Source: Geotalea daltonii FRC-32 (GTDB lineage Bacteria; Desulfobacterota; Desulfuromonadia; Geobacterales; Geobacteraceae). From it: 32,000 bases of DNA. Shown here in pieces: positions 1 to 32,000 of the stretch (position 1 is the first letter of the stretch; the number at the start of each line of letters is the position of its first letter). A program made the translations under genes and the position numbers. The stretch lies in the NCBI RefSeq assembly GCF_000022265.1, contig NC_011979.1, positions 630,001 to 662,000 on the forward strand, given 5' to 3'. The notes under the pieces were generated by a model. That model was not told where the DNA came from. It saw nothing but the letters and a program-made list of their open reading frames with translations, and made no database searches.

Positions 1-689
1 GAAACCAGCAGCATGAGGAACATGGAGCCGATGATCTGAGTCCTCAACTCGGCGATGCGCTTGTCGGTTTTCTCCATGGAGAAGCCGACCCTGAACGCTC
101 CCCAGTGCTTGCCGTTGACATAGACCGGCGCCGAAATATCCCACATCCGCTCCCCGGTGTCGCGGAAATAAACCTGCTGGAGGAGTTCCTTCTGATTCTT
201 TGCCGCAAGCATGCCCACTTCGTCATTGAAAATGCGCTTGGTCCGGTTGTTGATCAGGTCCTTTGCCCTGTCGCCGGTCAGCGGCTGGGAGTATTTTGTG
301 TTATGGGTGGGCAAGTAACTGTTGCGATCAACTGCTGCCGCAAATACCACCTGGTCGTCTTTCAGGTACTCGTCTTCCAGCTCCTGGATGTTTTCGTCGA
401 GGTATCTGTCGAACCTGGTGTGGAACTTCTGCGGGTAGGTATTGGGAATGGGGACATAATTCTCATCGAATATGTCCGTCTCGGACAAAGTGCCCTGTTT
501 TATCGCCAGTTCCAGGACTTGCTCTGTCATCTTTGCTCCGGCAAGGGCTTCGATCCTCCCCTTGGAGAGTAGCTCGCCTTCCATGGAGGCGCTCCTCGAT
601 CTGACGAAGTAGATGGTAAAGAAGGTCATGATGACGACCATTACCAGAATGAGAATTCCGGCAATTTTCAATGACAGGTTGTTAAACAT
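1..689 (-). CDS. Membrane sensor protein, N-terminal part (probable methyl-accepting chemotaxis protein with an extracytoplasmic Cache-like domain); the 3' end runs off the window
   Basis: Hand translation of the minus strand from the ATG at 687-689 gives MFNNLSLKIAGILILVMVVIMTFFTIYFVRSRS... It has one TM helix, an extracytoplasmic domain of about 190 aa (…VDRNSYLPTHNTKYSQPLTGD…GKHWGAFRVGF…), and a second hydrophobic stretch at the edge (IIGSMFLMLLV). The frame is open to position 3. It is absent from the ORF track because it has no stop in the window. It lies directly upstream of cheW/cheR. Confidence 0.6.
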   Translation of the reverse strand, partial: MFNNLSLKIAGILILVMVVIMTFFTIYFVRSRSASMEGELLSKGRIEALAGAKMTEQVLELAIKQGTLSETDIFDENYVPIPNTYPQKFHTRFDRYLDENIQELEDEYLKDDQVVFAAAVDRNSYLPTHNTKYSQPLTGDRAKDLINNRTKRIFNDEVGMLAAKNQKELLQQVYFRDTGERMWDISAPVYVNGKHWGAFRVGFSMEKTDKRIAELRTQIIGSMFLMLLV

Positions 690-733
690 GGCAACTCCTT
701 GCAGGCGTTCCGTTAAACGCCGATGATCCTTTT

Positions 734-1279
734 TTATTGGTTATTGTCGGCCACAATGTCAGGGGACTGTAAAAGCTTTGCCATGTCCAGCATCATGATC
801 AGCATGCCGTCAATGTTCAACTGACCGCGGATATACTCCCGCTGTTTCTCATTGAGAGATTTGACCGCAGGCTCAAGGGCGTTCAGTGGCAGTGCCCGCA
901 CCCCCTCCACCGTTTCGGCGATGATGCCGGTGACAAACTTTTCCGATTTGACGACGACGATCCTGGAGAAAGGAGAAAGGGGGAGCTGGGGCAGGCCAAG
1001 CAGAGGCCTGATATCGATGGCTGCGGTAATCTCGCCACGGAGATTGAAAACGCCGGTGAGGAAGTCCTGAACACGCGGCAGCTTCACCAGCCTGGGGATG
1101 CGGATGACCTCGGAGGCGTAACCTGTTTCGAAGGCGAAGGTCTCACCACCGAGGGTCAGGGTGATAAATTCCTGCTCCTCTTCCCGTGCCTCTTCCACCT
1201 CTGACAGGGCGTGCCAGTACTCGTCCCTCATTTCATTCAGGATAGAGCGGATTTCGTCGGTTCCGTTCTTCACTACCAT
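734..1279 (-). CDS. cheW: Chemotaxis coupling protein CheW
   Basis: 181 aa. Shows the typical CheW-domain pattern (LTLGGETFAFETGYASEVIRIPRLVKLPRVQDFLTGVFNLRGEITAAIDIRPLLGL). Flanked by an MCP-like gene and cheR. Confidence 0.85.
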   Translation of the reverse strand: MVVKNGTDEIRSILNEMRDEYWHALSEVEEAREEEQEFITLTLGGETFAFETGYASEVIRIPRLVKLPRVQDFLTGVFNLRGEITAAIDIRPLLGLPQLPLSPFSRIVVVKSEKFVTGIIAETVEGVRALPLNALEPAVKSLNEKQREYIRGQLNIDGMLIMMLDMAKLLQSPDIVADNNQ

Positions 1280-1292
1280 GTCGCTTCCCTTC

Positions 1293-3143
1293 TTAATCTG
1301 CCTTTGCCAATTCTTTATTCAACTGATCCATGAACAGCTCCCTTGTCAGGCCGCCGGAATAGGGAATGGCCGCTTTGGCTTTCAGCCCGGCCACAATCCG
1401 TAGTGAATTATTCAGCTCCCTGAGCCGTTCCTTTTTTCTGCCCAGCCGTGCATAGAGCTGTGCCAGCTGGTAATGGGCCATGACGAAGTCATGTTGCAGG
1501 AGGATCGCCTTGCGGTATTCCTCACCGGCCTCCGGCAAGCGGTCGGTCATCTCATATACAAGTCCCTTGAGGAAATATGCCTCCGGCAGCAGGTCGTCGG
1601 TCTTCAATGCAGCTTCGCACGCTGCAAGTGCCTCAGTGAAACGCCCGTCATTGGCCAGAGTAAAACCATAGAGAATGAGGGCTCCGGTATGATCAGGACG
1701 ATGTTGCAGTATATCCTGCAAAAGTCTGGCTGTCTCGGAGAAATTTTCCTCCCTGAAGAGTTCTTGGGCATGTAGATGGAGCCTCTCCCAGTCAACAGCC
1801 TGCGGGGATGCCGGTGCAGGTGCAGTGGTATTTACCGGTGCCGGGGTTTGCTCTTGCCGGCTCTTTGCTTTTGCCGGTGCAGGTTGCCGGGGAGGAGCAG
1901 GTTCGGTTGGAATCCCGTTTTTTGCCGTTTTCTTCCGGTAGTAGAAGCTGCCGTCATGGCTTTGTCTTTCGAAGCGGCTCGATATCTGGGCCATGGTCTC
2001 GGCATGCCCCAAGAAGAGGTAACCGCCGGGCTTGAGACAATTGGATATTTTCTCGATTATTTGCCTGGTGATGTCAATGGTGAAATAAATGGTGACGTTG
2101 CGGCAGAAGACGGCATCGAATCGTTCCCGGTCCTGTTCCTCCTGGTCGGGAGTGGAAGACGTGAGATTATGGTGGGCGAATCTGACCAGGCTTTTAACCT
2201 CGTCCCTGATCCTGAACTTCTTGCCGCTTTTTTCGAAATAGCGATCCAGGTTGCGCTTTTCCATGACGCGCATGGCCCAGGGGCTGTATATGCCTTCCTG
2301 TGCCCGTTTCAGAGCCCGGTTGTCGATATCGGTGGCAAGAATGCTGATATCATGTTTCTTCCAGTCGGAGATGGCTTCCATGACGGTTATGGCCAGGGAA
2401 TAGGGCTCTTCGCCTGTGGAGCAGCCAGCCGACCAAAGCCTGAGCTTCAGCCTTTCCCCCTGGGCAAGCCCGGACCGTTTTTCTGCCAGTATCTGGCCCA
2501 GTGCCTCGAAGTGGGCATGGTAACGGAAAAAATAAGTCTCGCCGATGGTGAGAAACGGCAGCAGTTTTTTCAGTTCCTGCCGGCTTTCCTGGTGCAACAC
2601 CAGGTAATGGTAATATTCTTCGAAAGAGCTGATCTTCAGGGCAGCCATGCGGTTCAACAGACCCCGTTCCAGGAGCTTCTGGTTGCGCCGATCGAAATGG
2701 AGGCCGCTTTCTTGAAGGAGATATTGGGAGTAAAGACGGTAGGTATCGTCGCCAAGGGTTTCTGTTTGCCGGGGCAGGGACTGTTTTCTTCCCCTGGCGA
2801 TGGCCTCCAGATCTTCGGCAAGTCTTACCGTATCCAGGGGTTGGGGGAGAAAGTCAAAAAGATTGAGGAGCTCGAATTCAAGCTCGGGAACATCAGAGAT
2901 GACGATGATGGGCACATGACGGGTTTCAACCGCACGCTGCAGGCGGCTGATCATCTCGACGGCCCCCATGTCGGAGGTGGAAATTTCAAGGATAATAGCT
3001 GCCGGTCGATTTGCTGCGGCGGCCTGCAGGGCATCTGCATAAAGCTGGACGCAGGAGACTTCATGTCCGGCCGTTGCCAGCAGGTTGACGAGGTAGTCGC
3101 AGAACGCCTTATTTTCGTTTATTACCAGGATCTGCAGCGGCAT
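1293..3143 (-). CDS. cheR: CheR-type protein-glutamate O-methyltransferase with an N-terminal (degenerate) receiver domain and C-terminal TPR repeats
   Basis: The track ORF 1293..3443 overlaps glnS. I start it at the internal ATG at 3143 (MPLQILVINENK…), which has AGGA 8 nt upstream. The central region has the CheR SAM-MTase pattern (ETYFFRYHAHFEAL…LRLWSAGCSTGEEPYSLA…FCRNVTIYF). The C-terminus looks like TPR (YFLKGLVYEMTDRLPEAGEEYRKAILLQHDFVMAHYQLAQLY). Confidence 0.85.
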   Translation of the reverse strand: MPLQILVINENKAFCDYLVNLLATAGHEVSCVQLYADALQAAAANRPAAIILEISTSDMGAVEMISRLQRAVETRHVPIIVISDVPELEFELLNLFDFLPQPLDTVRLAEDLEAIARGRKQSLPRQTETLGDDTYRLYSQYLLQESGLHFDRRNQKLLERGLLNRMAALKISSFEEYYHYLVLHQESRQELKKLLPFLTIGETYFFRYHAHFEALGQILAEKRSGLAQGERLKLRLWSAGCSTGEEPYSLAITVMEAISDWKKHDISILATDIDNRALKRAQEGIYSPWAMRVMEKRNLDRYFEKSGKKFRIRDEVKSLVRFAHHNLTSSTPDQEEQDRERFDAVFCRNVTIYFTIDITRQIIEKISNCLKPGGYLFLGHAETMAQISSRFERQSHDGSFYYRKKTAKNGIPTEPAPPRQPAPAKAKSRQEQTPAPVNTTAPAPASPQAVDWERLHLHAQELFREENFSETARLLQDILQHRPDHTGALILYGFTLANDGRFTEALAACEAALKTDDLLPEAYFLKGLVYEMTDRLPEAGEEYRKAILLQHDFVMAHYQLAQLYARLGRKKERLRELNNSLRIVAGLKAKAAIPYSGGLTRELFMDQLNKELAKAD

Positions 3144-3186
3144 TCCATCCTTTATCCAGGCTGTTGAAGTTCCACACGCGGGGCCG

Positions 3187-4887
3187 TCATTCTTTCTTGC
3201 CGCCGGCTCCCCACGAATCGCGCAGGGTGGCGGTGCGGTTAAATACAGGTCTTCCGTCGTCAGCCAGTGAGCCCACATGAAAGTATCCCTGGCGCTCGAA
3301 CTGATAGCTGGAGCCCGGTGCGGCCTTTGCCAGATCCGGCTCAAGACAGGCGGTATCCAGCACCTGCAGGGAGTCTTTATTAATGAAAGTCTTGAAGTCC
3401 TGCCCCCCCTTGTCCGGATTGGGGACAGTAAAGAGGCGGTCATAGAGGCGGACTTCGGCTTTCACGGCATGGAGCGCCGAGACCCAGTGGATGGTGCCCT
3501 TGATCTTGCGGCCATCAGGAGCTGAACCCCCTCTGGAGGCCGGATCGTAACTGCAGTGGACTTCCACGATTTTGCCCGCTTCATCTTTGACGACGCTTTC
3601 GCATTTGACGATGTAGGCGTAGCGCAGGCGCACCTCTCGCCCAGGTGCCAGGCGGAAGAAACCCTTCGGCGGTTCTTCGAGAAAATCGTCCTGCTCGATA
3701 TAAATCTCTTTGGCAAAGGGAACCATCCGTGAGCCCATGGCCGGATCGTTGGGATGATTGGCCGCCTCGAACTCTTCGGTCATTGCTGCGGGATAGTTGT
3801 CGATCACCAGCTTGAGAGGGCGCAGGACCGCCATCGCCCGGGGCGCCCTGAAATTGAGGTCGTTGCGGACACACTCTTCCAATATACTCATGTCGATCCA
3901 GCTGTCGCTCTTGCCGACGCCGATCTGGTCGCAGAAGCTGCGGATGGACTCGGGGGTATAACCGCGCATCCGTAAGCCGGACAAGGTCGGCATGCGCGGA
4001 TCGTCCCAGCCGGAGACATCGCCATCCTGAACCAGTTGCAGAAGCTTCCGCTTGCTCATCACCGTGTAGGTGAGGTTGAGGCGGGCAAACTCGTACTGAT
4101 GGGGCTGGTAGATGCCGAGCCGTTCCAGGAACCATTCATAGAGGGGGCGGTGGTCGGCGAATTCCAGTGTGCAGACGGAATGGGTGATTCCTTCGATGGA
4201 GTCGCTCTGGCCGTGGGCGAAGTCGTACATGGGATAGATGCACCATTTGTCGCCGGCGTGGGGATGGGGAGTGTGGAGAATGCGATACATGACCGGGTCG
4301 CGCAGGTTGAGGTTGGGGGAGGCCATGTCGATCTTTGCCCGCAGCACCTTGGCCCCATCGGCAAACTCGCCGGCACGCATCCGGCGGAAAAGCTGAAGGT
4401 TTTCTTCCGGGGTGCGGCTGCGGCAGGGGCTCTCCTTGCCCGGTTCGGTGAGGGTGCCGCGGTAGGCGCGGATCTCATCGGCGGTCAGGTCTTCCACGTA
4501 GGCATCACCCTGGCGGATCAGCTGTTCCGCCCACTGGTAGAGCTGCTCGAAATAGTCGGAGGCGTAGTAAAGGTGTTTCCCCCAGTCAAAGCCGAGCCAG
4601 CGGACGTTTTCCTTGATAGCTTCCGCGTATTCCACATCCTCCTTGGCCGGATTGGTGTCGTCGAAGCGAAGGTGGCAGCGGCCGCCGAAGTCCCGGGCCA
4701 GGCCGAAGTTGAGGCAGATGGATTTGGCGTGGCCGATGTGCAGGTAGCCATTGGGCTCGGGCGGAAAGCGGGTGACGATAGTTTTGTGTTTGCCGCATTT
4801 CAGGTCTTCTTCGACGATGTTGCGAATAAAGTTTGTTGTTGCCGTAGTTTCCGGTGCAGATATATTGCTGTTGACGGTAGATTCCAT
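3187..4887 (-). CDS. glnS: Glutaminyl-tRNA synthetase
   Basis: Class I aaRS motifs are present: HIGH ([14 protein letters not shown]) and KMSKS (VMSKRKL). The body is GlnRS-like ([11 protein letters not shown]…[15 protein letters not shown]). Start moved to MESTVN (ATG at 4887) to avoid overlap with ispF. Confidence 0.9.
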
Positions 4888-4891
4888 ATTT

Positions 4892-5407
4892 TTACCTCGT
4901 TTCCAGGACCTCTCTCGTTTCGGGTGAAAGCTCGTGCCTGCGCTGCAGCAGAGCCACTGCATAGGCGGCTATTCCTTCGCCCCGGCCGCAAAAGCCAAGT
5001 TCTTCGGTGGTGGTCGCCTTGACATTGATCCTGCTTGCTTCCGTCTCCAGGGCTTTGGCGATATTCTCCCCCATCAGGGGAATGTGGGCTGCCAGTTTCG
5101 GCCTCTGGGCGACGATAGTCGCATCCACGTTGCCGATGGCATACCCGCGGTCGCGGGCCAGCCCCATGACATGCATCAGCAGCTTGATGCTGTCGGCCCC
5201 CTTGTAGGCAGGGTCGGTGTCGGGGAAATGTTTGCCGATATCACCTTCGCCGATGGCGCCTAATATGGCGTCGGAAATGGCGTGAAGGAGCACATCTGCA
5301 TCCGAATGGCCGAGCAGCCCTCTTTCGTAGGGGATATCTACTCCGCCGAGGATCAGTTTCCTGCCGCTGACCAGTTTGTGCACATCATATCCATGACCTA
5401 TTCTCAT
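4892..5407 (-). CDS. ispF: 2-C-methyl-D-erythritol 2,4-cyclodiphosphate synthase
   Basis: [51 protein letters not shown]… is the classic IspF N-terminus. Start chosen at the ATG at 5407 (AGAGG upstream). Adjacent to ispD. Confidence 0.9.
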
Positions 5408-5427
5408 TGTAGCCTCTTTCAAGCACT

Positions 5428-6114
5428 TTATTTCTTCAAAAAAGTCTCCGCCAGCAGCATATCTTCCGGCGTCGTAATCTTTATGTTCCGGTAGTCCCCC
5501 ATGACCACATGCACCTGTCTGCCCATGCGTTCCACCAGCGAGGCATCGTCGGTTCCCAGGAAGCCTTCGGCGGCAGCAATTTCATGGGCGGCGCTGATGA
5601 TGCCGTGCCTGAAGGACTGGGGTGTTTGGGCAAGCCAGATGTTTTCCCTGGGTGGGGTGCCGGTCACCACGCCGGCTTCGACGGTCTTTATGGTATCCTT
5701 GGCCGGTACGGCCACCAGGGCGCCGTCCCATTGGCTTGCAACCTCAATGGAATGTTTCAATATCTTCGTTGGAATGAAGGGCCTGACTCCGTCATGGATG
5801 ATGACCACATCGTCTTCCCTGTACCCGTTCAGCGCCCTGATTCCGTTGAGTACCGAATGCTGCCGTTCACTGCCGCCGGCGATGACATCGCGAACCTTGG
5901 CGAAGCCGTATTTTCCCACCACCTGCTCACGACAGAAGGCGATCTCCGCTTCGGGGATGACCACATAAATGTCGTCAACAAAGGATGCCTCCTGGAAGAC
6001 TGCAAGGGTGTGGGCCAGAATGGGCCTGCCGTCCAGGAGCAGGTACTGCTTGTTCATGCCTGCTCCCATGCGTTTCCCCATGCCGGCAGCAGGGATTAGT
6101 GCAACGGCTCTCAT
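5428..6114 (-). CDS. ispD: 2-C-methyl-D-erythritol 4-phosphate cytidylyltransferase
   Basis: [17 protein letters not shown]…[17 protein letters not shown]… is the IspD glycine-rich N-terminal motif. Shows ispD-ispF synteny. Confidence 0.9.
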
Positions 6115-6254
6115 TTTCCGGCCCCCCTTGGATATATTGGATGGAAGCGGCTGTTATTCCGCCAACAAAATCGTGCAATTATACATGGATGGGATAAAAA
6201 GGCCAAACAGAAATTGGTTGACGATGGGCGTCGGCACCCTCCAGCAGCAGGTTG

Positions 6255-7643
6255 TCAGGGGACAATGCCTTGCAGGGCAGCGGTCAGGGCCGATATATCT
6301 TCTTCGTTAATGGTGCGTGGGTCAAGGAGAAAGGCCCCTTTGAAAATTCTGCCGATGACCGGCACCGGAGAGAGCCTCATGACCTTTTCGATTTCCTGGG
6401 CCGACTTGTCGCCGACGCTGACCGATATCAGCGTGGTGGGAAGTTGAAGGAGGGGAAGGGCGCCTCCTCCGACCTGGGAGAAGCCTTCAACGAGGGCGAG
6501 GGTCACAACGGGGGGTACAACCTTCTGCAAGCGTGCCGCAAGCCGTTTTGCTGTCTCGGCAAGCTCTTCTTTGGAAAGGGCGAGCATGCGCAGGGTGGGA
6601 ATTTCCTGCAGCGCCCGTCGCTCGTCGCGGTACAGCTGCAGGGTTCCTTCCAGAGCGGCCAGGGTAAGCTTGTCTATCCTTACAGCCCGCAGCAGCGGAT
6701 GCTTTTTCATGGTTGCCAGCAGTTCCCTGCGACCGACGATGATGCCTGCCTGGGGGCCGCCCAGGAGTTTGTCGCCGCTGAAGGTGATGACATCCACCCC
6801 GGCGCTGACGAATTCCTGCACCGTCGGCTCATTGCAGCCAAGCCTCCTGGAGAGCTCCACCAGGTTGCCGCTTCCCACATCCGCCATTACCGGCAGGGAA
6901 TGCTGCCTGCCCAGCTCTACCAACTGTTCGGCCGATACTTCGGCGGTAAAGCCGACCACGGCGAAATTGCTGCAGTGGACCTTGAGCAGCAGGCCTGTTT
7001 CCGTAGCTACAGCAGCACTGTAGTCTTGGAGGTGGGTACGGTTGGTGGCCCCGACCTCTCTCAATATGGCGCCACTCTGGCGCATGACGTCGGGAATGCG
7101 GAACGAGCCGCCGATCTCTACCAGTTCTCCACGCGAGACGATGACTTCTCTGCCGGCGGCGAGGGAACTGAGAGCGAGCAGTACCGCGGCGGCGTTGTTG
7201 TTGACCACCAGTGCAGCCTCTGCACCGGTAAGCTCGCAGAGGATTTCTTCCACGTGGGAATAGCGACTGCCTCGTTCTCCCGTTGCCAGGTCGAATTCCA
7301 GGTTTGAGTAGCCGAAGGCTATTTCATTCAGGGTCTGGCGCACGCTTTCTGGCAGGGGCGACCGTCCCAGGTTGGTATGGATGACAACGCCGGTGCCGTT
7401 GACCAGCCGCTTGAGGTTCAAAGAGTTGATCTCATCAAGCTCCCGGTTCACCCTCTTCATGATCGCCTCGTCGGTGAACAGGCCCGCGTCCCCTTCTTCA
7501 CGGAGCACAATGGCACGGAGTACTTCAAGTACATTACGCACAGCCTTCATCACCACCGGGCGGGGATGGGTTTCCAATAGTGTCTGGACGCCCTCCCAGC
7601 TCAGTACTTTGTCCACCTTGGGAATCTGCTTCAAAAGGTTCAA
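6255..7643 (-). CDS. selA: L-seryl-tRNA(Sec) selenium transferase
   Basis: 462 aa. Has the SelA pattern (LKRLVNGTGVVIHTNLGRSPL…; PLP lysine context FSGDKLLGGPQAG). TTG start at 7643 with GGGAGA 8 nt upstream. Confidence 0.85.
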   Translation of the reverse strand: MNLLKQIPKVDKVLSWEGVQTLLETHPRPVVMKAVRNVLEVLRAIVLREEGDAGLFTDEAIMKRVNRELDEINSLNLKRLVNGTGVVIHTNLGRSPLPESVRQTLNEIAFGYSNLEFDLATGERGSRYSHVEEILCELTGAEAALVVNNNAAAVLLALSSLAAGREVIVSRGELVEIGGSFRIPDVMRQSGAILREVGATNRTHLQDYSAAVATETGLLLKVHCSNFAVVGFTAEVSAEQLVELGRQHSLPVMADVGSGNLVELSRRLGCNEPTVQEFVSAGVDVITFSGDKLLGGPQAGIIVGRRELLATMKKHPLLRAVRIDKLTLAALEGTLQLYRDERRALQEIPTLRMLALSKEELAETAKRLAARLQKVVPPVVTLALVEGFSQVGGGALPLLQLPTTLISVSVGDKSAQEIEKVMRLSPVPVIGRIFKGAFLLDPRTINEEDISALTAALQGIVP

Positions 7644-7777
7644 CAGCTTACTCTCCCGTGATCAAAGGGTTGAAATAAAAACATCCACAGCTTAGCACAG
7701 AGGAACGGATTTTCCATAGAGGAAATGCCGTGCAACCGGTAAGTAGTGGATGTGTCATAATGCCGCTGCGGGTGGGG

Positions 7778-8485
7778 TTAAAGGTCGAGATGCTTCGCTG
7801 CAGTCTGCTCTGCCTTCTTCATTGGTGTACCGTCAGGCCCGCTTTTTATCAGGACGATGCCCCCATATTCGGCGTTTTTCTGAACCAGCTTTTCCGCAAG
7901 ATTGGCATTTTTGTTACGAAAGGCCTCGATGATTTTCTCATGCTCTTCCACGGAGACCTGCATCCGTCCCTTCTTGCTCAAGGAAGCTATCCTCAACCTT
8001 TGGAACTTTTTCACCAGACCGTTTACCATCTCATAGAGCTTATCGTTATTTGCTGCCTTGATAAACAGATCGTGAAAATCGTTGTGCACCTTGAAAAAAT
8101 TTTTGATGTCGCCGGCTTCGGCCAATTGATGCAGTTTCTGGTTAATGGCAGCAAGCTTGTCCAGCTCCTTTGCCGTCAGGTTGTCGCAGGCCTTGCGTGC
8201 AGCATAGCCTTCGAGGATGCTCTTGATGGCGTAGAACTCTTCCACGTCCCGCGGGGAAAAGGCTGCAACCACTGCGCCCTTGCGGGGAATTACCGAAAGA
8301 TACCCTTCCGATTCCAGCTGGCGGAAGGCTTCCCGGATGGGGGTCCTGCTGATGCCGAAGCGTTCGGCCAATTCAGGTTCGGCCACCTTTTCTCCCGGCT
8401 TCAGGGACCCGCTCATGATGGCATCACGGATCGTTTCAAGGATTCTTTCCCTGAGGGTCAGATGCTTTTCAATGTTTCTTTTCAT
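7778..8485 (-). CDS. GntR-family transcriptional regulator (FadR/FCD subfamily)
   Basis: N-terminal winged HTH (LKPGEKVAEPELAERFGISRTPIREAFRQLESEGYL) plus an all-helical FCD-like C-terminal domain. Start moved to MKRNIEK (ATG at 8485), with GGAGG upstream. Confidence 0.85.
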   Translation of the reverse strand: MKRNIEKHLTLRERILETIRDAIMSGSLKPGEKVAEPELAERFGISRTPIREAFRQLESEGYLSVIPRKGAVVAAFSPRDVEEFYAIKSILEGYAARKACDNLTAKELDKLAAINQKLHQLAEAGDIKNFFKVHNDFHDLFIKAANNDKLYEMVNGLVKKFQRLRIASLSKKGRMQVSVEEHEKIIEAFRNKNANLAEKLVQKNAEYGGIVLIKSGPDGTPMKKAEQTAAKHLDL

Positions 8486-8509
8486 GGCGGTCCTCCAGTT
8501 AGTGGCTAA

Positions 8510-8526
8510 TTGTATACAGTATACAA
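8510..8526. promoter_or_regulatory. Perfect 8-1-8 palindrome TTGTATACAGTATACAA, candidate GntR operator
   Basis: Read directly from the sequence. Lies 25 nt upstream of the GntR start, in the divergent region shared with the K+ channel gene. Contains the GT-N-AC cores typical of GntR/FadR operators. Confidence 0.55.
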
Positions 8527-8646
8527 GAATTGTCAAGAATTTACCCCTTTGCCGGGAGCAATCAACTACTTACGTGGTTTTTTATGTCATTAATGTCTTG
8601 AAATTTAGCAGTGGCGAGGGTATTTTAGGCGGGAAAAGGAGTTTGA

Positions 8647-9690
8647 ATGGATCCTGTCCGCCACCTGAAAATATCGGTTCTGGTGCTGGCCCTGCTGGTC
8701 TCCATAGGTACTGCCGGCTACTCGACCATCGAGGGGTGGCGTCTGCTCGATGCCCTCTACATGACCGTGATCACACTGGGGACGGTCGGCTTCCGGGAAA
8801 TACACGAGTTGAGCGACGCCGGCAAAATCTTTACCATGGTGTTGATCTTTTTCGGCGTCAGCGTCCTGGGTTACATCGTTGGCAGTCTTGCCCAAATCAT
8901 GTTCGAGGGGCAGCTGCAGCGCATTATCGGGAGGAAAAAGGTGGAAAAGAAAATAGATGCCTTGAGCGGCCACTATATCATCTGCGGCTTCGGCAGGATC
9001 GGCGCCCTGATCTGCAAGGAATTTGCCGCAAAACCTCTCCCCTTTGTCGTGGTGGAAAACGACCCGCTGGTGGTGGATAAACTGGCCCAGGACAGCTACC
9101 TGTTTCTCAGGGGGAATGCCACCGATGACGAGACCTTGCTCAAGGCCGGCATCAAGAAGGCCAAGGGTCTGATTTCCGTGGTCACGTCGGACACGGAGAA
9201 TGTCTACATTACCCTGACCGCCCGCGGCCTCAACCCTGACCTCTACATCCTTGCCCGTTCCGGAGAAGAAGGATCGGAAATAAAGCTGAAGCGGGCCGGC
9301 GCCAACAAGGTCGTCTCGCCTTACCTCATCGGCGGCAGCCGTATGGCCCAGGCTATCCTCCGTCCCAACGTCATGGACTTCATCGAGATAGCCACAGGCC
9401 GCGAGCATCTGGAACTGCAGATAGAAGAGATCGTCATCCCCGCCACCTCCGGCTTTATCGGGGAGAATCTTGCCAGTTCCGGCTTCCGCCGTGAGACAGG
9501 CGTCATCATTGTCGGCATCAAAAAAGCCTCGGGGAAGATGGTCTTCAACCCCGAATCCCATACCCACATGGAGGCCCATGACACCCTCATCGTTCTTGGC
9601 CAGCCGACGGCCATCTTCAAGCTGGAGGAACTGGTGAACTGCGGCAAGTGTGCCGACGACATAAAGAGGCATAGGAAAAACCATGAATAA
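8647..9690 (+). CDS. Two-TM potassium-channel-family protein with cytoplasmic RCK (TrkA-N/TrkA-C) domains
   Basis: Architecture is TM1, pore helix and filter (LYMTVITLGTVGFRE), TM2, then a Rossmann motif (YIICGFGRIGALI) and a TrkA-C-like end. The 375-aa antisense ORF was rejected. Confidence 0.8.
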   Translation: MDPVRHLKISVLVLALLVSIGTAGYSTIEGWRLLDALYMTVITLGTVGFREIHELSDAGKIFTMVLIFFGVSVLGYIVGSLAQIMFEGQLQRIIGRKKVEKKIDALSGHYIICGFGRIGALICKEFAAKPLPFVVVENDPLVVDKLAQDSYLFLRGNATDDETLLKAGIKKAKGLISVVTSDTENVYITLTARGLNPDLYILARSGEEGSEIKLKRAGANKVVSPYLIGGSRMAQAILRPNVMDFIEIATGREHLELQIEEIVIPATSGFIGENLASSGFRRETGVIIVGIKKASGKMVFNPESHTHMEAHDTLIVLGQPTAIFKLEELVNCGKCADDIKRHRKNHE

Positions 9691-10453
9691 AAAAGTATTC
9701 GCCCATGTACCATACCCGCACCTTGGCCGCAACCTGGACTACCTCATTGCCAACCGGATCAATCCGGAGATTTTCTTTTCCGCCGACAGCCTCGATGAAG
9801 TGATCCCGGAAAGAATGCAGGCCGAGGCCGCTGCCCTTGCCGGCAACGGATTGGTCTGCACCATCCACGCTCCCTTTATGGACCTGAACCCTGGTTCGGT
9901 GGTGCGGCAGATCCGTGAGGTGACCAGGTGCAGCTTTAATGATGTGCTTGATTCAGCAGAGATATTCAAGCCGCAGATCATGGTATTTCATCCCGGATAT
10001 GACCGTTGGCGCTACGGAGAAAAGAAGGAGGAGTGGCTCAGGCACAGCATCGACACCTGGCAGGGAGTGCTGGAACGTGCCGAAGGGATCGGCTGTACCA
10101 TCGCCGTGGAAAACATCTTCGAGGAGGAGCCTTCCACGCTTGTGGCGCTGCTGGAGGCAATAAACTCCCCGCGCTTGCGCCACTGCTTCGATGTGGGGCA
10201 CTGGAATCTGTTCAAGACGGTTGGGATGGAAGAATGGTTCGCCGCCCTTGGCTCTTATATCGCCGAAACCCACATCCACGACAACCATGGATTCAGGGAC
10301 GATCATGCGCCTCTGGGCGAAGGGGGAATCGATTTCAAGCTCTTTTTCAGCCTGATGGAACGGTACGCGCCGGAGGCCGCGCTGACCATCGAGGCCCATA
10401 GCCTGGAGAAGCTGGAGAGGGCACTGACGAACCTGCAACAGTTCCTGCCCTGA
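9683..10453 (+). CDS. Sugar-phosphate isomerase/epimerase-like TIM-barrel protein (xylose isomerase-like / AP endonuclease 2 fold)
   Basis: 256 aa. Metal-ligand-like pattern (HAPF…; VENIFEE; HCFDVGHWN; THIHDN…H.PLGEG.IDF). Its start overlaps the channel gene stop (ATGAATAA), so the two are co-transcribed. Confidence 0.65.
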   Translation: MNKKVFAHVPYPHLGRNLDYLIANRINPEIFFSADSLDEVIPERMQAEAAALAGNGLVCTIHAPFMDLNPGSVVRQIREVTRCSFNDVLDSAEIFKPQIMVFHPGYDRWRYGEKKEEWLRHSIDTWQGVLERAEGIGCTIAVENIFEEEPSTLVALLEAINSPRLRHCFDVGHWNLFKTVGMEEWFAALGSYIAETHIHDNHGFRDDHAPLGEGGIDFKLFFSLMERYAPEAALTIEAHSLEKLERALTNLQQFLP

Positions 10454-10460
10454 AAGGGAA

Positions 10461-10772
10461 TTACCTGCCCCTGTTTTTCATTTTCCTGCTGACGATAATC
10501 TGAGCGATAATGTCGGCAACGATCACTGCCGTGACGATTAGGAGCAGCAGCGGCTTTTGCCTGAAGTAGGCCAGACAGGAGAAAAAGCTATACAGCGCCA
10601 CCACCAGGGCCAGCATGGTTCGGATGGTCTTGGCTGCCGATTCCAAAGCTTCCTCGTCTGCCGCAGCTGTTCGCACAAGGATCGGCGCGGCATGGTAACC
10701 GATGGTGGCATCGATGATAGTGAGAAGTATATTGAAGGCGAAGATATGGGGGAGATAGGGATCAATGGCCAT
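10461..10772 (-). CDS. Small integral membrane protein, unknown function
   Basis: 103 aa with three hydrophobic segments and a basic tail (KMKNRGR). Weak RBS. Confidence 0.45.
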   Translation of the reverse strand: MAIDPYLPHIFAFNILLTIIDATIGYHAAPILVRTAAADEEALESAAKTIRTMLALVVALYSFFSCLAYFRQKPLLLLIVTAVIVADIIAQIIVSRKMKNRGR

Positions 10773-10826
10773 GCCGAGTATTAATAAAGGATGCCTTCGG
10801 CAACGTCAACGAAAAATCCCCTTTCG

Positions 10827-11426
10827 TCAGATAGCGCCCCTTTTATGGAGCAGTTTTGCCAGCCCTTCCGCCAGCTTGCGGTAACCGGCGGCGTTTGGGT
10901 GTATCGGATCCGATTTCAGCGATCTCTTGGTCAGGATGCGGGTCAGCGTCTTCTCGTCGCAGGGAATGCCCACTTCTTCGGCGATTTCGGCATAAAACGG
11001 GGGCGGGGCAAAGGAGAGGTCCAGCGCCGGAACGCTCACCAGCACCGCCGATGCCCCCTTTCCCTTTACTATTCGTACCATGGCCCGCAGGTTGGCGGCT
11101 ATTTCTCCATGGGATGCGTGGCGAAGCATGTCGTTGCCCCCTTCACAGATGATCACCATTGCGGGCTTCACCTGCTCTAAAAGACCCGGCAGCCTCTGCA
11201 CCCCCTCCGCCGTCACTTCCCCCGGCACACCCCCGTTGACCACCTTTCTCCCCGTCAATTGCTCCAGCATCGCCGGATAGCTCTCTCCGCTGGCCGCACC
11301 GGTGCCGTAGGTGATGCTGTCGCCGAAGGCAAGAATCACCCCATCGGCCGGCAGTTTGGGCAACGGCTCTGCCCCTGAACAACCGGCAATGAGGAAAATC
11401 ATCAGTATGCACGGCAAAAAGCGCAT
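10827..11426 (-). CDS. SGNH/GDSL hydrolase (TesA/arylesterase-like), probable lipoprotein
   Basis: Lipobox LIAGCSG. Block I is ILAFGDSITYGTG, block III is GGND, and there is a C-terminal DPIHPN (catalytic D-x-x-H). Confidence 0.8.
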   Translation of the reverse strand: MRFLPCILMIFLIAGCSGAEPLPKLPADGVILAFGDSITYGTGAASGESYPAMLEQLTGRKVVNGGVPGEVTAEGVQRLPGLLEQVKPAMVIICEGGNDMLRHASHGEIAANLRAMVRIVKGKGASAVLVSVPALDLSFAPPPFYAEIAEEVGIPCDEKTLTRILTKRSLKSDPIHPNAAGYRKLAEGLAKLLHKRGAI

Positions 11427-12434
11427 CTAGTTTTTTCCCGCAATACCGGCGATGATCCCTGACCCATTGGGAAGATCCACAGGCAGGCGTCTGATGTCTC
11501 GGGCACCGGCAGCTTTCAGCATTGTCACGATCTCGTTTTCCCCATAAGCCTGCCCGTGGGGAGTACCCAAGAGCATGTTCATGGAGAACAGGGCAGGGAA
11601 GATAGGTCCGTCCTTGGCGTCGTTAAGGATGAACTCCTGGATGAGGATCATACCGCCCGGCTCCAGTGCCGATATGGCCTTTTCCAGAAGGATTGCGCAG
11701 CCTTCAGGCCCTTCCCCATGGAGAATGTGCGACAACCAGGCCACATCGAAGGTTCCCTTGATCCCTTCCTTGATGAAATCTCCAGATTCGAAGGCGATGC
11801 GGTCGGAAAGACCGAACTGTGAAATGGTCCGTTCAGCGAAGGGGCGGGTGGAGGGAAGGTCGTAGATCACGGCGGTAAGCTCGGGGTTGTGGAGGCAGAA
11901 ATGGATGGCATAGGTTCCCGGACCACCCCCCATATCCAGGAGTCGCTTCCGCCCCGAAAGGTCGATGGCAGGAACAATCTTCGGCGCCAGTTGCATGGCC
12001 AGGTTGAACATCCCCATTTCGAAGCTTTCCCGCTCCTCTTCCCCCGCCTCGTGGGAAACCCGCTGCCTGACCGGTCCGCCACTCCTTACCGCCTGGTCCA
12101 GATGCGCCCAGCTTTCCATGAGGTGGTGATGGTGGAGGATAATGTGTCCCAGATATTGGGAAGAACTTTTGCTGAGGAACTCACGGGCAAAGGGTGTGGC
12201 GCGGTAGGAATCATGCTCCTTTTCCAGCAGCTCCAGGGCCACCAGAGAGTTGAGCAGCATGGCCAGTCCCCTTGCATCGCTGTTTATACGCCCAGCCAGC
12301 TCTTCGGCTGCCATTGACCCTTCCCCCAGTTGGGTGAAAACATCGAGCTTCACCGAGGCATGGAGGGCACAGGCGCTCCAGTAGCCACCGGAAAGTTGCA
12401 GCAGGTCGGCCGGATTCCAGATTTTGTTTTCCAT
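11427..12434 (-). CDS. Class I SAM-dependent O-methyltransferase (family 2, with N-terminal dimerisation/wHTH domain)
   Basis: 335 aa. SAM motif LLDMGGGPGTYAI plus the downstream acidic loop YDLP. The layout is plant/bacterial OMT-like. Confidence 0.75.
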   Translation of the reverse strand: MENKIWNPADLLQLSGGYWSACALHASVKLDVFTQLGEGSMAAEELAGRINSDARGLAMLLNSLVALELLEKEHDSYRATPFAREFLSKSSSQYLGHIILHHHHLMESWAHLDQAVRSGGPVRQRVSHEAGEEERESFEMGMFNLAMQLAPKIVPAIDLSGRKRLLDMGGGPGTYAIHFCLHNPELTAVIYDLPSTRPFAERTISQFGLSDRIAFESGDFIKEGIKGTFDVAWLSHILHGEGPEGCAILLEKAISALEPGGMILIQEFILNDAKDGPIFPALFSMNMLLGTPHGQAYGENEIVTMLKAAGARDIRRLPVDLPNGSGIIAGIAGKN

Positions 12435-12551
12435 GATTGCCTCCGTAAATAAAAGAATTAATTCTTTTCCCCTCCGGGAGAAGGTGGCCCAAGGCGGATG
12501 AGGGGAGGGGAGCAGCTAGTGCAGAATCTCCTTTCTCTCTGGCCCTCTCCC

Positions 12552-13109
12552 TCAGGGAGAGGGAACCGCCTGCAGAACTGGCGGCATAGATGCCATGTAA
12601 CGCAGTACCGCCTCCCGCAGGGACGGGAAGGCTATTTTCTCCGGATCGACCTCATCCCGGTCGACCCAGAGCAGCTCGGCCAGGTCGTCGGCTGCCTGCA
12701 TGGCTGGGAACTCATCCAGGCGCACCGTCAGGACAAGATCCAGCGTGCTGTAGGTGATCTGCCGGAACAGGTAGCTGTTCGGCAACGACATGAAGTAGCT
12801 TCCGCCGGGGATCCGGATGCCCGTTTCCTCCAGCACCTCCCGCACGGCGCACTCCTCGGCGGTCTCTTCAGGATCGACGAAGCCGCCGGGTAGGTCGAGC
12901 ATCCCCTTGCCCGGATCGTTCCTGCGGACGCCGAAGAGGATCTTGCCCCGGCACTCGATAATCACACCTACCGCCGCTGCCACATTGAGAAAAAGGGTAA
13001 AGCCACAGGCGTTGCAGCGGAAGTTCTTGGTGCTGTGCCAGGAGAGGCTGGTGGCAGCACAGCGGGGACAGTGGCGGATATGTTCAGCTTCGGCGGGGCG
13101 ATGGGGCAT
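12552..13109 (-). CDS. NUDIX hydrolase with N-terminal zinc ribbon
   Basis: CPRC…CNAC zinc ribbon, and a Nudix box GGFVDPEETAEECAVREVLEETG. Confidence 0.85.
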   Translation of the reverse strand: MPHRPAEAEHIRHCPRCAATSLSWHSTKNFRCNACGFTLFLNVAAAVGVIIECRGKILFGVRRNDPGKGMLDLPGGFVDPEETAEECAVREVLEETGIRIPGGSYFMSLPNSYLFRQITYSTLDLVLTVRLDEFPAMQAADDLAELLWVDRDEVDPEKIAFPSLREAVLRYMASMPPVLQAVPSP

Positions 13110-13112
13110 GGA

Positions 13113-13469
13113 TCAAGCCCTTATGAGGAAAGCTGCCAGGACCAGGGAAAGCAGCCCAAATCCAGCGGCAAGGAGAATGGCAATCTTCAGCCGTGCCTGC
13201 AGGGTTTTGACAGCTTCTTCCAGAACGTCGATGGTCCGGGCCTGCTCCTTGATCAGCTCCTGCTGCTTAACCAGGGCAGCTTCCAGCTCCCCGATCCGTC
13301 CCTGCAGCTGCTCAATTATGGGGACCGTCTCTTCTTCGCCAGGTTGCTGCGGCTGCCGCCGCTCCTTTATTTTCTTCAGTATCTCCGGCCCATACTGCAG
13401 CGCCATATTGGCCACCTGTCCCCAGGCCACTCCGCGCACGGCCGTTGTCAGAATCGATGCGATACCCAT
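13113..13469 (-). CDS. Hypothetical coiled-coil protein with C-terminal TM anchor
   Basis: 118 aa. Strong RBS (GGGAGGGAGG) upstream of the ATG at 13469. Heptad-like central region and a hydrophobic tail (IAILLAAGFGLLSLVLAAFLI). Confidence 0.55.
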   Translation of the reverse strand: MGIASILTTAVRGVAWGQVANMALQYGPEILKKIKERRQPQQPGEEETVPIIEQLQGRIGELEAALVKQQELIKEQARTIDVLEEAVKTLQARLKIAILLAAGFGLLSLVLAAFLIRA

Positions 13470-13583
13470 AGGATACCTCCCTCCCTGTTGCTCATGGTGA
13501 AACTGACTTCTAAAAGACTGGCAAAAGCAAAAACACAGTTTTTATGTATCACGATCCTGCCGGTATTTCCAGCATTGGCCAAT

Positions 13584-13613
13584 TAAAAAAGGCCGCCCCC
13601 TGCCGGGGCGACC
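13584..13613 (-). terminator. Rho-independent terminator of the ABC exporter operon
   Basis: The minus strand reads GGTCGCCCC-GGCA-GGGGCGGCC followed by TTTTTT, 16 nt after the ATPase stop codon. Confidence 0.75.
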
Positions 13614-13628
13614 TGATAATTTGAAATA

Positions 13629-14303
13629 TTATGGAGCTATCCGACCATCCTTTACCCTGATGATATGCTGGGCTCTGGCGGCAATGTCGCTGTTGTGGGT
13701 GACGATGATGATGGTCTTCCCCTGTCGGTGAAGCTTGAACAGTATCTCCAGCACCTCGGCCTCAGCTGCCGAGTCCAGATTGCCGGTCGGCTCGTCCATC
13801 AAAAGGATCTCCGGATTATTAGCCAGAGCCCGGGCGATGGCCACCCTCTGCTGCTGGCCGCCGGAGAGCTGATTCGGCCTGGCATCGGCCTTGTCTGCAA
13901 GACCGACCTGCGACAACATGTCAAGTGCACGGGGGGCCTGTTCTTTTTCCGGGACCCCGGAGAGCATCATGGCCGTTTCCACGTTTTCCCGGGCCGTCAG
14001 TCCCGGCAGCAGGTTGAAAAACTGGAAAACGAAGCCGATCTTCTCACCCCTCAGCCTGGCCAGGCTGCTGTTGTCGAGCCTGCTCAGCTCTCTGCCGGCC
14101 ACGGTGATAGTACCGCTGTTCGGGCGGTCCAGACCGCCGATCAGGTGCATGAGAGTACTTTTGCCGTGGCCGGAAGGGCCGATGATGCAGGTAAAGGAAC
14201 CTTTCTCGATGCTGAGATCGACCCCGCGCAAGGCATGGGTGGTGACGCTGCCGGTAACGTAGCTTTTTGTCGCTTTTTCAGCGGTAATAATCGTCTCATT
14301 CAT
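13629..14303 (-). CDS. ABC transporter ATP-binding protein (MacB/LolD/FtsE-like)
   Basis: Walker [10 protein letters not shown], signature [15 protein letters not shown], Walker B ILLMDEPT. Start moved to MNETII (ATG at 14303), overlapping the permease stop by 8 nt. Confidence 0.9.
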
Positions 14304-15459
14304 AGCTGATTGCCTCCACCGGTGTAAGCCTCGCTGCACGCCATGCCGGATACACTCCCGCGACAACGGCAACGGCCACGGAAAAGAGGATGGAAACTGC
14401 AATGACACCGGCGTCGATCATCGTGCCGGTACCAGACCCTTTGACCAGTGAGGTGAAAGCGTTCTGGCTGATGTAGGGGGTGGCGAGGATGGAAACCAGA
14501 AGGCCAACCCCCACCCCGACCACCCCACCCATCAGTCCATAGAACCCTGATTCAAGCATGAACATGGCAAAGATCTTTCCCCGTGTGGCCCCCAGCGCCT
14601 GCAGAATGCCTATCTCCCTCTTGCGTTCATAGGTTGCCGTGAGCATGGTATTGATGATGCCGAAGGCGGCGGCAAGAACGGAGACGGCGGCAATGAGCTG
14701 CAGGGTGATGTTGACCGTGCCGACGATAGAGAGCACCGATTTCAGCATTTGCTTGTCGGAAACCACCCCCAGACTGACAGACTCCTTGATCTTTTCCATA
14801 TAGGCATCGGTTTTTGCCAGGTCATCGACCCTGACCGCCACGTAGGAAACGCGCTCGATGGACTTGTAGAGCCGTTGTGCGGTGGCCATGGGCAGGAACA
14901 GGGTGAAGTCGTCCCTGCCGCCGGTCTCCTTCAGTACCCCTTTGACTGCCAGCTGCTCGCCCCTGATCCTGACCAGGGAACCCGGCTGCAGCTGGAATTG
15001 TTTTGCCGCTTCGGCGCCGACAACCGCTGTTGGCTCGTCCAATGAGGAGAAGTAGCTGCCTCTCGCCAATTGCCACCCTTTGAAAATCAGGGTTATGGAT
15101 GGTTCGATGCCGCTCACCGCCACTGGTTTATTGTTGATGGCCGTTTTCTGGGAGAGAAACGGTACAGCGGTCAGCCCCTTGATGGCGCTGATCTTTTTTA
15201 CCTCGTCGCCGGTTATATTTGTCGGCATCTCATCACCGACCAGAACCGAAAGTTGCTCATAGCCGCAGGAGCCTTTGGGAATGACGATGAGGTTGGCGCC
15301 AAGGGCTGCCGTTTCCCGGTAAATCTCGCTCTTCAGGCTGCCTCCCATGGAGAGAAAAGTGACGAAGGAAGAAATGCCGATGGTGATGCCGAGGAGGGTG
15401 AAGACAAACCTCCCCCGGCGTCGGGTGATATTTTTCACGACCAGTTTGGAGAGAGTCAT
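14296..15459 (-). CDS. ABC transporter permease, FtsX/MacB family
   Basis: 387 aa. One N-terminal TM, a large periplasmic domain, then three C-terminal TMs containing the FtsX-type motif (REIGILQALGATRGKIF). Confidence 0.85.
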   Translation of the reverse strand: MTLSKLVVKNITRRRGRFVFTLLGITIGISSFVTFLSMGGSLKSEIYRETAALGANLIVIPKGSCGYEQLSVLVGDEMPTNITGDEVKKISAIKGLTAVPFLSQKTAINNKPVAVSGIEPSITLIFKGWQLARGSYFSSLDEPTAVVGAEAAKQFQLQPGSLVRIRGEQLAVKGVLKETGGRDDFTLFLPMATAQRLYKSIERVSYVAVRVDDLAKTDAYMEKIKESVSLGVVSDKQMLKSVLSIVGTVNITLQLIAAVSVLAAAFGIINTMLTATYERKREIGILQALGATRGKIFAMFMLESGFYGLMGGVVGVGVGLLVSILATPYISQNAFTSLVKGSGTGTMIDAGVIAVSILFSVAVAVVAGVYPAWRAARLTPVEAISYE

Positions 15460-15846
15460 TTACCCTCCGATCTTGTGGTTGCGCACCACCTTGAGCTTTT
15501 CGGCGGCAAAGAGGTAACCCCCGGCCATGTTGACGAACTTGCCTGTTGCCCGGATCTCGTCTCCCATTACTGGTGGTTTTCCTTGGTACTTGATGGGGAC
15601 AAAGACCTTGTTGCAATTTGCGGTTTTGCACTGCAATTCCTTGATGTCCATGATGCCGAAGATGGTCGGGTCCTGCGGCGAGGTTCCCCCCATGACACCG
15701 GTGACGGTGATGGTGCCGGCGTAGGCGCCCGGGTCGGAGCTGATCTCGTTGACGTTGAGCGCTTTTCCTCCGCCTGCAGCCAGCAGGACATAGGAAAGGG
15801 CTGCACCGAAGACAACTGCAGCTGCAATGATCATATATTTTTTCAT
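15460..15846 (-). CDS. Exported protein of unknown function, first gene of the ABC exporter operon
   Basis: 128 aa with a signal-peptide-like N-terminus (MKKYMIIAAAVVFGAALSYVLLAAG). Its stop abuts the permease start. Confidence 0.6.
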   Translation of the reverse strand: MKKYMIIAAAVVFGAALSYVLLAAGGGKALNVNEISSDPGAYAGTITVTGVMGGTSPQDPTIFGIMDIKELQCKTANCNKVFVPIKYQGKPPVMGDEIRATGKFVNMAGGYLFAAEKLKVVRNHKIGG

Positions 15847-15955
15847 TTCCGGATCTCCATTGATTGATGGGCAAGGGTGCGGGCACAGCTATTCCGGCTT
15901 TTCCAGACGCTGTATCCGGCTTTATGGCGTTTGATCAAATACTTGGCGAAAGGAA

Positions 15956-16321
15956 TCAGTATTCGGGGGGATAATCTATGGAACGGCCGAATCCCGGCAG
16001 GTGCATCCGCTGGGCTGGCGTTAGATGGGAGAAGGGAAAAAGTGGCTGAGAAAGGTGTGACGGAGCGTGGTGGGGAAGAGCCGCAGCCATGCATGACGGA
16101 CATGGGCAGTCAGGCACGGAGCAAGGAACTGTTTCCGCCGGATCAGTGCCCTTTTCATGGTCGCAGCAGGCATTGCCGGCTGTACTGCCGGCGAAGACCG
16201 CAGCAGTTGCGGCAATGCCACTGAAACTGATGATGGCAACGAGAAGGAGAATAGAGGAGACTATGCGGAGAAAAAAGGCATGCACGCGTTCACTGTAAAG
16301 GAGCTGCCCGGAAAATGTCAA
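15956..16321 (-). CDS. Possible small membrane-anchored Cys/His/Pro-rich protein (hypothetical)
   Basis: ORF only. Hydrophobic segment ILLLVAIISFSGIAATAAVFA followed by CCDHEKG…CSVPDCPCPSC…HHAPSH. No RBS checked and no recognisable family. Confidence 0.3.
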   Translation of the reverse strand: MTFSGQLLYSERVHAFFLRIVSSILLLVAIISFSGIAATAAVFAGSTAGNACCDHEKGTDPAETVPCSVPDCPCPSCMAAALPHHAPSHLSQPLFPFSHLTPAQRMHLPGFGRSIDYPPEY

Positions 16322-16517
16322 GGCTAAGGTTGGACCAGTCGGTGCTGGTCAATCCTCTTGTTGGGGGACGCTGCTTGTTATTTTTCTATTGCGTCCACAA
16401 TTTGCATATTCCGTAAGTAGTCTGCGCATGAAGGACGAGAGCGTCGTGGAGGTTGGCATTAATAATAGGTGGAAATGATTGGATAAAAGCGCCCATGCAT
16501 CGACGTGGCTCTTCTAT

Positions 16518-18923
16518 TCACCCTTTGCCGAAGGCCACCTTGTACACATCCTTGTATTCCCGGGCGAAGTGCACCTCCAGCCCTTCCTTCAGGTAGTCGG
16601 CCAGCTCGTTGAAATCCTTGCGGTTGACCTCGGGGAAGATGAGTGTTTTCAGTCCGGCGCGGCGGGCGGCGATGGTCTTTTCCCTGACGCCGCCGATGGG
16701 CAGCACCCGGCCGGTGAGGGTGAATTCGCCGGTCATACCCAGTTTTTTACGCACCGGCTTGCCGGTTATCATGGAGATGAGGGCCGTGGCCATGGTGATG
16801 CCTGCTGAAGGGCCGTCCTTGGGGGTGGCGCCGGCCGGCACGTGCAGATGGATGAAGTGGGTGTCGAAAAAGTCCTCTTGTACGCCGTAGTCCTTGAGAT
16901 GGGCCATGACGTAGGAATAGGCGATTTCCGAGCTTTCCACCATGACGTTGCCCAACTGCCCGGTCTGGCGGAAACCCTTGCCCTTGCTGGGCATGGCGGT
17001 GGCCTCGATGGGGAGGGTAGCGCCCCCCATGCTGGTCCAGGCAAGGCCGGTGACCACGCCCGGCACTGCCTCGAAGAGCTCTTCGGTGGTGAAGATGGGC
17101 TGCCCCAGGAACTCGGTCAGCTCCTTCTTGCCGACGGTGATGGCTTCGCTGCGGCCGGAGGCGAACTCCATGGCCGCCTTGCGCATGATCTTCTTGATGC
17201 GATTTTCCAGGGTCCGCACCCCTGCCTCCCTGGCCCAGCCATCGATGAGTGCCGCCAGGGCATCTTTGCGGATCGTTACCTGGCCCGGCTTCAGGCCGTG
17301 GGCCTTGAGCGCCTTGGGGATCAGGTAGCGGCGGGCGATCTCCAGCTTTTCCTCCATGATATAGCCGGAAAGGCGGATCACCTCCATCCTGTCCAGGAGC
17401 GCCGCCGGAATGGTGTCCAGCTGGTTGGCGGTGGCTATGAAGAGGACGTTGGACAGGTCGAAGGGGACGTCCAGATAATGGTCGCGGAAGGAGGCGTTCT
17501 GCTCGGGATCGAGCACTTCCAGAAGGGCCGAGGCCGGGTCCCCCTGGAAGGAGGCACCCACCTTGTCGATCTCATCCAGCATCAGTAACGGATTGGAGGT
17601 GGCGGCGCTTTTCATGGCCTGGATGAACTTGCCGGGCATGGCGCCGATGTAAGTGCGGCGGTGCCCCTTGATCTCGGCCTCGTCGCGCATACCCCCCAGG
17701 GAGAAGCGGTAAAAGGTTCGCCCCAGGGCATCGGCGATGCTTTTCCCCACCGAGGTCTTGCCCACACCAGGGGGACCCACCAGGCAGATGATGGAGCCGG
17801 AGATATCTCCCTTCATTTTGCCCACGGCAATGAATTCGAGAATTCTTTCTTTCACGTCCTGCAGGCCGTAATGGTCCCGGTCGAGGATGCGTCGGGCCTT
17901 GTCCAGGTTGTAGGAGTCCTTGCTGAACCTCCCCCAGGGGAGAATGGTCAGCCAGTCCAGATAGTTGCGGGTCACATGGTACTCGGCTGAGGATGGCTCC
18001 AGGAGGCGCAGCTTTTCGATCTCTTCATTCACCGCCCGTTCCGCTTCCGGGTTCAGCTTCAGCTCCTTGAGCCTTGCCTCGAACTTCTCGATTTCGCTGG
18101 TTTTACCTTCCTTTTCCAGCCCCAGTTCCTTCTTGATTGCCTTCAACTGCTCGCGCAGGAAAAACTCCCGCTGCTGGCTGCTGATCTTTTCTTCGATCTG
18201 CTTGGAGATCTTGCTCTGCAGCCGTGAAACCTCCAGCTCTTTCTTCAAAAGGATCAAGATCTGGTCGATTCGTTTGCGGACATCGAAACTTTCCAGCACC
18301 TGCTGCAGTTCCTGTCCATCGGCGGAAGTGAGGTTGGCGGCAAAATCGGCCAGTCGCCCCGGATCGTCAAGGCTGGAGCGGCCGAGGAAGAGCTTGATCT
18401 CTTCCGAATAGAGCGGGTTGATCTGGATCAATTCCTTGAGGGTGGTGAGCACGGCCATGGAGTAGGCTTTTAACTCGGCATTGACTGACAGCTCGGTACC
18501 GTAGCTGTAACGGACCGTGGCAAAGAAAACGTCGGGAGGCTCCGAAAGCTCTTCGATGGTGAAGCGTTCAAGGGTATTGATGAGAAAGTGGGAGCTTTCT
18601 TCATCGCTGTGCATAATCTTGACGATCTTGCCTGCCACCCCGATCCGGTGAAGATTGGCGGCACTGTCGGGCTTGTCCAAATCCTTCACCATGACCAGGC
18701 CGATGGTGCGGGAGGGGCTGTCCATGGCCCTTTTTATCGCCGCCAGTTGGTGGGGTTCGTTGACGACCATGGGAATCAGCAAGCCGGGAAAGGCTGGGCG
18801 GGGGCGCAGAGGGACTATGGGCAGTCCGGCGGGAAGGACTTCACTGGCCAGGATCAGGCCGCTCGATCCCTCTTCCGCCGGAGTATTCATTTGGTCTGGT
18901 ATCTCAGGTGATTGGGTCATCAT
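16518..18923 (-). CDS. lon: ATP-dependent Lon protease
   Basis: 801 aa. LON N-domain, AAA+ Walker A GPPGVGKTS, Walker B LLMLDEIDK, and a protease domain with catalytic Ser context PKDGPSAGITMATAL. Confidence 0.95.
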   Translation of the reverse strand: MMTQSPEIPDQMNTPAEEGSSGLILASEVLPAGLPIVPLRPRPAFPGLLIPMVVNEPHQLAAIKRAMDSPSRTIGLVMVKDLDKPDSAANLHRIGVAGKIVKIMHSDEESSHFLINTLERFTIEELSEPPDVFFATVRYSYGTELSVNAELKAYSMAVLTTLKELIQINPLYSEEIKLFLGRSSLDDPGRLADFAANLTSADGQELQQVLESFDVRKRIDQILILLKKELEVSRLQSKISKQIEEKISSQQREFFLREQLKAIKKELGLEKEGKTSEIEKFEARLKELKLNPEAERAVNEEIEKLRLLEPSSAEYHVTRNYLDWLTILPWGRFSKDSYNLDKARRILDRDHYGLQDVKERILEFIAVGKMKGDISGSIICLVGPPGVGKTSVGKSIADALGRTFYRFSLGGMRDEAEIKGHRRTYIGAMPGKFIQAMKSAATSNPLLMLDEIDKVGASFQGDPASALLEVLDPEQNASFRDHYLDVPFDLSNVLFIATANQLDTIPAALLDRMEVIRLSGYIMEEKLEIARRYLIPKALKAHGLKPGQVTIRKDALAALIDGWAREAGVRTLENRIKKIMRKAAMEFASGRSEAITVGKKELTEFLGQPIFTTEELFEAVPGVVTGLAWTSMGGATLPIEATAMPSKGKGFRQTGQLGNVMVESSEIAYSYVMAHLKDYGVQEDFFDTHFIHLHVPAGATPKDGPSAGITMATALISMITGKPVRKKLGMTGEFTLTGRVLPIGGVREKTIAARRAGLKTLIFPEVNRKDFNELADYLKEGLEVHFAREYKDVYKVAFGKG

Positions 18924-18968
18924 CGGGCTCCTTTCGTCCAGACAAGCTAATCATCACTGTGGCCGAAG

Positions 18969-20036
18969 TCAACCTCCCTTCGGCAGTTTGAGTTCACTTT
19001 TCCAGCCCAGGACTCGTCTCATCCTCTCGGTCGTGGAGGGATGGGTGGCGAAAAGGTCGGCCGGCGTCCAGACTTGAGTCTTTTTATCTCTCCCCACCTT
19101 TTTGTCCTGCTCGGACTGGAGCCTGCCCAGCATGCCGGCGTACACCTTCGGCTCTATCCCTTTCCTGACCAGGTAGGAGACGGCGGCATCATCCGCCTCG
19201 TTTTCGAAGTCCCTTGAATAGCCGGCGTTGATCAATGTGGTGGGGAGGGTGGCGGAGAGGGTGGTAATGGAGGTGATGTCGCCGGTGACGGCGGCAATGA
19301 GGAGGCCGCTGCCGGTGCTCTGCAGAACGTGGCGCAGGGCGTGGCGGGCGTATTGGTGTCCAGCCTCATGGGCAAGGACACCTTCCAGCTCTTCATCGGT
19401 CTGTGCCAGTTCCACCATACCGTCAGTAACGACGATGAGGCCCCCGGGGAGGGCGAAGGCATTGGCGCCGATCCTGTCACTGGACCGGAATTCCAGACGG
19501 TAGGCCTGTGACCGGGGCAGATCCTTTTTCATCCCCTCAAAAATTGCCTTTACCTGCTGGCGCCTGTCTGCCGTGAGCTTGGACGGTTGCATGAGGTATT
19601 TGTCGAGAAACCCCAGGGATTCCTTTCCCAGTCTCACTTCGGAGGCGGGGGGGATAGCCTGGACCACCTGCCGTGTAATGAGGGGGACGCCGTATTTGAT
19701 GAAGCCGATGATGGCGCCAATGGTCAGGACCAGTGCCAGCAGAACCAGAGGCATACTGCGTTCCCAGCGGCTGATGAACCGCTGCAGCGGATGGTCGCTG
19801 CCATCCAGCAATTCATGGAGATTGTCATCGCTGAGGAGCTCGCAGAGGGTTCCATCGGTAAAACGCAGGGAGCGACGCACATTGCCGAGGGGAGGTGATT
19901 TTTTGATGGAGGCAAGGGGATAACGCACATCCACCCCGTCCCCCTGCAGTCTCAGGTCGGCCTGGTCCCGTGTCAGGGTGACCGAGCGGCGACCCGAGTG
20001 CTTGCCGTCGTAATAATATCCCTGAATTACCGTCAT
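18969..20036 (-). CDS. M48-family zinc metallopeptidase (membrane-associated)
   Basis: HEXXH motif (LAHEAGHQYARH), a TM segment (LVLLALVLTIGAIIGFI), and GANAFALPGG, which is typical of M48. Start moved to MTVIQGYYYDGK (ATG at 20036), giving an ATGA overlap with the upstream gene. Confidence 0.8.
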   Translation of the reverse strand: MTVIQGYYYDGKHSGRRSVTLTRDQADLRLQGDGVDVRYPLASIKKSPPLGNVRRSLRFTDGTLCELLSDDNLHELLDGSDHPLQRFISRWERSMPLVLLALVLTIGAIIGFIKYGVPLITRQVVQAIPPASEVRLGKESLGFLDKYLMQPSKLTADRRQQVKAIFEGMKKDLPRSQAYRLEFRSSDRIGANAFALPGGLIVVTDGMVELAQTDEELEGVLAHEAGHQYARHALRHVLQSTGSGLLIAAVTGDITSITTLSATLPTTLINAGYSRDFENEADDAAVSYLVRKGIEPKVYAGMLGRLQSEQDKKVGRDKKTQVWTPADLFATHPSTTERMRRVLGWKSELKLPKGG

Positions 20037-21331
20037 AGGCCGATATCGATGCCGAACATGTCGCCGATCTCTTCTCCTGCCGCGCCCACATTGGCATTCC
20101 CCCAACCGAGGAACGATTCCATGTCATCCTTGAGATGGAGGGAAAGGTTTTCGAAGCGATAGCGGGTTATCCTGATGGATGCCCAGGGAATGAGGAGCCC
20201 CAGGGAGAGGAAAATGGCGGCGGCGCTGGAAAGGTAGAGCCAGGCCATATCACGGACCCTGAGGGTACTGGAAAAACGGCTGTTCCTGATGCGAGTCCCC
20301 TGCCAGGTCAGGTTGGCGAGGGCCGTCTGCACGTAAATGGTGAAGAAGAGATAAATCAGGTTGATGCCGATCATGACGGCAAAAAAGATGGCAATGAAGC
20401 CCTTCTGGGTGGTCTTTTTGCCAACGCTGCCATCGAGGAACAGGGGCGACAGGTCCCGGAACACGGTGGATAAGAGGAAGCTGCAGGCGACGAAAACGGA
20501 GATGATGAGGGTGGCCAGGCCGGCAGCCTTGATGAAGATCAGGTAAAAATCCTTGACGGTGGCGTCGAAACTGCAGCGGTTTCGACCGTAGCCGCTGTTT
20601 TCGACGAAGAATTTTTTCTGGCGATAGACCATGTACGGGATAATCGCCCCTAAGGTGAAGGGGATGAGAAACGGCAGTCCGGCAAAGATCAGGTAAGCCT
20701 CACGGTAGTTGGGCTGGAAAGTGAAGCGGATATTGCGATGGGAAGAATAGCGCATGTTGAAGATGCGGGAGCGGACGATCAGCCACGGCATTGCCAGAAA
20801 GAAAACCGTGCCGAGGGTGCCGGCAAGGAATGGATTTACGTTTGTTCCCACCGAATAAAGGACGAAGAAGACCGCTGCCAGAAGCCATCCCTTGAAAAGG
20901 GCCATGGGTTCGGCCAGATATTCGAAGACGGTGTCGTTAAGCAGGGTGTTGCCGTAGAAATAGCGGCGTTTACGCACCTTTGCCCAGGCCGTGTAGATGC
21001 CCAGGGTGACGATCTTGAGCAGCGTGTTGACGATCCAGATGCCGAAATAGTCGCGGGCATTGCCGGTGAAGGAAAAACGGAGCATCCTGGGGCGGGGCTG
21101 CCCAGGCTTGTCCTGATCGGCAGCTTGAGCCGACGGATTTATGGGTGGTGGCGAAGGCTGGACTTCAGGAGGCCGAGGGGCTGTGGATGTTTCCTTGTCG
21201 ATTGAGTCATGCAGGGGGAAGGGTTGCCGGCACTTGGGGCAGGTGGCCCTTGTCACCCCTGCCGGTATGGCCGAGTCTTCCATCTCACGCCTGAATCCGC
21301 AATGGGGGCAGGTGATGCTGATGCGCGGCAT
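20033..21331 (-). CDS. Zinc-ribbon plus DUF898 (YjgN-like) polytopic membrane protein
   Basis: N-terminal MJ0042-type ribbon (ITCPHCGFRREM…ATCPKCRQPF), a Pro-rich linker, then a YjgN-like repeat (FSFTGNARDYFGIWIVNTLLKIVTLGIYTAWAKVRKRRYFYGNT). Start set at MPRISITC (ATG at 21331). Confidence 0.7.
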   Translation of the reverse strand: MPRISITCPHCGFRREMEDSAIPAGVTRATCPKCRQPFPLHDSIDKETSTAPRPPEVQPSPPPINPSAQAADQDKPGQPRPRMLRFSFTGNARDYFGIWIVNTLLKIVTLGIYTAWAKVRKRRYFYGNTLLNDTVFEYLAEPMALFKGWLLAAVFFVLYSVGTNVNPFLAGTLGTVFFLAMPWLIVRSRIFNMRYSSHRNIRFTFQPNYREAYLIFAGLPFLIPFTLGAIIPYMVYRQKKFFVENSGYGRNRCSFDATVKDFYLIFIKAAGLATLIISVFVACSFLLSTVFRDLSPLFLDGSVGKKTTQKGFIAIFFAVMIGINLIYLFFTIYVQTALANLTWQGTRIRNSRFSSTLRVRDMAWLYLSSAAAIFLSLGLLIPWASIRITRYRFENLSLHLKDDMESFLGWGNANVGAAGEEIGDMFGIDIGL

Positions 21332-21353
21332 GTTTTTCCTTTCCCCGTGGGGA

Positions 21354-21551
21354 TTAATCGGGCTGTTCATGGGCTTTGCGCCCATGTACTTTCTCGAAGG
21401 CGCGGCAAAAGGGGCAGATTTTCTCCTCCACCCTGGTTACCAGCCAGAATGCCATCCCTTGCTGCTTGCGTTGGGCTGAGCGGCAGGCGGGACAGGTCTC
21501 GCACAGCCTGGCCATGGCACGGTCAAGGGCGGTAATTTTCACGTTGCCCAT
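21354..21551 (-). CDS. Small Cys-rich (CxxC…CxxC) protein, unknown function
   Basis: 65 aa from MGNVKITALDRAMARLCETCPAC…ICPFCRAF. GGAGG lies 5 nt upstream of the ATG at 21551. Confidence 0.5.
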   Translation of the reverse strand: MGNVKITALDRAMARLCETCPACRSAQRKQQGMAFWLVTRVEEKICPFCRAFEKVHGRKAHEQPD

Positions 21552-21643
21552 GAATCCTCCAGACAAAGAGTTCTGCCAATTTCTTCTACCAGAATCCCGA
21601 CTCGATTGTCATTAAAAAACCATCCACATGGGGGCTTAAATTT

Positions 21644-21858
21644 GGATCATCCGGGGATTCCGGGGAATAAAAGGCAGTCGCCGTCCGTTCGCTCTGTCGC
21701 CACAGCTGCGGACCTTGCGGCGCCCCCCGTGTAATGGCGCACGATGCTTGAGGTGGCTGGTCATCTCCGGTCAGCAGACGGCGGGCGTCCGCTCGCCGCT
21801 GTAGCTCGTCGCTCACTCCCGATGCCACGACTGCCTTCCCCGAAAATGTCTGAAGAAC
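21644..21858. repeat. Structured GC-rich intergenic element flanked by a 9-bp direct repeat (MITE-like)
   Basis: CTTAAATTT occurs at 21635-21643 and at 21859-21867. Subterminal inverted repeats are CGGGG…AAGGCAGTCG (21661-21680) and CGACTGCCTTCCCCG (21828-21842), giving 10+5 bp of pairing. Confidence 0.4.
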
Positions 21859-21955
21859 CTTAAATTTTCCCGTACTGCCTCGACATTTACCGGAGATGGG
21901 GGCAAACTTTAATCATGGATTGCTCCAGTAATCCTTTGTCCATGTGAGGTGAGCA

Positions 21956-22249
21956 ATGGTCGAAGACATGCGGGTCGATTATCAGAAAAAACTGGAAGAG
22001 CGCCTGCGAGAGTGGAAAGGAAAGATCGATTCCCTGAATATGAGTCAGCACCAGATGACGGCTGAAAACAGGGCTGTTCTGAACAGGGAAGTGAAGGACA
22101 TGCTGAAGAAAAAAGAGGTGATGAAGGAAAAATGGAAGGCCCTGCAGAACTCGGATAACCATGGATGGGCGCTACGGAGGGAAGAGCTTGAAAAGGCCAG
22201 TGAAGATCTGAAGGAGGCGCTGGACCGGGTAGCCGCCCACTTCAAATAG
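21956..22249 (+). CDS. Small coiled-coil protein, unknown function
   Basis: 97 aa, highly charged with heptad character. GAGGTG RBS 5 nt upstream of the ATG. Confidence 0.5.
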   Translation: MVEDMRVDYQKKLEERLREWKGKIDSLNMSQHQMTAENRAVLNREVKDMLKKKEVMKEKWKALQNSDNHGWALRREELEKASEDLKEALDRVAAHFK

Positions 22250-22250
22250 T

Positions 22251-22369
22251 GAAAATGCCTCTTTTCCGCCCTGGCGGTGTCAATCCGCGGTCCTGCTTGT
22301 GCGACGTACCGGTGTACGTCTCCGCGCAGTACCTAGAGTTCCTTGCCAGGACGAAAAATAGTCATTTTC
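22251..22369. repeat. Imperfect palindromic element of about 119 bp (long hairpin; possible bidirectional terminator or REP/MITE-like)
   Basis: The outer arms 22251-22275 and 22345-22369 are complementary at 21/25 positions (hand-aligned). The centre is a perfect GACGTAC-CGGT-GTACGTC (22303-22320). Confidence 0.5.
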
Positions 22370-22379
22370 AAATAATTTG

Positions 22380-22634
22380 CTATAAAAAGCCCCGATCGAC
22401 GAAGCTGAGAAAGGCTCCGTCACCGATGATGATATGATCGAGGACCTTGATGCCCAGGAGGTCGCCTGCTTCCTTCAGCCGGCGGGTGATCTCCATGTCT
22501 TCGCGACTGGGGGTCGGGTCGCCGGTGGGGTGATTGTGCACGAGGATAACCGCCGCTGCCGACTCCCGCACTGCCTGATTGAAGACCTCCCTTGGATGGA
22601 CGATGCTTTTGTATTGTGAACCATTTGACCAAAG
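22380..22634 (-). pseudogene. radC: radC (JAMM/MPN-domain protein) 3' fragment, truncated at the island junction
   Basis: The in-frame reading is …NGSQYKSIVHPREVFNQAVRESAAAVILVHNHPTGDPTPSREDMEITRRLKEAGDLLGIKVLDHIIIGDGAFLSFVDRGFL. This is only about the last third of a typical RadC. A TAA at 22635-22637 closes the frame exactly where the base composition changes. Confidence 0.75.
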
Positions 22635-22758
22635 TTAGTTATTAGTTAAAAGGTATACTGTATTCTAATTCAGTGTACCTTTTAATCAAAAAAACGAAAC
22701 GATACCGCGAAAACTGAATTCGACATTTAATGCAAAAATGCTGTAGTTTTATTGCTTA

Positions 22759-22788
22759 TTGTGGCATACTGCTTCGCCAATTTAAAAT
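22759..22788 (+). promoter_or_regulatory. Candidate sigma70-type promoter of the HD operon (TTGTGG-18-TAAAAT)
   Basis: Read by eye. The -10 box lies 27 nt upstream of the HD start codon and the -35 box is weak. Confidence 0.3.
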
Positions 22789-22814
22789 GGTCATTCTTGC
22801 GAGCAAGGTCAACA

Positions 22815-24104
22815 ATGCCACAGTTTTTCGAAATTCGCGACCCTATTCATGGCTTCGTAAAGATTACGGAGTGGGAACGGGACATCATTAATCAACCTGC
22901 CTTTCAACGGCTACGCAGGATTAAGCAACTTGCGTGGACCGACATGACATATCCTGGTGCTACACATTCTCGATTCGAACATTCACTGGGGGTTATGCAT
23001 GTAGTGACAATGCTCTTTGATTCGATCTGCGAGAGACAGCACGATTTTCTTTCCAGTCGTGAATTGCGGTATACAGTAGGTTCGTTGGAAAGGCTTCGCT
23101 GTCTCGTTCGATTAGCGGCTCTCTTACATGACATCGGTCATCCACCTTATTCGCATGCTGCCGAAGAAACTTTTCCGATTGATCCTGAAACTAATGAGCC
23201 GTACCCCCATGAAGAGTATTCTGCTGCTATAGTTAAATTTGAACTTGCAGACGTTATTGAAAATCATCCTTCGAACCATTTTCGCTTTAAAGTAGGTGAT
23301 GTCACCGCTTTTTTCACAAATGGAGCATGTAGAGAATGCTTGTTGTGGAAAGACCTTCTGTCTAGCCAAATGGATGGTGACAGAATGGACTACCTCTTGC
23401 GAGATTCGCATCACGCTGGAGTGAATTATGGCAAGTATGACCTAAACCGAATTGTAGCGACCATACGTCTTATAGAACGCCCCGACTCTGATGGCTACAC
23501 CATGGGCATTGATGAGGATGGAATTCATGCAGCTGAGGGCTTAATTCTTGCACGGTACATGATGTTTACACAGTTATATTTCCACAAGACGAGGGTCATT
23601 TACGACTACCATCTTGTAGAGGCCTTGAAGGAAATATTGACCGAATGTGGAGGTCATTTCCCTTTGCCAACAAGTGCCGACGACATTAAAGAATACTTGA
23701 AATGGGACGATTGGAGAGTTGGTGGAGCAATATCAGAAGGTAAAGGCGGCACCCATGGGCAGATCTTAAAAAATCGCCATCACTTCAGATTGTTGCATCA
23801 GACATCTGAAATACCTTCTATCCCAGAACTTGAAGACATTGATCGGCTTGAAGGTGTGTTGGCACCATTAGGAGCCATTAGGAAAAACGCCGAAAAGTCC
23901 TGGTACAAATTCAAGCAGCTGAATGACGAAATCCTTGTTCTGTCGAACTCCGGAAGTGCCAGATCGTCTGTTCTGCCTCTTTCCGTAAGATCGCCAGTAG
24001 TACAAGGTTTGAAGTCCGTCAACCAAAGCAGAATATACGTGCCCATCGATAAACGAGATGAGGCAATTGAGATTCTAAAAAGACAACAAGGGGAGGGGAC
24101 CTGA
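22815..24104 (+). CDS. HD-domain phosphohydrolase of the SAMHD1 / EF1143 / YwfO type (putative dNTP triphosphohydrolase)
   Basis: Motifs present: FEIRDPIHGFVKI, FQRLRRIKQL, THSRFEHSLGVMHV, LLHDIGHPPYSHAAE, MDGDRMDYLLRDSHHAGVNYGKYDL. Start set at MPQFFEIRDP (ATG at 22815) rather than the TTG at 22752. Confidence 0.8.
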   Translation: MPQFFEIRDPIHGFVKITEWERDIINQPAFQRLRRIKQLAWTDMTYPGATHSRFEHSLGVMHVVTMLFDSICERQHDFLSSRELRYTVGSLERLRCLVRLAALLHDIGHPPYSHAAEETFPIDPETNEPYPHEEYSAAIVKFELADVIENHPSNHFRFKVGDVTAFFTNGACRECLLWKDLLSSQMDGDRMDYLLRDSHHAGVNYGKYDLNRIVATIRLIERPDSDGYTMGIDEDGIHAAEGLILARYMMFTQLYFHKTRVIYDYHLVEALKEILTECGGHFPLPTSADDIKEYLKWDDWRVGGAISEGKGGTHGQILKNRHHFRLLHQTSEIPSIPELEDIDRLEGVLAPLGAIRKNAEKSWYKFKQLNDEILVLSNSGSARSSVLPLSVRSPVVQGLKSVNQSRIYVPIDKRDEAIEILKRQQGEGT

Positions 24105-24105
24105 G

Positions 24106-24639
24106 ATGAGCGGAACTCCATGGAAAGATTACGGTCTGATTTCCTATATTTCACAAAATGTAACTGATTTAGGGAAAACGAAATTACACAAGTTGGTCTA
24201 TCTCATCAAAGAGGTAGGCAAGGTGCCGGTTGGCTTTAATTTTCGCTTTTACAATTATGGCCCCTACTCGGACAATCTTGCTGAGACACTGGATTTTGTA
24301 ACTTCTTTGCAGGGCGTTAAGATGAATTATGATTCCACTGCAAATATGTATGAGATCTCTGCAGGCGAAAATGCAGCAAAGCTTGTTGAAAAAGCGACTG
24401 CTGAACTGGAACCGAATAAACCTACAATTGATGGAATTCTGACTGCTTATGGAAACAAAACAGCTAAAGAACTAGAACTGATAACGACCATACTGTATGC
24501 AAATAAGAATTATGAAGCTAAATCCGTTGAAGCCTTAACTCACACAACTAAAAATTTAAAGCCGAAGTTTAGCCTCACAGAAATTAGAGCATCCATTGGT
24601 CAATTACAAGCATCTGACTTGCTTTCTTTAACACAATAA
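24106..24639 (+). CDS. YwgA-like / DUF4065 (Panacea, SocA-like) domain protein
   Basis: 177 aa. GKTKLHKLVYLIKEVG…FRFYNYGPYSDNLAETLDFV matches my memory of the KLQKLxY…YGPYS signature of this superfamily. GGGAGGGG RBS. Starts 1 nt after the HD gene stop. Confidence 0.45.
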   Translation: MSGTPWKDYGLISYISQNVTDLGKTKLHKLVYLIKEVGKVPVGFNFRFYNYGPYSDNLAETLDFVTSLQGVKMNYDSTANMYEISAGENAAKLVEKATAELEPNKPTIDGILTAYGNKTAKELELITTILYANKNYEAKSVEALTHTTKNLKPKFSLTEIRASIGQLQASDLLSLTQ

Positions 24640-24644
24640 TTGAA

Positions 24645-25058
24645 ATGCTCAATTCATCGGATACAACTTATCTGAGTCTGCTTGAAAAGGCAGACTCAGC
24701 AAGGGAAAATGCTTACTGCGCTTATTCCAATTTCAAAGTTGGCGCGGCTCTGTTAACCAAGTCTGGTAACATTATTTTTGGGTCTAACGTTGAAAATGCC
24801 TCATATGGACTAACAAACTGTGCAGAAAGATCTGCAATCTTTGCAGCGATATCACGAGGTATTAAGCCTCAGGAAATTGATGCCATAGCTATTAGTGCAA
24901 CAGGTGAAAACTTTTCTCCTTGTGGTGCTTGTAGACAGGTTATTTTTGAAATGGGGTCTCAAATAGCTGTAATTTTCAGGTTTAACGGTAAAGTTGTAAT
25001 TGAACGCATTAGCGACCTGCTCCCGTACAGTTTCACGATAACTATCAATGGCCAATAA
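24645..25058 (+). CDS. Cytidine/deoxycytidine deaminase (small homotetrameric CDA type)
   Basis: 137 aa. AYSNFKVGAALL…, catalytic and zinc motifs NCAERSAIF and SPCGACRQVIFE. Confidence 0.85.
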   Translation: MLNSSDTTYLSLLEKADSARENAYCAYSNFKVGAALLTKSGNIIFGSNVENASYGLTNCAERSAIFAAISRGIKPQEIDAIAISATGENFSPCGACRQVIFEMGSQIAVIFRFNGKVVIERISDLLPYSFTITINGQ

Positions 25059-25329
25059 CCTCTTTATTTCATACGACCTTATGAATCCCGGTCAGAATTA
25101 TGACACTGTCATTGATGCCATAAAACTATTAGGCGCTTGGGCTAAAATCCATCAATCATTTTGGTATGTTAGCTCAAATTTTTCGGCCAAGGATGCGGCT
25201 GAACAGGTATGGCGGACCATGGATAGCAATGATAAGTTGCTTGTTGTAAACTCTTCCACCAACGATGCTTATTGGTATAACCTTCCCGGTAACGTTTCCG
25301 AACACATCCAACAACACTGGCGTGGATAG
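25048..25329 (+). CDS. 93-aa protein of unknown function, last gene of the HD/CDA operon
   Basis: Overlaps the CDA gene by 11 nt. MANNLFISYDLMNPGQNYDTVIDAIKLLGAWAKIHQSFWYVSS…DKLLVV suggests an alternating beta-alpha-beta (ferredoxin/Cas2-like) pattern. No family recognised. Confidence 0.45.
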   Translation: MANNLFISYDLMNPGQNYDTVIDAIKLLGAWAKIHQSFWYVSSNFSAKDAAEQVWRTMDSNDKLLVVNSSTNDAYWYNLPGNVSEHIQQHWRG

Positions 25330-25415
25330 CTTTCCTTCGCTCGACTTGCGCTGTCGGCTCGCTGTCCGCGGGTTGAAGAACTCCCTCAGATGAATGATGT
25401 TAGAACCCAATAGGA

Positions 25416-25949
25416 ATGGTAATGCGTCCCATAATATGCGTCACCTGGCTGGTTGCTCTTTGTTTCATGCCAGTATATGCTGCACCAATTCCCGCAAATG
25501 GTACTGTTGAAGCATTTTTTAGCCCGACCGGTGGTTGCACAGAATCCATCATCCGCGAAATCAATGGTGCACAGTCGGAAGTCTTGATTCAGGCTTACTC
25601 GTTTACATCTGCTCCGATAGCCAAAGCTATAATTGCCGCAAAGAGGCGGGGGGTCAAAATCGAGGCTGTACTGGACAAAAGCCAGCGGTCGGCGAAGTAT
25701 ACTGCGGCAACATTTCTCACAAATGCCGGTATTCCACTGTTGATAGATGATCACCATGCCATAGCACACAACAAAATTATCATCATAGACCGGAATACGT
25801 TGATTACCGGCAGCTTCAACTTTACCAAGGCAGCGGAGGAAAAGAACGCTGAGAACCTTTTAGTCATTAAAAACAACCAACCCCTTATATTGCAATACCT
25901 TCAGAACTTCGAACGTCATAGAACCCACTCAGAGCCTTACAAGCGCTAG
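25416..25949 (+). CDS. Secreted phospholipase-D-family endonuclease (Nuc-like)
   Basis: Signal peptide (ICVTWLVALCFMPVYA/AP) and a single HKD motif (HNKIIIIDRNTLITGSFNFT). The size of 177 aa is as in plasmid Nuc nucleases. Confidence 0.8.
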   Translation: MVMRPIICVTWLVALCFMPVYAAPIPANGTVEAFFSPTGGCTESIIREINGAQSEVLIQAYSFTSAPIAKAIIAAKRRGVKIEAVLDKSQRSAKYTAATFLTNAGIPLLIDDHHAIAHNKIIIIDRNTLITGSFNFTKAAEEKNAENLLVIKNNQPLILQYLQNFERHRTHSEPYKR

Positions 25950-26034
25950 ATTACCTTCATTCCGAAGATATCTATTGCTCAGATATGAGAAAAAGTAATA
26001 AAATTCGAATACCTATGCTACAAGGATATGAAAG

Positions 26035-26937
26035 ATGCATATGATTGAAGCGGTTGAAACTATTCAGAATCAACCGGCAATAGACTATAATGTACCGGTA
26101 AACATTGTTACGGGAGACGTGCGTCAACGCCTGTCCGAGCTTCCCGAAAAAATGTTCCGTTGCTGTGTTACCAGTCCACCGTATTGGGGCCTTCGCGACT
26201 ACGGAGCCGAAGATCAAATCGGCTCTGAGATGACAGTTGAAGAATACATAAGTGACCTGACAGCTGTATTCCGCGAAGTTCGAAGGGTTCTGGCCGATGA
26301 TGGCACCTTTTGGCTCAATATTGGAGATTCATACACAAGTGGTAACCGGACTTGGCGTGATCCTGATAAAAAAAATCCTGCTAGGGGCATGACATATCGT
26401 GCACCAACCCCAGAGGGTTTGAAGCCGAAAGATTTAATCGGCATCCCCTGGAAACTCGCATTTGCGTTGCAATTAGATGGCTGGTATCTCCGGTCTGACA
26501 TTATCTGGAATAAACCAAACTGCCAACCAGAGTCTGTCAAAGACCGCCCCACTCGGTCACATGAATATGTGTTTTTGTTGACGAAATCCGAAAAGTACTT
26601 TTACAATTGGGAAGCTGTTCGGGAGCCTGCAAAAACAACAAAGCATTATCGGAGCAAACGGACGGTATGGGATATCAATACTGAACCCTTCAGTGAGGCT
26701 CATTTTGCGGTATTTCCGCCTGGACTCGTTGAACCCTGCTTGATGGCTGGCTCAGAGCCTGGCGATTTTATTCTGGACCCATTTTTTGGGTCAGGGACTG
26801 TCGGGGTGGTGTGCTTGAGGTTAGGAAGGAAGTGCGTTGGTGTTGAACTGAAACCAGAATATGTCGAAATTGCAAAAAAACGACTTCAGCCTGAAGCTAA
26901 TCTATTCCTACCACAAGAAGTAATAAGAGTAGCTTAA
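26035..26937 (+). CDS. Type II DNA methyltransferase, beta-class amino-MTase (SPPY motif, probably N4-cytosine)
   Basis: Motif IV (CCVTSPPYWGLRDYG) precedes motif I (ILDPFFGSGTVGVV). AAGGA RBS. Confidence 0.85.
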   Translation: MHMIEAVETIQNQPAIDYNVPVNIVTGDVRQRLSELPEKMFRCCVTSPPYWGLRDYGAEDQIGSEMTVEEYISDLTAVFREVRRVLADDGTFWLNIGDSYTSGNRTWRDPDKKNPARGMTYRAPTPEGLKPKDLIGIPWKLAFALQLDGWYLRSDIIWNKPNCQPESVKDRPTRSHEYVFLLTKSEKYFYNWEAVREPAKTTKHYRSKRTVWDINTEPFSEAHFAVFPPGLVEPCLMAGSEPGDFILDPFFGSGTVGVVCLRLGRKCVGVELKPEYVEIAKKRLQPEANLFLPQEVIRVA

Positions 26938-27683
26938 CAAGCGAACTTCCATTCGCCATGGACTGTACACAAGCCTTTGCGTAAGTTTTTGATTTGCAAT
27001 TTTCTCTCGCCGCCACCGTCGAAGTATAATTCAAAGACTAATTCTCCATCCTCGAAGACTCGACAGTAACCTGGTTTTGGAAATTGGGTGCTGTCGTTGC
27101 ACATTTCAAAGCTGCCATTTGCGGCTTTTTGCAACAAAGACTTTGGTATTTCAACTAATTCGTAATGCCAATCTTTTGGTGTCCGAGACAAAGTGCGTAG
27201 AGTGAAAATCCGCTGGTAGGCAGCCATATGCCTAAAAAAGCTATCTCGTAATCCATGCAAATCCTCAACCTTATCTCCCCAAACACCTTTACCAAGTTCC
27301 ATGAACTTCGATATATGGACTTTGTCCACCTTCAGGCTCCGGTCTGCTTGCGTCTTTAGGGACACCGGTATGCCCATTATAGTGATATCATGTCCTGGAT
27401 TGCACTTATCTGCCAGCTTGGCAGAAACCCCACACCGACTTAAGGCTTGCTCCATGGCGTATTCAAATTTATCCTTGCTAAATGCATCCTTGGATAAGCA
27501 ATGGTGAATGCGCAAGATGTCCCCAAACGCCTCAAGAAAATCTTCTGAAACGATATCAGAAACAGGATTCCTCCAATATGTGCCAGGTGTTGTCAACCTG
27601 CATGCAATACTTTGAATGCACTCAATTTGCTGCTGGGAAAGTCCAGGAAGAGCACTGGAGAGAGTGTTAAGGCAGATTGGCAT
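26934..27683 (-). CDS. Probable type II restriction endonuclease, partner of the SPPY methyltransferase
   Basis: 249 aa, convergent with the MTase with a 4-nt overlap at the 3' ends. Possible PD…SxK nuclease core (NPGHDITIMGIPVSLKTQ). Has its own strong promoter. Assignment is by context only. Confidence 0.5.
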   Translation of the reverse strand: MPICLNTLSSALPGLSQQQIECIQSIACRLTTPGTYWRNPVSDIVSEDFLEAFGDILRIHHCLSKDAFSKDKFEYAMEQALSRCGVSAKLADKCNPGHDITIMGIPVSLKTQADRSLKVDKVHISKFMELGKGVWGDKVEDLHGLRDSFFRHMAAYQRIFTLRTLSRTPKDWHYELVEIPKSLLQKAANGSFEMCNDSTQFPKPGYCRVFEDGELVFELYFDGGGERKLQIKNLRKGLCTVHGEWKFAC

Positions 27684-27713
27684 ATGCTTCTCCCATCAAT
27701 ACAAATGATGCGG

Positions 27714-27742
27714 AGTATACGCCGCCATAGAGTTCTTGTCAA
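27714..27742 (-). promoter_or_regulatory. Sigma70-type promoter of the putative REase gene (TTGACA-17-TATACT on the minus strand)
   Basis: The -35 box is at 27737-27742 and the -10 box at 27714-27719, about 30 nt upstream of the ATG at 27683. Confidence 0.6.
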
Positions 27743-27801
27743 CCTACTGAATTGTGGGACATTTTTCCTGTCGAACAGTTTTTGCGCCGATAATATAAGC
27801 A

Positions 27802-27830
27802 TTGACAAGAGGCAAAAAGCACATTAAACT
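27802..27830 (+). promoter_or_regulatory. Sigma70-type promoter of the XRE-ImmA operon (TTGACA-17-TAAACT)
   Basis: The -35 box is at 27802-27807 and the -10 box at 27825-27830. It is divergent from the REase promoter. Confidence 0.6.
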
Positions 27831-27855
27831 AATCAGCTAATTAGCGTACTAGCAG
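27829..27855. promoter_or_regulatory. Operator-like box A (CTAATCAGCTAATTAGCGTACTAGCAG)
   Basis: Contains the perfect palindrome GCTAATTAGC (27836-27845) and an ATCAGC half-site (27832-27837). It overlaps the -10/+1 of the XRE promoter. 17/20 identical to box B. Confidence 0.5.
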
Positions 27856-27866
27856 TTTGGGGGTTA

Positions 27867-28181
27867 ATGCGGATGCAGTCAAAAAATGTCAGCTTTGGAA
27901 CTTATATAGCCGAAGTACGCAAGGCAAAGACGATGAGTCAGAAGGAAGTTGCTGCAAAGCTGGATATTTCCCCGCAATACCTGAACGATATTGAACATGA
28001 TAAACGGTCCCCATCCTCTCCGCAGCTTATTGATCTTCTTGCTACTACACTTGAAATAAGTGCTGATTATTTGTCATATTTGGCTGGTAGAATCCCTGAA
28101 GAAGTCAAGGAGAGAAAACTTGACCCAGTCACCTTCGAAAAAGCCATGGTTGCATTTCGTAAAGCAACGGAGAAAAAGTAG
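27867..28181 (+). CDS. XRE-family helix-turn-helix transcriptional regulator (CapH/ImmR-like)
   Basis: 104 aa. HTH_3 pattern: FGTYIAEVRKAKTMSQKEVAAKLDISPQYLNDIEHDKRSPS. Confidence 0.85.
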   Translation: MRMQSKNVSFGTYIAEVRKAKTMSQKEVAAKLDISPQYLNDIEHDKRSPSSPQLIDLLATTLEISADYLSYLAGRIPEEVKERKLDPVTFEKAMVAFRKATEKK

Positions 28182-28183
28182 CC

Positions 28184-28873
28184 ATGCCGAAAATGGTTCG
28201 CGACATAACTGGTAAGTTCAATCAACGGCCACATTACGAACCGCGCGAACTTGATATGGAATGTGAGAAAATTATCTGTGATTTTCTCCGCACCCTTTAC
28301 GGCCAAGTCTCATTTCCTGTCTCAACCGATGATCTAACCAAACTCGTTGAAAAATTTGCATCTTCCTTCGATCAGTACGCTGATCTTTCAGAATATGGTG
28401 CTAACGTTGATGGCCTCACCGAGTTTTACGCGAAGGGAAAGCCGAAAGTTTCGGTTGCGGCAAGGCTTTCCGAATCTTCTACATACGAGAATCGGTTCAG
28501 GACAACCATGACGCATGAACTGTTTCACGCAATTTTCCATGACTATCTCTATAAAATGGAACTGGTTTCTCCAGCGTCAAAGAATGGTGCCTTGCAAATT
28601 TGCAAGCGTGACGACATCATGTCCAAGTCAAAAGCCTCCGGTGCCACCGACTGGATGGAGTGGCAAGCGGGTTATGCTTGTGGAGCGTTCTTGATGCCTG
28701 CCTCTTTTCTTAAAAAGACCGTTGAGGCATACTGCACCGTGGCGAACGTGACAAACCCGATAAGTCAATCAAATCCTCGAAGCGATGAACTCATTGAAGC
28801 GGTTATGTCCGCTTTTCAGGTCTCAAAAGACGCTGCACGGGTCCGGTTGTTGGTTACAAACCACCTGCAATAA
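28184..28873 (+). CDS. ImmA/IrrE-family zinc metallopeptidase (CapP-like)
   Basis: 229 aa. HEXXH motif (MTHELFHAIFH) with downstream EWQAGYACGAFLMP, which resembles the ImmA/IrrE third-ligand region. Starts 3 nt after the XRE gene stop. Confidence 0.7.
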   Translation: MPKMVRDITGKFNQRPHYEPRELDMECEKIICDFLRTLYGQVSFPVSTDDLTKLVEKFASSFDQYADLSEYGANVDGLTEFYAKGKPKVSVAARLSESSTYENRFRTTMTHELFHAIFHDYLYKMELVSPASKNGALQICKRDDIMSKSKASGATDWMEWQAGYACGAFLMPASFLKKTVEAYCTVANVTNPISQSNPRSDELIEAVMSAFQVSKDAARVRLLVTNHLQ

Positions 28874-28886
28874 CAACTGCTTAAAA

Positions 28887-28915
28887 AGCGAGAAAAAATA
28901 TTCTTGCTTTTTTTG
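28887..28915 (+). terminator. Rho-independent terminator after the XRE-ImmA operon
   Basis: AGCGAGAA-AAAATA-TTCTTGCT (8 bp, one G-U pair) followed by TTTTTTGTT. Confidence 0.55.
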
Positions 28916-28924
28916 TTCTCCTCA

Positions 28925-28949
28925 GATACGCTGATTAGCGTATCAGCAG
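28925..28949. promoter_or_regulatory. Operator-like box B upstream of the Ubl operon
   Basis: Two interleaved inverted repeats: GATACGCT/AGCGTATC (28925-32 and 28937-44) and GCTGAT-N6-ATCAGC (28930-35 and 28942-47). The 20-mer at 28930-28949 matches box A at 17/20. It lies 32 nt upstream of the Ubl ATG. Confidence 0.5.
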
Positions 28950-28980
28950 ATACACAAATTTCCCGAAGGAGAACAAACCG

Positions 28981-29238
28981 ATGGAGCGAGAAAAGGATCA
29001 GCAGCACGACGACCACGGCAAGGAGAATGTAACCATCACGATTGACGATAATCCGTGGACGGTACACCGAGGGCACCATACCGTTGCAGAGCTTAAGACG
29101 CTGGCGGGAGTCCCTCTAGCCTATGACCTCGACAGGGTAATCGACGGCAAGTTTGAGCCATTGCCCGACGATGGGGGTGTCACCATCAAAGGAGGCGAAA
29201 TCTTCATCAGCCACGTAAAAGACGGCTCGTCGTCCTGA
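28981..29238 (+). CDS. Single-domain beta-grasp ubiquitin-like protein ('Multiubiquitin'-family, BilA-like)
   Basis: 85 aa. VTITIDDNPWTVHRGHHTVAELKTLAGVPLAYDLDRVIDGKFEPLPDDGGVTIKGGEIF fits the bacterial Multiubiquitin-domain pattern. AGGAG RBS. It is the first gene of an E2-JAB-E1 operon. Confidence 0.65.
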   Translation: MEREKDQQHDDHGKENVTITIDDNPWTVHRGHHTVAELKTLAGVPLAYDLDRVIDGKFEPLPDDGGVTIKGGEIFISHVKDGSSS

Positions 29239-29250
29239 AGGAGGCTCCAC

Positions 29251-29595
29251 ATGGATTTTCCACAGGAACAAATCGATGAAATGAAGGCAACGTTTCCCGG
29301 TATCAGCCACTCAGAGGAAGGCGGATTCGATTTCTTCTTCATACCGGGACTGAAACTGCCGTCGTCCTGTTCGCCGGAATCAGTTGACGTTCTTTTCTGC
29401 CCGAACCAGCGAGGAGGGTATAACTCGCGTTTGTACTTTGCTTCAATGGTCCAGTCCGGAAAGGCCCTTAATTGGAACGGTCAGAACGAATTCATCCTGG
29501 GCCGTCGGTGGTTTGCCTTTTCATGGCAGTTGCCACCCGCAGAAAGACGTCTTTCGCAGATGGTTGCGCTACACCTGAGAGGATTAATATGCTGA
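29251..29595 (+). CDS. Prokaryotic E2-like ubiquitin-conjugating protein (Prok-E2_E type, BilB-like)
   Basis: 114 aa. AAGGAGG RBS. Candidate catalytic Cys in VDVLFCPNQRGGYNSRLYF. The position between Ubl and JAB is as in Bil/ISG15-like operons. Confidence 0.55.
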   Translation: MDFPQEQIDEMKATFPGISHSEEGGFDFFFIPGLKLPSSCSPESVDVLFCPNQRGGYNSRLYFASMVQSGKALNWNGQNEFILGRRWFAFSWQLPPAERRLSQMVALHLRGLIC

Positions 29596-30110
29596 TTCAC
29601 GTCAAGATGACCAGGCATGTTTACGAGAAAATGCGGGCGGACCTGAACCGCCCGCATGATTTCGCCTACGAACGAGTGGGATTCATCTTTGCCCGGAAAG
29701 ACACCGCCGACAAAGACGCAATCCTGCTTCTTGCGACGGAATATTACCCCGTGCCGGATGTTCATTACATCGATGACCCGAAAGTCGGGGCAAAGATCAA
29801 CTCTTCGGCAATCCGCAGCGTTATGGAAAGAGCTTACTCCTCAAAAGAGTGTATATTGCACGTCCATCAACATGACCATTCGGGCGCGCCGCGCTTTAGC
29901 CGGCTTGATCGGCTGGAATACAACAAGATGATACCGTCTTTCCACAATATCGGAGGGGGAGCAATTCACGGTGCTCTGGTGTTCAGTCTGGACAATGCCG
30001 TTGGCTTAGTCTGGACATCAAAACACGATTCGCCCGAACCGGTCAGAAAACTAACCATTGTCGGCTATCCCATAGAGACGCTAAAGCCGGGGGCAGGATT
30101 ATATGTGTGA
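29589..30110 (+). CDS. JAB/MPN (JAMM) metallopeptidase, Prok-JAB type (BilC-like deconjugating/processing peptidase)
   Basis: Start set at MLIHVKM (ATG at 29589), overlapping the E2 stop. Conserved Glu (AYERVGFIF) and a JAMM-like HVHQHDHSGAPRFSRLD. Confidence 0.7.
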   Translation: MLIHVKMTRHVYEKMRADLNRPHDFAYERVGFIFARKDTADKDAILLLATEYYPVPDVHYIDDPKVGAKINSSAIRSVMERAYSSKECILHVHQHDHSGAPRFSRLDRLEYNKMIPSFHNIGGGAIHGALVFSLDNAVGLVWTSKHDSPEPVRKLTIVGYPIETLKPGAGLYV

Positions 30111-30909
30111 CGACAGATACGACAGGCAGTCCTTTTTGGGAGAGAATTCACAGGCTAAGATTGCAGCATGTACCGTCGGGATCATTGGCCTTGGTGGTGG
30201 CGGGTCGCATGTAGCCCAACAGCTTGCGCATGTGGGATTTCAGAAATATGTTCTGTATGACCCGGACATGCCGGAAGACTCGAACCTCAATCGGCTAATT
30301 GGCGCAACGGTTAGGGACGTAAAAAATAAAGTTCCAAAGGTCCAAATCGCCAGAAGGGTCATACGCGGACTACAGCCGAGGGCTAAAATCCAAATGATAA
30401 GGGAGCGCTGGCAAGACAACCCACTCCCGCTCGGGAACTGTGACATCATTGTCGGTTGTGTGGATGGATATAAAGGGCGACATGAGTTGGAAACTTTTTC
30501 CCGCCGCCACCTCATGCCGTACATCGACATCGGAATTGATGTGGTTCAGGTTGATCCCCAACCGCCAGTCTTAAGCGGTCAGGTGATTGCATCTCTTCCC
30601 GGTGGTCCGTGTATGTGGTGCTTGGGTTTCTTAACGGAAAAGAAACTCGCCGCCGAAGCGAAAAAGTATGGCGACGCGGGGCACAATCCGCAGGTGGTTT
30701 GGGCGAATGGGGTGGTTGCCTCTGCCGCAGTTGGTATTGCGGTCGATTTAGTGACGGGGTGGACTGGATCGGCTCAAGATGTTGTTTACTTGTCGTATGA
30801 GGGCAATTCAGGATTGGTGCTACCGCACAAGCGATTGACTGTCGTGGATAGGTCATGTCAGCATTTCCCGCATGATCAGGTGGGAGAGGCAAGGTTTATT
30901 CCACTGTAG
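30103..30909 (+). CDS. ThiF/MoeB-family E1-like adenylating enzyme (BilD-like)
   Basis: RYDRQ, Rossmann IIGLGGGGSHVAQQLAHVG, YDPDMPEDSNLNRL, and a Cys pair GGPCMWC. It overlaps the JAB stop by 8 nt. Confidence 0.85.
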   Translation: MCDDRYDRQSFLGENSQAKIAACTVGIIGLGGGGSHVAQQLAHVGFQKYVLYDPDMPEDSNLNRLIGATVRDVKNKVPKVQIARRVIRGLQPRAKIQMIRERWQDNPLPLGNCDIIVGCVDGYKGRHELETFSRRHLMPYIDIGIDVVQVDPQPPVLSGQVIASLPGGPCMWCLGFLTEKKLAAEAKKYGDAGHNPQVVWANGVVASAAVGIAVDLVTGWTGSAQDVVYLSYEGNSGLVLPHKRLTVVDRSCQHFPHDQVGEARFIPL

Positions 30910-31585
30910 CCATCGAATACTCAACATTGCCTAACAGGTAGGCATAACTGATCTTACCTTTCTTTGAGTCTATCCTTTCTTGGACGATTGCTTTGTCGAT
31001 GCCGATAATCATACCCTTTCTGATCTTTCCCCCCTGTAGGATGGCCCAATAATAGATATCTTCATATAATTTGGTTCTGGATATTTCCAAATCGCTCTTG
31101 GCAAGTGCCTCAAGCATCTTTTCAACAGCGTAATTCTTCTTTACATACCGTTTTAGGGCAACCAATCTTTTCAGAAAATCGTCCTCTCTCTTGATGCGCC
31201 TATTAACTGTCTCAAGCTGGCGATTTGTATACCTCGTCAGGTCAATGCCAGTACGCTTTTTAACCTGTGCATCTGAACCATAAGACAGTCTTTGGTAGAA
31301 TATATTCCTGGCCTGCGATAATTCATCCTTCGCTAGGTAAAACTCTGGCGATAACTTGTTAATATAATTAAATAACTTCATTGAGTAATGCAGCATGCGG
31401 CATTCGTTTATGTCGTACTCATATGCCCGAGAACATAACAGTGCGAGTAGTGGCCTCCAGTACATGGGGTCAGAATTGGTCTTGATTATTTCGAACGTAA
31501 TGTAAAACCATTGTCGCCTGAGGCTTGGTTCCGCAGCGCTCAACTCCTCTTTCGTCATATTGTCGTGGTTCATGACTATGGTCAT
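30896..31585 (-). CDS. Hypothetical 229-aa protein, translationally coupled to the serine recombinase
   Basis: ATGA start/stop overlap with the recombinase at 31582-31585. No recognisable motif. The 3' end overlaps the E1 gene by 14 nt, convergently. Confidence 0.5.
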   Translation of the reverse strand: MTIVMNHDNMTKEELSAAEPSLRRQWFYITFEIIKTNSDPMYWRPLLALLCSRAYEYDINECRMLHYSMKLFNYINKLSPEFYLAKDELSQARNIFYQRLSYGSDAQVKKRTGIDLTRYTNRQLETVNRRIKREDDFLKRLVALKRYVKKNYAVEKMLEALAKSDLEISRTKLYEDIYYWAILQGGKIRKGMIIGIDKAIVQERIDSKKGKISYAYLLGNVEYSMATVE

Positions 31586-32000
31586 GATGCTCTTCCAATG
31601 TCGTGGTCACGCAACTTGCGCGAATGGATAAAGTTGTAGACTGTCCCCCGTGAGACTTCAAAGATTTTTGAAATTGACGCCATCGAAACCTTTTTACGTA
31701 GCAACTCCCTGATCTGCTCCTCTACCCCATCCAGCTTGCTTGCGCTTGTCCGGCCTTTCGGCCTGCCAATTTTCACCCCTGCCGCTTTCTTTGCCTCCAG
31801 TGCTCTTTTTGTTCGCTCAGATATTAAATCCCTTTCCAGTTCAGCGAACAGCGAAAATAACGTGACCATGACCTTGCTTTGGACATTCCCGTTGCCACTC
31901 ACCGTCATGTTCTGTTTGATAGCTATGAGCGCCACCCCCATTTCCGTCAACTGCTTAACAATGTTCAGTACCTCAACGGTGCTTCTGCCGATCCGTGAAA
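31582..32000 (-). CDS. Serine recombinase (resolvase/invertase family), C-terminal part; the 5' end is beyond the window
   Basis: Hand extension of the frame to the window edge gives …SRIGRSTVEVLNIVKQLTEMGVALIAIKQNMTVSGNGNVQSKVMVTLFSLFAELERDLISERTKRALEAKKAAGVKIGRPK… plus a C-terminal HTH (ISKIFEVSRGTVYNFI). Confidence 0.85.
   Translation of the reverse strand, partial: SRIGRSTVEVLNIVKQLTEMGVALIAIKQNMTVSGNGNVQSKVMVTLFSLFAELERDLISERTKRALEAKKAAGVKIGRPKGRTSASKLDGVEEQIRELLRKKVSMASISKIFEVSRGTVYNFIHSRKLRDHDIGRAS

Follow-up and report, generated by a model that had tools for sequence, protein, structure and literature searches.

Nucleotide depletion is an antiviral principle common to bacteria and humans (SAMHD1). 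In the Clover system a dNTPase effector, CloA, is held in check by a restraining partner, CloB, an established anti-phage strategy (PMC12265719); single-gene anti-phage dGTPases and dCTP deaminases likewise confer immunity, by the destruction or conversion of deoxynucleotides (Tal et al., 10.1101/2021.04.26.441389), and AvcID makes removal of the cytosine pool by deamination a validated defence (PMC10511110). How such enzymes are kept harmless before infection is an open question, which Clover only begins to answer.

The four-gene cassette (g1 to g4) described here shares with Clover a two-gene architecture of an HD-superfamily dNTPase and a dedicated accessory protein, and by analogy may share restraint and dNTP depletion. 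It differs in that the partner is a 177-aa non-enzymatic protein resembling the DarG C-terminal domain (CTD) and Panacea, rather than a Pol-beta NTase making an inhibitory nucleotide (searches of g2 to g4 gave no NTase domain); restraint would be exerted between proteins, not through a nucleotide signal, and the Geotalea-type clade adds a deaminase and a probable Cas2-fold gene. Whereas the dGTPase of Tal et al. is of Dgt type, g1 is of the SAMHD1/EF1143 type, with the domain architecture and catalytic residues of EF1143, SAMHD1 and Aq_1910 (2HEK). Work on those enzymes, however, treats them as free-standing and allosterically regulated, with a homeostatic or restriction role, while the g1 subfamily is defined by an obligate YwgA neighbor and foreign composition. 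In contrast to dCTP deaminase and AvcID, the g3 deaminase is a nucleoside-level Cdd, which would act only downstream of a dNTPase, and has no RNA antitoxin. Finally, the cassette resembles DarTG (7YK3) and PanAT (PMC8832971) in the DarG-CTD fold of g2, and in placing a small protein directly downstream of a potentially toxic enzyme, but it lacks both a macrodomain and DarT (DUF4433), and g2 scores under the Pfam Panacea threshold. In the main text of two papers on Panacea/NetFlax, no HD dNTPase partner is mentioned. An earlier note on this DNA, made from sequence alone, knew of no described system with such a combination; we also found no description of an HD dNTPase with YwgA and a deaminase in the searchable literature, although the 2023 survey of nucleotide-targeting effectors (Nicastro/Aravind, NAR) may contain one. 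Literature searches on YwgA, on DUF4065 with a triphosphohydrolase, and on stand-alone phage Cas2-like proteins gave nothing pertinent. We tentatively read the locus as a mobile quartet built on an HD+YwgA module, in which a restrained dNTPase would provide nucleotide-depletion immunity, a proposed mechanism for which our belief and doubt are nearly balanced.

Genomic Context and Gene Layout

The window, a stretch of 32,000 nucleotides of Geotalea daltonii FRC-32, holds four tightly packed plus-strand ORFs at 22,815-25,329 (Table 1), with the coordinates and junctions that the earlier note had given: a 1-nt gap between g1 and g2, a 5-nt gap between g2 and g3, and an 11-nt overlap of g3 and g4. 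A Shine-Dalgarno sequence (GGGGAGGGG) lies within the 3' end of g1, 8 nt ahead of the ATG of g2; together with the 1-nt gap it suggests that g1 and g2 are translationally coupled. No terminator-like site was found on the plus strand inside the four-gene block. A longer TTG start for g1 at 22752 finds no support, since homologues have lengths near 429 aa and their alignments begin at residue 1. The promoter-like site at 22761-22788 also forms the left border of the DNA common to the quartet loci; blastn homology between the window and locus L087 begins at 22759.

Table 1. Features of the cassette, in positions of the window.
Feature	Position	Strand	Description
Promoter-like site GTGGCA-16-TAAAAT	22761..22788	+	Upstream of g1; consensus scan only, 9/12 matches
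g1	22815..24104	+	SAMHD1/EF1143/Aq_1910-clade HD dNTP triphosphohydrolase (predicted), 429 aa, HD + HD_assoc_2
g2 (= Geob_0580)	24106..24639	+	YwgA-family protein, Panacea / DarG C-terminal domain relative, 177 aa
g3	24645..25058	+	Homotetrameric (small) cytidine/deoxycytidine deaminase (predicted), 137 aa
g4	25048..25329	+	93-aa protein of probable Cas2 fold, mobile-element family phrog_1090

The block had been placed in the most AT-rich part of the island, and the kilobase at 24-25 kb is indeed the GC minimum of the window (0.392, vs. 0.55-0.62 in the core). Third-position GC (GC3) is 0.33-0.46 in g1 to g4, compared with 0.70-0.79 in the adjacent core genes Lon, M48 and DUF898, and the island neighbors include a PLD/NucT-like nuclease, a SmaI R-M pair, and CapH/CapP-like regulators with Ubl and E1 genes. 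These data support the earlier note's view of a foreign cassette, whose neighbors include an R-M system and a Ubl-E1 operon under CapH/CapP regulation. The downstream PLD nuclease was rejected as a member of the cassette, being missing from the other quartet loci. Scans of the whole window for tRNA and Rfam families returned no RNA genes, and neither plasmids nor E. coli genomes gave a megablast match to the cassette.

Predicted Functions of the Four Genes

Every motif that the earlier note had quoted is present in these genes. The product of g1 exceeds the Pfam cut-offs for HD (PF01966, 40.1 bits vs. 22) and HD_assoc_2 (PF19276, 32.3 bits vs. 23.1), and alignments to the PDB entries 2HEK (6e-44, full length), EF1143 (6e-39) and SAMHD1 (~1e-23) place it in the SAMHD1/EF1143 clade, in agreement with its first description as a SAMHD1-like dNTPase. 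Its RFEHSLGV, HDIGHPPYSH, HEE and DGDRMDYLLRD motifs all align to EF1143, 2HEK and SAMHD1, and the catalytic and metal-binding motifs (H...HD...D, RFEHS, H-E, DxDRxDYxxRD) are invariant over 29 homologues, of a family exceeding 7,960 at E<=1e-10. Judged by these residues g1 is a dNTPase of this clade with its catalytic constellation intact and its activity predicted. Against the anti-phage dGTPase model NF041026 it scores only 27.3 bits (cut-off 400), with a match confined to residues 24-119. The closest solved relative of g1, 2HEK, is deposited as a 'hypothetical protein'.

The second gene is 100% identical to Geob_0580, which UniRef labels 'Antitoxin SocA-like Panacea domain...', and JGI names its homologues (~34-65% identity) 'uncharacterized protein YwgA'. 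It matches profiles of the C-terminal part of DarG (PADLOC, 2.6e-14) and of DarG (NCBIfam, 3.9e-10), where of the 329 positions in the DarG model 178-327 alone are matched, and scores 22.8 bits (E 1.9e-4) against Pfam SocA_Panacea (PF13274), under the 25.7 cut-off. The sequence had no meaningful match in the PDB, and fold comparison alone was informative: the best Foldseek match of its AF2 model (pLDDT 95.3), and the only significant one, is the toxin-binding C-terminal domain of DarG in the DarT-DarG complex (7YK3, TM 0.71, E 7e-6). Pfam searches found neither a macrodomain nor DUF4433 in the cassette. The earlier view of g2 as YwgA- or Panacea-like therefore stands on the JGI names and on the DarG profile and fold matches, with the Panacea score itself sub-threshold. 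We predict that g2 is a binding partner or regulator of g1; by analogy with the DarG CTD and DarT, and given the conserved adjacency of the two genes, it may neutralize an adjacent, putatively toxic g1 by direct binding. The precedent of a B. subtilis ywfO-ywgA pair, named in the earlier note, holds only in part: the YwgA name is borne out for g2 homologues, but the YwfO-type HD genes inspected, those of B. thuringiensis and Listeria, lie in conserved housekeeping synteny with no YwgA-like gene.

The intact small cytidine deaminase proposed for g3 was upheld, with scores above the NCBIfam cut-offs (TIGR01354, an equivalog, 130.6 bits vs. 113.65; NF004064, 130 vs. 74) and with CAE and PCGACRQ aligned to the Cdd structures 3DMO (3.6e-35) and 7ZOB in the PDB. 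No match was found to the PADLOC models of defence deaminases (dCTP deaminase, AvcD). On these alignments g3 is predicted to be a canonical, intact nucleoside-level tetrameric Cdd, and it is not distinguishable from a housekeeping one.

The 93-aa product of g4 had been called an orphan, which it is not: it belongs to phrog_1090 (6e-26), a family common in phages, plasmids and ICEs. We found 72 homologues, nearly all of 93 aa, and tblastn placed homologues in 85 plasmid and 49 phage records; their contexts include P2-like prophages (in 100 of 5,426 E. coli genomes), a Mannheimia phage, an Ochrobactrum prophage, an ICE and small plasmids. The AF2 model (pLDDT 91.9) has a ferredoxin-like beta-alpha-beta-beta-alpha-beta core of ~90 aa and a conserved strand-1 Asp (SYDL), as in the Cas2/VapD superfamily, and its top ~20 Foldseek matches are nearly all Cas2 (prob >0.9, but E 0.01-0.1 and TM ~0.45-0.6). 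Unlike Cas2, however, g4 matched no Cas2 or other model in Pfam, NCBIfam or PADLOC, a profile of 54 family members found no Cas2 and no meaningful match in the PDB, and cas1 was found neither in the window nor in ten g4 contexts with inspected gene calls.

Distribution of the HD+YwgA Pair

In ~100 of the 122 loci sampled, the HD dNTPase gene has a YwgA-family gene directly beside it in the same orientation; the hosts belong to Acidobacteriota, Planctomycetota, Chloroflexota, Bacillota, Pseudomonadota, Ignavibacteria and other groups and include the archaeon Methanothrix. Identity to the window copy correlates between the two proteins (Spearman 0.61, n=68). In contrast, neither cdd nor g4 was found at ~120 other HD loci, and a search for an alternative conserved third gene in other HD+YwgA lineages found none. 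The quartet, which the earlier note had treated as the unit, does recur in a small clade, but the conserved functional unit is the very widespread HD+YwgA pair, which the quartet elaborates in a single narrow clade. At 32/32 loci the pair has a lower GC than the DNA around it, and at 30/32 a lower GC3 (median difference 0.09, maximum 0.41). Flanks are shared over several genes only between the related loci L030 and L031, two other locus pairs sharing one homologue each. With this low GC relative to its flanks and no conserved neighbors, HD+YwgA looks like a mobile, toxin-antitoxin-like two-gene module. It is nonetheless rare on annotated phages, plasmids and in IMG/VR, with both genes on only three viral contigs, and its enrichment near known defence genes, a check proposed in the earlier note, is modest and not properly controlled (only about 8-9 of 124 immediate neighbors match PADLOC strongly).

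These data bear on an unlikely alternative, in which the cassette would serve nucleotide-pool homeostasis or salvage with no immune role: the HD enzyme would trim excess or damaged dNTPs, YwgA would be a structural or regulatory subunit, and Cdd would recycle dC or C into uridine/thymidine salvage, the whole spreading as an accessory operon of metabolism. Housekeeping roles are established for EF1143-type and Dgt-type enzymes, g3 has all the marks of a textbook Cdd, the Firmicutes YwfO-type genes sit in conserved housekeeping synteny, most genes immediately beside HD+YwgA pairs serve metabolism or housekeeping, and one quartet (L086) itself lies among housekeeping genes. Further, an activating or stabilizing partner of a homeostatic dNTPase would yield an identical genomic picture. 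Against this stand the consistently foreign GC and GC3 of the pair, the want of a conserved neighborhood, the identity of the sole structural relative of g2 as the toxin-binding domain of an antitoxin, the occurrence of the quartet within a defence island, next to an integrase and at one end of a prophage, and the lack of YwgA at the housekeeping-type YwfO loci themselves. The narrower reading of the cassette as a conserved salvage operon was rejected, for it has no conserved neighbor and its composition is foreign.

It is distinctly unlikely that HD+YwgA serves simply as a type II toxin-antitoxin (addiction) module, stabilizing mobile DNA, with g3 and g4 as co-transcribed passengers and no dedicated anti-phage function. 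The toxin-then-antitoxin order with its apparent translational coupling, the DarG-CTD/Panacea-like fold of g2, the scattered, low-GC, single-copy insertions typical of such modules, and the location of the cassette within islands and prophages would all fit. Yet this account overlaps mechanistically with restrained dNTPase immunity, as many toxin-antitoxin modules are defence systems; the long co-divergence of the four genes argues that g3 and g4 are kept by selection, and a 429-aa enzyme of allosteric type would be an unusual addiction toxin.

Recurrence and Mobility of the Quartet

The quartet occurs in the same gene order in three further loci with unrelated flanks, a recurrence far beyond chance. 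Identities of g1/g2/g3/g4 are 95/82/75/83%, 79/65/65/66% and 68/53/56/59%, such that the genes diverge in parallel. DNA homology ends exactly at the cassette borders, the right end being the g4 stop codon, and the four contexts comprise the defence island, a site adjacent to a phage integrase, the end of a prophage/tailocin tail module, and a low-GC islet of 4 kb. Gene order and close packing are kept throughout, with g3 and g4 overlapping or abutting in every copy. The deaminase and Cas2-like genes joined the pair only in a small Geotalea-type clade, and then co-diverged and moved together with it.

Homologues of g4 are mostly stand-alone elsewhere, with their own spacing or orientation and without HD or CDA genes, on which ground we rejected g4 as a dedicated deaminase partner; by the same token it may be unrelated to the other three genes. 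That the whole block is a mosaic of three non-cooperating units behind one promoter, namely HD+YwgA, a captured cdd and an autonomous Cas2-like gene (e.g., for superinfection exclusion, anti-defence or nuclease activity), is quite improbable, for although g4 usually stands alone in prophages, phages, ICEs and small plasmids, and the ~120 other pairs all do without cdd and g4, the order, spacing and parallel divergence maintained in every quartet, the end of shared DNA exactly at the g4 stop, the overlapping or abutting g3/g4 junction of all copies, and the grouping of g4 copies from three of the four quartet loci in one clade all speak against it.

Proposed Mechanism and Significance

From the gene identities, folds, pair conservation, quartet co-divergence and mobility, composition and island context computed here, we infer the following course for restrained dNTPase immunity. 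At first g2 would bind g1 and block or restrain its activity, after the manner of a type II toxin-antitoxin or abortive-infection pair. If this restraint is lost, for example upon phage infection, then g1 would hydrolyze dNTPs to deoxynucleosides and triphosphate, starving DNA replication. It is established enzymology that dC, a product of g1-type enzymes, is the substrate of g3-type enzymes. Recruited in the Geotalea-type clade, g3 could thus be metabolically coupled to g1, turning the released deoxycytidine into deoxyuridine, whereby the dC pool would not be re-phosphorylated to dCTP but diverted toward dU and dT. As a mobile-element gene captured with g3, g4 may be regulatory, nucleic-acid binding or autonomous. 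Nucleotide-depletion defence by the cassette, and with it an anti-phage phenotype, is plausible on this scheme.

A bolder extension, which we regard as doubtful, is that HD+YwgA constitutes a large, unrecognized toxin-antitoxin-like immune family that spans most bacterial phyla and some archaea in thousands of clusters at 50% identity, its SAMHD1-type dNTPase being gated through direct contact with a DarG-CTD/Panacea-type protein; the Geotalea-type clade would then hold the first recruited nucleoside deaminase, making dCTP -> dC -> dU irreversible, and g4 would be a further sensor or regulator. If restrained dNTPase immunity is borne out, HD+YwgA would be a second, protein-based solution to dNTPase restraint, the SAMHD1 clade proper would be linked to bacterial immunity, where validated effectors have so far been Dgt-like, and the added Cdd would make the first two-step metabolic drain, of a nucleotide-level and then a nucleoside-level enzyme. 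The size of the family (1,997 clusters at E<=1e-10) makes HD+YwgA easy to test and, if validated, the pair would be worth adding to defence-annotation tools. Separately, members of phrog_1090, a family of probable Cas2 fold that is common in phages, plasmids and ICEs, often carry a mistaken Cas2 annotation.

A four-gene block in a defence island

The earlier note had placed a candidate nucleotide-depletion defence operon in tightly packed genes at the lowest-GC part of an island, and its description of the locus holds. The genes g1 (HD dNTPase), g2 (YwgA family), g3 (cytidine deaminase) and g4 (a 93-aa protein) are real ORFs, all on the plus strand, whose junction sequences contain a 1-nt gap, a 5-nt gap and an 11-nt overlap, respectively, and which form the window's GC minimum (0.39, against 0.55-0.62 in the core), with GC3 of 0.33-0.46 compared with 0.70-0.79 in the adjoining core genes Lon, M48 peptidase and DUF898. 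A GGGGAGGGG ribosome-binding site lies within the 3' end of g1 at its junction with g2, no terminator-like hairpin was found on the plus strand inside the block, and the g1 start is likely the ATG at 22815, since homologues of about 429 aa align from their first residues. Gene g2 is Geob_0580 (100% identity), and identical copies of the locus are present on several metagenome contigs.

The claim of a foreign cassette beside restriction-modification (R-M) and ubiquitin-like defence genes is sound, given the downstream SmaI-type R-M pair, whose genes are convergent and overlapping, and the CapH/CapP-like and Multi_ubiq/E1 genes beyond it. In the latter set, the ThiF/E1 protein aligns with the E1 portion of CBASS-type E1-E2 proteins, and the genes together have the look of a ubiquitin-like conjugation defence operon under regulator control. 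The terminal serine resolvase probably marks the island's mobile backbone, and the truncated RadC gene is possibly an insertion scar. The PLD-family nuclease downstream of g4 was ruled out as a cassette member by its absence from the other quartet loci; judged by eye, its N-terminus is hydrophobic and resembles a signal peptide.

Features of the window and of homologous loci (L numbers, from other genomes or metagenomes)
Locus	Feature	Location	Strand	Remarks
Window	RadC/JAB-domain C-terminal fragment	22380-22571	-	63 aa; upstream of cassette, left edge of low-GC island
Window	Promoter-like site	22761-22788		Upstream of g1
Window	g1, HD dNTPase	22815-24104	+
Window	g2, YwgA family	24106-24639	+
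Window	g3, cytidine deaminase	24645-25058	+
Window	g4, Cas2-fold	25048-25329	+
Window	PLD-family NucT/Nuc-like nuclease	25416-25949	Same as g4	87 nt downstream of g4; also matches DISARM DrmC models
Window	N6_N4 methyltransferase, SmaI-type type II R-M	26035-26937	+
Window	R.SmaI	26934-27683	-	PF17411, 580 bits
Window	CapH-like HTH	27873-28181		Regulator
Window	CapP-like M78 peptidase	28184-28873		Regulator
Window	85-aa weak Multi_ubiq protein, two unknown proteins (114, 173 aa), ThiF/E1	After CapP-like gene		Operon span 27873-30909
Window	229-aa protein without family match	From 30896	-	Overlaps ThiF gene end on opposite strand
Window	Serine resolvase	Up to 32000		Minus strand; follows 229-aa protein; last in window, runs off edge
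L085	Quartet	2955-8097		Location is for the quartet together with what follows it: phage-type integrase, then Ser/Thr kinase/FHA/PP2C phosphatase cluster
L151	YwfO-type HD gene	3962-5266		B. thuringiensis
L152	YwfO-type HD gene	3959-5281		Listeria
L141	g4-family gene	4001-4279
L189	g4-family gene	3501-3779
L134-L150	g4-family copies, L141 among them

Predicted functions and a proposed mechanism

Gene g1 encodes Pfam HD and HD_assoc_2 domains, both over threshold, and its best solved relatives are Aquifex Aq_1910 (2HEK; 6e-44, full length), the characterised dNTPase EF1143 of E. faecalis (6e-39), 2Q14, 9MR6 and SAMHD1 (~1e-23). The motifs RFEHSLGV, LLHDIGHPPYSH, HEE and DGDRMDYLLRD align with these relatives and are conserved, being invariant across 29 homologues, so that domains, structural relatives and motifs all agree with the SAMHD1-like assignment made earlier. 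Dgt-type anti-phage dGTPase models match weakly and over the N-terminal ~100 residues only (27 bits, against a 400-bit cut-off), which, together with these relatives, places g1 by its sequence in the SAMHD1/EF1143 clade, outside the recognised defence dGTPase family. The proposal that g3 is an intact small cytidine deaminase is borne out by its passing the NCBIfam homotetrameric cytidine deaminase equivalog (130.6 bits, cut-off 113.65) and by intact CAE and PCGAC zinc/catalytic motifs aligned to solved Cdd enzymes (3DMO, 3.6e-35). No PADLOC model matched g3, which by family is a nucleoside-level enzyme, whereas known defence deaminases act on dCTP or dCMP.

The YwgA/Panacea-like label for g2 stands by name and kinship, but not by Pfam: its homologues carry the JGI name 'uncharacterized protein YwgA', the UniRef label is that of a SocA-like Panacea protein, and it matches the C-terminal half of DarG (PADLOC 2.6e-14, NCBIfam 3.9e-10), but its Pfam Panacea score of 22.8 bits is under the 25.7 threshold. 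An AlphaFold2 model from 46 homologues was very confident (pLDDT 95.3), and its sole significant PDB fold match, over the whole length, was the DarG C-terminal domain of 7YK3 (TM 0.71, E 7e-6), deposited in complex with the toxin DarT; the remaining matches were weak winged-helix folds. In an exhaustive profile search, the YwgA family comprised 6,098 clusters (50% identity) at E<=1e-3 and 1,997 at E<=1e-10, nearly all stand-alone proteins of 170-195 aa.

The best reading of these genes, which we favour tentatively, is immunity through depletion of dNTPs by a g2-restrained g1, with g3 acting on released dC. Both EF1143 and SAMHD1 hydrolyse dNTPs to deoxynucleosides; g1, once released, would do likewise, and g3 would convert the resulting dC to dU, with salvage back to dCTP blocked and the pools skewed. 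That g2 may bind and restrain g1 is suggested by its homology to the DarG domain that binds and inhibits DarT, by the Panacea precedent (PMC8832971), and by the toxin-then-antitoxin gene order and translational coupling. Each element has a validated counterpart: dNTPase effectors in phage defence (10.1101/2021.04.26.441389), the need for a dedicated partner restraining the dNTPase in Clover (PMC12265719), and deaminase-based dC depletion in AvcID (PMC10511110). The kind of effector is familiar from known nucleotide-depletion immunity, whereas the kind of partner is new, as is the second enzymatic step in the quartet clade. In the literature covered, which did not extend to the most relevant survey (NAR 2023, gkad879), we found no account of an HD dNTPase partnered by a YwgA/Panacea protein, whether or not a cytidine deaminase was also present.

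The HD+YwgA pair across genomes

The earlier interpretation is partly supported: the identities that it gave to g1-g3 and the island context survive, but what is general is the HD+YwgA pair and not the quartet. Sampling took in 80 loci in species-representative genomes, found with a profile of g1, and 47 metagenomic loci. A g2 homologue directly adjoins the HD gene in ~100 of the 122 loci with room for one, and with one exception it is downstream in the same orientation. No deaminase or g4 homologue stands beside the HD gene in any of the ~120 loci other than those of the quartet. Pairs occur in Acidobacteriota, Planctomycetota, Chloroflexota, Bacillota, Pseudomonadota, Ignavibacteria, Nitrospirota, Spirochaetia and others, and in one Methanothrix; where g2 is missing, the HD gene is among the most divergent (31-37% identity). 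Loci whose g1 is closer to the window copy tend to have a closer g2 as well (Spearman 0.61, n=68).

The pair has the marks of foreign, mobile DNA. In each of the 32 loci where both flanks are complete, GC is lower in the pair than beside it, the gap reaching 20 points, and GC3 falls below that of the flanking ORFs in 30 (median difference 0.09, maximum 0.41). Both genes were found on 3 viral contigs, a rare occurrence, and annotated phages and plasmids held only distant partial g1 matches (<=37% identity). No family recurred among the two nearest genes per side (124 proteins, mostly metabolic or housekeeping), and same-strand genes downstream of pairs showed no kinship to one another; several flanking genes were common to one related MAG pair only (L030/L031), and a single flanking homologue to two other locus pairs. 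About 8-9 of the 124 neighbours were strong PADLOC matches (DpdF, type I S subunit, PsyrT, DrmMI, PDC-S26, PDC-M45 and mad3), so that the enrichment near known defence genes that the earlier note proposed to test is, from a count without a matched control, at best modest.

The suggested YwfO-YwgA precedent holds in part: JGI gives g2 homologues the YwgA name, but no YwgA-like ORF lies near the Firmicutes YwfO-type HD genes of B. thuringiensis and Listeria, which sit in conserved housekeeping synteny with a ywhB-like tautomerase, a site-2 protease and YwhD or DUF1934. On this evidence the HD family has two branches, one housekeeping-like and the other mobile and linked to YwgA. A cassette for pool homeostasis or salvage, with no immune role, would sit well with the former branch and with the mostly metabolic neighbours of the pairs, and poorly with the foreign composition of the pair and the island around the window copy; we consider it unlikely.

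The quartet and the g4 family

The quartet is a clade-specific elaboration of the pair that moves as a unit. Beyond the window, all four genes occur in three loci: L087 (identities of g1-g4 to the window 95/82/75/83%), L085 (79/65/65/66%) and L086 (68/53/56/59%, with g4 missed by the gene caller); L088 and L089 (g1 identity 65-68%) have the pair only. All four genes diverge in parallel across these loci, and nucleotide homology between L087 and the window spans 22759-25328, from the promoter-like site to the g4 stop codon. Flanks, by contrast, are wholly different: a defence island in the window, an integrase and kinase cluster in L085, the end of a prophage or tailocin tail module (SLT, baseplate spike) in L087, where cassette GC is 0.39-0.48 against 0.56-0.64, and housekeeping genes around a 4-kb low-GC islet in L086. 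In a neighbour-joining tree, the window, L087 and L085 copies of g4 cluster, whereas L086 is placed without resolution. A plain addiction module with passengers would account for the constant g1-g2 order, but fits less easily with this joint divergence, and seems improbable.

The claim that g4 is an orphan fails. No family was found in Pfam, NCBIfam or PADLOC, but g4 has 72 homologues at cluster level, nearly every one of them 93 aa long, which share a strongly conserved start (MANNLFISYDL). It also matches phrog_1090 over its full length (6e-26), and tblastn located copies in 85 plasmid records and 49 from phages. The predicted model is confident (pLDDT 91.9; beta-alpha-beta-beta-alpha-beta-beta-alpha), and nearly all of its top ~20 Foldseek matches are Cas2, at modest scores (TM ~0.45-0.6, E 0.01-0.1); as a profile of 54 family members detected no Cas2 sequence in the PDB, we call g4 Cas2-fold rather than Cas2.

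Homologues of 50-65% identity occur in contexts without HD or CDA genes: in Aeromonas, where g4 follows a P2 Ogr gene and precedes a pair of CyanoTRADDas_TM proteins; in Sphingobium directly after an AAA_15/21 ATPase and a weak DUF4435 protein, which recalls the layout of PARIS; overlapping a 311-aa unknown protein that adjoins IS1595; in a SU10-like phage; in an Ochrobactrum prophage; beside an RNR gene; in an ICE, adjoining another AAA_15 operon; and in P2-like phages, in the variable region between tail-fibre and tail-sheath genes. The family thus adjoins PARIS-like AAA_15(+DUF4435) operons twice, and 100 of 5,426 complete E. coli genomes carry a P2-like prophage copy. These many contexts mark g4 as an autonomous gene of mobile elements, often met at defence hotspots, and its functional tie to g1-g3 is uncertain. 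Such autonomy would suit a mosaic of independent units, a reading to which, beside the unit-like movement of the quartet, we assign a low probability. Members of the family (phrog_1090) are often mis-annotated as 'Cas2' in databases.

Follow-up and report, generated by a model that had tools for sequence, protein, structure and literature searches.

The window analysed here, a 32-kb stretch of DNA from Geotalea daltonii FRC-32, probably contains a portable regulatory switch (probability about 0.78). It is read in the order promoter P1 with operator O1, XRE-family repressor, M78 peptidase, terminator, promoter P2 with operator O2, and cargo, which in this window is an operon for a ubiquitin-like protein (Ubl), an E2-like protein, a JAB peptidase and an E1. 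This reading builds on the observed gene content, protein folds and operator positions, together with the conservation and specificity of the operators among related loci. The first-pass annotation had proposed that the XRE protein represses both its own promoter and the Ubl operon and that the peptidase lifts this repression, and this is the best-supported reading of the locus.

The XRE–M78 regulator pair

The regulator pair consists of two genes:

27867–28181, plus strand: XRE-family helix–turn–helix (HTH) repressor, CapH-like, 104 aa (Pfam HTH_3, PADLOC capH)
28184–28873, plus strand: zinc metallopeptidase of the M78 (ImmA/IrrE/CapP-like) type, 229 aa (Pfam Peptidase_M78, AF2/Foldseek)

A 104-aa XRE protein and a 229-aa HEXXH peptidase had both been predicted in the first-pass annotation, and the two genes are indeed adjacent, the peptidase ORF opening 2 nt past the XRE stop codon. 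The SD sequence GGGGG (27859–63) fits the second ATG of the XRE gene, at 27873, better than the first. Judged from the sequence, the true start is likely to be this second ATG, giving a protein of 102 aa as in the homologues.

The XRE protein matches Pfam HTH_3 (4e-13) and the PADLOC models HTH_VI (3e-14) and capH (3e-11, profile positions 2–80 of 103), with a poorer match to Control_protein (4e-6). Its matches to the NCBIfam antitoxin families HipB, HigA and spr1629 are weak, and its sequence also matches the HTH of ImmR (7t8i) at 1e-4. The recognition helix reads ISPQYLNDIEHDKRSP; the helix (ISPQYLNDIEHD) is at least 90% conserved over 85 related loci. The C-terminal region comprises 35 aa, with the conserved motifs LAG(R/K)xP and (A/N)FR(K/R). 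The conserved F-R of this tail (F97-R98) is found 6–18 aa from the C-terminus across the family, and F97|R98 is a candidate cleavage site. This position at the extreme C-terminus differs from that of F82|R83 in CapH, which lies in the first of the two helices that make up the C-terminal dimerization domain.

The HEXXH motif of the peptidase is HELFH (residues 111–115), which provides the key residues H111, E112 and H115; E159 and C140 are invariant, the latter in 84 sequences. The protein matches Pfam Peptidase_M78 at 8e-6 and PADLOC capP at 2e-6, in the latter case over profile positions 41–153 of 242 only, and the pair has weak matches to the RmrA HTH-peptidase models of PADLOC. When its sequence profile was compared with PDB sequences no solved CapP or IrrE was matched. 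An AF2 model of the peptidase (pLDDT 89) gave Thauera CapP (7t5t) as the top Foldseek match (E 1.2e-5, TMq 0.55), with PprI/IrrE (8slm, 3dti) second best. At a TM of 0.55 the structural match is only moderate, which speaks against a CapP-like reading.

Residue C140 is located on a predicted strand (138–142) in a low-confidence insertion of the model, between H115 and the invariant E159. This topology equals that of C113, between H100 and E129, in Thauera CapP (10.1101/2022.04.27.489752), and C140 is on this model a candidate cysteine switch. The cysteine-switch loop occurs in ~33% of CBASS CapPs. A GAF domain is absent from the peptidase, the AF2 model containing only helices after residue 154. 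At 229 aa, against 278 aa for CapP, the protein does not have the C-terminal GAF domain that is needed for ssDNA activation of CapP (10.64898/2026.05.16.725639), and the ssDNA groove cannot form as described. Since the GAF half of this groove is missing, the signal for the peptidase may not be ssDNA, and the induction by DNA damage suggested in the first-pass annotation is not safe to assume.

Promoters, operators and terminator

The regulatory elements on either side of the gene pair are:

27802–27830, plus strand: promoter P1 of the regulator pair, TTGACA (27802–07), 17-bp spacer, TAAACT (27825–30), from a consensus scan
27833–27848: operator O1, dyad TCAGCT-AATT-AGCGTA, 10/12 arm matches, left arm degenerate
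27851–27856, plus strand: third half-site AGCAGT, 2 bp past the right arm of O1, in 8-bp phase
28883–28912, plus strand: intrinsic terminator, hairpin (12 pairs in the scan), then a T-run, separating peptidase and cargo promoter
28904–28932, plus strand: cargo promoter P2, TTGCTT (28904–09), 17-bp spacer, TACGCT (28927–32), from the family-wide profile
28925–28944: operator O2, perfect 8+4+8 palindrome GATACGCT-GATT-AGCGTATC, from comparison of loci
28945–28950, plus strand: third half-site AGCAGA, in 8-bp phase after O2

P1, already recognized in the first reading of the sequence, has 10/12 consensus matches, and TTGACA-17-TAAACT or TAACAT is also present in the close relatives L001 and L004. 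O1 begins 3 nt past the -10 hexamer of P1 and extends across the predicted transcription start. At the cargo promoter the arrangement is tighter, the -10 hexamer TACGCT being itself the left arm of O2, whose core dyad TACGCT-N4-AGCGTA (28927–42) has 12/12 arm bases. The terminator hairpin (MFE -14 kcal/mol, z = -5 vs shuffles) includes the -35 of P2 in its 3' arm. It is kept in L001 and L004, while only 22% of the family loci reach z < -1.5, and the terminator is a trait of this clade and not of the family as a whole.

The operators were originally noticed as two similar 20-mers, box A GCTAATTAGCGTACTAGCAG at 27836–55 and box B GCTGATTAGCGTATCAGCAG at 28930–49. These are 17/20 identical as claimed, and box B does lie just upstream of Ubl, ending 31 nt before its ATG at 28981. 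Their description as palindromic operators required correction. The literal palindromes exist, but the conserved dyad is in a different frame, 3–4 bp leftward, and the 3' half of the 20-mer is the extra third half-site, which stands in 8-bp phase outside the conserved dyad. In the whole 32-kb window O1 and O2 are the only dyad sites with two or fewer mismatches; no further copy was found, and the same scan placed no operator dyad in the promoter of the neighbouring R.SmaI gene.

In AT-rich intergenic DNA a 17/20 similarity could arise by chance. Both of the intergenic stretches compared, of 183 and 107 bp, have ~40% GC in a window of 53% GC, and 4/981 random pairs of real window segments reach the same 17/20. 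As a pattern search built from both boxes is circular, an unbiased test was used, in which the best 20-mer match between the two regions on both strands (17 as observed) was compared with that of dinucleotide shuffles. None of 1000 shuffles reached 17/20, and the motif is present at both positions in ~85 independent loci. The chance reading is refuted by these conservation data and retains practically no probability.

Conservation of the operator among related loci

More than 1100 M78 peptidases of the XRE-paired family are present in public data, and 85 related loci from many phyla (Chloroflexota to Pseudomonadota) were sampled. A megablast of positions 26000–31000 against plasmids gave no match. 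XRE directly precedes the peptidase in the same orientation in 84/84 of the loci fetched at that stage. A motif-free comparison of the regions before XRE with those after the peptidase returned, as the best shared 16-mer, the same palindrome in most loci. The dyad TACGCT-N4-AGCGTA, with at least 10/12 arm bases, was found in 74% of upstream regions, ~38 nt before the XRE start, and in 74% of downstream regions, at a median of 48 nt past the peptidase stop, compared with 0.4% of 1271 control segments. In both sets of sites, upstream and downstream, the dyad is preceded at 17 bp by a -35-like TTGc element, and the left arm of the dyad is thus the -10 hexamer.

Additional half-sites accompany the dyad. 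At +18 a half-site is present in 40% of upstream sites (1% background) and in 48% of downstream sites, where the GC core is found in 91%, and a half-site at +26 occurs in 31%. Such 8-bp-phased direct half-sites fit poorly with a simple HTH-dimer model.

The gene behind O2 is always co-directional cargo in the loci examined, and it is of at least five kinds: Bub I/II, CBASS (SMODS+SAVED), DUF2188, DUF3892 and the Ubl-E2-JAB-E1 genes of the window. An unannotated operon encoding proteins of 395 aa and 315 aa and an AAA_24 protein is the cargo in 16 loci. A natural control is provided by the same Ubl-E2-JAB-E1 cargo placed under a divergent sigma-like/M78 module, where the operator is absent. It is the regulator that the operator accompanies, and not the cargo. 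For the Rhizobium phaseoli plasmid pRphaR620c an independent PGAP annotation (AMC86_RS26100–26130) lists HTH-ImmA-DUF2188-multiubiquitin-E2-ThiF-DUF6527; both operators are present and the P2/O2 layout, with the -10 inside the operator, is likewise observed.

The cargo operon

The cargo of the window comprises four genes:

28981–29238, plus strand: ubiquitin-like protein (Ubl), 85 aa, with SD sequence AAGGAG at 28966–71
29251–29595, plus strand: E2-like protein, 114 aa, BubB-like fold (AF2 and Foldseek)
29589–30110, plus strand: JAB/JAMM-type peptidase, 173 aa, motif HVHQHDHSGAPRFSRLD (hhalign)
30103–30909, plus strand: minimal E1 with a single ThiF adenylation domain, 268 aa (Pfam ThiF, 2e-27)

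Ubl matches Pfam Multi_ubiq at 1e-3, below the cut-off. It ends in a conserved KDG followed by an SSS tail, as a pre-Ubl, and the C-terminal glycine with a three-residue tail is kept in L001, L004, L085 and L058. The E2 was identified by structure comparison alone: its AF2 model (pLDDT 90) has Citrobacter BubB (9eae_C) as the sole significant Foldseek match (E 3e-3, TM 0.67), searches of its sequence against Pfam (E up to 5), NCBIfam and PDB gave no match, and comparison with Prok-E2_E and DUF6791 by BLASTP and hhalign was not significant. Only 12 homologues were found; C50, S59 and S91 are invariant. Direct sequence searches of PDB, Pfam (E up to 5) and NCBIfam likewise gave no match for the JAB protein, while hhalign aligned it, including its motif, with the N-terminal JAB domain of BubCD-like fusions (probability 93%, E 3e-7). 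The best PDB sequence match of the E1 is Citrobacter BubCD (4e-16), and no Bil E1 is among its PDB matches.

Type I Bub operons consist of BubAB, BubCD and BubE (Ye et al., 2024, PMC11601596), under the published rule that 'all Bub operons encode BubE'. The cargo of the window resembles them in the BubB fold of its E2, in an E1 nearest to the BubCD adenylation domain, in its BubC-like JAB protein and in a Ubl of the Multi_ubiq kind with a glycine followed by a tail. It differs in having four separate genes instead of Ubl-E2 and JAB-E1 fusions, in an E2 whose sequence is not recognizably similar to Prok-E2_E or DUF6791, and in the lack of a BubE/DUF6527 ORF behind the E1 in the window, L001 and L004, although this gene does occur in Bub-type loci of the same regulator family. 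The gene order Ubl-E2-JAB-E1 is that of BilABCD, but the 268-aa E1 has one ThiF domain in place of the IAD-AAD-CYS arrangement of Bil. The cargo is Bub-related: its BubB-like E2, JAB peptidase and BubCD-like E1 are encoded separately, and BubE is missing.

Comparison with known repressor–peptidase systems

Cleavage of a repressor by its partner peptidase has a precedent in CapH/CapP of E. coli MS115-1 and Thauera sp. K11 (Lau et al., 2022, bioRxiv 10.1101/2022.04.27.489752; Calloji et al., 2026, 10.64898/2026.05.16.725639). The pair in the window is similar in that an XRE-HTH repressor of ~100 aa and an HEXXH M78 peptidase stand beside a defence operon, and among solved structures CapP is closest in fold to the peptidase. 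The dyad at the -10/start region of the cargo promoter in 74% of loci is likewise a putative repressor site. CapH/CapP has been published beside Bil (25/162), Bub (168/544) and DUF2188/DUF3892 operons, of which Bub and DUF2188/DUF3892 recur here as cargo types. The published pairs are divergent from their cargo and share one common promoter region ('all but one case'), whereas in the window the pair and its cargo point the same way, the pair has a promoter to itself, and in this clade a terminator stands in between. Similarly, a single 22-bp CapH site upstream of the -35 has been described (10.1101/2022.04.27.489752), in contrast to two operators here, both over the -10/start region. CapH/CapP beside Ubl operons is already published; the two-operator variant is previously undescribed.

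The order of an HTH repressor gene and a short GAF-less M78 anti-repressor peptidase gene in one operon is that of ImmR/ImmA. ImmR of ICEBs1 and Bacillus phage-like elements is autoregulatory and in addition represses a second promoter, which proteolysis releases. The controlled genes in the window are defence-type cargo, those of ImmR being for integration, excision and transfer; the second promoter is downstream and co-directional here, and divergent for ImmR; and in structure the peptidase is closer to CapP than to any protein annotated ImmA. The radiation response of Deinococcus also involves an XRE repressor (DdrO) that an M78 peptidase (IrrE/PprI) cleaves, with a palindromic operator in target promoters. 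However, IrrE carries a GAF domain, lacks a cysteine switch and controls a dispersed chromosomal regulon through another motif, where the window has two adjacent promoters.

Alternative explanations

Xre-COG2856 pairs have been proposed as toxin–antitoxin modules. If this applied here the pair would be type II toxin–antitoxin-like, with an Xre antitoxin and a COG2856/M78 toxin, it would regulate only itself and the downstream box would be incidental. That proposal, the weak matches of XRE to the HipB, HigA and spr1629 antitoxin families, and those to the RmrA HTH-peptidase models in PADLOC agree with such a role. It is nevertheless unlikely, as the operator at the cargo promoter is conserved equally with that at the regulator promoter (74% vs 74%) and forms the -10 of the former, co-directional cargo is always downstream, and the peptidase fold with its candidate cysteine switch matches a regulatory protease. 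A related possibility is that the pair is the immunity switch of a mobile element, in the manner of ImmR/ImmA, and governs excision or transfer of the low-GC island instead of a defence operon. As in ImmR/ImmA, the HTH gene precedes that of a short GAF-less peptidase, and the genes are in a low-GC island that ends near a resolvase fragment (31582–31950). This is very unlikely given that the genes behind O2, in the window and at the other loci, are never an integrase or excisionase and that the window holds no further operator copy. Moreover, the regulator family was not found in 50,697 phage genomes, and the module accompanied only 1/24 dyad matches on viral contigs (L089).

The XRE protein could also be the controller (C) protein of the adjoining SmaI-type restriction–modification (R-M) system, the R gene of which is divergent. 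It shares with such proteins a small XRE-type HTH and a palindromic box at its own promoter, PADLOC Control_protein matches it at 4e-6, and a strong divergent promoter at 27742–27714 belongs to the R.SmaI-like gene (26934–27683, minus strand; Pfam SmaI, 4e-175). Against this, the R promoter has no operator and the capH model scores above Control_protein. The XRE family does not travel with R-M genes, while the peptidase always follows: relatives at 76–86% identity (L001–L004) keep the same six-gene XRE-M78-Ubl module without the SmaI R-M system, and no gene is conserved upstream of XRE in 60 loci. A role as C protein is highly improbable. A further explanation accepts the dyad as real but has it bound by a host factor or by the helical domain of the peptidase, with XRE acting elsewhere. 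The 8-bp-phased arrays are atypical of HTH dimers, and the sequence of XRE does not covary with that of the operator; within- and between-locus operator identity are both 13.16/16 (p = 0.53). The missing covariation signal arises because the operator is invariant, which means that covariation cannot serve to prove that the dyad is bound by the cognate XRE. Yet a host factor would not be conserved from Chloroflexota to Pseudomonadota, and over this range the dyad is seen only beside the XRE family and is gone when the regulator is swapped. As the recognition helix is conserved and the operator is invariant, the two were counted as matching each other. Binding by another protein is accordingly quite unlikely.

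A model for the switch

The preferred reading is the two-operator switch, for which DNA binding by XRE, repression of the promoters, cleavage of XRE and the type of signal are inferred as follows. An XRE dimer would bind the 16-bp dyad TACGCT-N4-AGCGTA, and further protomers may occupy the 8-bp-phased half-sites. Binding to O1, just downstream of the -10 of P1, would result in negative autoregulation of the pair. As O2 supplies the -10 of P2 and covers the start site, bound XRE would exclude RNA polymerase and keep Ubl-E2-JAB-E1 silent. Since O2 is a perfect dyad and O1 imperfect, repression of the cargo should be tighter than that of the regulators. The co-transcribed peptidase would remain latent, with C140 placed as in the switch of CapP, on a strand that follows the HEXXH helix and precedes the third zinc ligand, until activated by a signal of infection or stress. 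The active enzyme would then cut the C-terminal region of XRE, so that dimer-dependent DNA binding is lost and both promoters open.

It is also possible, although rather doubtful, that these loci constitute a widespread family which has been grouped under 'CapH+CapP' and is different in sensing, shared regulon and cargo architecture. A GAF-less cysteine-switch peptidase that cannot use the published ssDNA groove may respond to another infection cue. With an essentially invariant operator and recognition helix, all cassettes in one cell would form one cross-talking defence regulon, and the 8-bp-phased half-site arrays may give a cooperative, switch-like release. The cargo, as an unfused BubE-less relative of Bub, would represent a fourth bacterial ubiquitin-like conjugation architecture.

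Implications

The transcriptional control of anti-phage systems is poorly understood, CapH/CapP being one of three dissected regulator types. The present analysis gives the first explicit operator/promoter architecture for a large sub-family of these regulators, in which TACGCT-N4-AGCGTA doubles as the -10 hexamer and the cargo includes Bub, CBASS, DUF2188/DUF3892 and others. The published ssDNA/GAF model of activation cannot apply unchanged. Exact sites, the putative switch residues C140 and E112, the candidate cleavage site F97|R98 and the cultured Rhizobium phaseoli R620 are all accessible to experiment. The cassette amounts to a plug-and-play unit whose left border is fixed, and its operator provides an easily recognized sequence tag by which further defence cargo behind O2 can be found, for example the 395-aa/315-aa/AAA_24 operon.

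Putative repressor–peptidase pair and its neighbourhood

Comparative evidence supports, with corrections, the proposal of the first-pass annotation that an HTH repressor (XRE) represses both itself and the following cargo operon, Ubl-E2-JAB-E1, via a common operator, with the adjacent M78 peptidase as the switch. The XRE ORF is present at 27867–28181, with ATG 27873 better placed after the Shine–Dalgarno sequence GGGGG. It is followed at 28184–28873 by the 229-aa peptidase, in which the HEXXH motif (HELFH) is formed by residues 111–115. XRE matches Pfam HTH_3 (4e-13), PADLOC HTH_VI (3e-14) and PADLOC capH (3e-11). The peptidase matches Pfam Peptidase_M78 (8e-6) and PADLOC capP (2e-6), the latter only over profile positions 41–153 of 242.

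The peptidase family gave 1159 matches at E ≤ 1e-5. Metagenomic relatives (L001–L004, 76–86% identity) contain the same six-gene set XRE-M78-Ubl-E2-JAB-E1. A scan of one genome per species gave 80 loci of 44–52% identity, which span the Alpha-, Beta- and Gammaproteobacteria, Nitrospirota, Chloroflexota, Verrucomicrobiota, Planctomycetota, Cyanobacteria and others. In 84 of 84 loci the peptidase gene is immediately preceded by an XRE homologue, and the genes upstream of XRE show no conservation (biggest cluster 4 of 60 loci). The family was not found in 50,697 phage genomes.

Near 22 kb the GC content falls from ~57% to ~45% and does not recover before the window ends; the stretch from ~22000 to 32000 looks like a horizontally acquired island. 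The module is flanked by the following features.

24645–25058, cytidine/dCMP deaminase
25048–25329, 93-aa ORF overlapping the deaminase
25416–25949, PLDc_2 nuclease-like protein
26035–26937, + strand, SmaI-type M gene
26934–27683, − strand, SmaI-type R gene (Pfam SmaI, 4e-175)
30896–31585, − strand, 229-aa ORF converging on the E1 gene and overlapping its end by 14 nt
31582–31950, − strand, resolvase C-terminal fragment, near the end of the low-GC region

The genes from 24645 to 25949 are further genes of the defence-island type, and the 229-aa ORF at 30896–31585 has no Pfam or PADLOC match. An HD-domain protein (450 aa) and then a SocA/Panacea-domain protein (177 aa) are encoded at 22752–24639. 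L001 (1014–2878) and L002 have this pair immediately before the XRE module, and the deaminase, PLD and SmaI genes look to have been inserted between pair and module in the window.

The SmaI-type genes are convergent with a 4-nt overlap and lie immediately upstream of XRE. The R gene has a strong, near-consensus promoter (TTGACA-17-TATACT, 27742..27714) divergent from XRE. This arrangement raises the alternative that XRE is the C protein of the restriction–modification pair. Neither a C-protein gene nor a TACGCT operator is found at the R promoter, and the alternative is ruled out by L001–L004, where the six-gene module occurs without a restriction–modification system.

A common candidate operator dyad

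The reading of XRE as repressor of itself and its cargo was first drawn from two similar 20-mers, at 27836–27855 and 28930–28949, the former just behind a promoter TTGACA-17-TAAACT that is indeed present (27802–27830). Their identity is 17/20, as claimed. A pattern search with a motif built from both boxes is circular, and therefore the best 20-mer match between the two intergenic regions was taken, on either strand. This best match is again 17; none of 1000 dinucleotide shuffles equalled it, and among 981 randomly chosen pairs of real window segments 4 did. Taken alone, the similarity is unusual, not overwhelming.

In a motif-free test the best 16-mer common to the 150 bp preceding XRE and the 200 bp following the peptidase was determined for each locus; in most loci it is one palindrome, TACGCTAATTAGCGTA. 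Scored over the 12 arm positions of TACGCT-N4-AGCGTA, this dyad reaches at least 10/12 in 74% of upstream and 74% of downstream regions, compared with 0.4% of 1271 same-locus control segments. The median distance is 38 nt to the XRE start for upstream sites and 48 nt from the peptidase stop for downstream sites. When the 32-kb window is scanned, sites with at most two mismatches occur only at 27833–27848 and 28927–28942. The 17/20 copies stand, but their frame is corrected, the conserved dyad lying 3–4 bp left of the original 20-mer. The regulatory features of the window are as follows.

27833–27848, candidate operator O1 before XRE, TCAGCT-AATT-AGCGTA
28883–28912, strong terminator hairpin (z = −5), between the peptidase and P2 in the window's clade
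28904–28932, cargo promoter P2, predicted from dyad-anchored family profiles, TTGCTT (28904–28909)-17-TACGCT (28927–28932)
28925–28944, candidate operator O2 before the cargo, perfect 8+4+8 palindrome GATACGCT-GATT-AGCGTATC with dyad core 28927–28942

The terminator hairpin is not universal across the family. In dyad-anchored profiles, both of the upstream and of the downstream sites, a TTG-type −35 element precedes the dyad by exactly 17 bp, and the left arm TACGCT (TAnnnT) is therefore in the −10 position. The window's own clade has a better −10 hexamer, TAAACT, from which O1 is displaced by 8 bp in the downstream direction. Operator identity is the same within a locus as between loci (13.16 of 16). 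This non-varying operator is fitted by a near-invariant XRE recognition helix, ISPQYLNDIEHD, with conservation of at least 90% across all 85 loci.

The 3' half of the original box reads as a putative third half-site in 8-bp phase. AGCGKA-type half-sites at +18 accompany 40% of upstream and 48% of downstream sites, and the latter also have them at +26 (31%) and +34 (10%), against a background of 1% and near 0% at offsets out of phase. These units occur on the side of the dyad that is transcribed, with a period that differs from the helical repeat. Behind the cargo-side operator of L005, L008, L016, L018, L045, L049 and L111, up to four direct AGCGGAT-like units recur at intervals of exactly 8 bp; in some loci (L008, L018) these double as an 8-bp inverted repeat, CGCGGAAC-N4-GTTCCGCG, in the would-be 5' UTR. 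Of 24 dyad matches on viral contigs, only one carries the module. Viral contigs L093 (11939–12028) and L098 (7545–7634) carry three tandem dyad-like sites (12/12, 11/12, 11/12) spaced by 47 and 27 bp close to the contig end, and no XRE or M78 homologue was detected on the fetched stretch.

Peptidase fold

A profile of 21 family members gave no sequence match to any solved structure. The AlphaFold2 model (84 sequences, pLDDT 89) best matches Thauera CapP (pdb 7t5t; E 1.2e-5, TMq 0.55, 19% identity), followed by PprI/IrrE. The GAF domain is missing, since the model is all-helical beyond residue 154 and the protein measures 229 aa against 278. In CapP and IrrE, ssDNA is held in the groove between the peptidase and GAF domains, and in CapP its binding frees a cysteine-switch loop; ssDNA cannot be assumed to be the activating signal here. 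C140 is invariant and sits on a predicted strand in an insertion that separates H115 from the invariant E159; Thauera CapP has the same topology, with C113 between H100 and E129. By this analogy and the model, a latent, switchable protease is plausible.

Cargo of the module

The window E1 (268 aa, ThiF 2e-27) has its closest match in the adenylation domain of Citrobacter BubCD (4e-16), and the third cargo gene can be aligned, motif included, with the JAB domain of BubCD-like fusions (hhalign 93%). The 114-aa 'E2' has only 12 homologues and no match anywhere at sequence level; its model (pLDDT 90) has Citrobacter BubB as sole significant structural match (TM 0.67). The Ubl shows a weak Multi_ubiq match and a conserved C-terminus, ...KDG+SSS. 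No DUF6527/BubE gene was found in the window cargo, and the E1 is not of the IAD-AAD-CYS type seen in Bil. The operon is therefore a Bub relative with four separate genes in Bil order, outside both defined families. Two DUF488 genes and a DuOB-domain gene adjoin the window-type E1 in three independent contigs, L085 (7770–9436), L086 (5936–7601) and L004 (3659–5317), on the same strand in the first two and the opposite one in L004. The window lacks these genes, which may be an accessory part of this cargo type.

Across the family O2 is always followed by co-directional cargo, which comes in many kinds.

Cargo kinds behind O2
Type I-like Bub, 13 loci
Type II Bub, at least 12 loci
Unannotated 395-aa/315-aa/AAA_24 set, 16 loci
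DUF3892, 7 loci
CBASS SAVED+SMODS, 4–5 loci
DUF7665 set, 3 loci
DUF2188
Window type

The unannotated set (L026, L027, L029, L039, L042, L059, L061, L064, L072, L073, L077, L078, L080, L082–L084) runs 395-aa protein, 315-aa protein, small ORFs, AAA_24 ATPase. Pfam gave no match for the 395-aa and 315-aa proteins, and the set is a candidate uncharacterised defence system. A small DUF2188 gene comes first behind O2, before the Bub genes, in L005 (5001+107), L111 (5328–5555) and ~20 more loci, and is the sole recognisable cargo in some. The Rhizobium phaseoli plasmid pRphaR620c, annotated by PGAP as HTH - ImmA/IrrE - DUF2188 - multiubiquitin - E2/UBC - ThiF - DUF6527, has both operators where predicted and 8-bp-phased units behind O2. 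A natural control is provided by L085 and L086, where Ubl-E2-JAB-E1 cargo is under another, divergent module and the TACGCT dyad was not found in the cargo promoter region. That module (L085 3658–5701, L086 1680–3867) consists of a sigma-factor-like 219-aa protein, a small protein and an M78 peptidase; two copies of GTTGGTTCGCAAA take the place of the dyad.

Relation to known systems and proposed switch

CapH+CapP pairs adjoin 25/162 Type II Bil and 168/544 Bub operons and have also been published beside DUF2188/DUF3892 operons, CBASS and DISARM; the general idea is therefore already in the literature. Published CapH/CapP genes are divergent in all but one case, whereas the present pair is strictly co-directional with two promoters. 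In the literature searched, no description was found of this layout, of the GAF-less architecture of the sub-family, of the operator sequence or its identity with the −10 element, or of the phased half-site arrays. The pair resembles ImmR/ImmA in gene order and lack of a GAF domain, and CapP in peptidase fold and candidate cysteine switch.

Most likely, XRE would bind O1 to regulate its own expression, and O2 to occlude the cargo −10 element and start site. A signal would then most likely activate the latent peptidase, which would cleave the repressor, and this cleavage would most likely open both promoters.

What the first reader, a model, noticed from the sequence alone, without database searches (positions are those of the whole stretch)
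28981..30909. Minimal bacterial ubiquitination-like operon (Ubl - E2 - JAB - E1), Bil/ISG15-like architecture
The four genes are in the order beta-grasp Ubl (85 aa), small E2-like (114 aa), JAMM peptidase (173 aa) and ThiF-type E1 (268 aa). Strong RBSs precede the first two. Start/stop overlaps link E2 to JAB (7 nt) and JAB to E1 (8 nt).

This is the Multiubiquitin / Prok-E2 / Prok-JAB / E1 neighbourhood predicted by comparative genomics. It was recently shown, as the Bil or ISG15-like system, to conjugate a Ubl onto phage tail proteins. Here the Ubl is a single short beta-grasp domain with an acidic/His-rich N-terminal tail (MEREKDQQHDDHGKE), and the E2 is very small. This looks like a stripped-down variant.

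Its host is apparently an anaerobic deltaproteobacterium, and the operon has a different base composition (30/60 GC in a hand sample) from its island neighbours.
Basis: partly seen in the sequence, partly recalled or inferred. Interest (0 to 1): 0.75.

Follow-up and report, generated by a model that had tools for sequence, protein, structure and literature searches.

The report
Minimal cysteine-free bacterial ubiquitination-like operon
The four genes are a real ubiquitin-like tagging cassette, but it belongs to the recently described cysteine-free "Bub" lineage rather than the Bil/ISG15-like one, and it represents a stripped-down, uncatalogued subtype that current annotation profiles miss.

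Summary
The four ORFs exist exactly as described: Ubl 85 aa, E2-like 114 aa, JAMM peptidase 173 aa, E1 268 aa, with 7- and 8-nt overlaps. The same cassette recurs in 59 species across many phyla.

It is not a Bil system. The E1 is a single ThiF-type domain, and its best solved relative is Citrobacter BubCD. The predicted E2 fold matches only BubB. The predicted JAB fold matches the BubCD peptidase domain best.

No cysteine is conserved in the E2. The conserved candidates for catalysis are Ser91 in the E2 and Tyr189 in the E1 crossover loop. The E1 CMWC motif pairs with Cys252/His254 and looks like a structural zinc site. This points to Bub-style oxyester chemistry, not thioesters.

Differences from published Bub operons:
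- All four genes are separate.
- The DUF6527/BubE protease is absent.
- The E2 Ser lacks the His/Asp partners.

A CapH/CapP-like regulator pair lies immediately upstream, and a 16-nt box is shared by the capH and Ubl upstream regions. The setting is a defence island.

Verdict: a new variant of a known kind. The conjugation target and the biological role are unknown.

The parts
27802..27830 (+). Sigma-70-like promoter candidate upstream of capH (TTGACA-17-TAAACT)
   Evidence: Consensus scan, 10/12 matches. This is a pattern match only. The number of such sites in the region is not above the shuffled expectation.
27840..27855 (+). Copy 1 of the 16-nt box ATTAGCGTANNAGCAG, a candidate CapH operator, 12 nt before the capH start
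   Evidence: The box occurs exactly twice in 32 kb, against 0.00 expected from shuffles.
27867..28181 (+). CapH-like XRE/HTH transcriptional repressor (104 aa)
   Evidence: Pfam HTH_3 4.4e-13. PADLOC capH 3.1e-11.
28184..28873 (+). CapP-like M78/ImmA-IrrE metallopeptidase (229 aa), contains the HELFH zinc motif
   Evidence: Pfam Peptidase_M78 8.2e-6, above the gathering score. PADLOC capP 1.8e-6. An M78+HTH pair lies within 3 kb upstream of the cassette in 22 of 44 related loci.
28883..28912 (+). Terminator-like hairpin plus T-run after capP
   Evidence: 12-bp stem, 6-nt loop, T-run. Pattern match only.
28930..28949 (+). Palindrome GCTGAT-TAGCGT-ATCAGC carrying copy 2 of the 16-nt box (28934-28949), 32 nt before the Ubl start
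   Evidence: Sequence read. Box count.
28981..29238 (+). Ubl (BubA-like) with a single beta-grasp domain, a disordered acidic/His-rich N-terminal tail and the C-terminus ...VKDG82-SSS
   Evidence: Pfam Multi_ubiq E 9.6e-4, 19.7 bits, below the 24.5-bit cut-off. 29 of 45 relatives match Multi_ubiq, best 5.9e-32. The family profile hits solved multi-ubiquitin proteins at 4.9e-25. The C-terminal G-x-S-S is near-invariant.
29251..29595 (+). BubB-type non-cysteine E2-like protein (114 aa); candidate nucleophile Ser91
   Evidence: AF2 model pLDDT 90.4. The only confident PDB fold match is Citrobacter BubB 9eae_C, probability 1.0, TM 0.67. hhalign against classical BubB: 81%, E 1.2e-5, with S91 on the catalytic Ser column. 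S91 is kept in 56/56 relatives and C50 in only 38/56.
29589..30110 (+). JAB/JAMM zinc metallopeptidase (173 aa); motif E28, H91-x-H93, S104-x2-D107
   Evidence: These residues are invariant in 28 homologues. AF2 pLDDT 88.8. Best PDB fold match is BubCD 9ea4, TM 0.81, rmsd 2.7 A, E 1.8e-10, followed by BRCC36 and Rpn11.
30103..30909 (+). Single-domain ThiF-type E1 (268 aa). It has adenylation residues R64/K79/D142, a Zn-like C170-x2-C173 plus C252-x-H254, and an invariant crossover-loop Tyr189.
   Evidence: Pfam ThiF 1.8e-27. Best PDB sequence hit is BubCD, 3.7e-16 for the single sequence and 5e-25 for the profile, against 5e-17 for MoeB. hhalign to Pseudanabaena BubCD: 99.8%, 6.8e-29.

Best explanation
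This is a four-gene ubiquitination-like protein-conjugation cassette of the Bub lineage (operon type 6e, Multiubiquitin). All components are encoded separately and there is no BubE/DUF6527 protease.

Proposed steps. All of them are inferred, not shown.
1. The JAMM peptidase removes the C-terminal tripeptide SSS from the 85-aa Ubl precursor and exposes Gly82.
2. The E1, presumably a homodimer, adenylates Gly82 with ATP.
3. The activated Ubl passes to the invariant crossover-loop Tyr189 as an oxyester.
4. It then passes to the invariant Ser91 of the small BubB-type E2.
5. Finally it is attached to lysines of still unknown targets.

The E2 cysteines and the E1 CMWC motif are not the catalytic residues.

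The upstream CapH repressor and CapP protease probably control expression, acting through a 16-nt box present in both the capH and the Ubl upstream regions. The cassette would then be switched on by DNA damage or phage infection.

The role is most likely anti-phage defence or a stress response. No such role has been demonstrated for any Bub system.
For: Homology of all three enzymes to Bub components:
- E1: sequence hits to BubCD and hhalign 99.8% to a published Type I BubCD.
- E2: fold match to BubB only and hhalign E 1.2e-5 to classical BubB.
- JAB: best fold match is the BubCD peptidase domain.

The Ubl family is Multi_ubiq.

Continuity with Type I Bub:
- 13 relatives in Bacteroidota carry a JAB-E1 fusion of 441-528 aa.
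- Some relatives carry a Ubl-E2 fusion (L027, P0077, P0096). These keep the G-SS[AS] junction, as expected for a JAB cleavage site.

Catalytic residues:
- S91 56/56, against C50 38/56 and C40 26/56.
- Y189 53/53, with no crossover-loop cysteine.
- R64, K79 and D142 are shared with classical BubCD.
- The published biochemistry shows a Tyr and a Ser oxyester relay and cleavage after the Ubl Gly by the JAB domain.

Regulation and setting:
- capH/capP calls.
- An M78+HTH pair upstream in 22/44 relatives.
- The 16-nt box occurs twice against 0 expected.
- Neighbouring defence genes.
Against: - No biochemistry exists for this subfamily.
- The E2 Ser lacks the His and Asp partners that are invariant in Type I Bub. 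Q93 (a variable column) and R60 align there, so reactivity is uncertain.
- The family Tyr sits two residues C-terminal of the classical BubCD Tyr in the loop: E-A-x-x-Y-G against E/D-A/P-Y-x-x-G.
- A MAFFT alignment of the E2s with classical BubB placed S91 differently. The Ser equivalence therefore rests on hhalign and on invariance.
- Foldseek gave no residue-level map.
- C50 is invariant within the window's own close clade, 13/13.
- Two relatives end ...DSQAS and ...DAAAS, with no Gly.
- The cassette lacks BubE, which the Bub authors describe as present in all Bub operons.
- No Bub operon has been shown to protect against phage.
Confidence: 0.68

Rival explanations
1. Bil-type thioester cascade. 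The Ubl passes from an E1 cysteine (CMWC) to an E2 cysteine (Cys40 or Cys50) and is attached to phage tail proteins.
For: The gene order Ubl-E2-JAB-E1 is the same as bilABCD. C50 is invariant in the 13 closest E2 homologues. Type II Bil Ubls are also Multi_ubiq-like (8u38).
Against: - The E1 is 268 aa, a single domain with no IAD or CYS domain.
- BubCD, not any Bil E1, is the best solved relative.
- No Bil protein appears among the listed E2 or JAB fold matches.
- C50 and C40 are not conserved family-wide.
- C170/C173 co-vary with C252/H254, the pattern of a zinc site.
Confidence: 0.07
2. The E2-like protein is a catalytically inert RWD-like adaptor, as Iyer et al. 2006 originally predicted for type 6e. 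The E1 alone transfers the Ubl, directly from the adenylate or from the Tyr ester, and the E2-like protein only supplies target or Ubl binding.
For: There is no conserved Cys, and the His/Asp pair that accompanies the catalytic Ser in Type I Bub is absent. The original inactive-E2 prediction is quoted.
Against: S91 is one of only four invariant residues in 56 diverse sequences. It aligns with the Ser whose mutation abolishes conjugation in Citrobacter and E. coli Bub. R60 (51/56) and H108 (55/56) are near-invariant and could play the role of the Lys+His pair of Type II Bub.
Confidence: 0.15
3. A sulfur-carrier or cofactor-biosynthesis ThiF/MoeB system with a ThiS/MoaD-type partner.
For: The E1 scores against ThiF/MoeB models, but far below their cut-offs: 70 bits against 275 for TIGR02356.
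Against: - The Ubl ends G-S-S-S, not GG.
- An E2-like protein and a JAMM peptidase are translationally coupled to the E1.
- No thiG, thiH, moaE or rhodanese gene is nearby.
- The E1 has no crossover-loop cysteine.
- The cassette lies in a low-GC defence island and on plasmids.
Confidence: 0.02

Closest known systems
Type I Bub operons (6E.1): BubAB, BubCD, BubE. Ye, Gong, Chambers & Corbett, bioRxiv 10.1101/2024.11.21.623953; PDB 9ea4, 9eae, 9eav.
   Same: - Multi_ubiq-type Ubl with a processed C-terminal Gly.
- UBC-like E2 without a catalytic Cys and with an invariant Ser.
- JAMM peptidase.
- Single-domain E1 with an invariant crossover-loop Tyr and no loop Cys.
- Frequent CapH/CapP regulators.
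- Location in mobile or defence contexts.
- Some relatives of this cassette even carry the JAB-E1 and Ubl-E2 fusions.
   Different: - All four genes are separate here.
- There is no DUF6527/BubE, either in the window or in 62 related loci.
- The E2 (114 aa) is not detected by Pfam, NCBIfam or PADLOC. In classical operons PGAP calls it 'E2/UBC family protein'; in this family PGAP calls it 'hypothetical protein'.
- The E2 Ser is accompanied by Arg60 and a variable residue instead of Asp and His.
- The E1 Tyr is shifted by two residues.
- E1 identity to classical BubCD is only 36-40% over two thirds of the protein, against 46-54% full-length within the family.
Type II Bub operons (6E.2): BubA, BubBD, BubE
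   Same: Ser-E2 and Tyr-E1 oxyester logic. The E2 Ser is accompanied by a basic residue plus His (Lys+His in Type II). This family has near-invariant Arg60 and His108.
   Different: Type II has an E2-E1 fusion, usually no JAB peptidase, and always BubE. This cassette has a JAB peptidase and no BubE.
Type I/II Bil (BilABCD; operon types 6d and 6c/CEHH). Chambers et al. 2024; Hor et al. 2024.
   Same: Gene order Ubl-E2-JAB-E1. JAB pre-processing of the Ubl. CapH/CapP association in a minority of operons. Type II BilA can be Multi_ubiq-like.
   Different: Bil E1 is multidomain (IAD-AAD-CYS) with a catalytic Cys. Bil E2 has a catalytic Cys (the CEHH signature in Type II). The chemistry is thioester. 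An anti-phage function through tail-protein conjugation has been shown for Bil only.
ThiF/MoeB and UBA5-type homodimeric E1-like adenylyltransferases
   Same: Single Rossmann-type adenylation domain, Arg finger, Mg-binding Asp, and a CxxC...C zinc-type motif.
   Different: Those enzymes carry a crossover-loop Cys or serve sulfur transfer. Here the loop carries an invariant Tyr, and the partners are an E2 and a JAMM peptidase.

Membership tests
Bil (Type I/II BilABCD) | Gene order Ubl-E2-JAB-E1 | tested here: met
   The published order is given.
Bil (Type I/II BilABCD) | Multidomain E1 (inactive plus active adenylation domains and a mobile CYS domain with the catalytic cysteine) | tested here: not met
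   The E1 is 268 aa with one ThiF domain covering residues 10-236. There is no crossover-loop Cys in 53 family members. The best solved relatives are BubCD, MoeB and ThiF.
Bil (Type I/II BilABCD) | E2 with a conserved catalytic cysteine (CEHH signature in Type II) | tested here: not met
   C40 is kept in 26/56 and C50 in 38/56. The only invariant residues are Y57, W75, W87 and S91.
Bil (Type I/II BilABCD) | Ubl conjugated to phage tail protein, giving protection from phage | not testable with these tools
   Requires experiments.
Bub (6e / Multiubiquitin lineage) | Multi_ubiq-type beta-grasp Ubl with a conserved C-terminal Gly exposed by processing | tested here: inconclusive
   The window protein scores below the Pfam cut-off, 19.7 against 24.5 bits. 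29/45 relatives pass at E<=0.01 and the profile hits solved multi-ubiquitin proteins. The G-x-S-S end is near-invariant and is kept as the linker in fused relatives. Cleavage itself was not tested.
Bub (6e / Multiubiquitin lineage) | UBC-fold E2 lacking Cys, with an invariant Ser at the catalytic position | tested here: met
   Fold match to BubB, probability 1.0, TM 0.67. hhalign 81%, E 1.2e-5, with S91 on the catalytic Ser column. S91 is kept in 56/56. Caveat: a MAFFT alignment disagreed.
Bub (6e / Multiubiquitin lineage) | Ser accompanied by invariant His+Asp (Type I) or Lys+His (Type II) | tested here: not met
   Q93 (variable: N/Q/K/R) aligns with the His and R60 aligns with the Asp. R60 and H108 are near-invariant, but their spatial position was not determined.
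Bub (6e / Multiubiquitin lineage) | Single-domain E1 without a catalytic Cys and with an invariant crossover-loop Tyr | tested here: met
   Y189 is kept in 53/53 and there is no loop Cys. hhalign 99.8% to Pseudanabaena BubCD. The Tyr is offset by two residues relative to five classical BubCDs.
Bub (6e / Multiubiquitin lineage) | JAB fused to E1 (Type I) or E2 fused to E1 (Type II) | tested here: not met
   The genes are separate, with an 8-nt overlap. Fusions occur in 13 relatives.
Bub (6e / Multiubiquitin lineage) | DUF6527/BubE serine protease in the operon ('all Bub operons encode BubE') | tested here: not met
   - No Pfam hit among the window's island proteins.
- tblastn with Pseudanabaena BubE finds nothing in the window or in 62 loci, best E 0.35.
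- 30 neighbouring ORFs from related loci give no PF20137 hit.
- Annotated plasmid copies end at the E1.
- Caveat: the published Bub catalogue was ascertained by the presence of DUF6527.
JAB/JAMM (MPN+) metallopeptidases | E ... HxH ... S-x2-D zinc and catalytic motif on an MPN fold | tested here: met
   E28, H91, H93, S104 and D107 are invariant. Fold matches to BubCD, BRCC36 and Rpn11. The Pfam Prok-JAB model hits only 2/28 relatives, weakly.
CapH/CapP regulator pair | Adjacent XRE-HTH and M78 peptidase genes next to the controlled operon | tested here: met
   Here the pair is co-oriented, whereas most relatives have it divergent. The response to DNA damage was not tested.
ThiS/MoaD-ThiF/MoeB sulfur-carrier systems | GG-ended carrier, biosynthetic partner genes, and a loop Cys or rhodanese domain | tested here: not met
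   The Ubl ends GSSS. No partner genes are in the window. NCBIfam ThiF/MoeB scores are far below their cut-offs.

The most novel reading that the evidence does not exclude
This cassette typifies a third, uncatalogued type of Bub pathway.
- It is a fully unfused, BubE-independent, four-gene system.
- Its E2 uses a Ser with Arg/His helpers instead of His/Asp.
- Its single JAMM peptidase would have to carry out both Ubl maturation and any deconjugation.

If so, cysteine-free oxyester ubiquitination-like chemistry is broader than the DUF6527-defined set. The cassette occurs in at least 59 species in about ten phyla and on rhizobial and methanotroph plasmids. It would also be the smallest natural E1-E2-Ubl-DUB set available for study.
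Probability: 0.45. Interest if true: 0.6.

Novelty: new variant of a known kind. Interest (0 to 1): 0.5.

Why it matters
Bub pathways are the only known ubiquitination-like cascades that work without catalytic cysteines, and their biological role is still unknown.

The published catalogue was built from DUF6527-containing operons. A BubE-less subfamily would therefore have been missed by design. Its E2 and JAB are also invisible to Pfam, NCBIfam and PADLOC, and PGAP annotates them as hypothetical proteins.

Recognising this subfamily does four things:
- It widens the known distribution of the chemistry.
- It shows that the BubE protease and the gene fusions are dispensable.
- It offers natural variation at the E2 active site for testing how a Ser oxyester is made reactive.
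- It provides a compact CapH/CapP-controlled system in a clear defence-island setting for asking what Bub systems do.

It also corrects the experimental plan. The mutants to make are S91A and Y189F, not the cysteines.

Tried and rejected
- Pfam, NCBIfam and PADLOC on the E2 and the JAB gave no hits.
- PDB sequence searches with the single proteins and with their profiles gave nothing for the E2 and the JAB. Only fold comparison worked.
- The small E2 profile (13 sequences) against BubAB was not significant, 2.4%. The 54-sequence profile was needed.
- A MAFFT alignment of this E2 family with classical BubB gave a different register for S91. I preferred the hhalign register because it recurs against one sequence and against a five-sequence profile, and because it conserves G-R-x-W...S-W. 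This is a judgement, not proof.
- Type II Bil membership looked plausible from its catalogue: four separate genes, one or three beta-grasp domains, and similar taxa. I rejected it on the E1 and E2 defining features.
- The sulfur-carrier reading was rejected (see rivals).
- The 229-aa convergent ORF downstream was considered as a fifth component. It has no Pfam hit and is absent from all related loci, so it was rejected.
- Host identification failed. The exact Lon protein is not on record, and other proteins are found only in unnamed SRA assemblies.
- No phage genome carries the JAB.
- The Burroughs 2009 and 2011 papers are not held.
- One literature search was wasted on a generic term.
Full report
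OBSERVATION

The ORF listing extends the JAB ORF to a TTG at 29472. However, 42 homologues are 166-173 aa long and begin MxIHVK, so the ATG at 29589 is the start. E2/JAB overlap 7 nt and JAB/E1 overlap 8 nt. GGAG-type ribosome-binding sites precede the Ubl and the E2. The cassette is 0.50-0.55 GC, inside a 22-32 kb island of 0.38-0.47 GC and next to a core of about 0.57 GC. Independent assemblies carry identical genes with the same gene calls.

CONSERVATION

- The E2-like protein has only 12 close clusters in a 5.8-billion-protein set. A profile search finds 293 clusters at 50% identity among 1.84 billion representatives. Nearly all are free-standing proteins of 105-120 aa.
- A scan of one genome per species with the JAB alignment returned 59 loci. 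They come from Deltaproteobacteria, Nitrospirota, Acidobacteriota, Alphaproteobacteria, Bacteroidota, Verrucomicrobiota, Myxococcota, Saccharibacteria, Cyanobacteriota and Actinomycetes.
- Local HMM searches over the 62 related loci held at that point (these 59 plus the three) found the E2 in 62, the JAB in 60, the E1 in 58 and the Ubl in 54, always in the order Ubl-E2-JAB-E1.
- The same cassette sits on complete plasmids of cultured bacteria, for example Bosea vaviloviae and Methylocystis rosea. PGAP calls the genes [quoted passage not shown].
- No phage genome carries the JAB.

WHAT THE PROTEINS ARE

E1
- Pfam ThiF, 1.8e-27.
- The best solved relative by sequence is Citrobacter BubCD: 3.7e-16 for the single sequence and 5e-25 for the family profile. 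MoeB and ThiF reach 5e-17 and 1e-16 with the same profile.
- Against the BubCD of Pseudanabaena sp. PCC 7367, an operon listed in the Bub paper, hhalign gives 99.8%, E 6.8e-29, over the whole E1 domain.

E2
- No Pfam, NCBIfam, PADLOC or PDB sequence hit for the protein or its profile. None of 54 family members hits any Pfam E2 model.
- The AF2 model is confident, pLDDT 90.4. Its single convincing PDB match is BubB (9eae_C, probability 1.00, TM 0.67). Ubc13 is next at probability 0.20.
- A 54-sequence profile against five classical BubB sequences taken from plasmids gives hhalign 81%, E 1.2e-5, over 93 columns.

JAB
- E28, H91, H93, S104 and D107 are invariant.
- The model (pLDDT 88.8) matches the BubCD peptidase domain best: TM 0.81, rmsd 2.7 A, E 1.8e-10. 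BRCC36 and Rpn11 follow.

Ubl
- The window protein gives a sub-threshold Multi_ubiq hit.
- 29 of 45 relatives hit Multi_ubiq, down to 5.9e-32. The family profile finds the solved multi-ubiquitin proteins.

BIL OR BUB

They are different operon types of Iyer et al. 2006. The polyUbl, cysteine-less E2 and JAB-E1 type is 6e, now called Bub. Bil corresponds to the 6d and 6c/CEHH types. Those have a multidomain E1 with catalytic Cys417 and an E2 with catalytic Cys138 in Ensifer aridi. This cassette fails both Bil-defining features and matches Bub components in all three enzymes.

CATALYTIC RESIDUES

- E2. Across 56 non-redundant E2s, only Y57, W75, W87 and S91 are invariant. C40 is present in 26 and C50 in 38. 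hhalign puts S91-W92-Q93 on the classical S-W-H (or S-R-H), and R60 on the classical Asp. In Citrobacter these positions are S333, H335 and D299, and the S333A/H335A mutant abolishes conjugation.
- E1. Across 53 E1s, the adenylation residues R64, K79 and D142 are invariant. So are C170-x2-C173 together with C252-x-H254. Y189 in the loop E-A-x-x-Y-G-x-A-G is invariant, and the loop has no cysteine.
- Classical BubCDs share R, K, D, the CxxC pair and the third Cys. They carry their invariant Tyr two residues earlier in the same segment.
- The CMWC motif is therefore most simply a structural zinc site, as in MoeB/ThiF (my knowledge of those structures). The likely nucleophiles are Tyr189 and Ser91.

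UBL C-TERMINUS

Nearly every family Ubl ends G-x-S-S; the window has D-G82-S-S-S. Fused Ubl-E2 relatives keep G-S-S-[AS] as the junction, followed directly by the E2 N-terminus. BubCD cleaves BubAB directly after the conserved Gly. I infer that the JAB removes SSS here. Two relatives lack the Gly (L006 and L018), and I cannot explain this.

HOW THE CASSETTE DIFFERS FROM PUBLISHED BUB

1. All four genes are separate. Thirteen Bacteroidota relatives have the JAB-E1 fusion and a few have the Ubl-E2 fusion, so the family is continuous with Type I Bub.
2. There is no DUF6527/BubE, on four lines of evidence:
   - nothing in the window;
   - no tblastn hit in the window or in the 62 loci;
   - no PF20137 hit among 30 neighbouring ORFs;
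   - annotated plasmid copies stop at the E1.
   By contrast, classical plasmid operons fetched for comparison all carry DUF6527. The Bub authors state that all Bub operons encode BubE, but their list was ascertained from DUF6527-containing operons. This subfamily would therefore not have been collected.
3. The E2 lacks the His/Asp partners. R60 (51/56) and H108 (55/56) are the conserved alternatives.
4. The E1s are 46-54% identical within the family. They are only 36-40% identical to classical BubCD, and over two thirds of the length.

REGULATION AND CONTEXT

- Directly upstream and co-oriented are an XRE-HTH gene (PADLOC capH, 3e-11) and an M78 peptidase gene (capP, 1.8e-6).
- An M78+HTH pair lies within 3 kb upstream in 22 of 44 relatives that have enough flank. 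It is usually divergent. In published Bub operons the figure is 31%.
- A 16-nt box, ATTAGCGTANNAGCAG, occurs exactly twice in the window, against 0.00 expected. One copy lies between a promoter-like site and the capH start. The other lies inside a palindrome 32 nt before the Ubl start.
- A terminator-like hairpin follows capP.
- I read this as two CapH-repressed promoters. That is an inference.
- The island also encodes an HD/dGTPase-like protein, a SocA/Panacea protein, a cytidine deaminase, a PLD nuclease, an N4/N6 methyltransferase with a SmaI-family endonuclease, and a truncated resolvase.

FUNCTION

The conjugation target and the physiological role are unknown. No Bub operon has been shown to protect against phage as of 2026. 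Anti-phage or DNA-damage stress function is a contextual inference only.

VERDICT

The family assignment and the proposed catalytic residues are wrong. The cassette is a new variant of a known kind, an unfused, BubE-less, profile-invisible branch of the Bub lineage.

Noticed in passing
window 27840-27855 and 28934-28949: A 16-nt box, ATTAGCGTANNAGCAG, occurs only twice in the window (0.00 expected). One copy lies before capH. The other lies inside a GCTGAT-N6-ATCAGC palindrome before the Ubl gene. It is a candidate CapH operator at two promoters.
   Followed up: partly
window 22752-27683: The rest of the low-GC island is a run of defence-type genes:
- HD/dGTPase-like protein (450 aa)
- SocA/Panacea-domain protein
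- cytidine/dCMP deaminase
- PLD-family nuclease
- N4/N6 DNA methyltransferase, convergent and overlapping with a SmaI-family restriction endonuclease (Pfam 3.8e-175)

The HD, Panacea and deaminase genes are tightly packed and may form one system.
   Followed up: no
window 30896-31585 (-) and 31582-31950 (-): A 229-aa ORF with no family hit converges on the E1 and overlaps its last 14 nt. It is followed by a resolvase gene, cut short by the window end (210 aa in other assemblies). The pair travels with the cassette in SRA contigs but is absent from all related loci. It probably belongs to the mobile element, not to the system.
   Followed up: partly
window 27867-28873 versus 28981-30909: capH/capP (0.43-0.47 GC) differ in composition from the four cassette genes (0.50-0.55 GC). 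This suggests that the regulator pair and the cassette were joined from different sources.
   Followed up: no
L069 3336-4820, L070 3355-4803, L071 3303-4907: Classical Type I Bub operons on Mesorhizobium, Deinococcus and Bradyrhizobium plasmids carry a gene of about 480-530 aa, annotated 'phosphotransferase', between the JAB-E1 gene and the DUF6527 gene. It is not part of the published three-gene Type I scheme that I read.
   Followed up: no
L006 5335-5589 and L018 5354-5650: Two family Ubls end ...PKDSQAS and ...PKDAAAS, with no glycine at the otherwise conserved G-x-S-S position. Either these are processed at Ser/Ala or they are defective.
   Followed up: no
L012 4646-6004; L044 2811-3935: The mechanically called ORF that contains the E2 in one Acidobacteria locus is 452 aa, with no separate Ubl detected. 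One Verrucomicrobia Ubl is 374 aa. These may be unusual N-terminal extensions or fusions, or artefacts of calling the longest ORF.
   Followed up: no
L001 11770-13436, L002 5936-7601: In the closest metagenomic relatives of the cassette, the E1 is followed on the same strand by two DUF488 genes and a DuOB-domain gene. This may be an accessory module specific to that clade. It is absent from the window.
   Followed up: no
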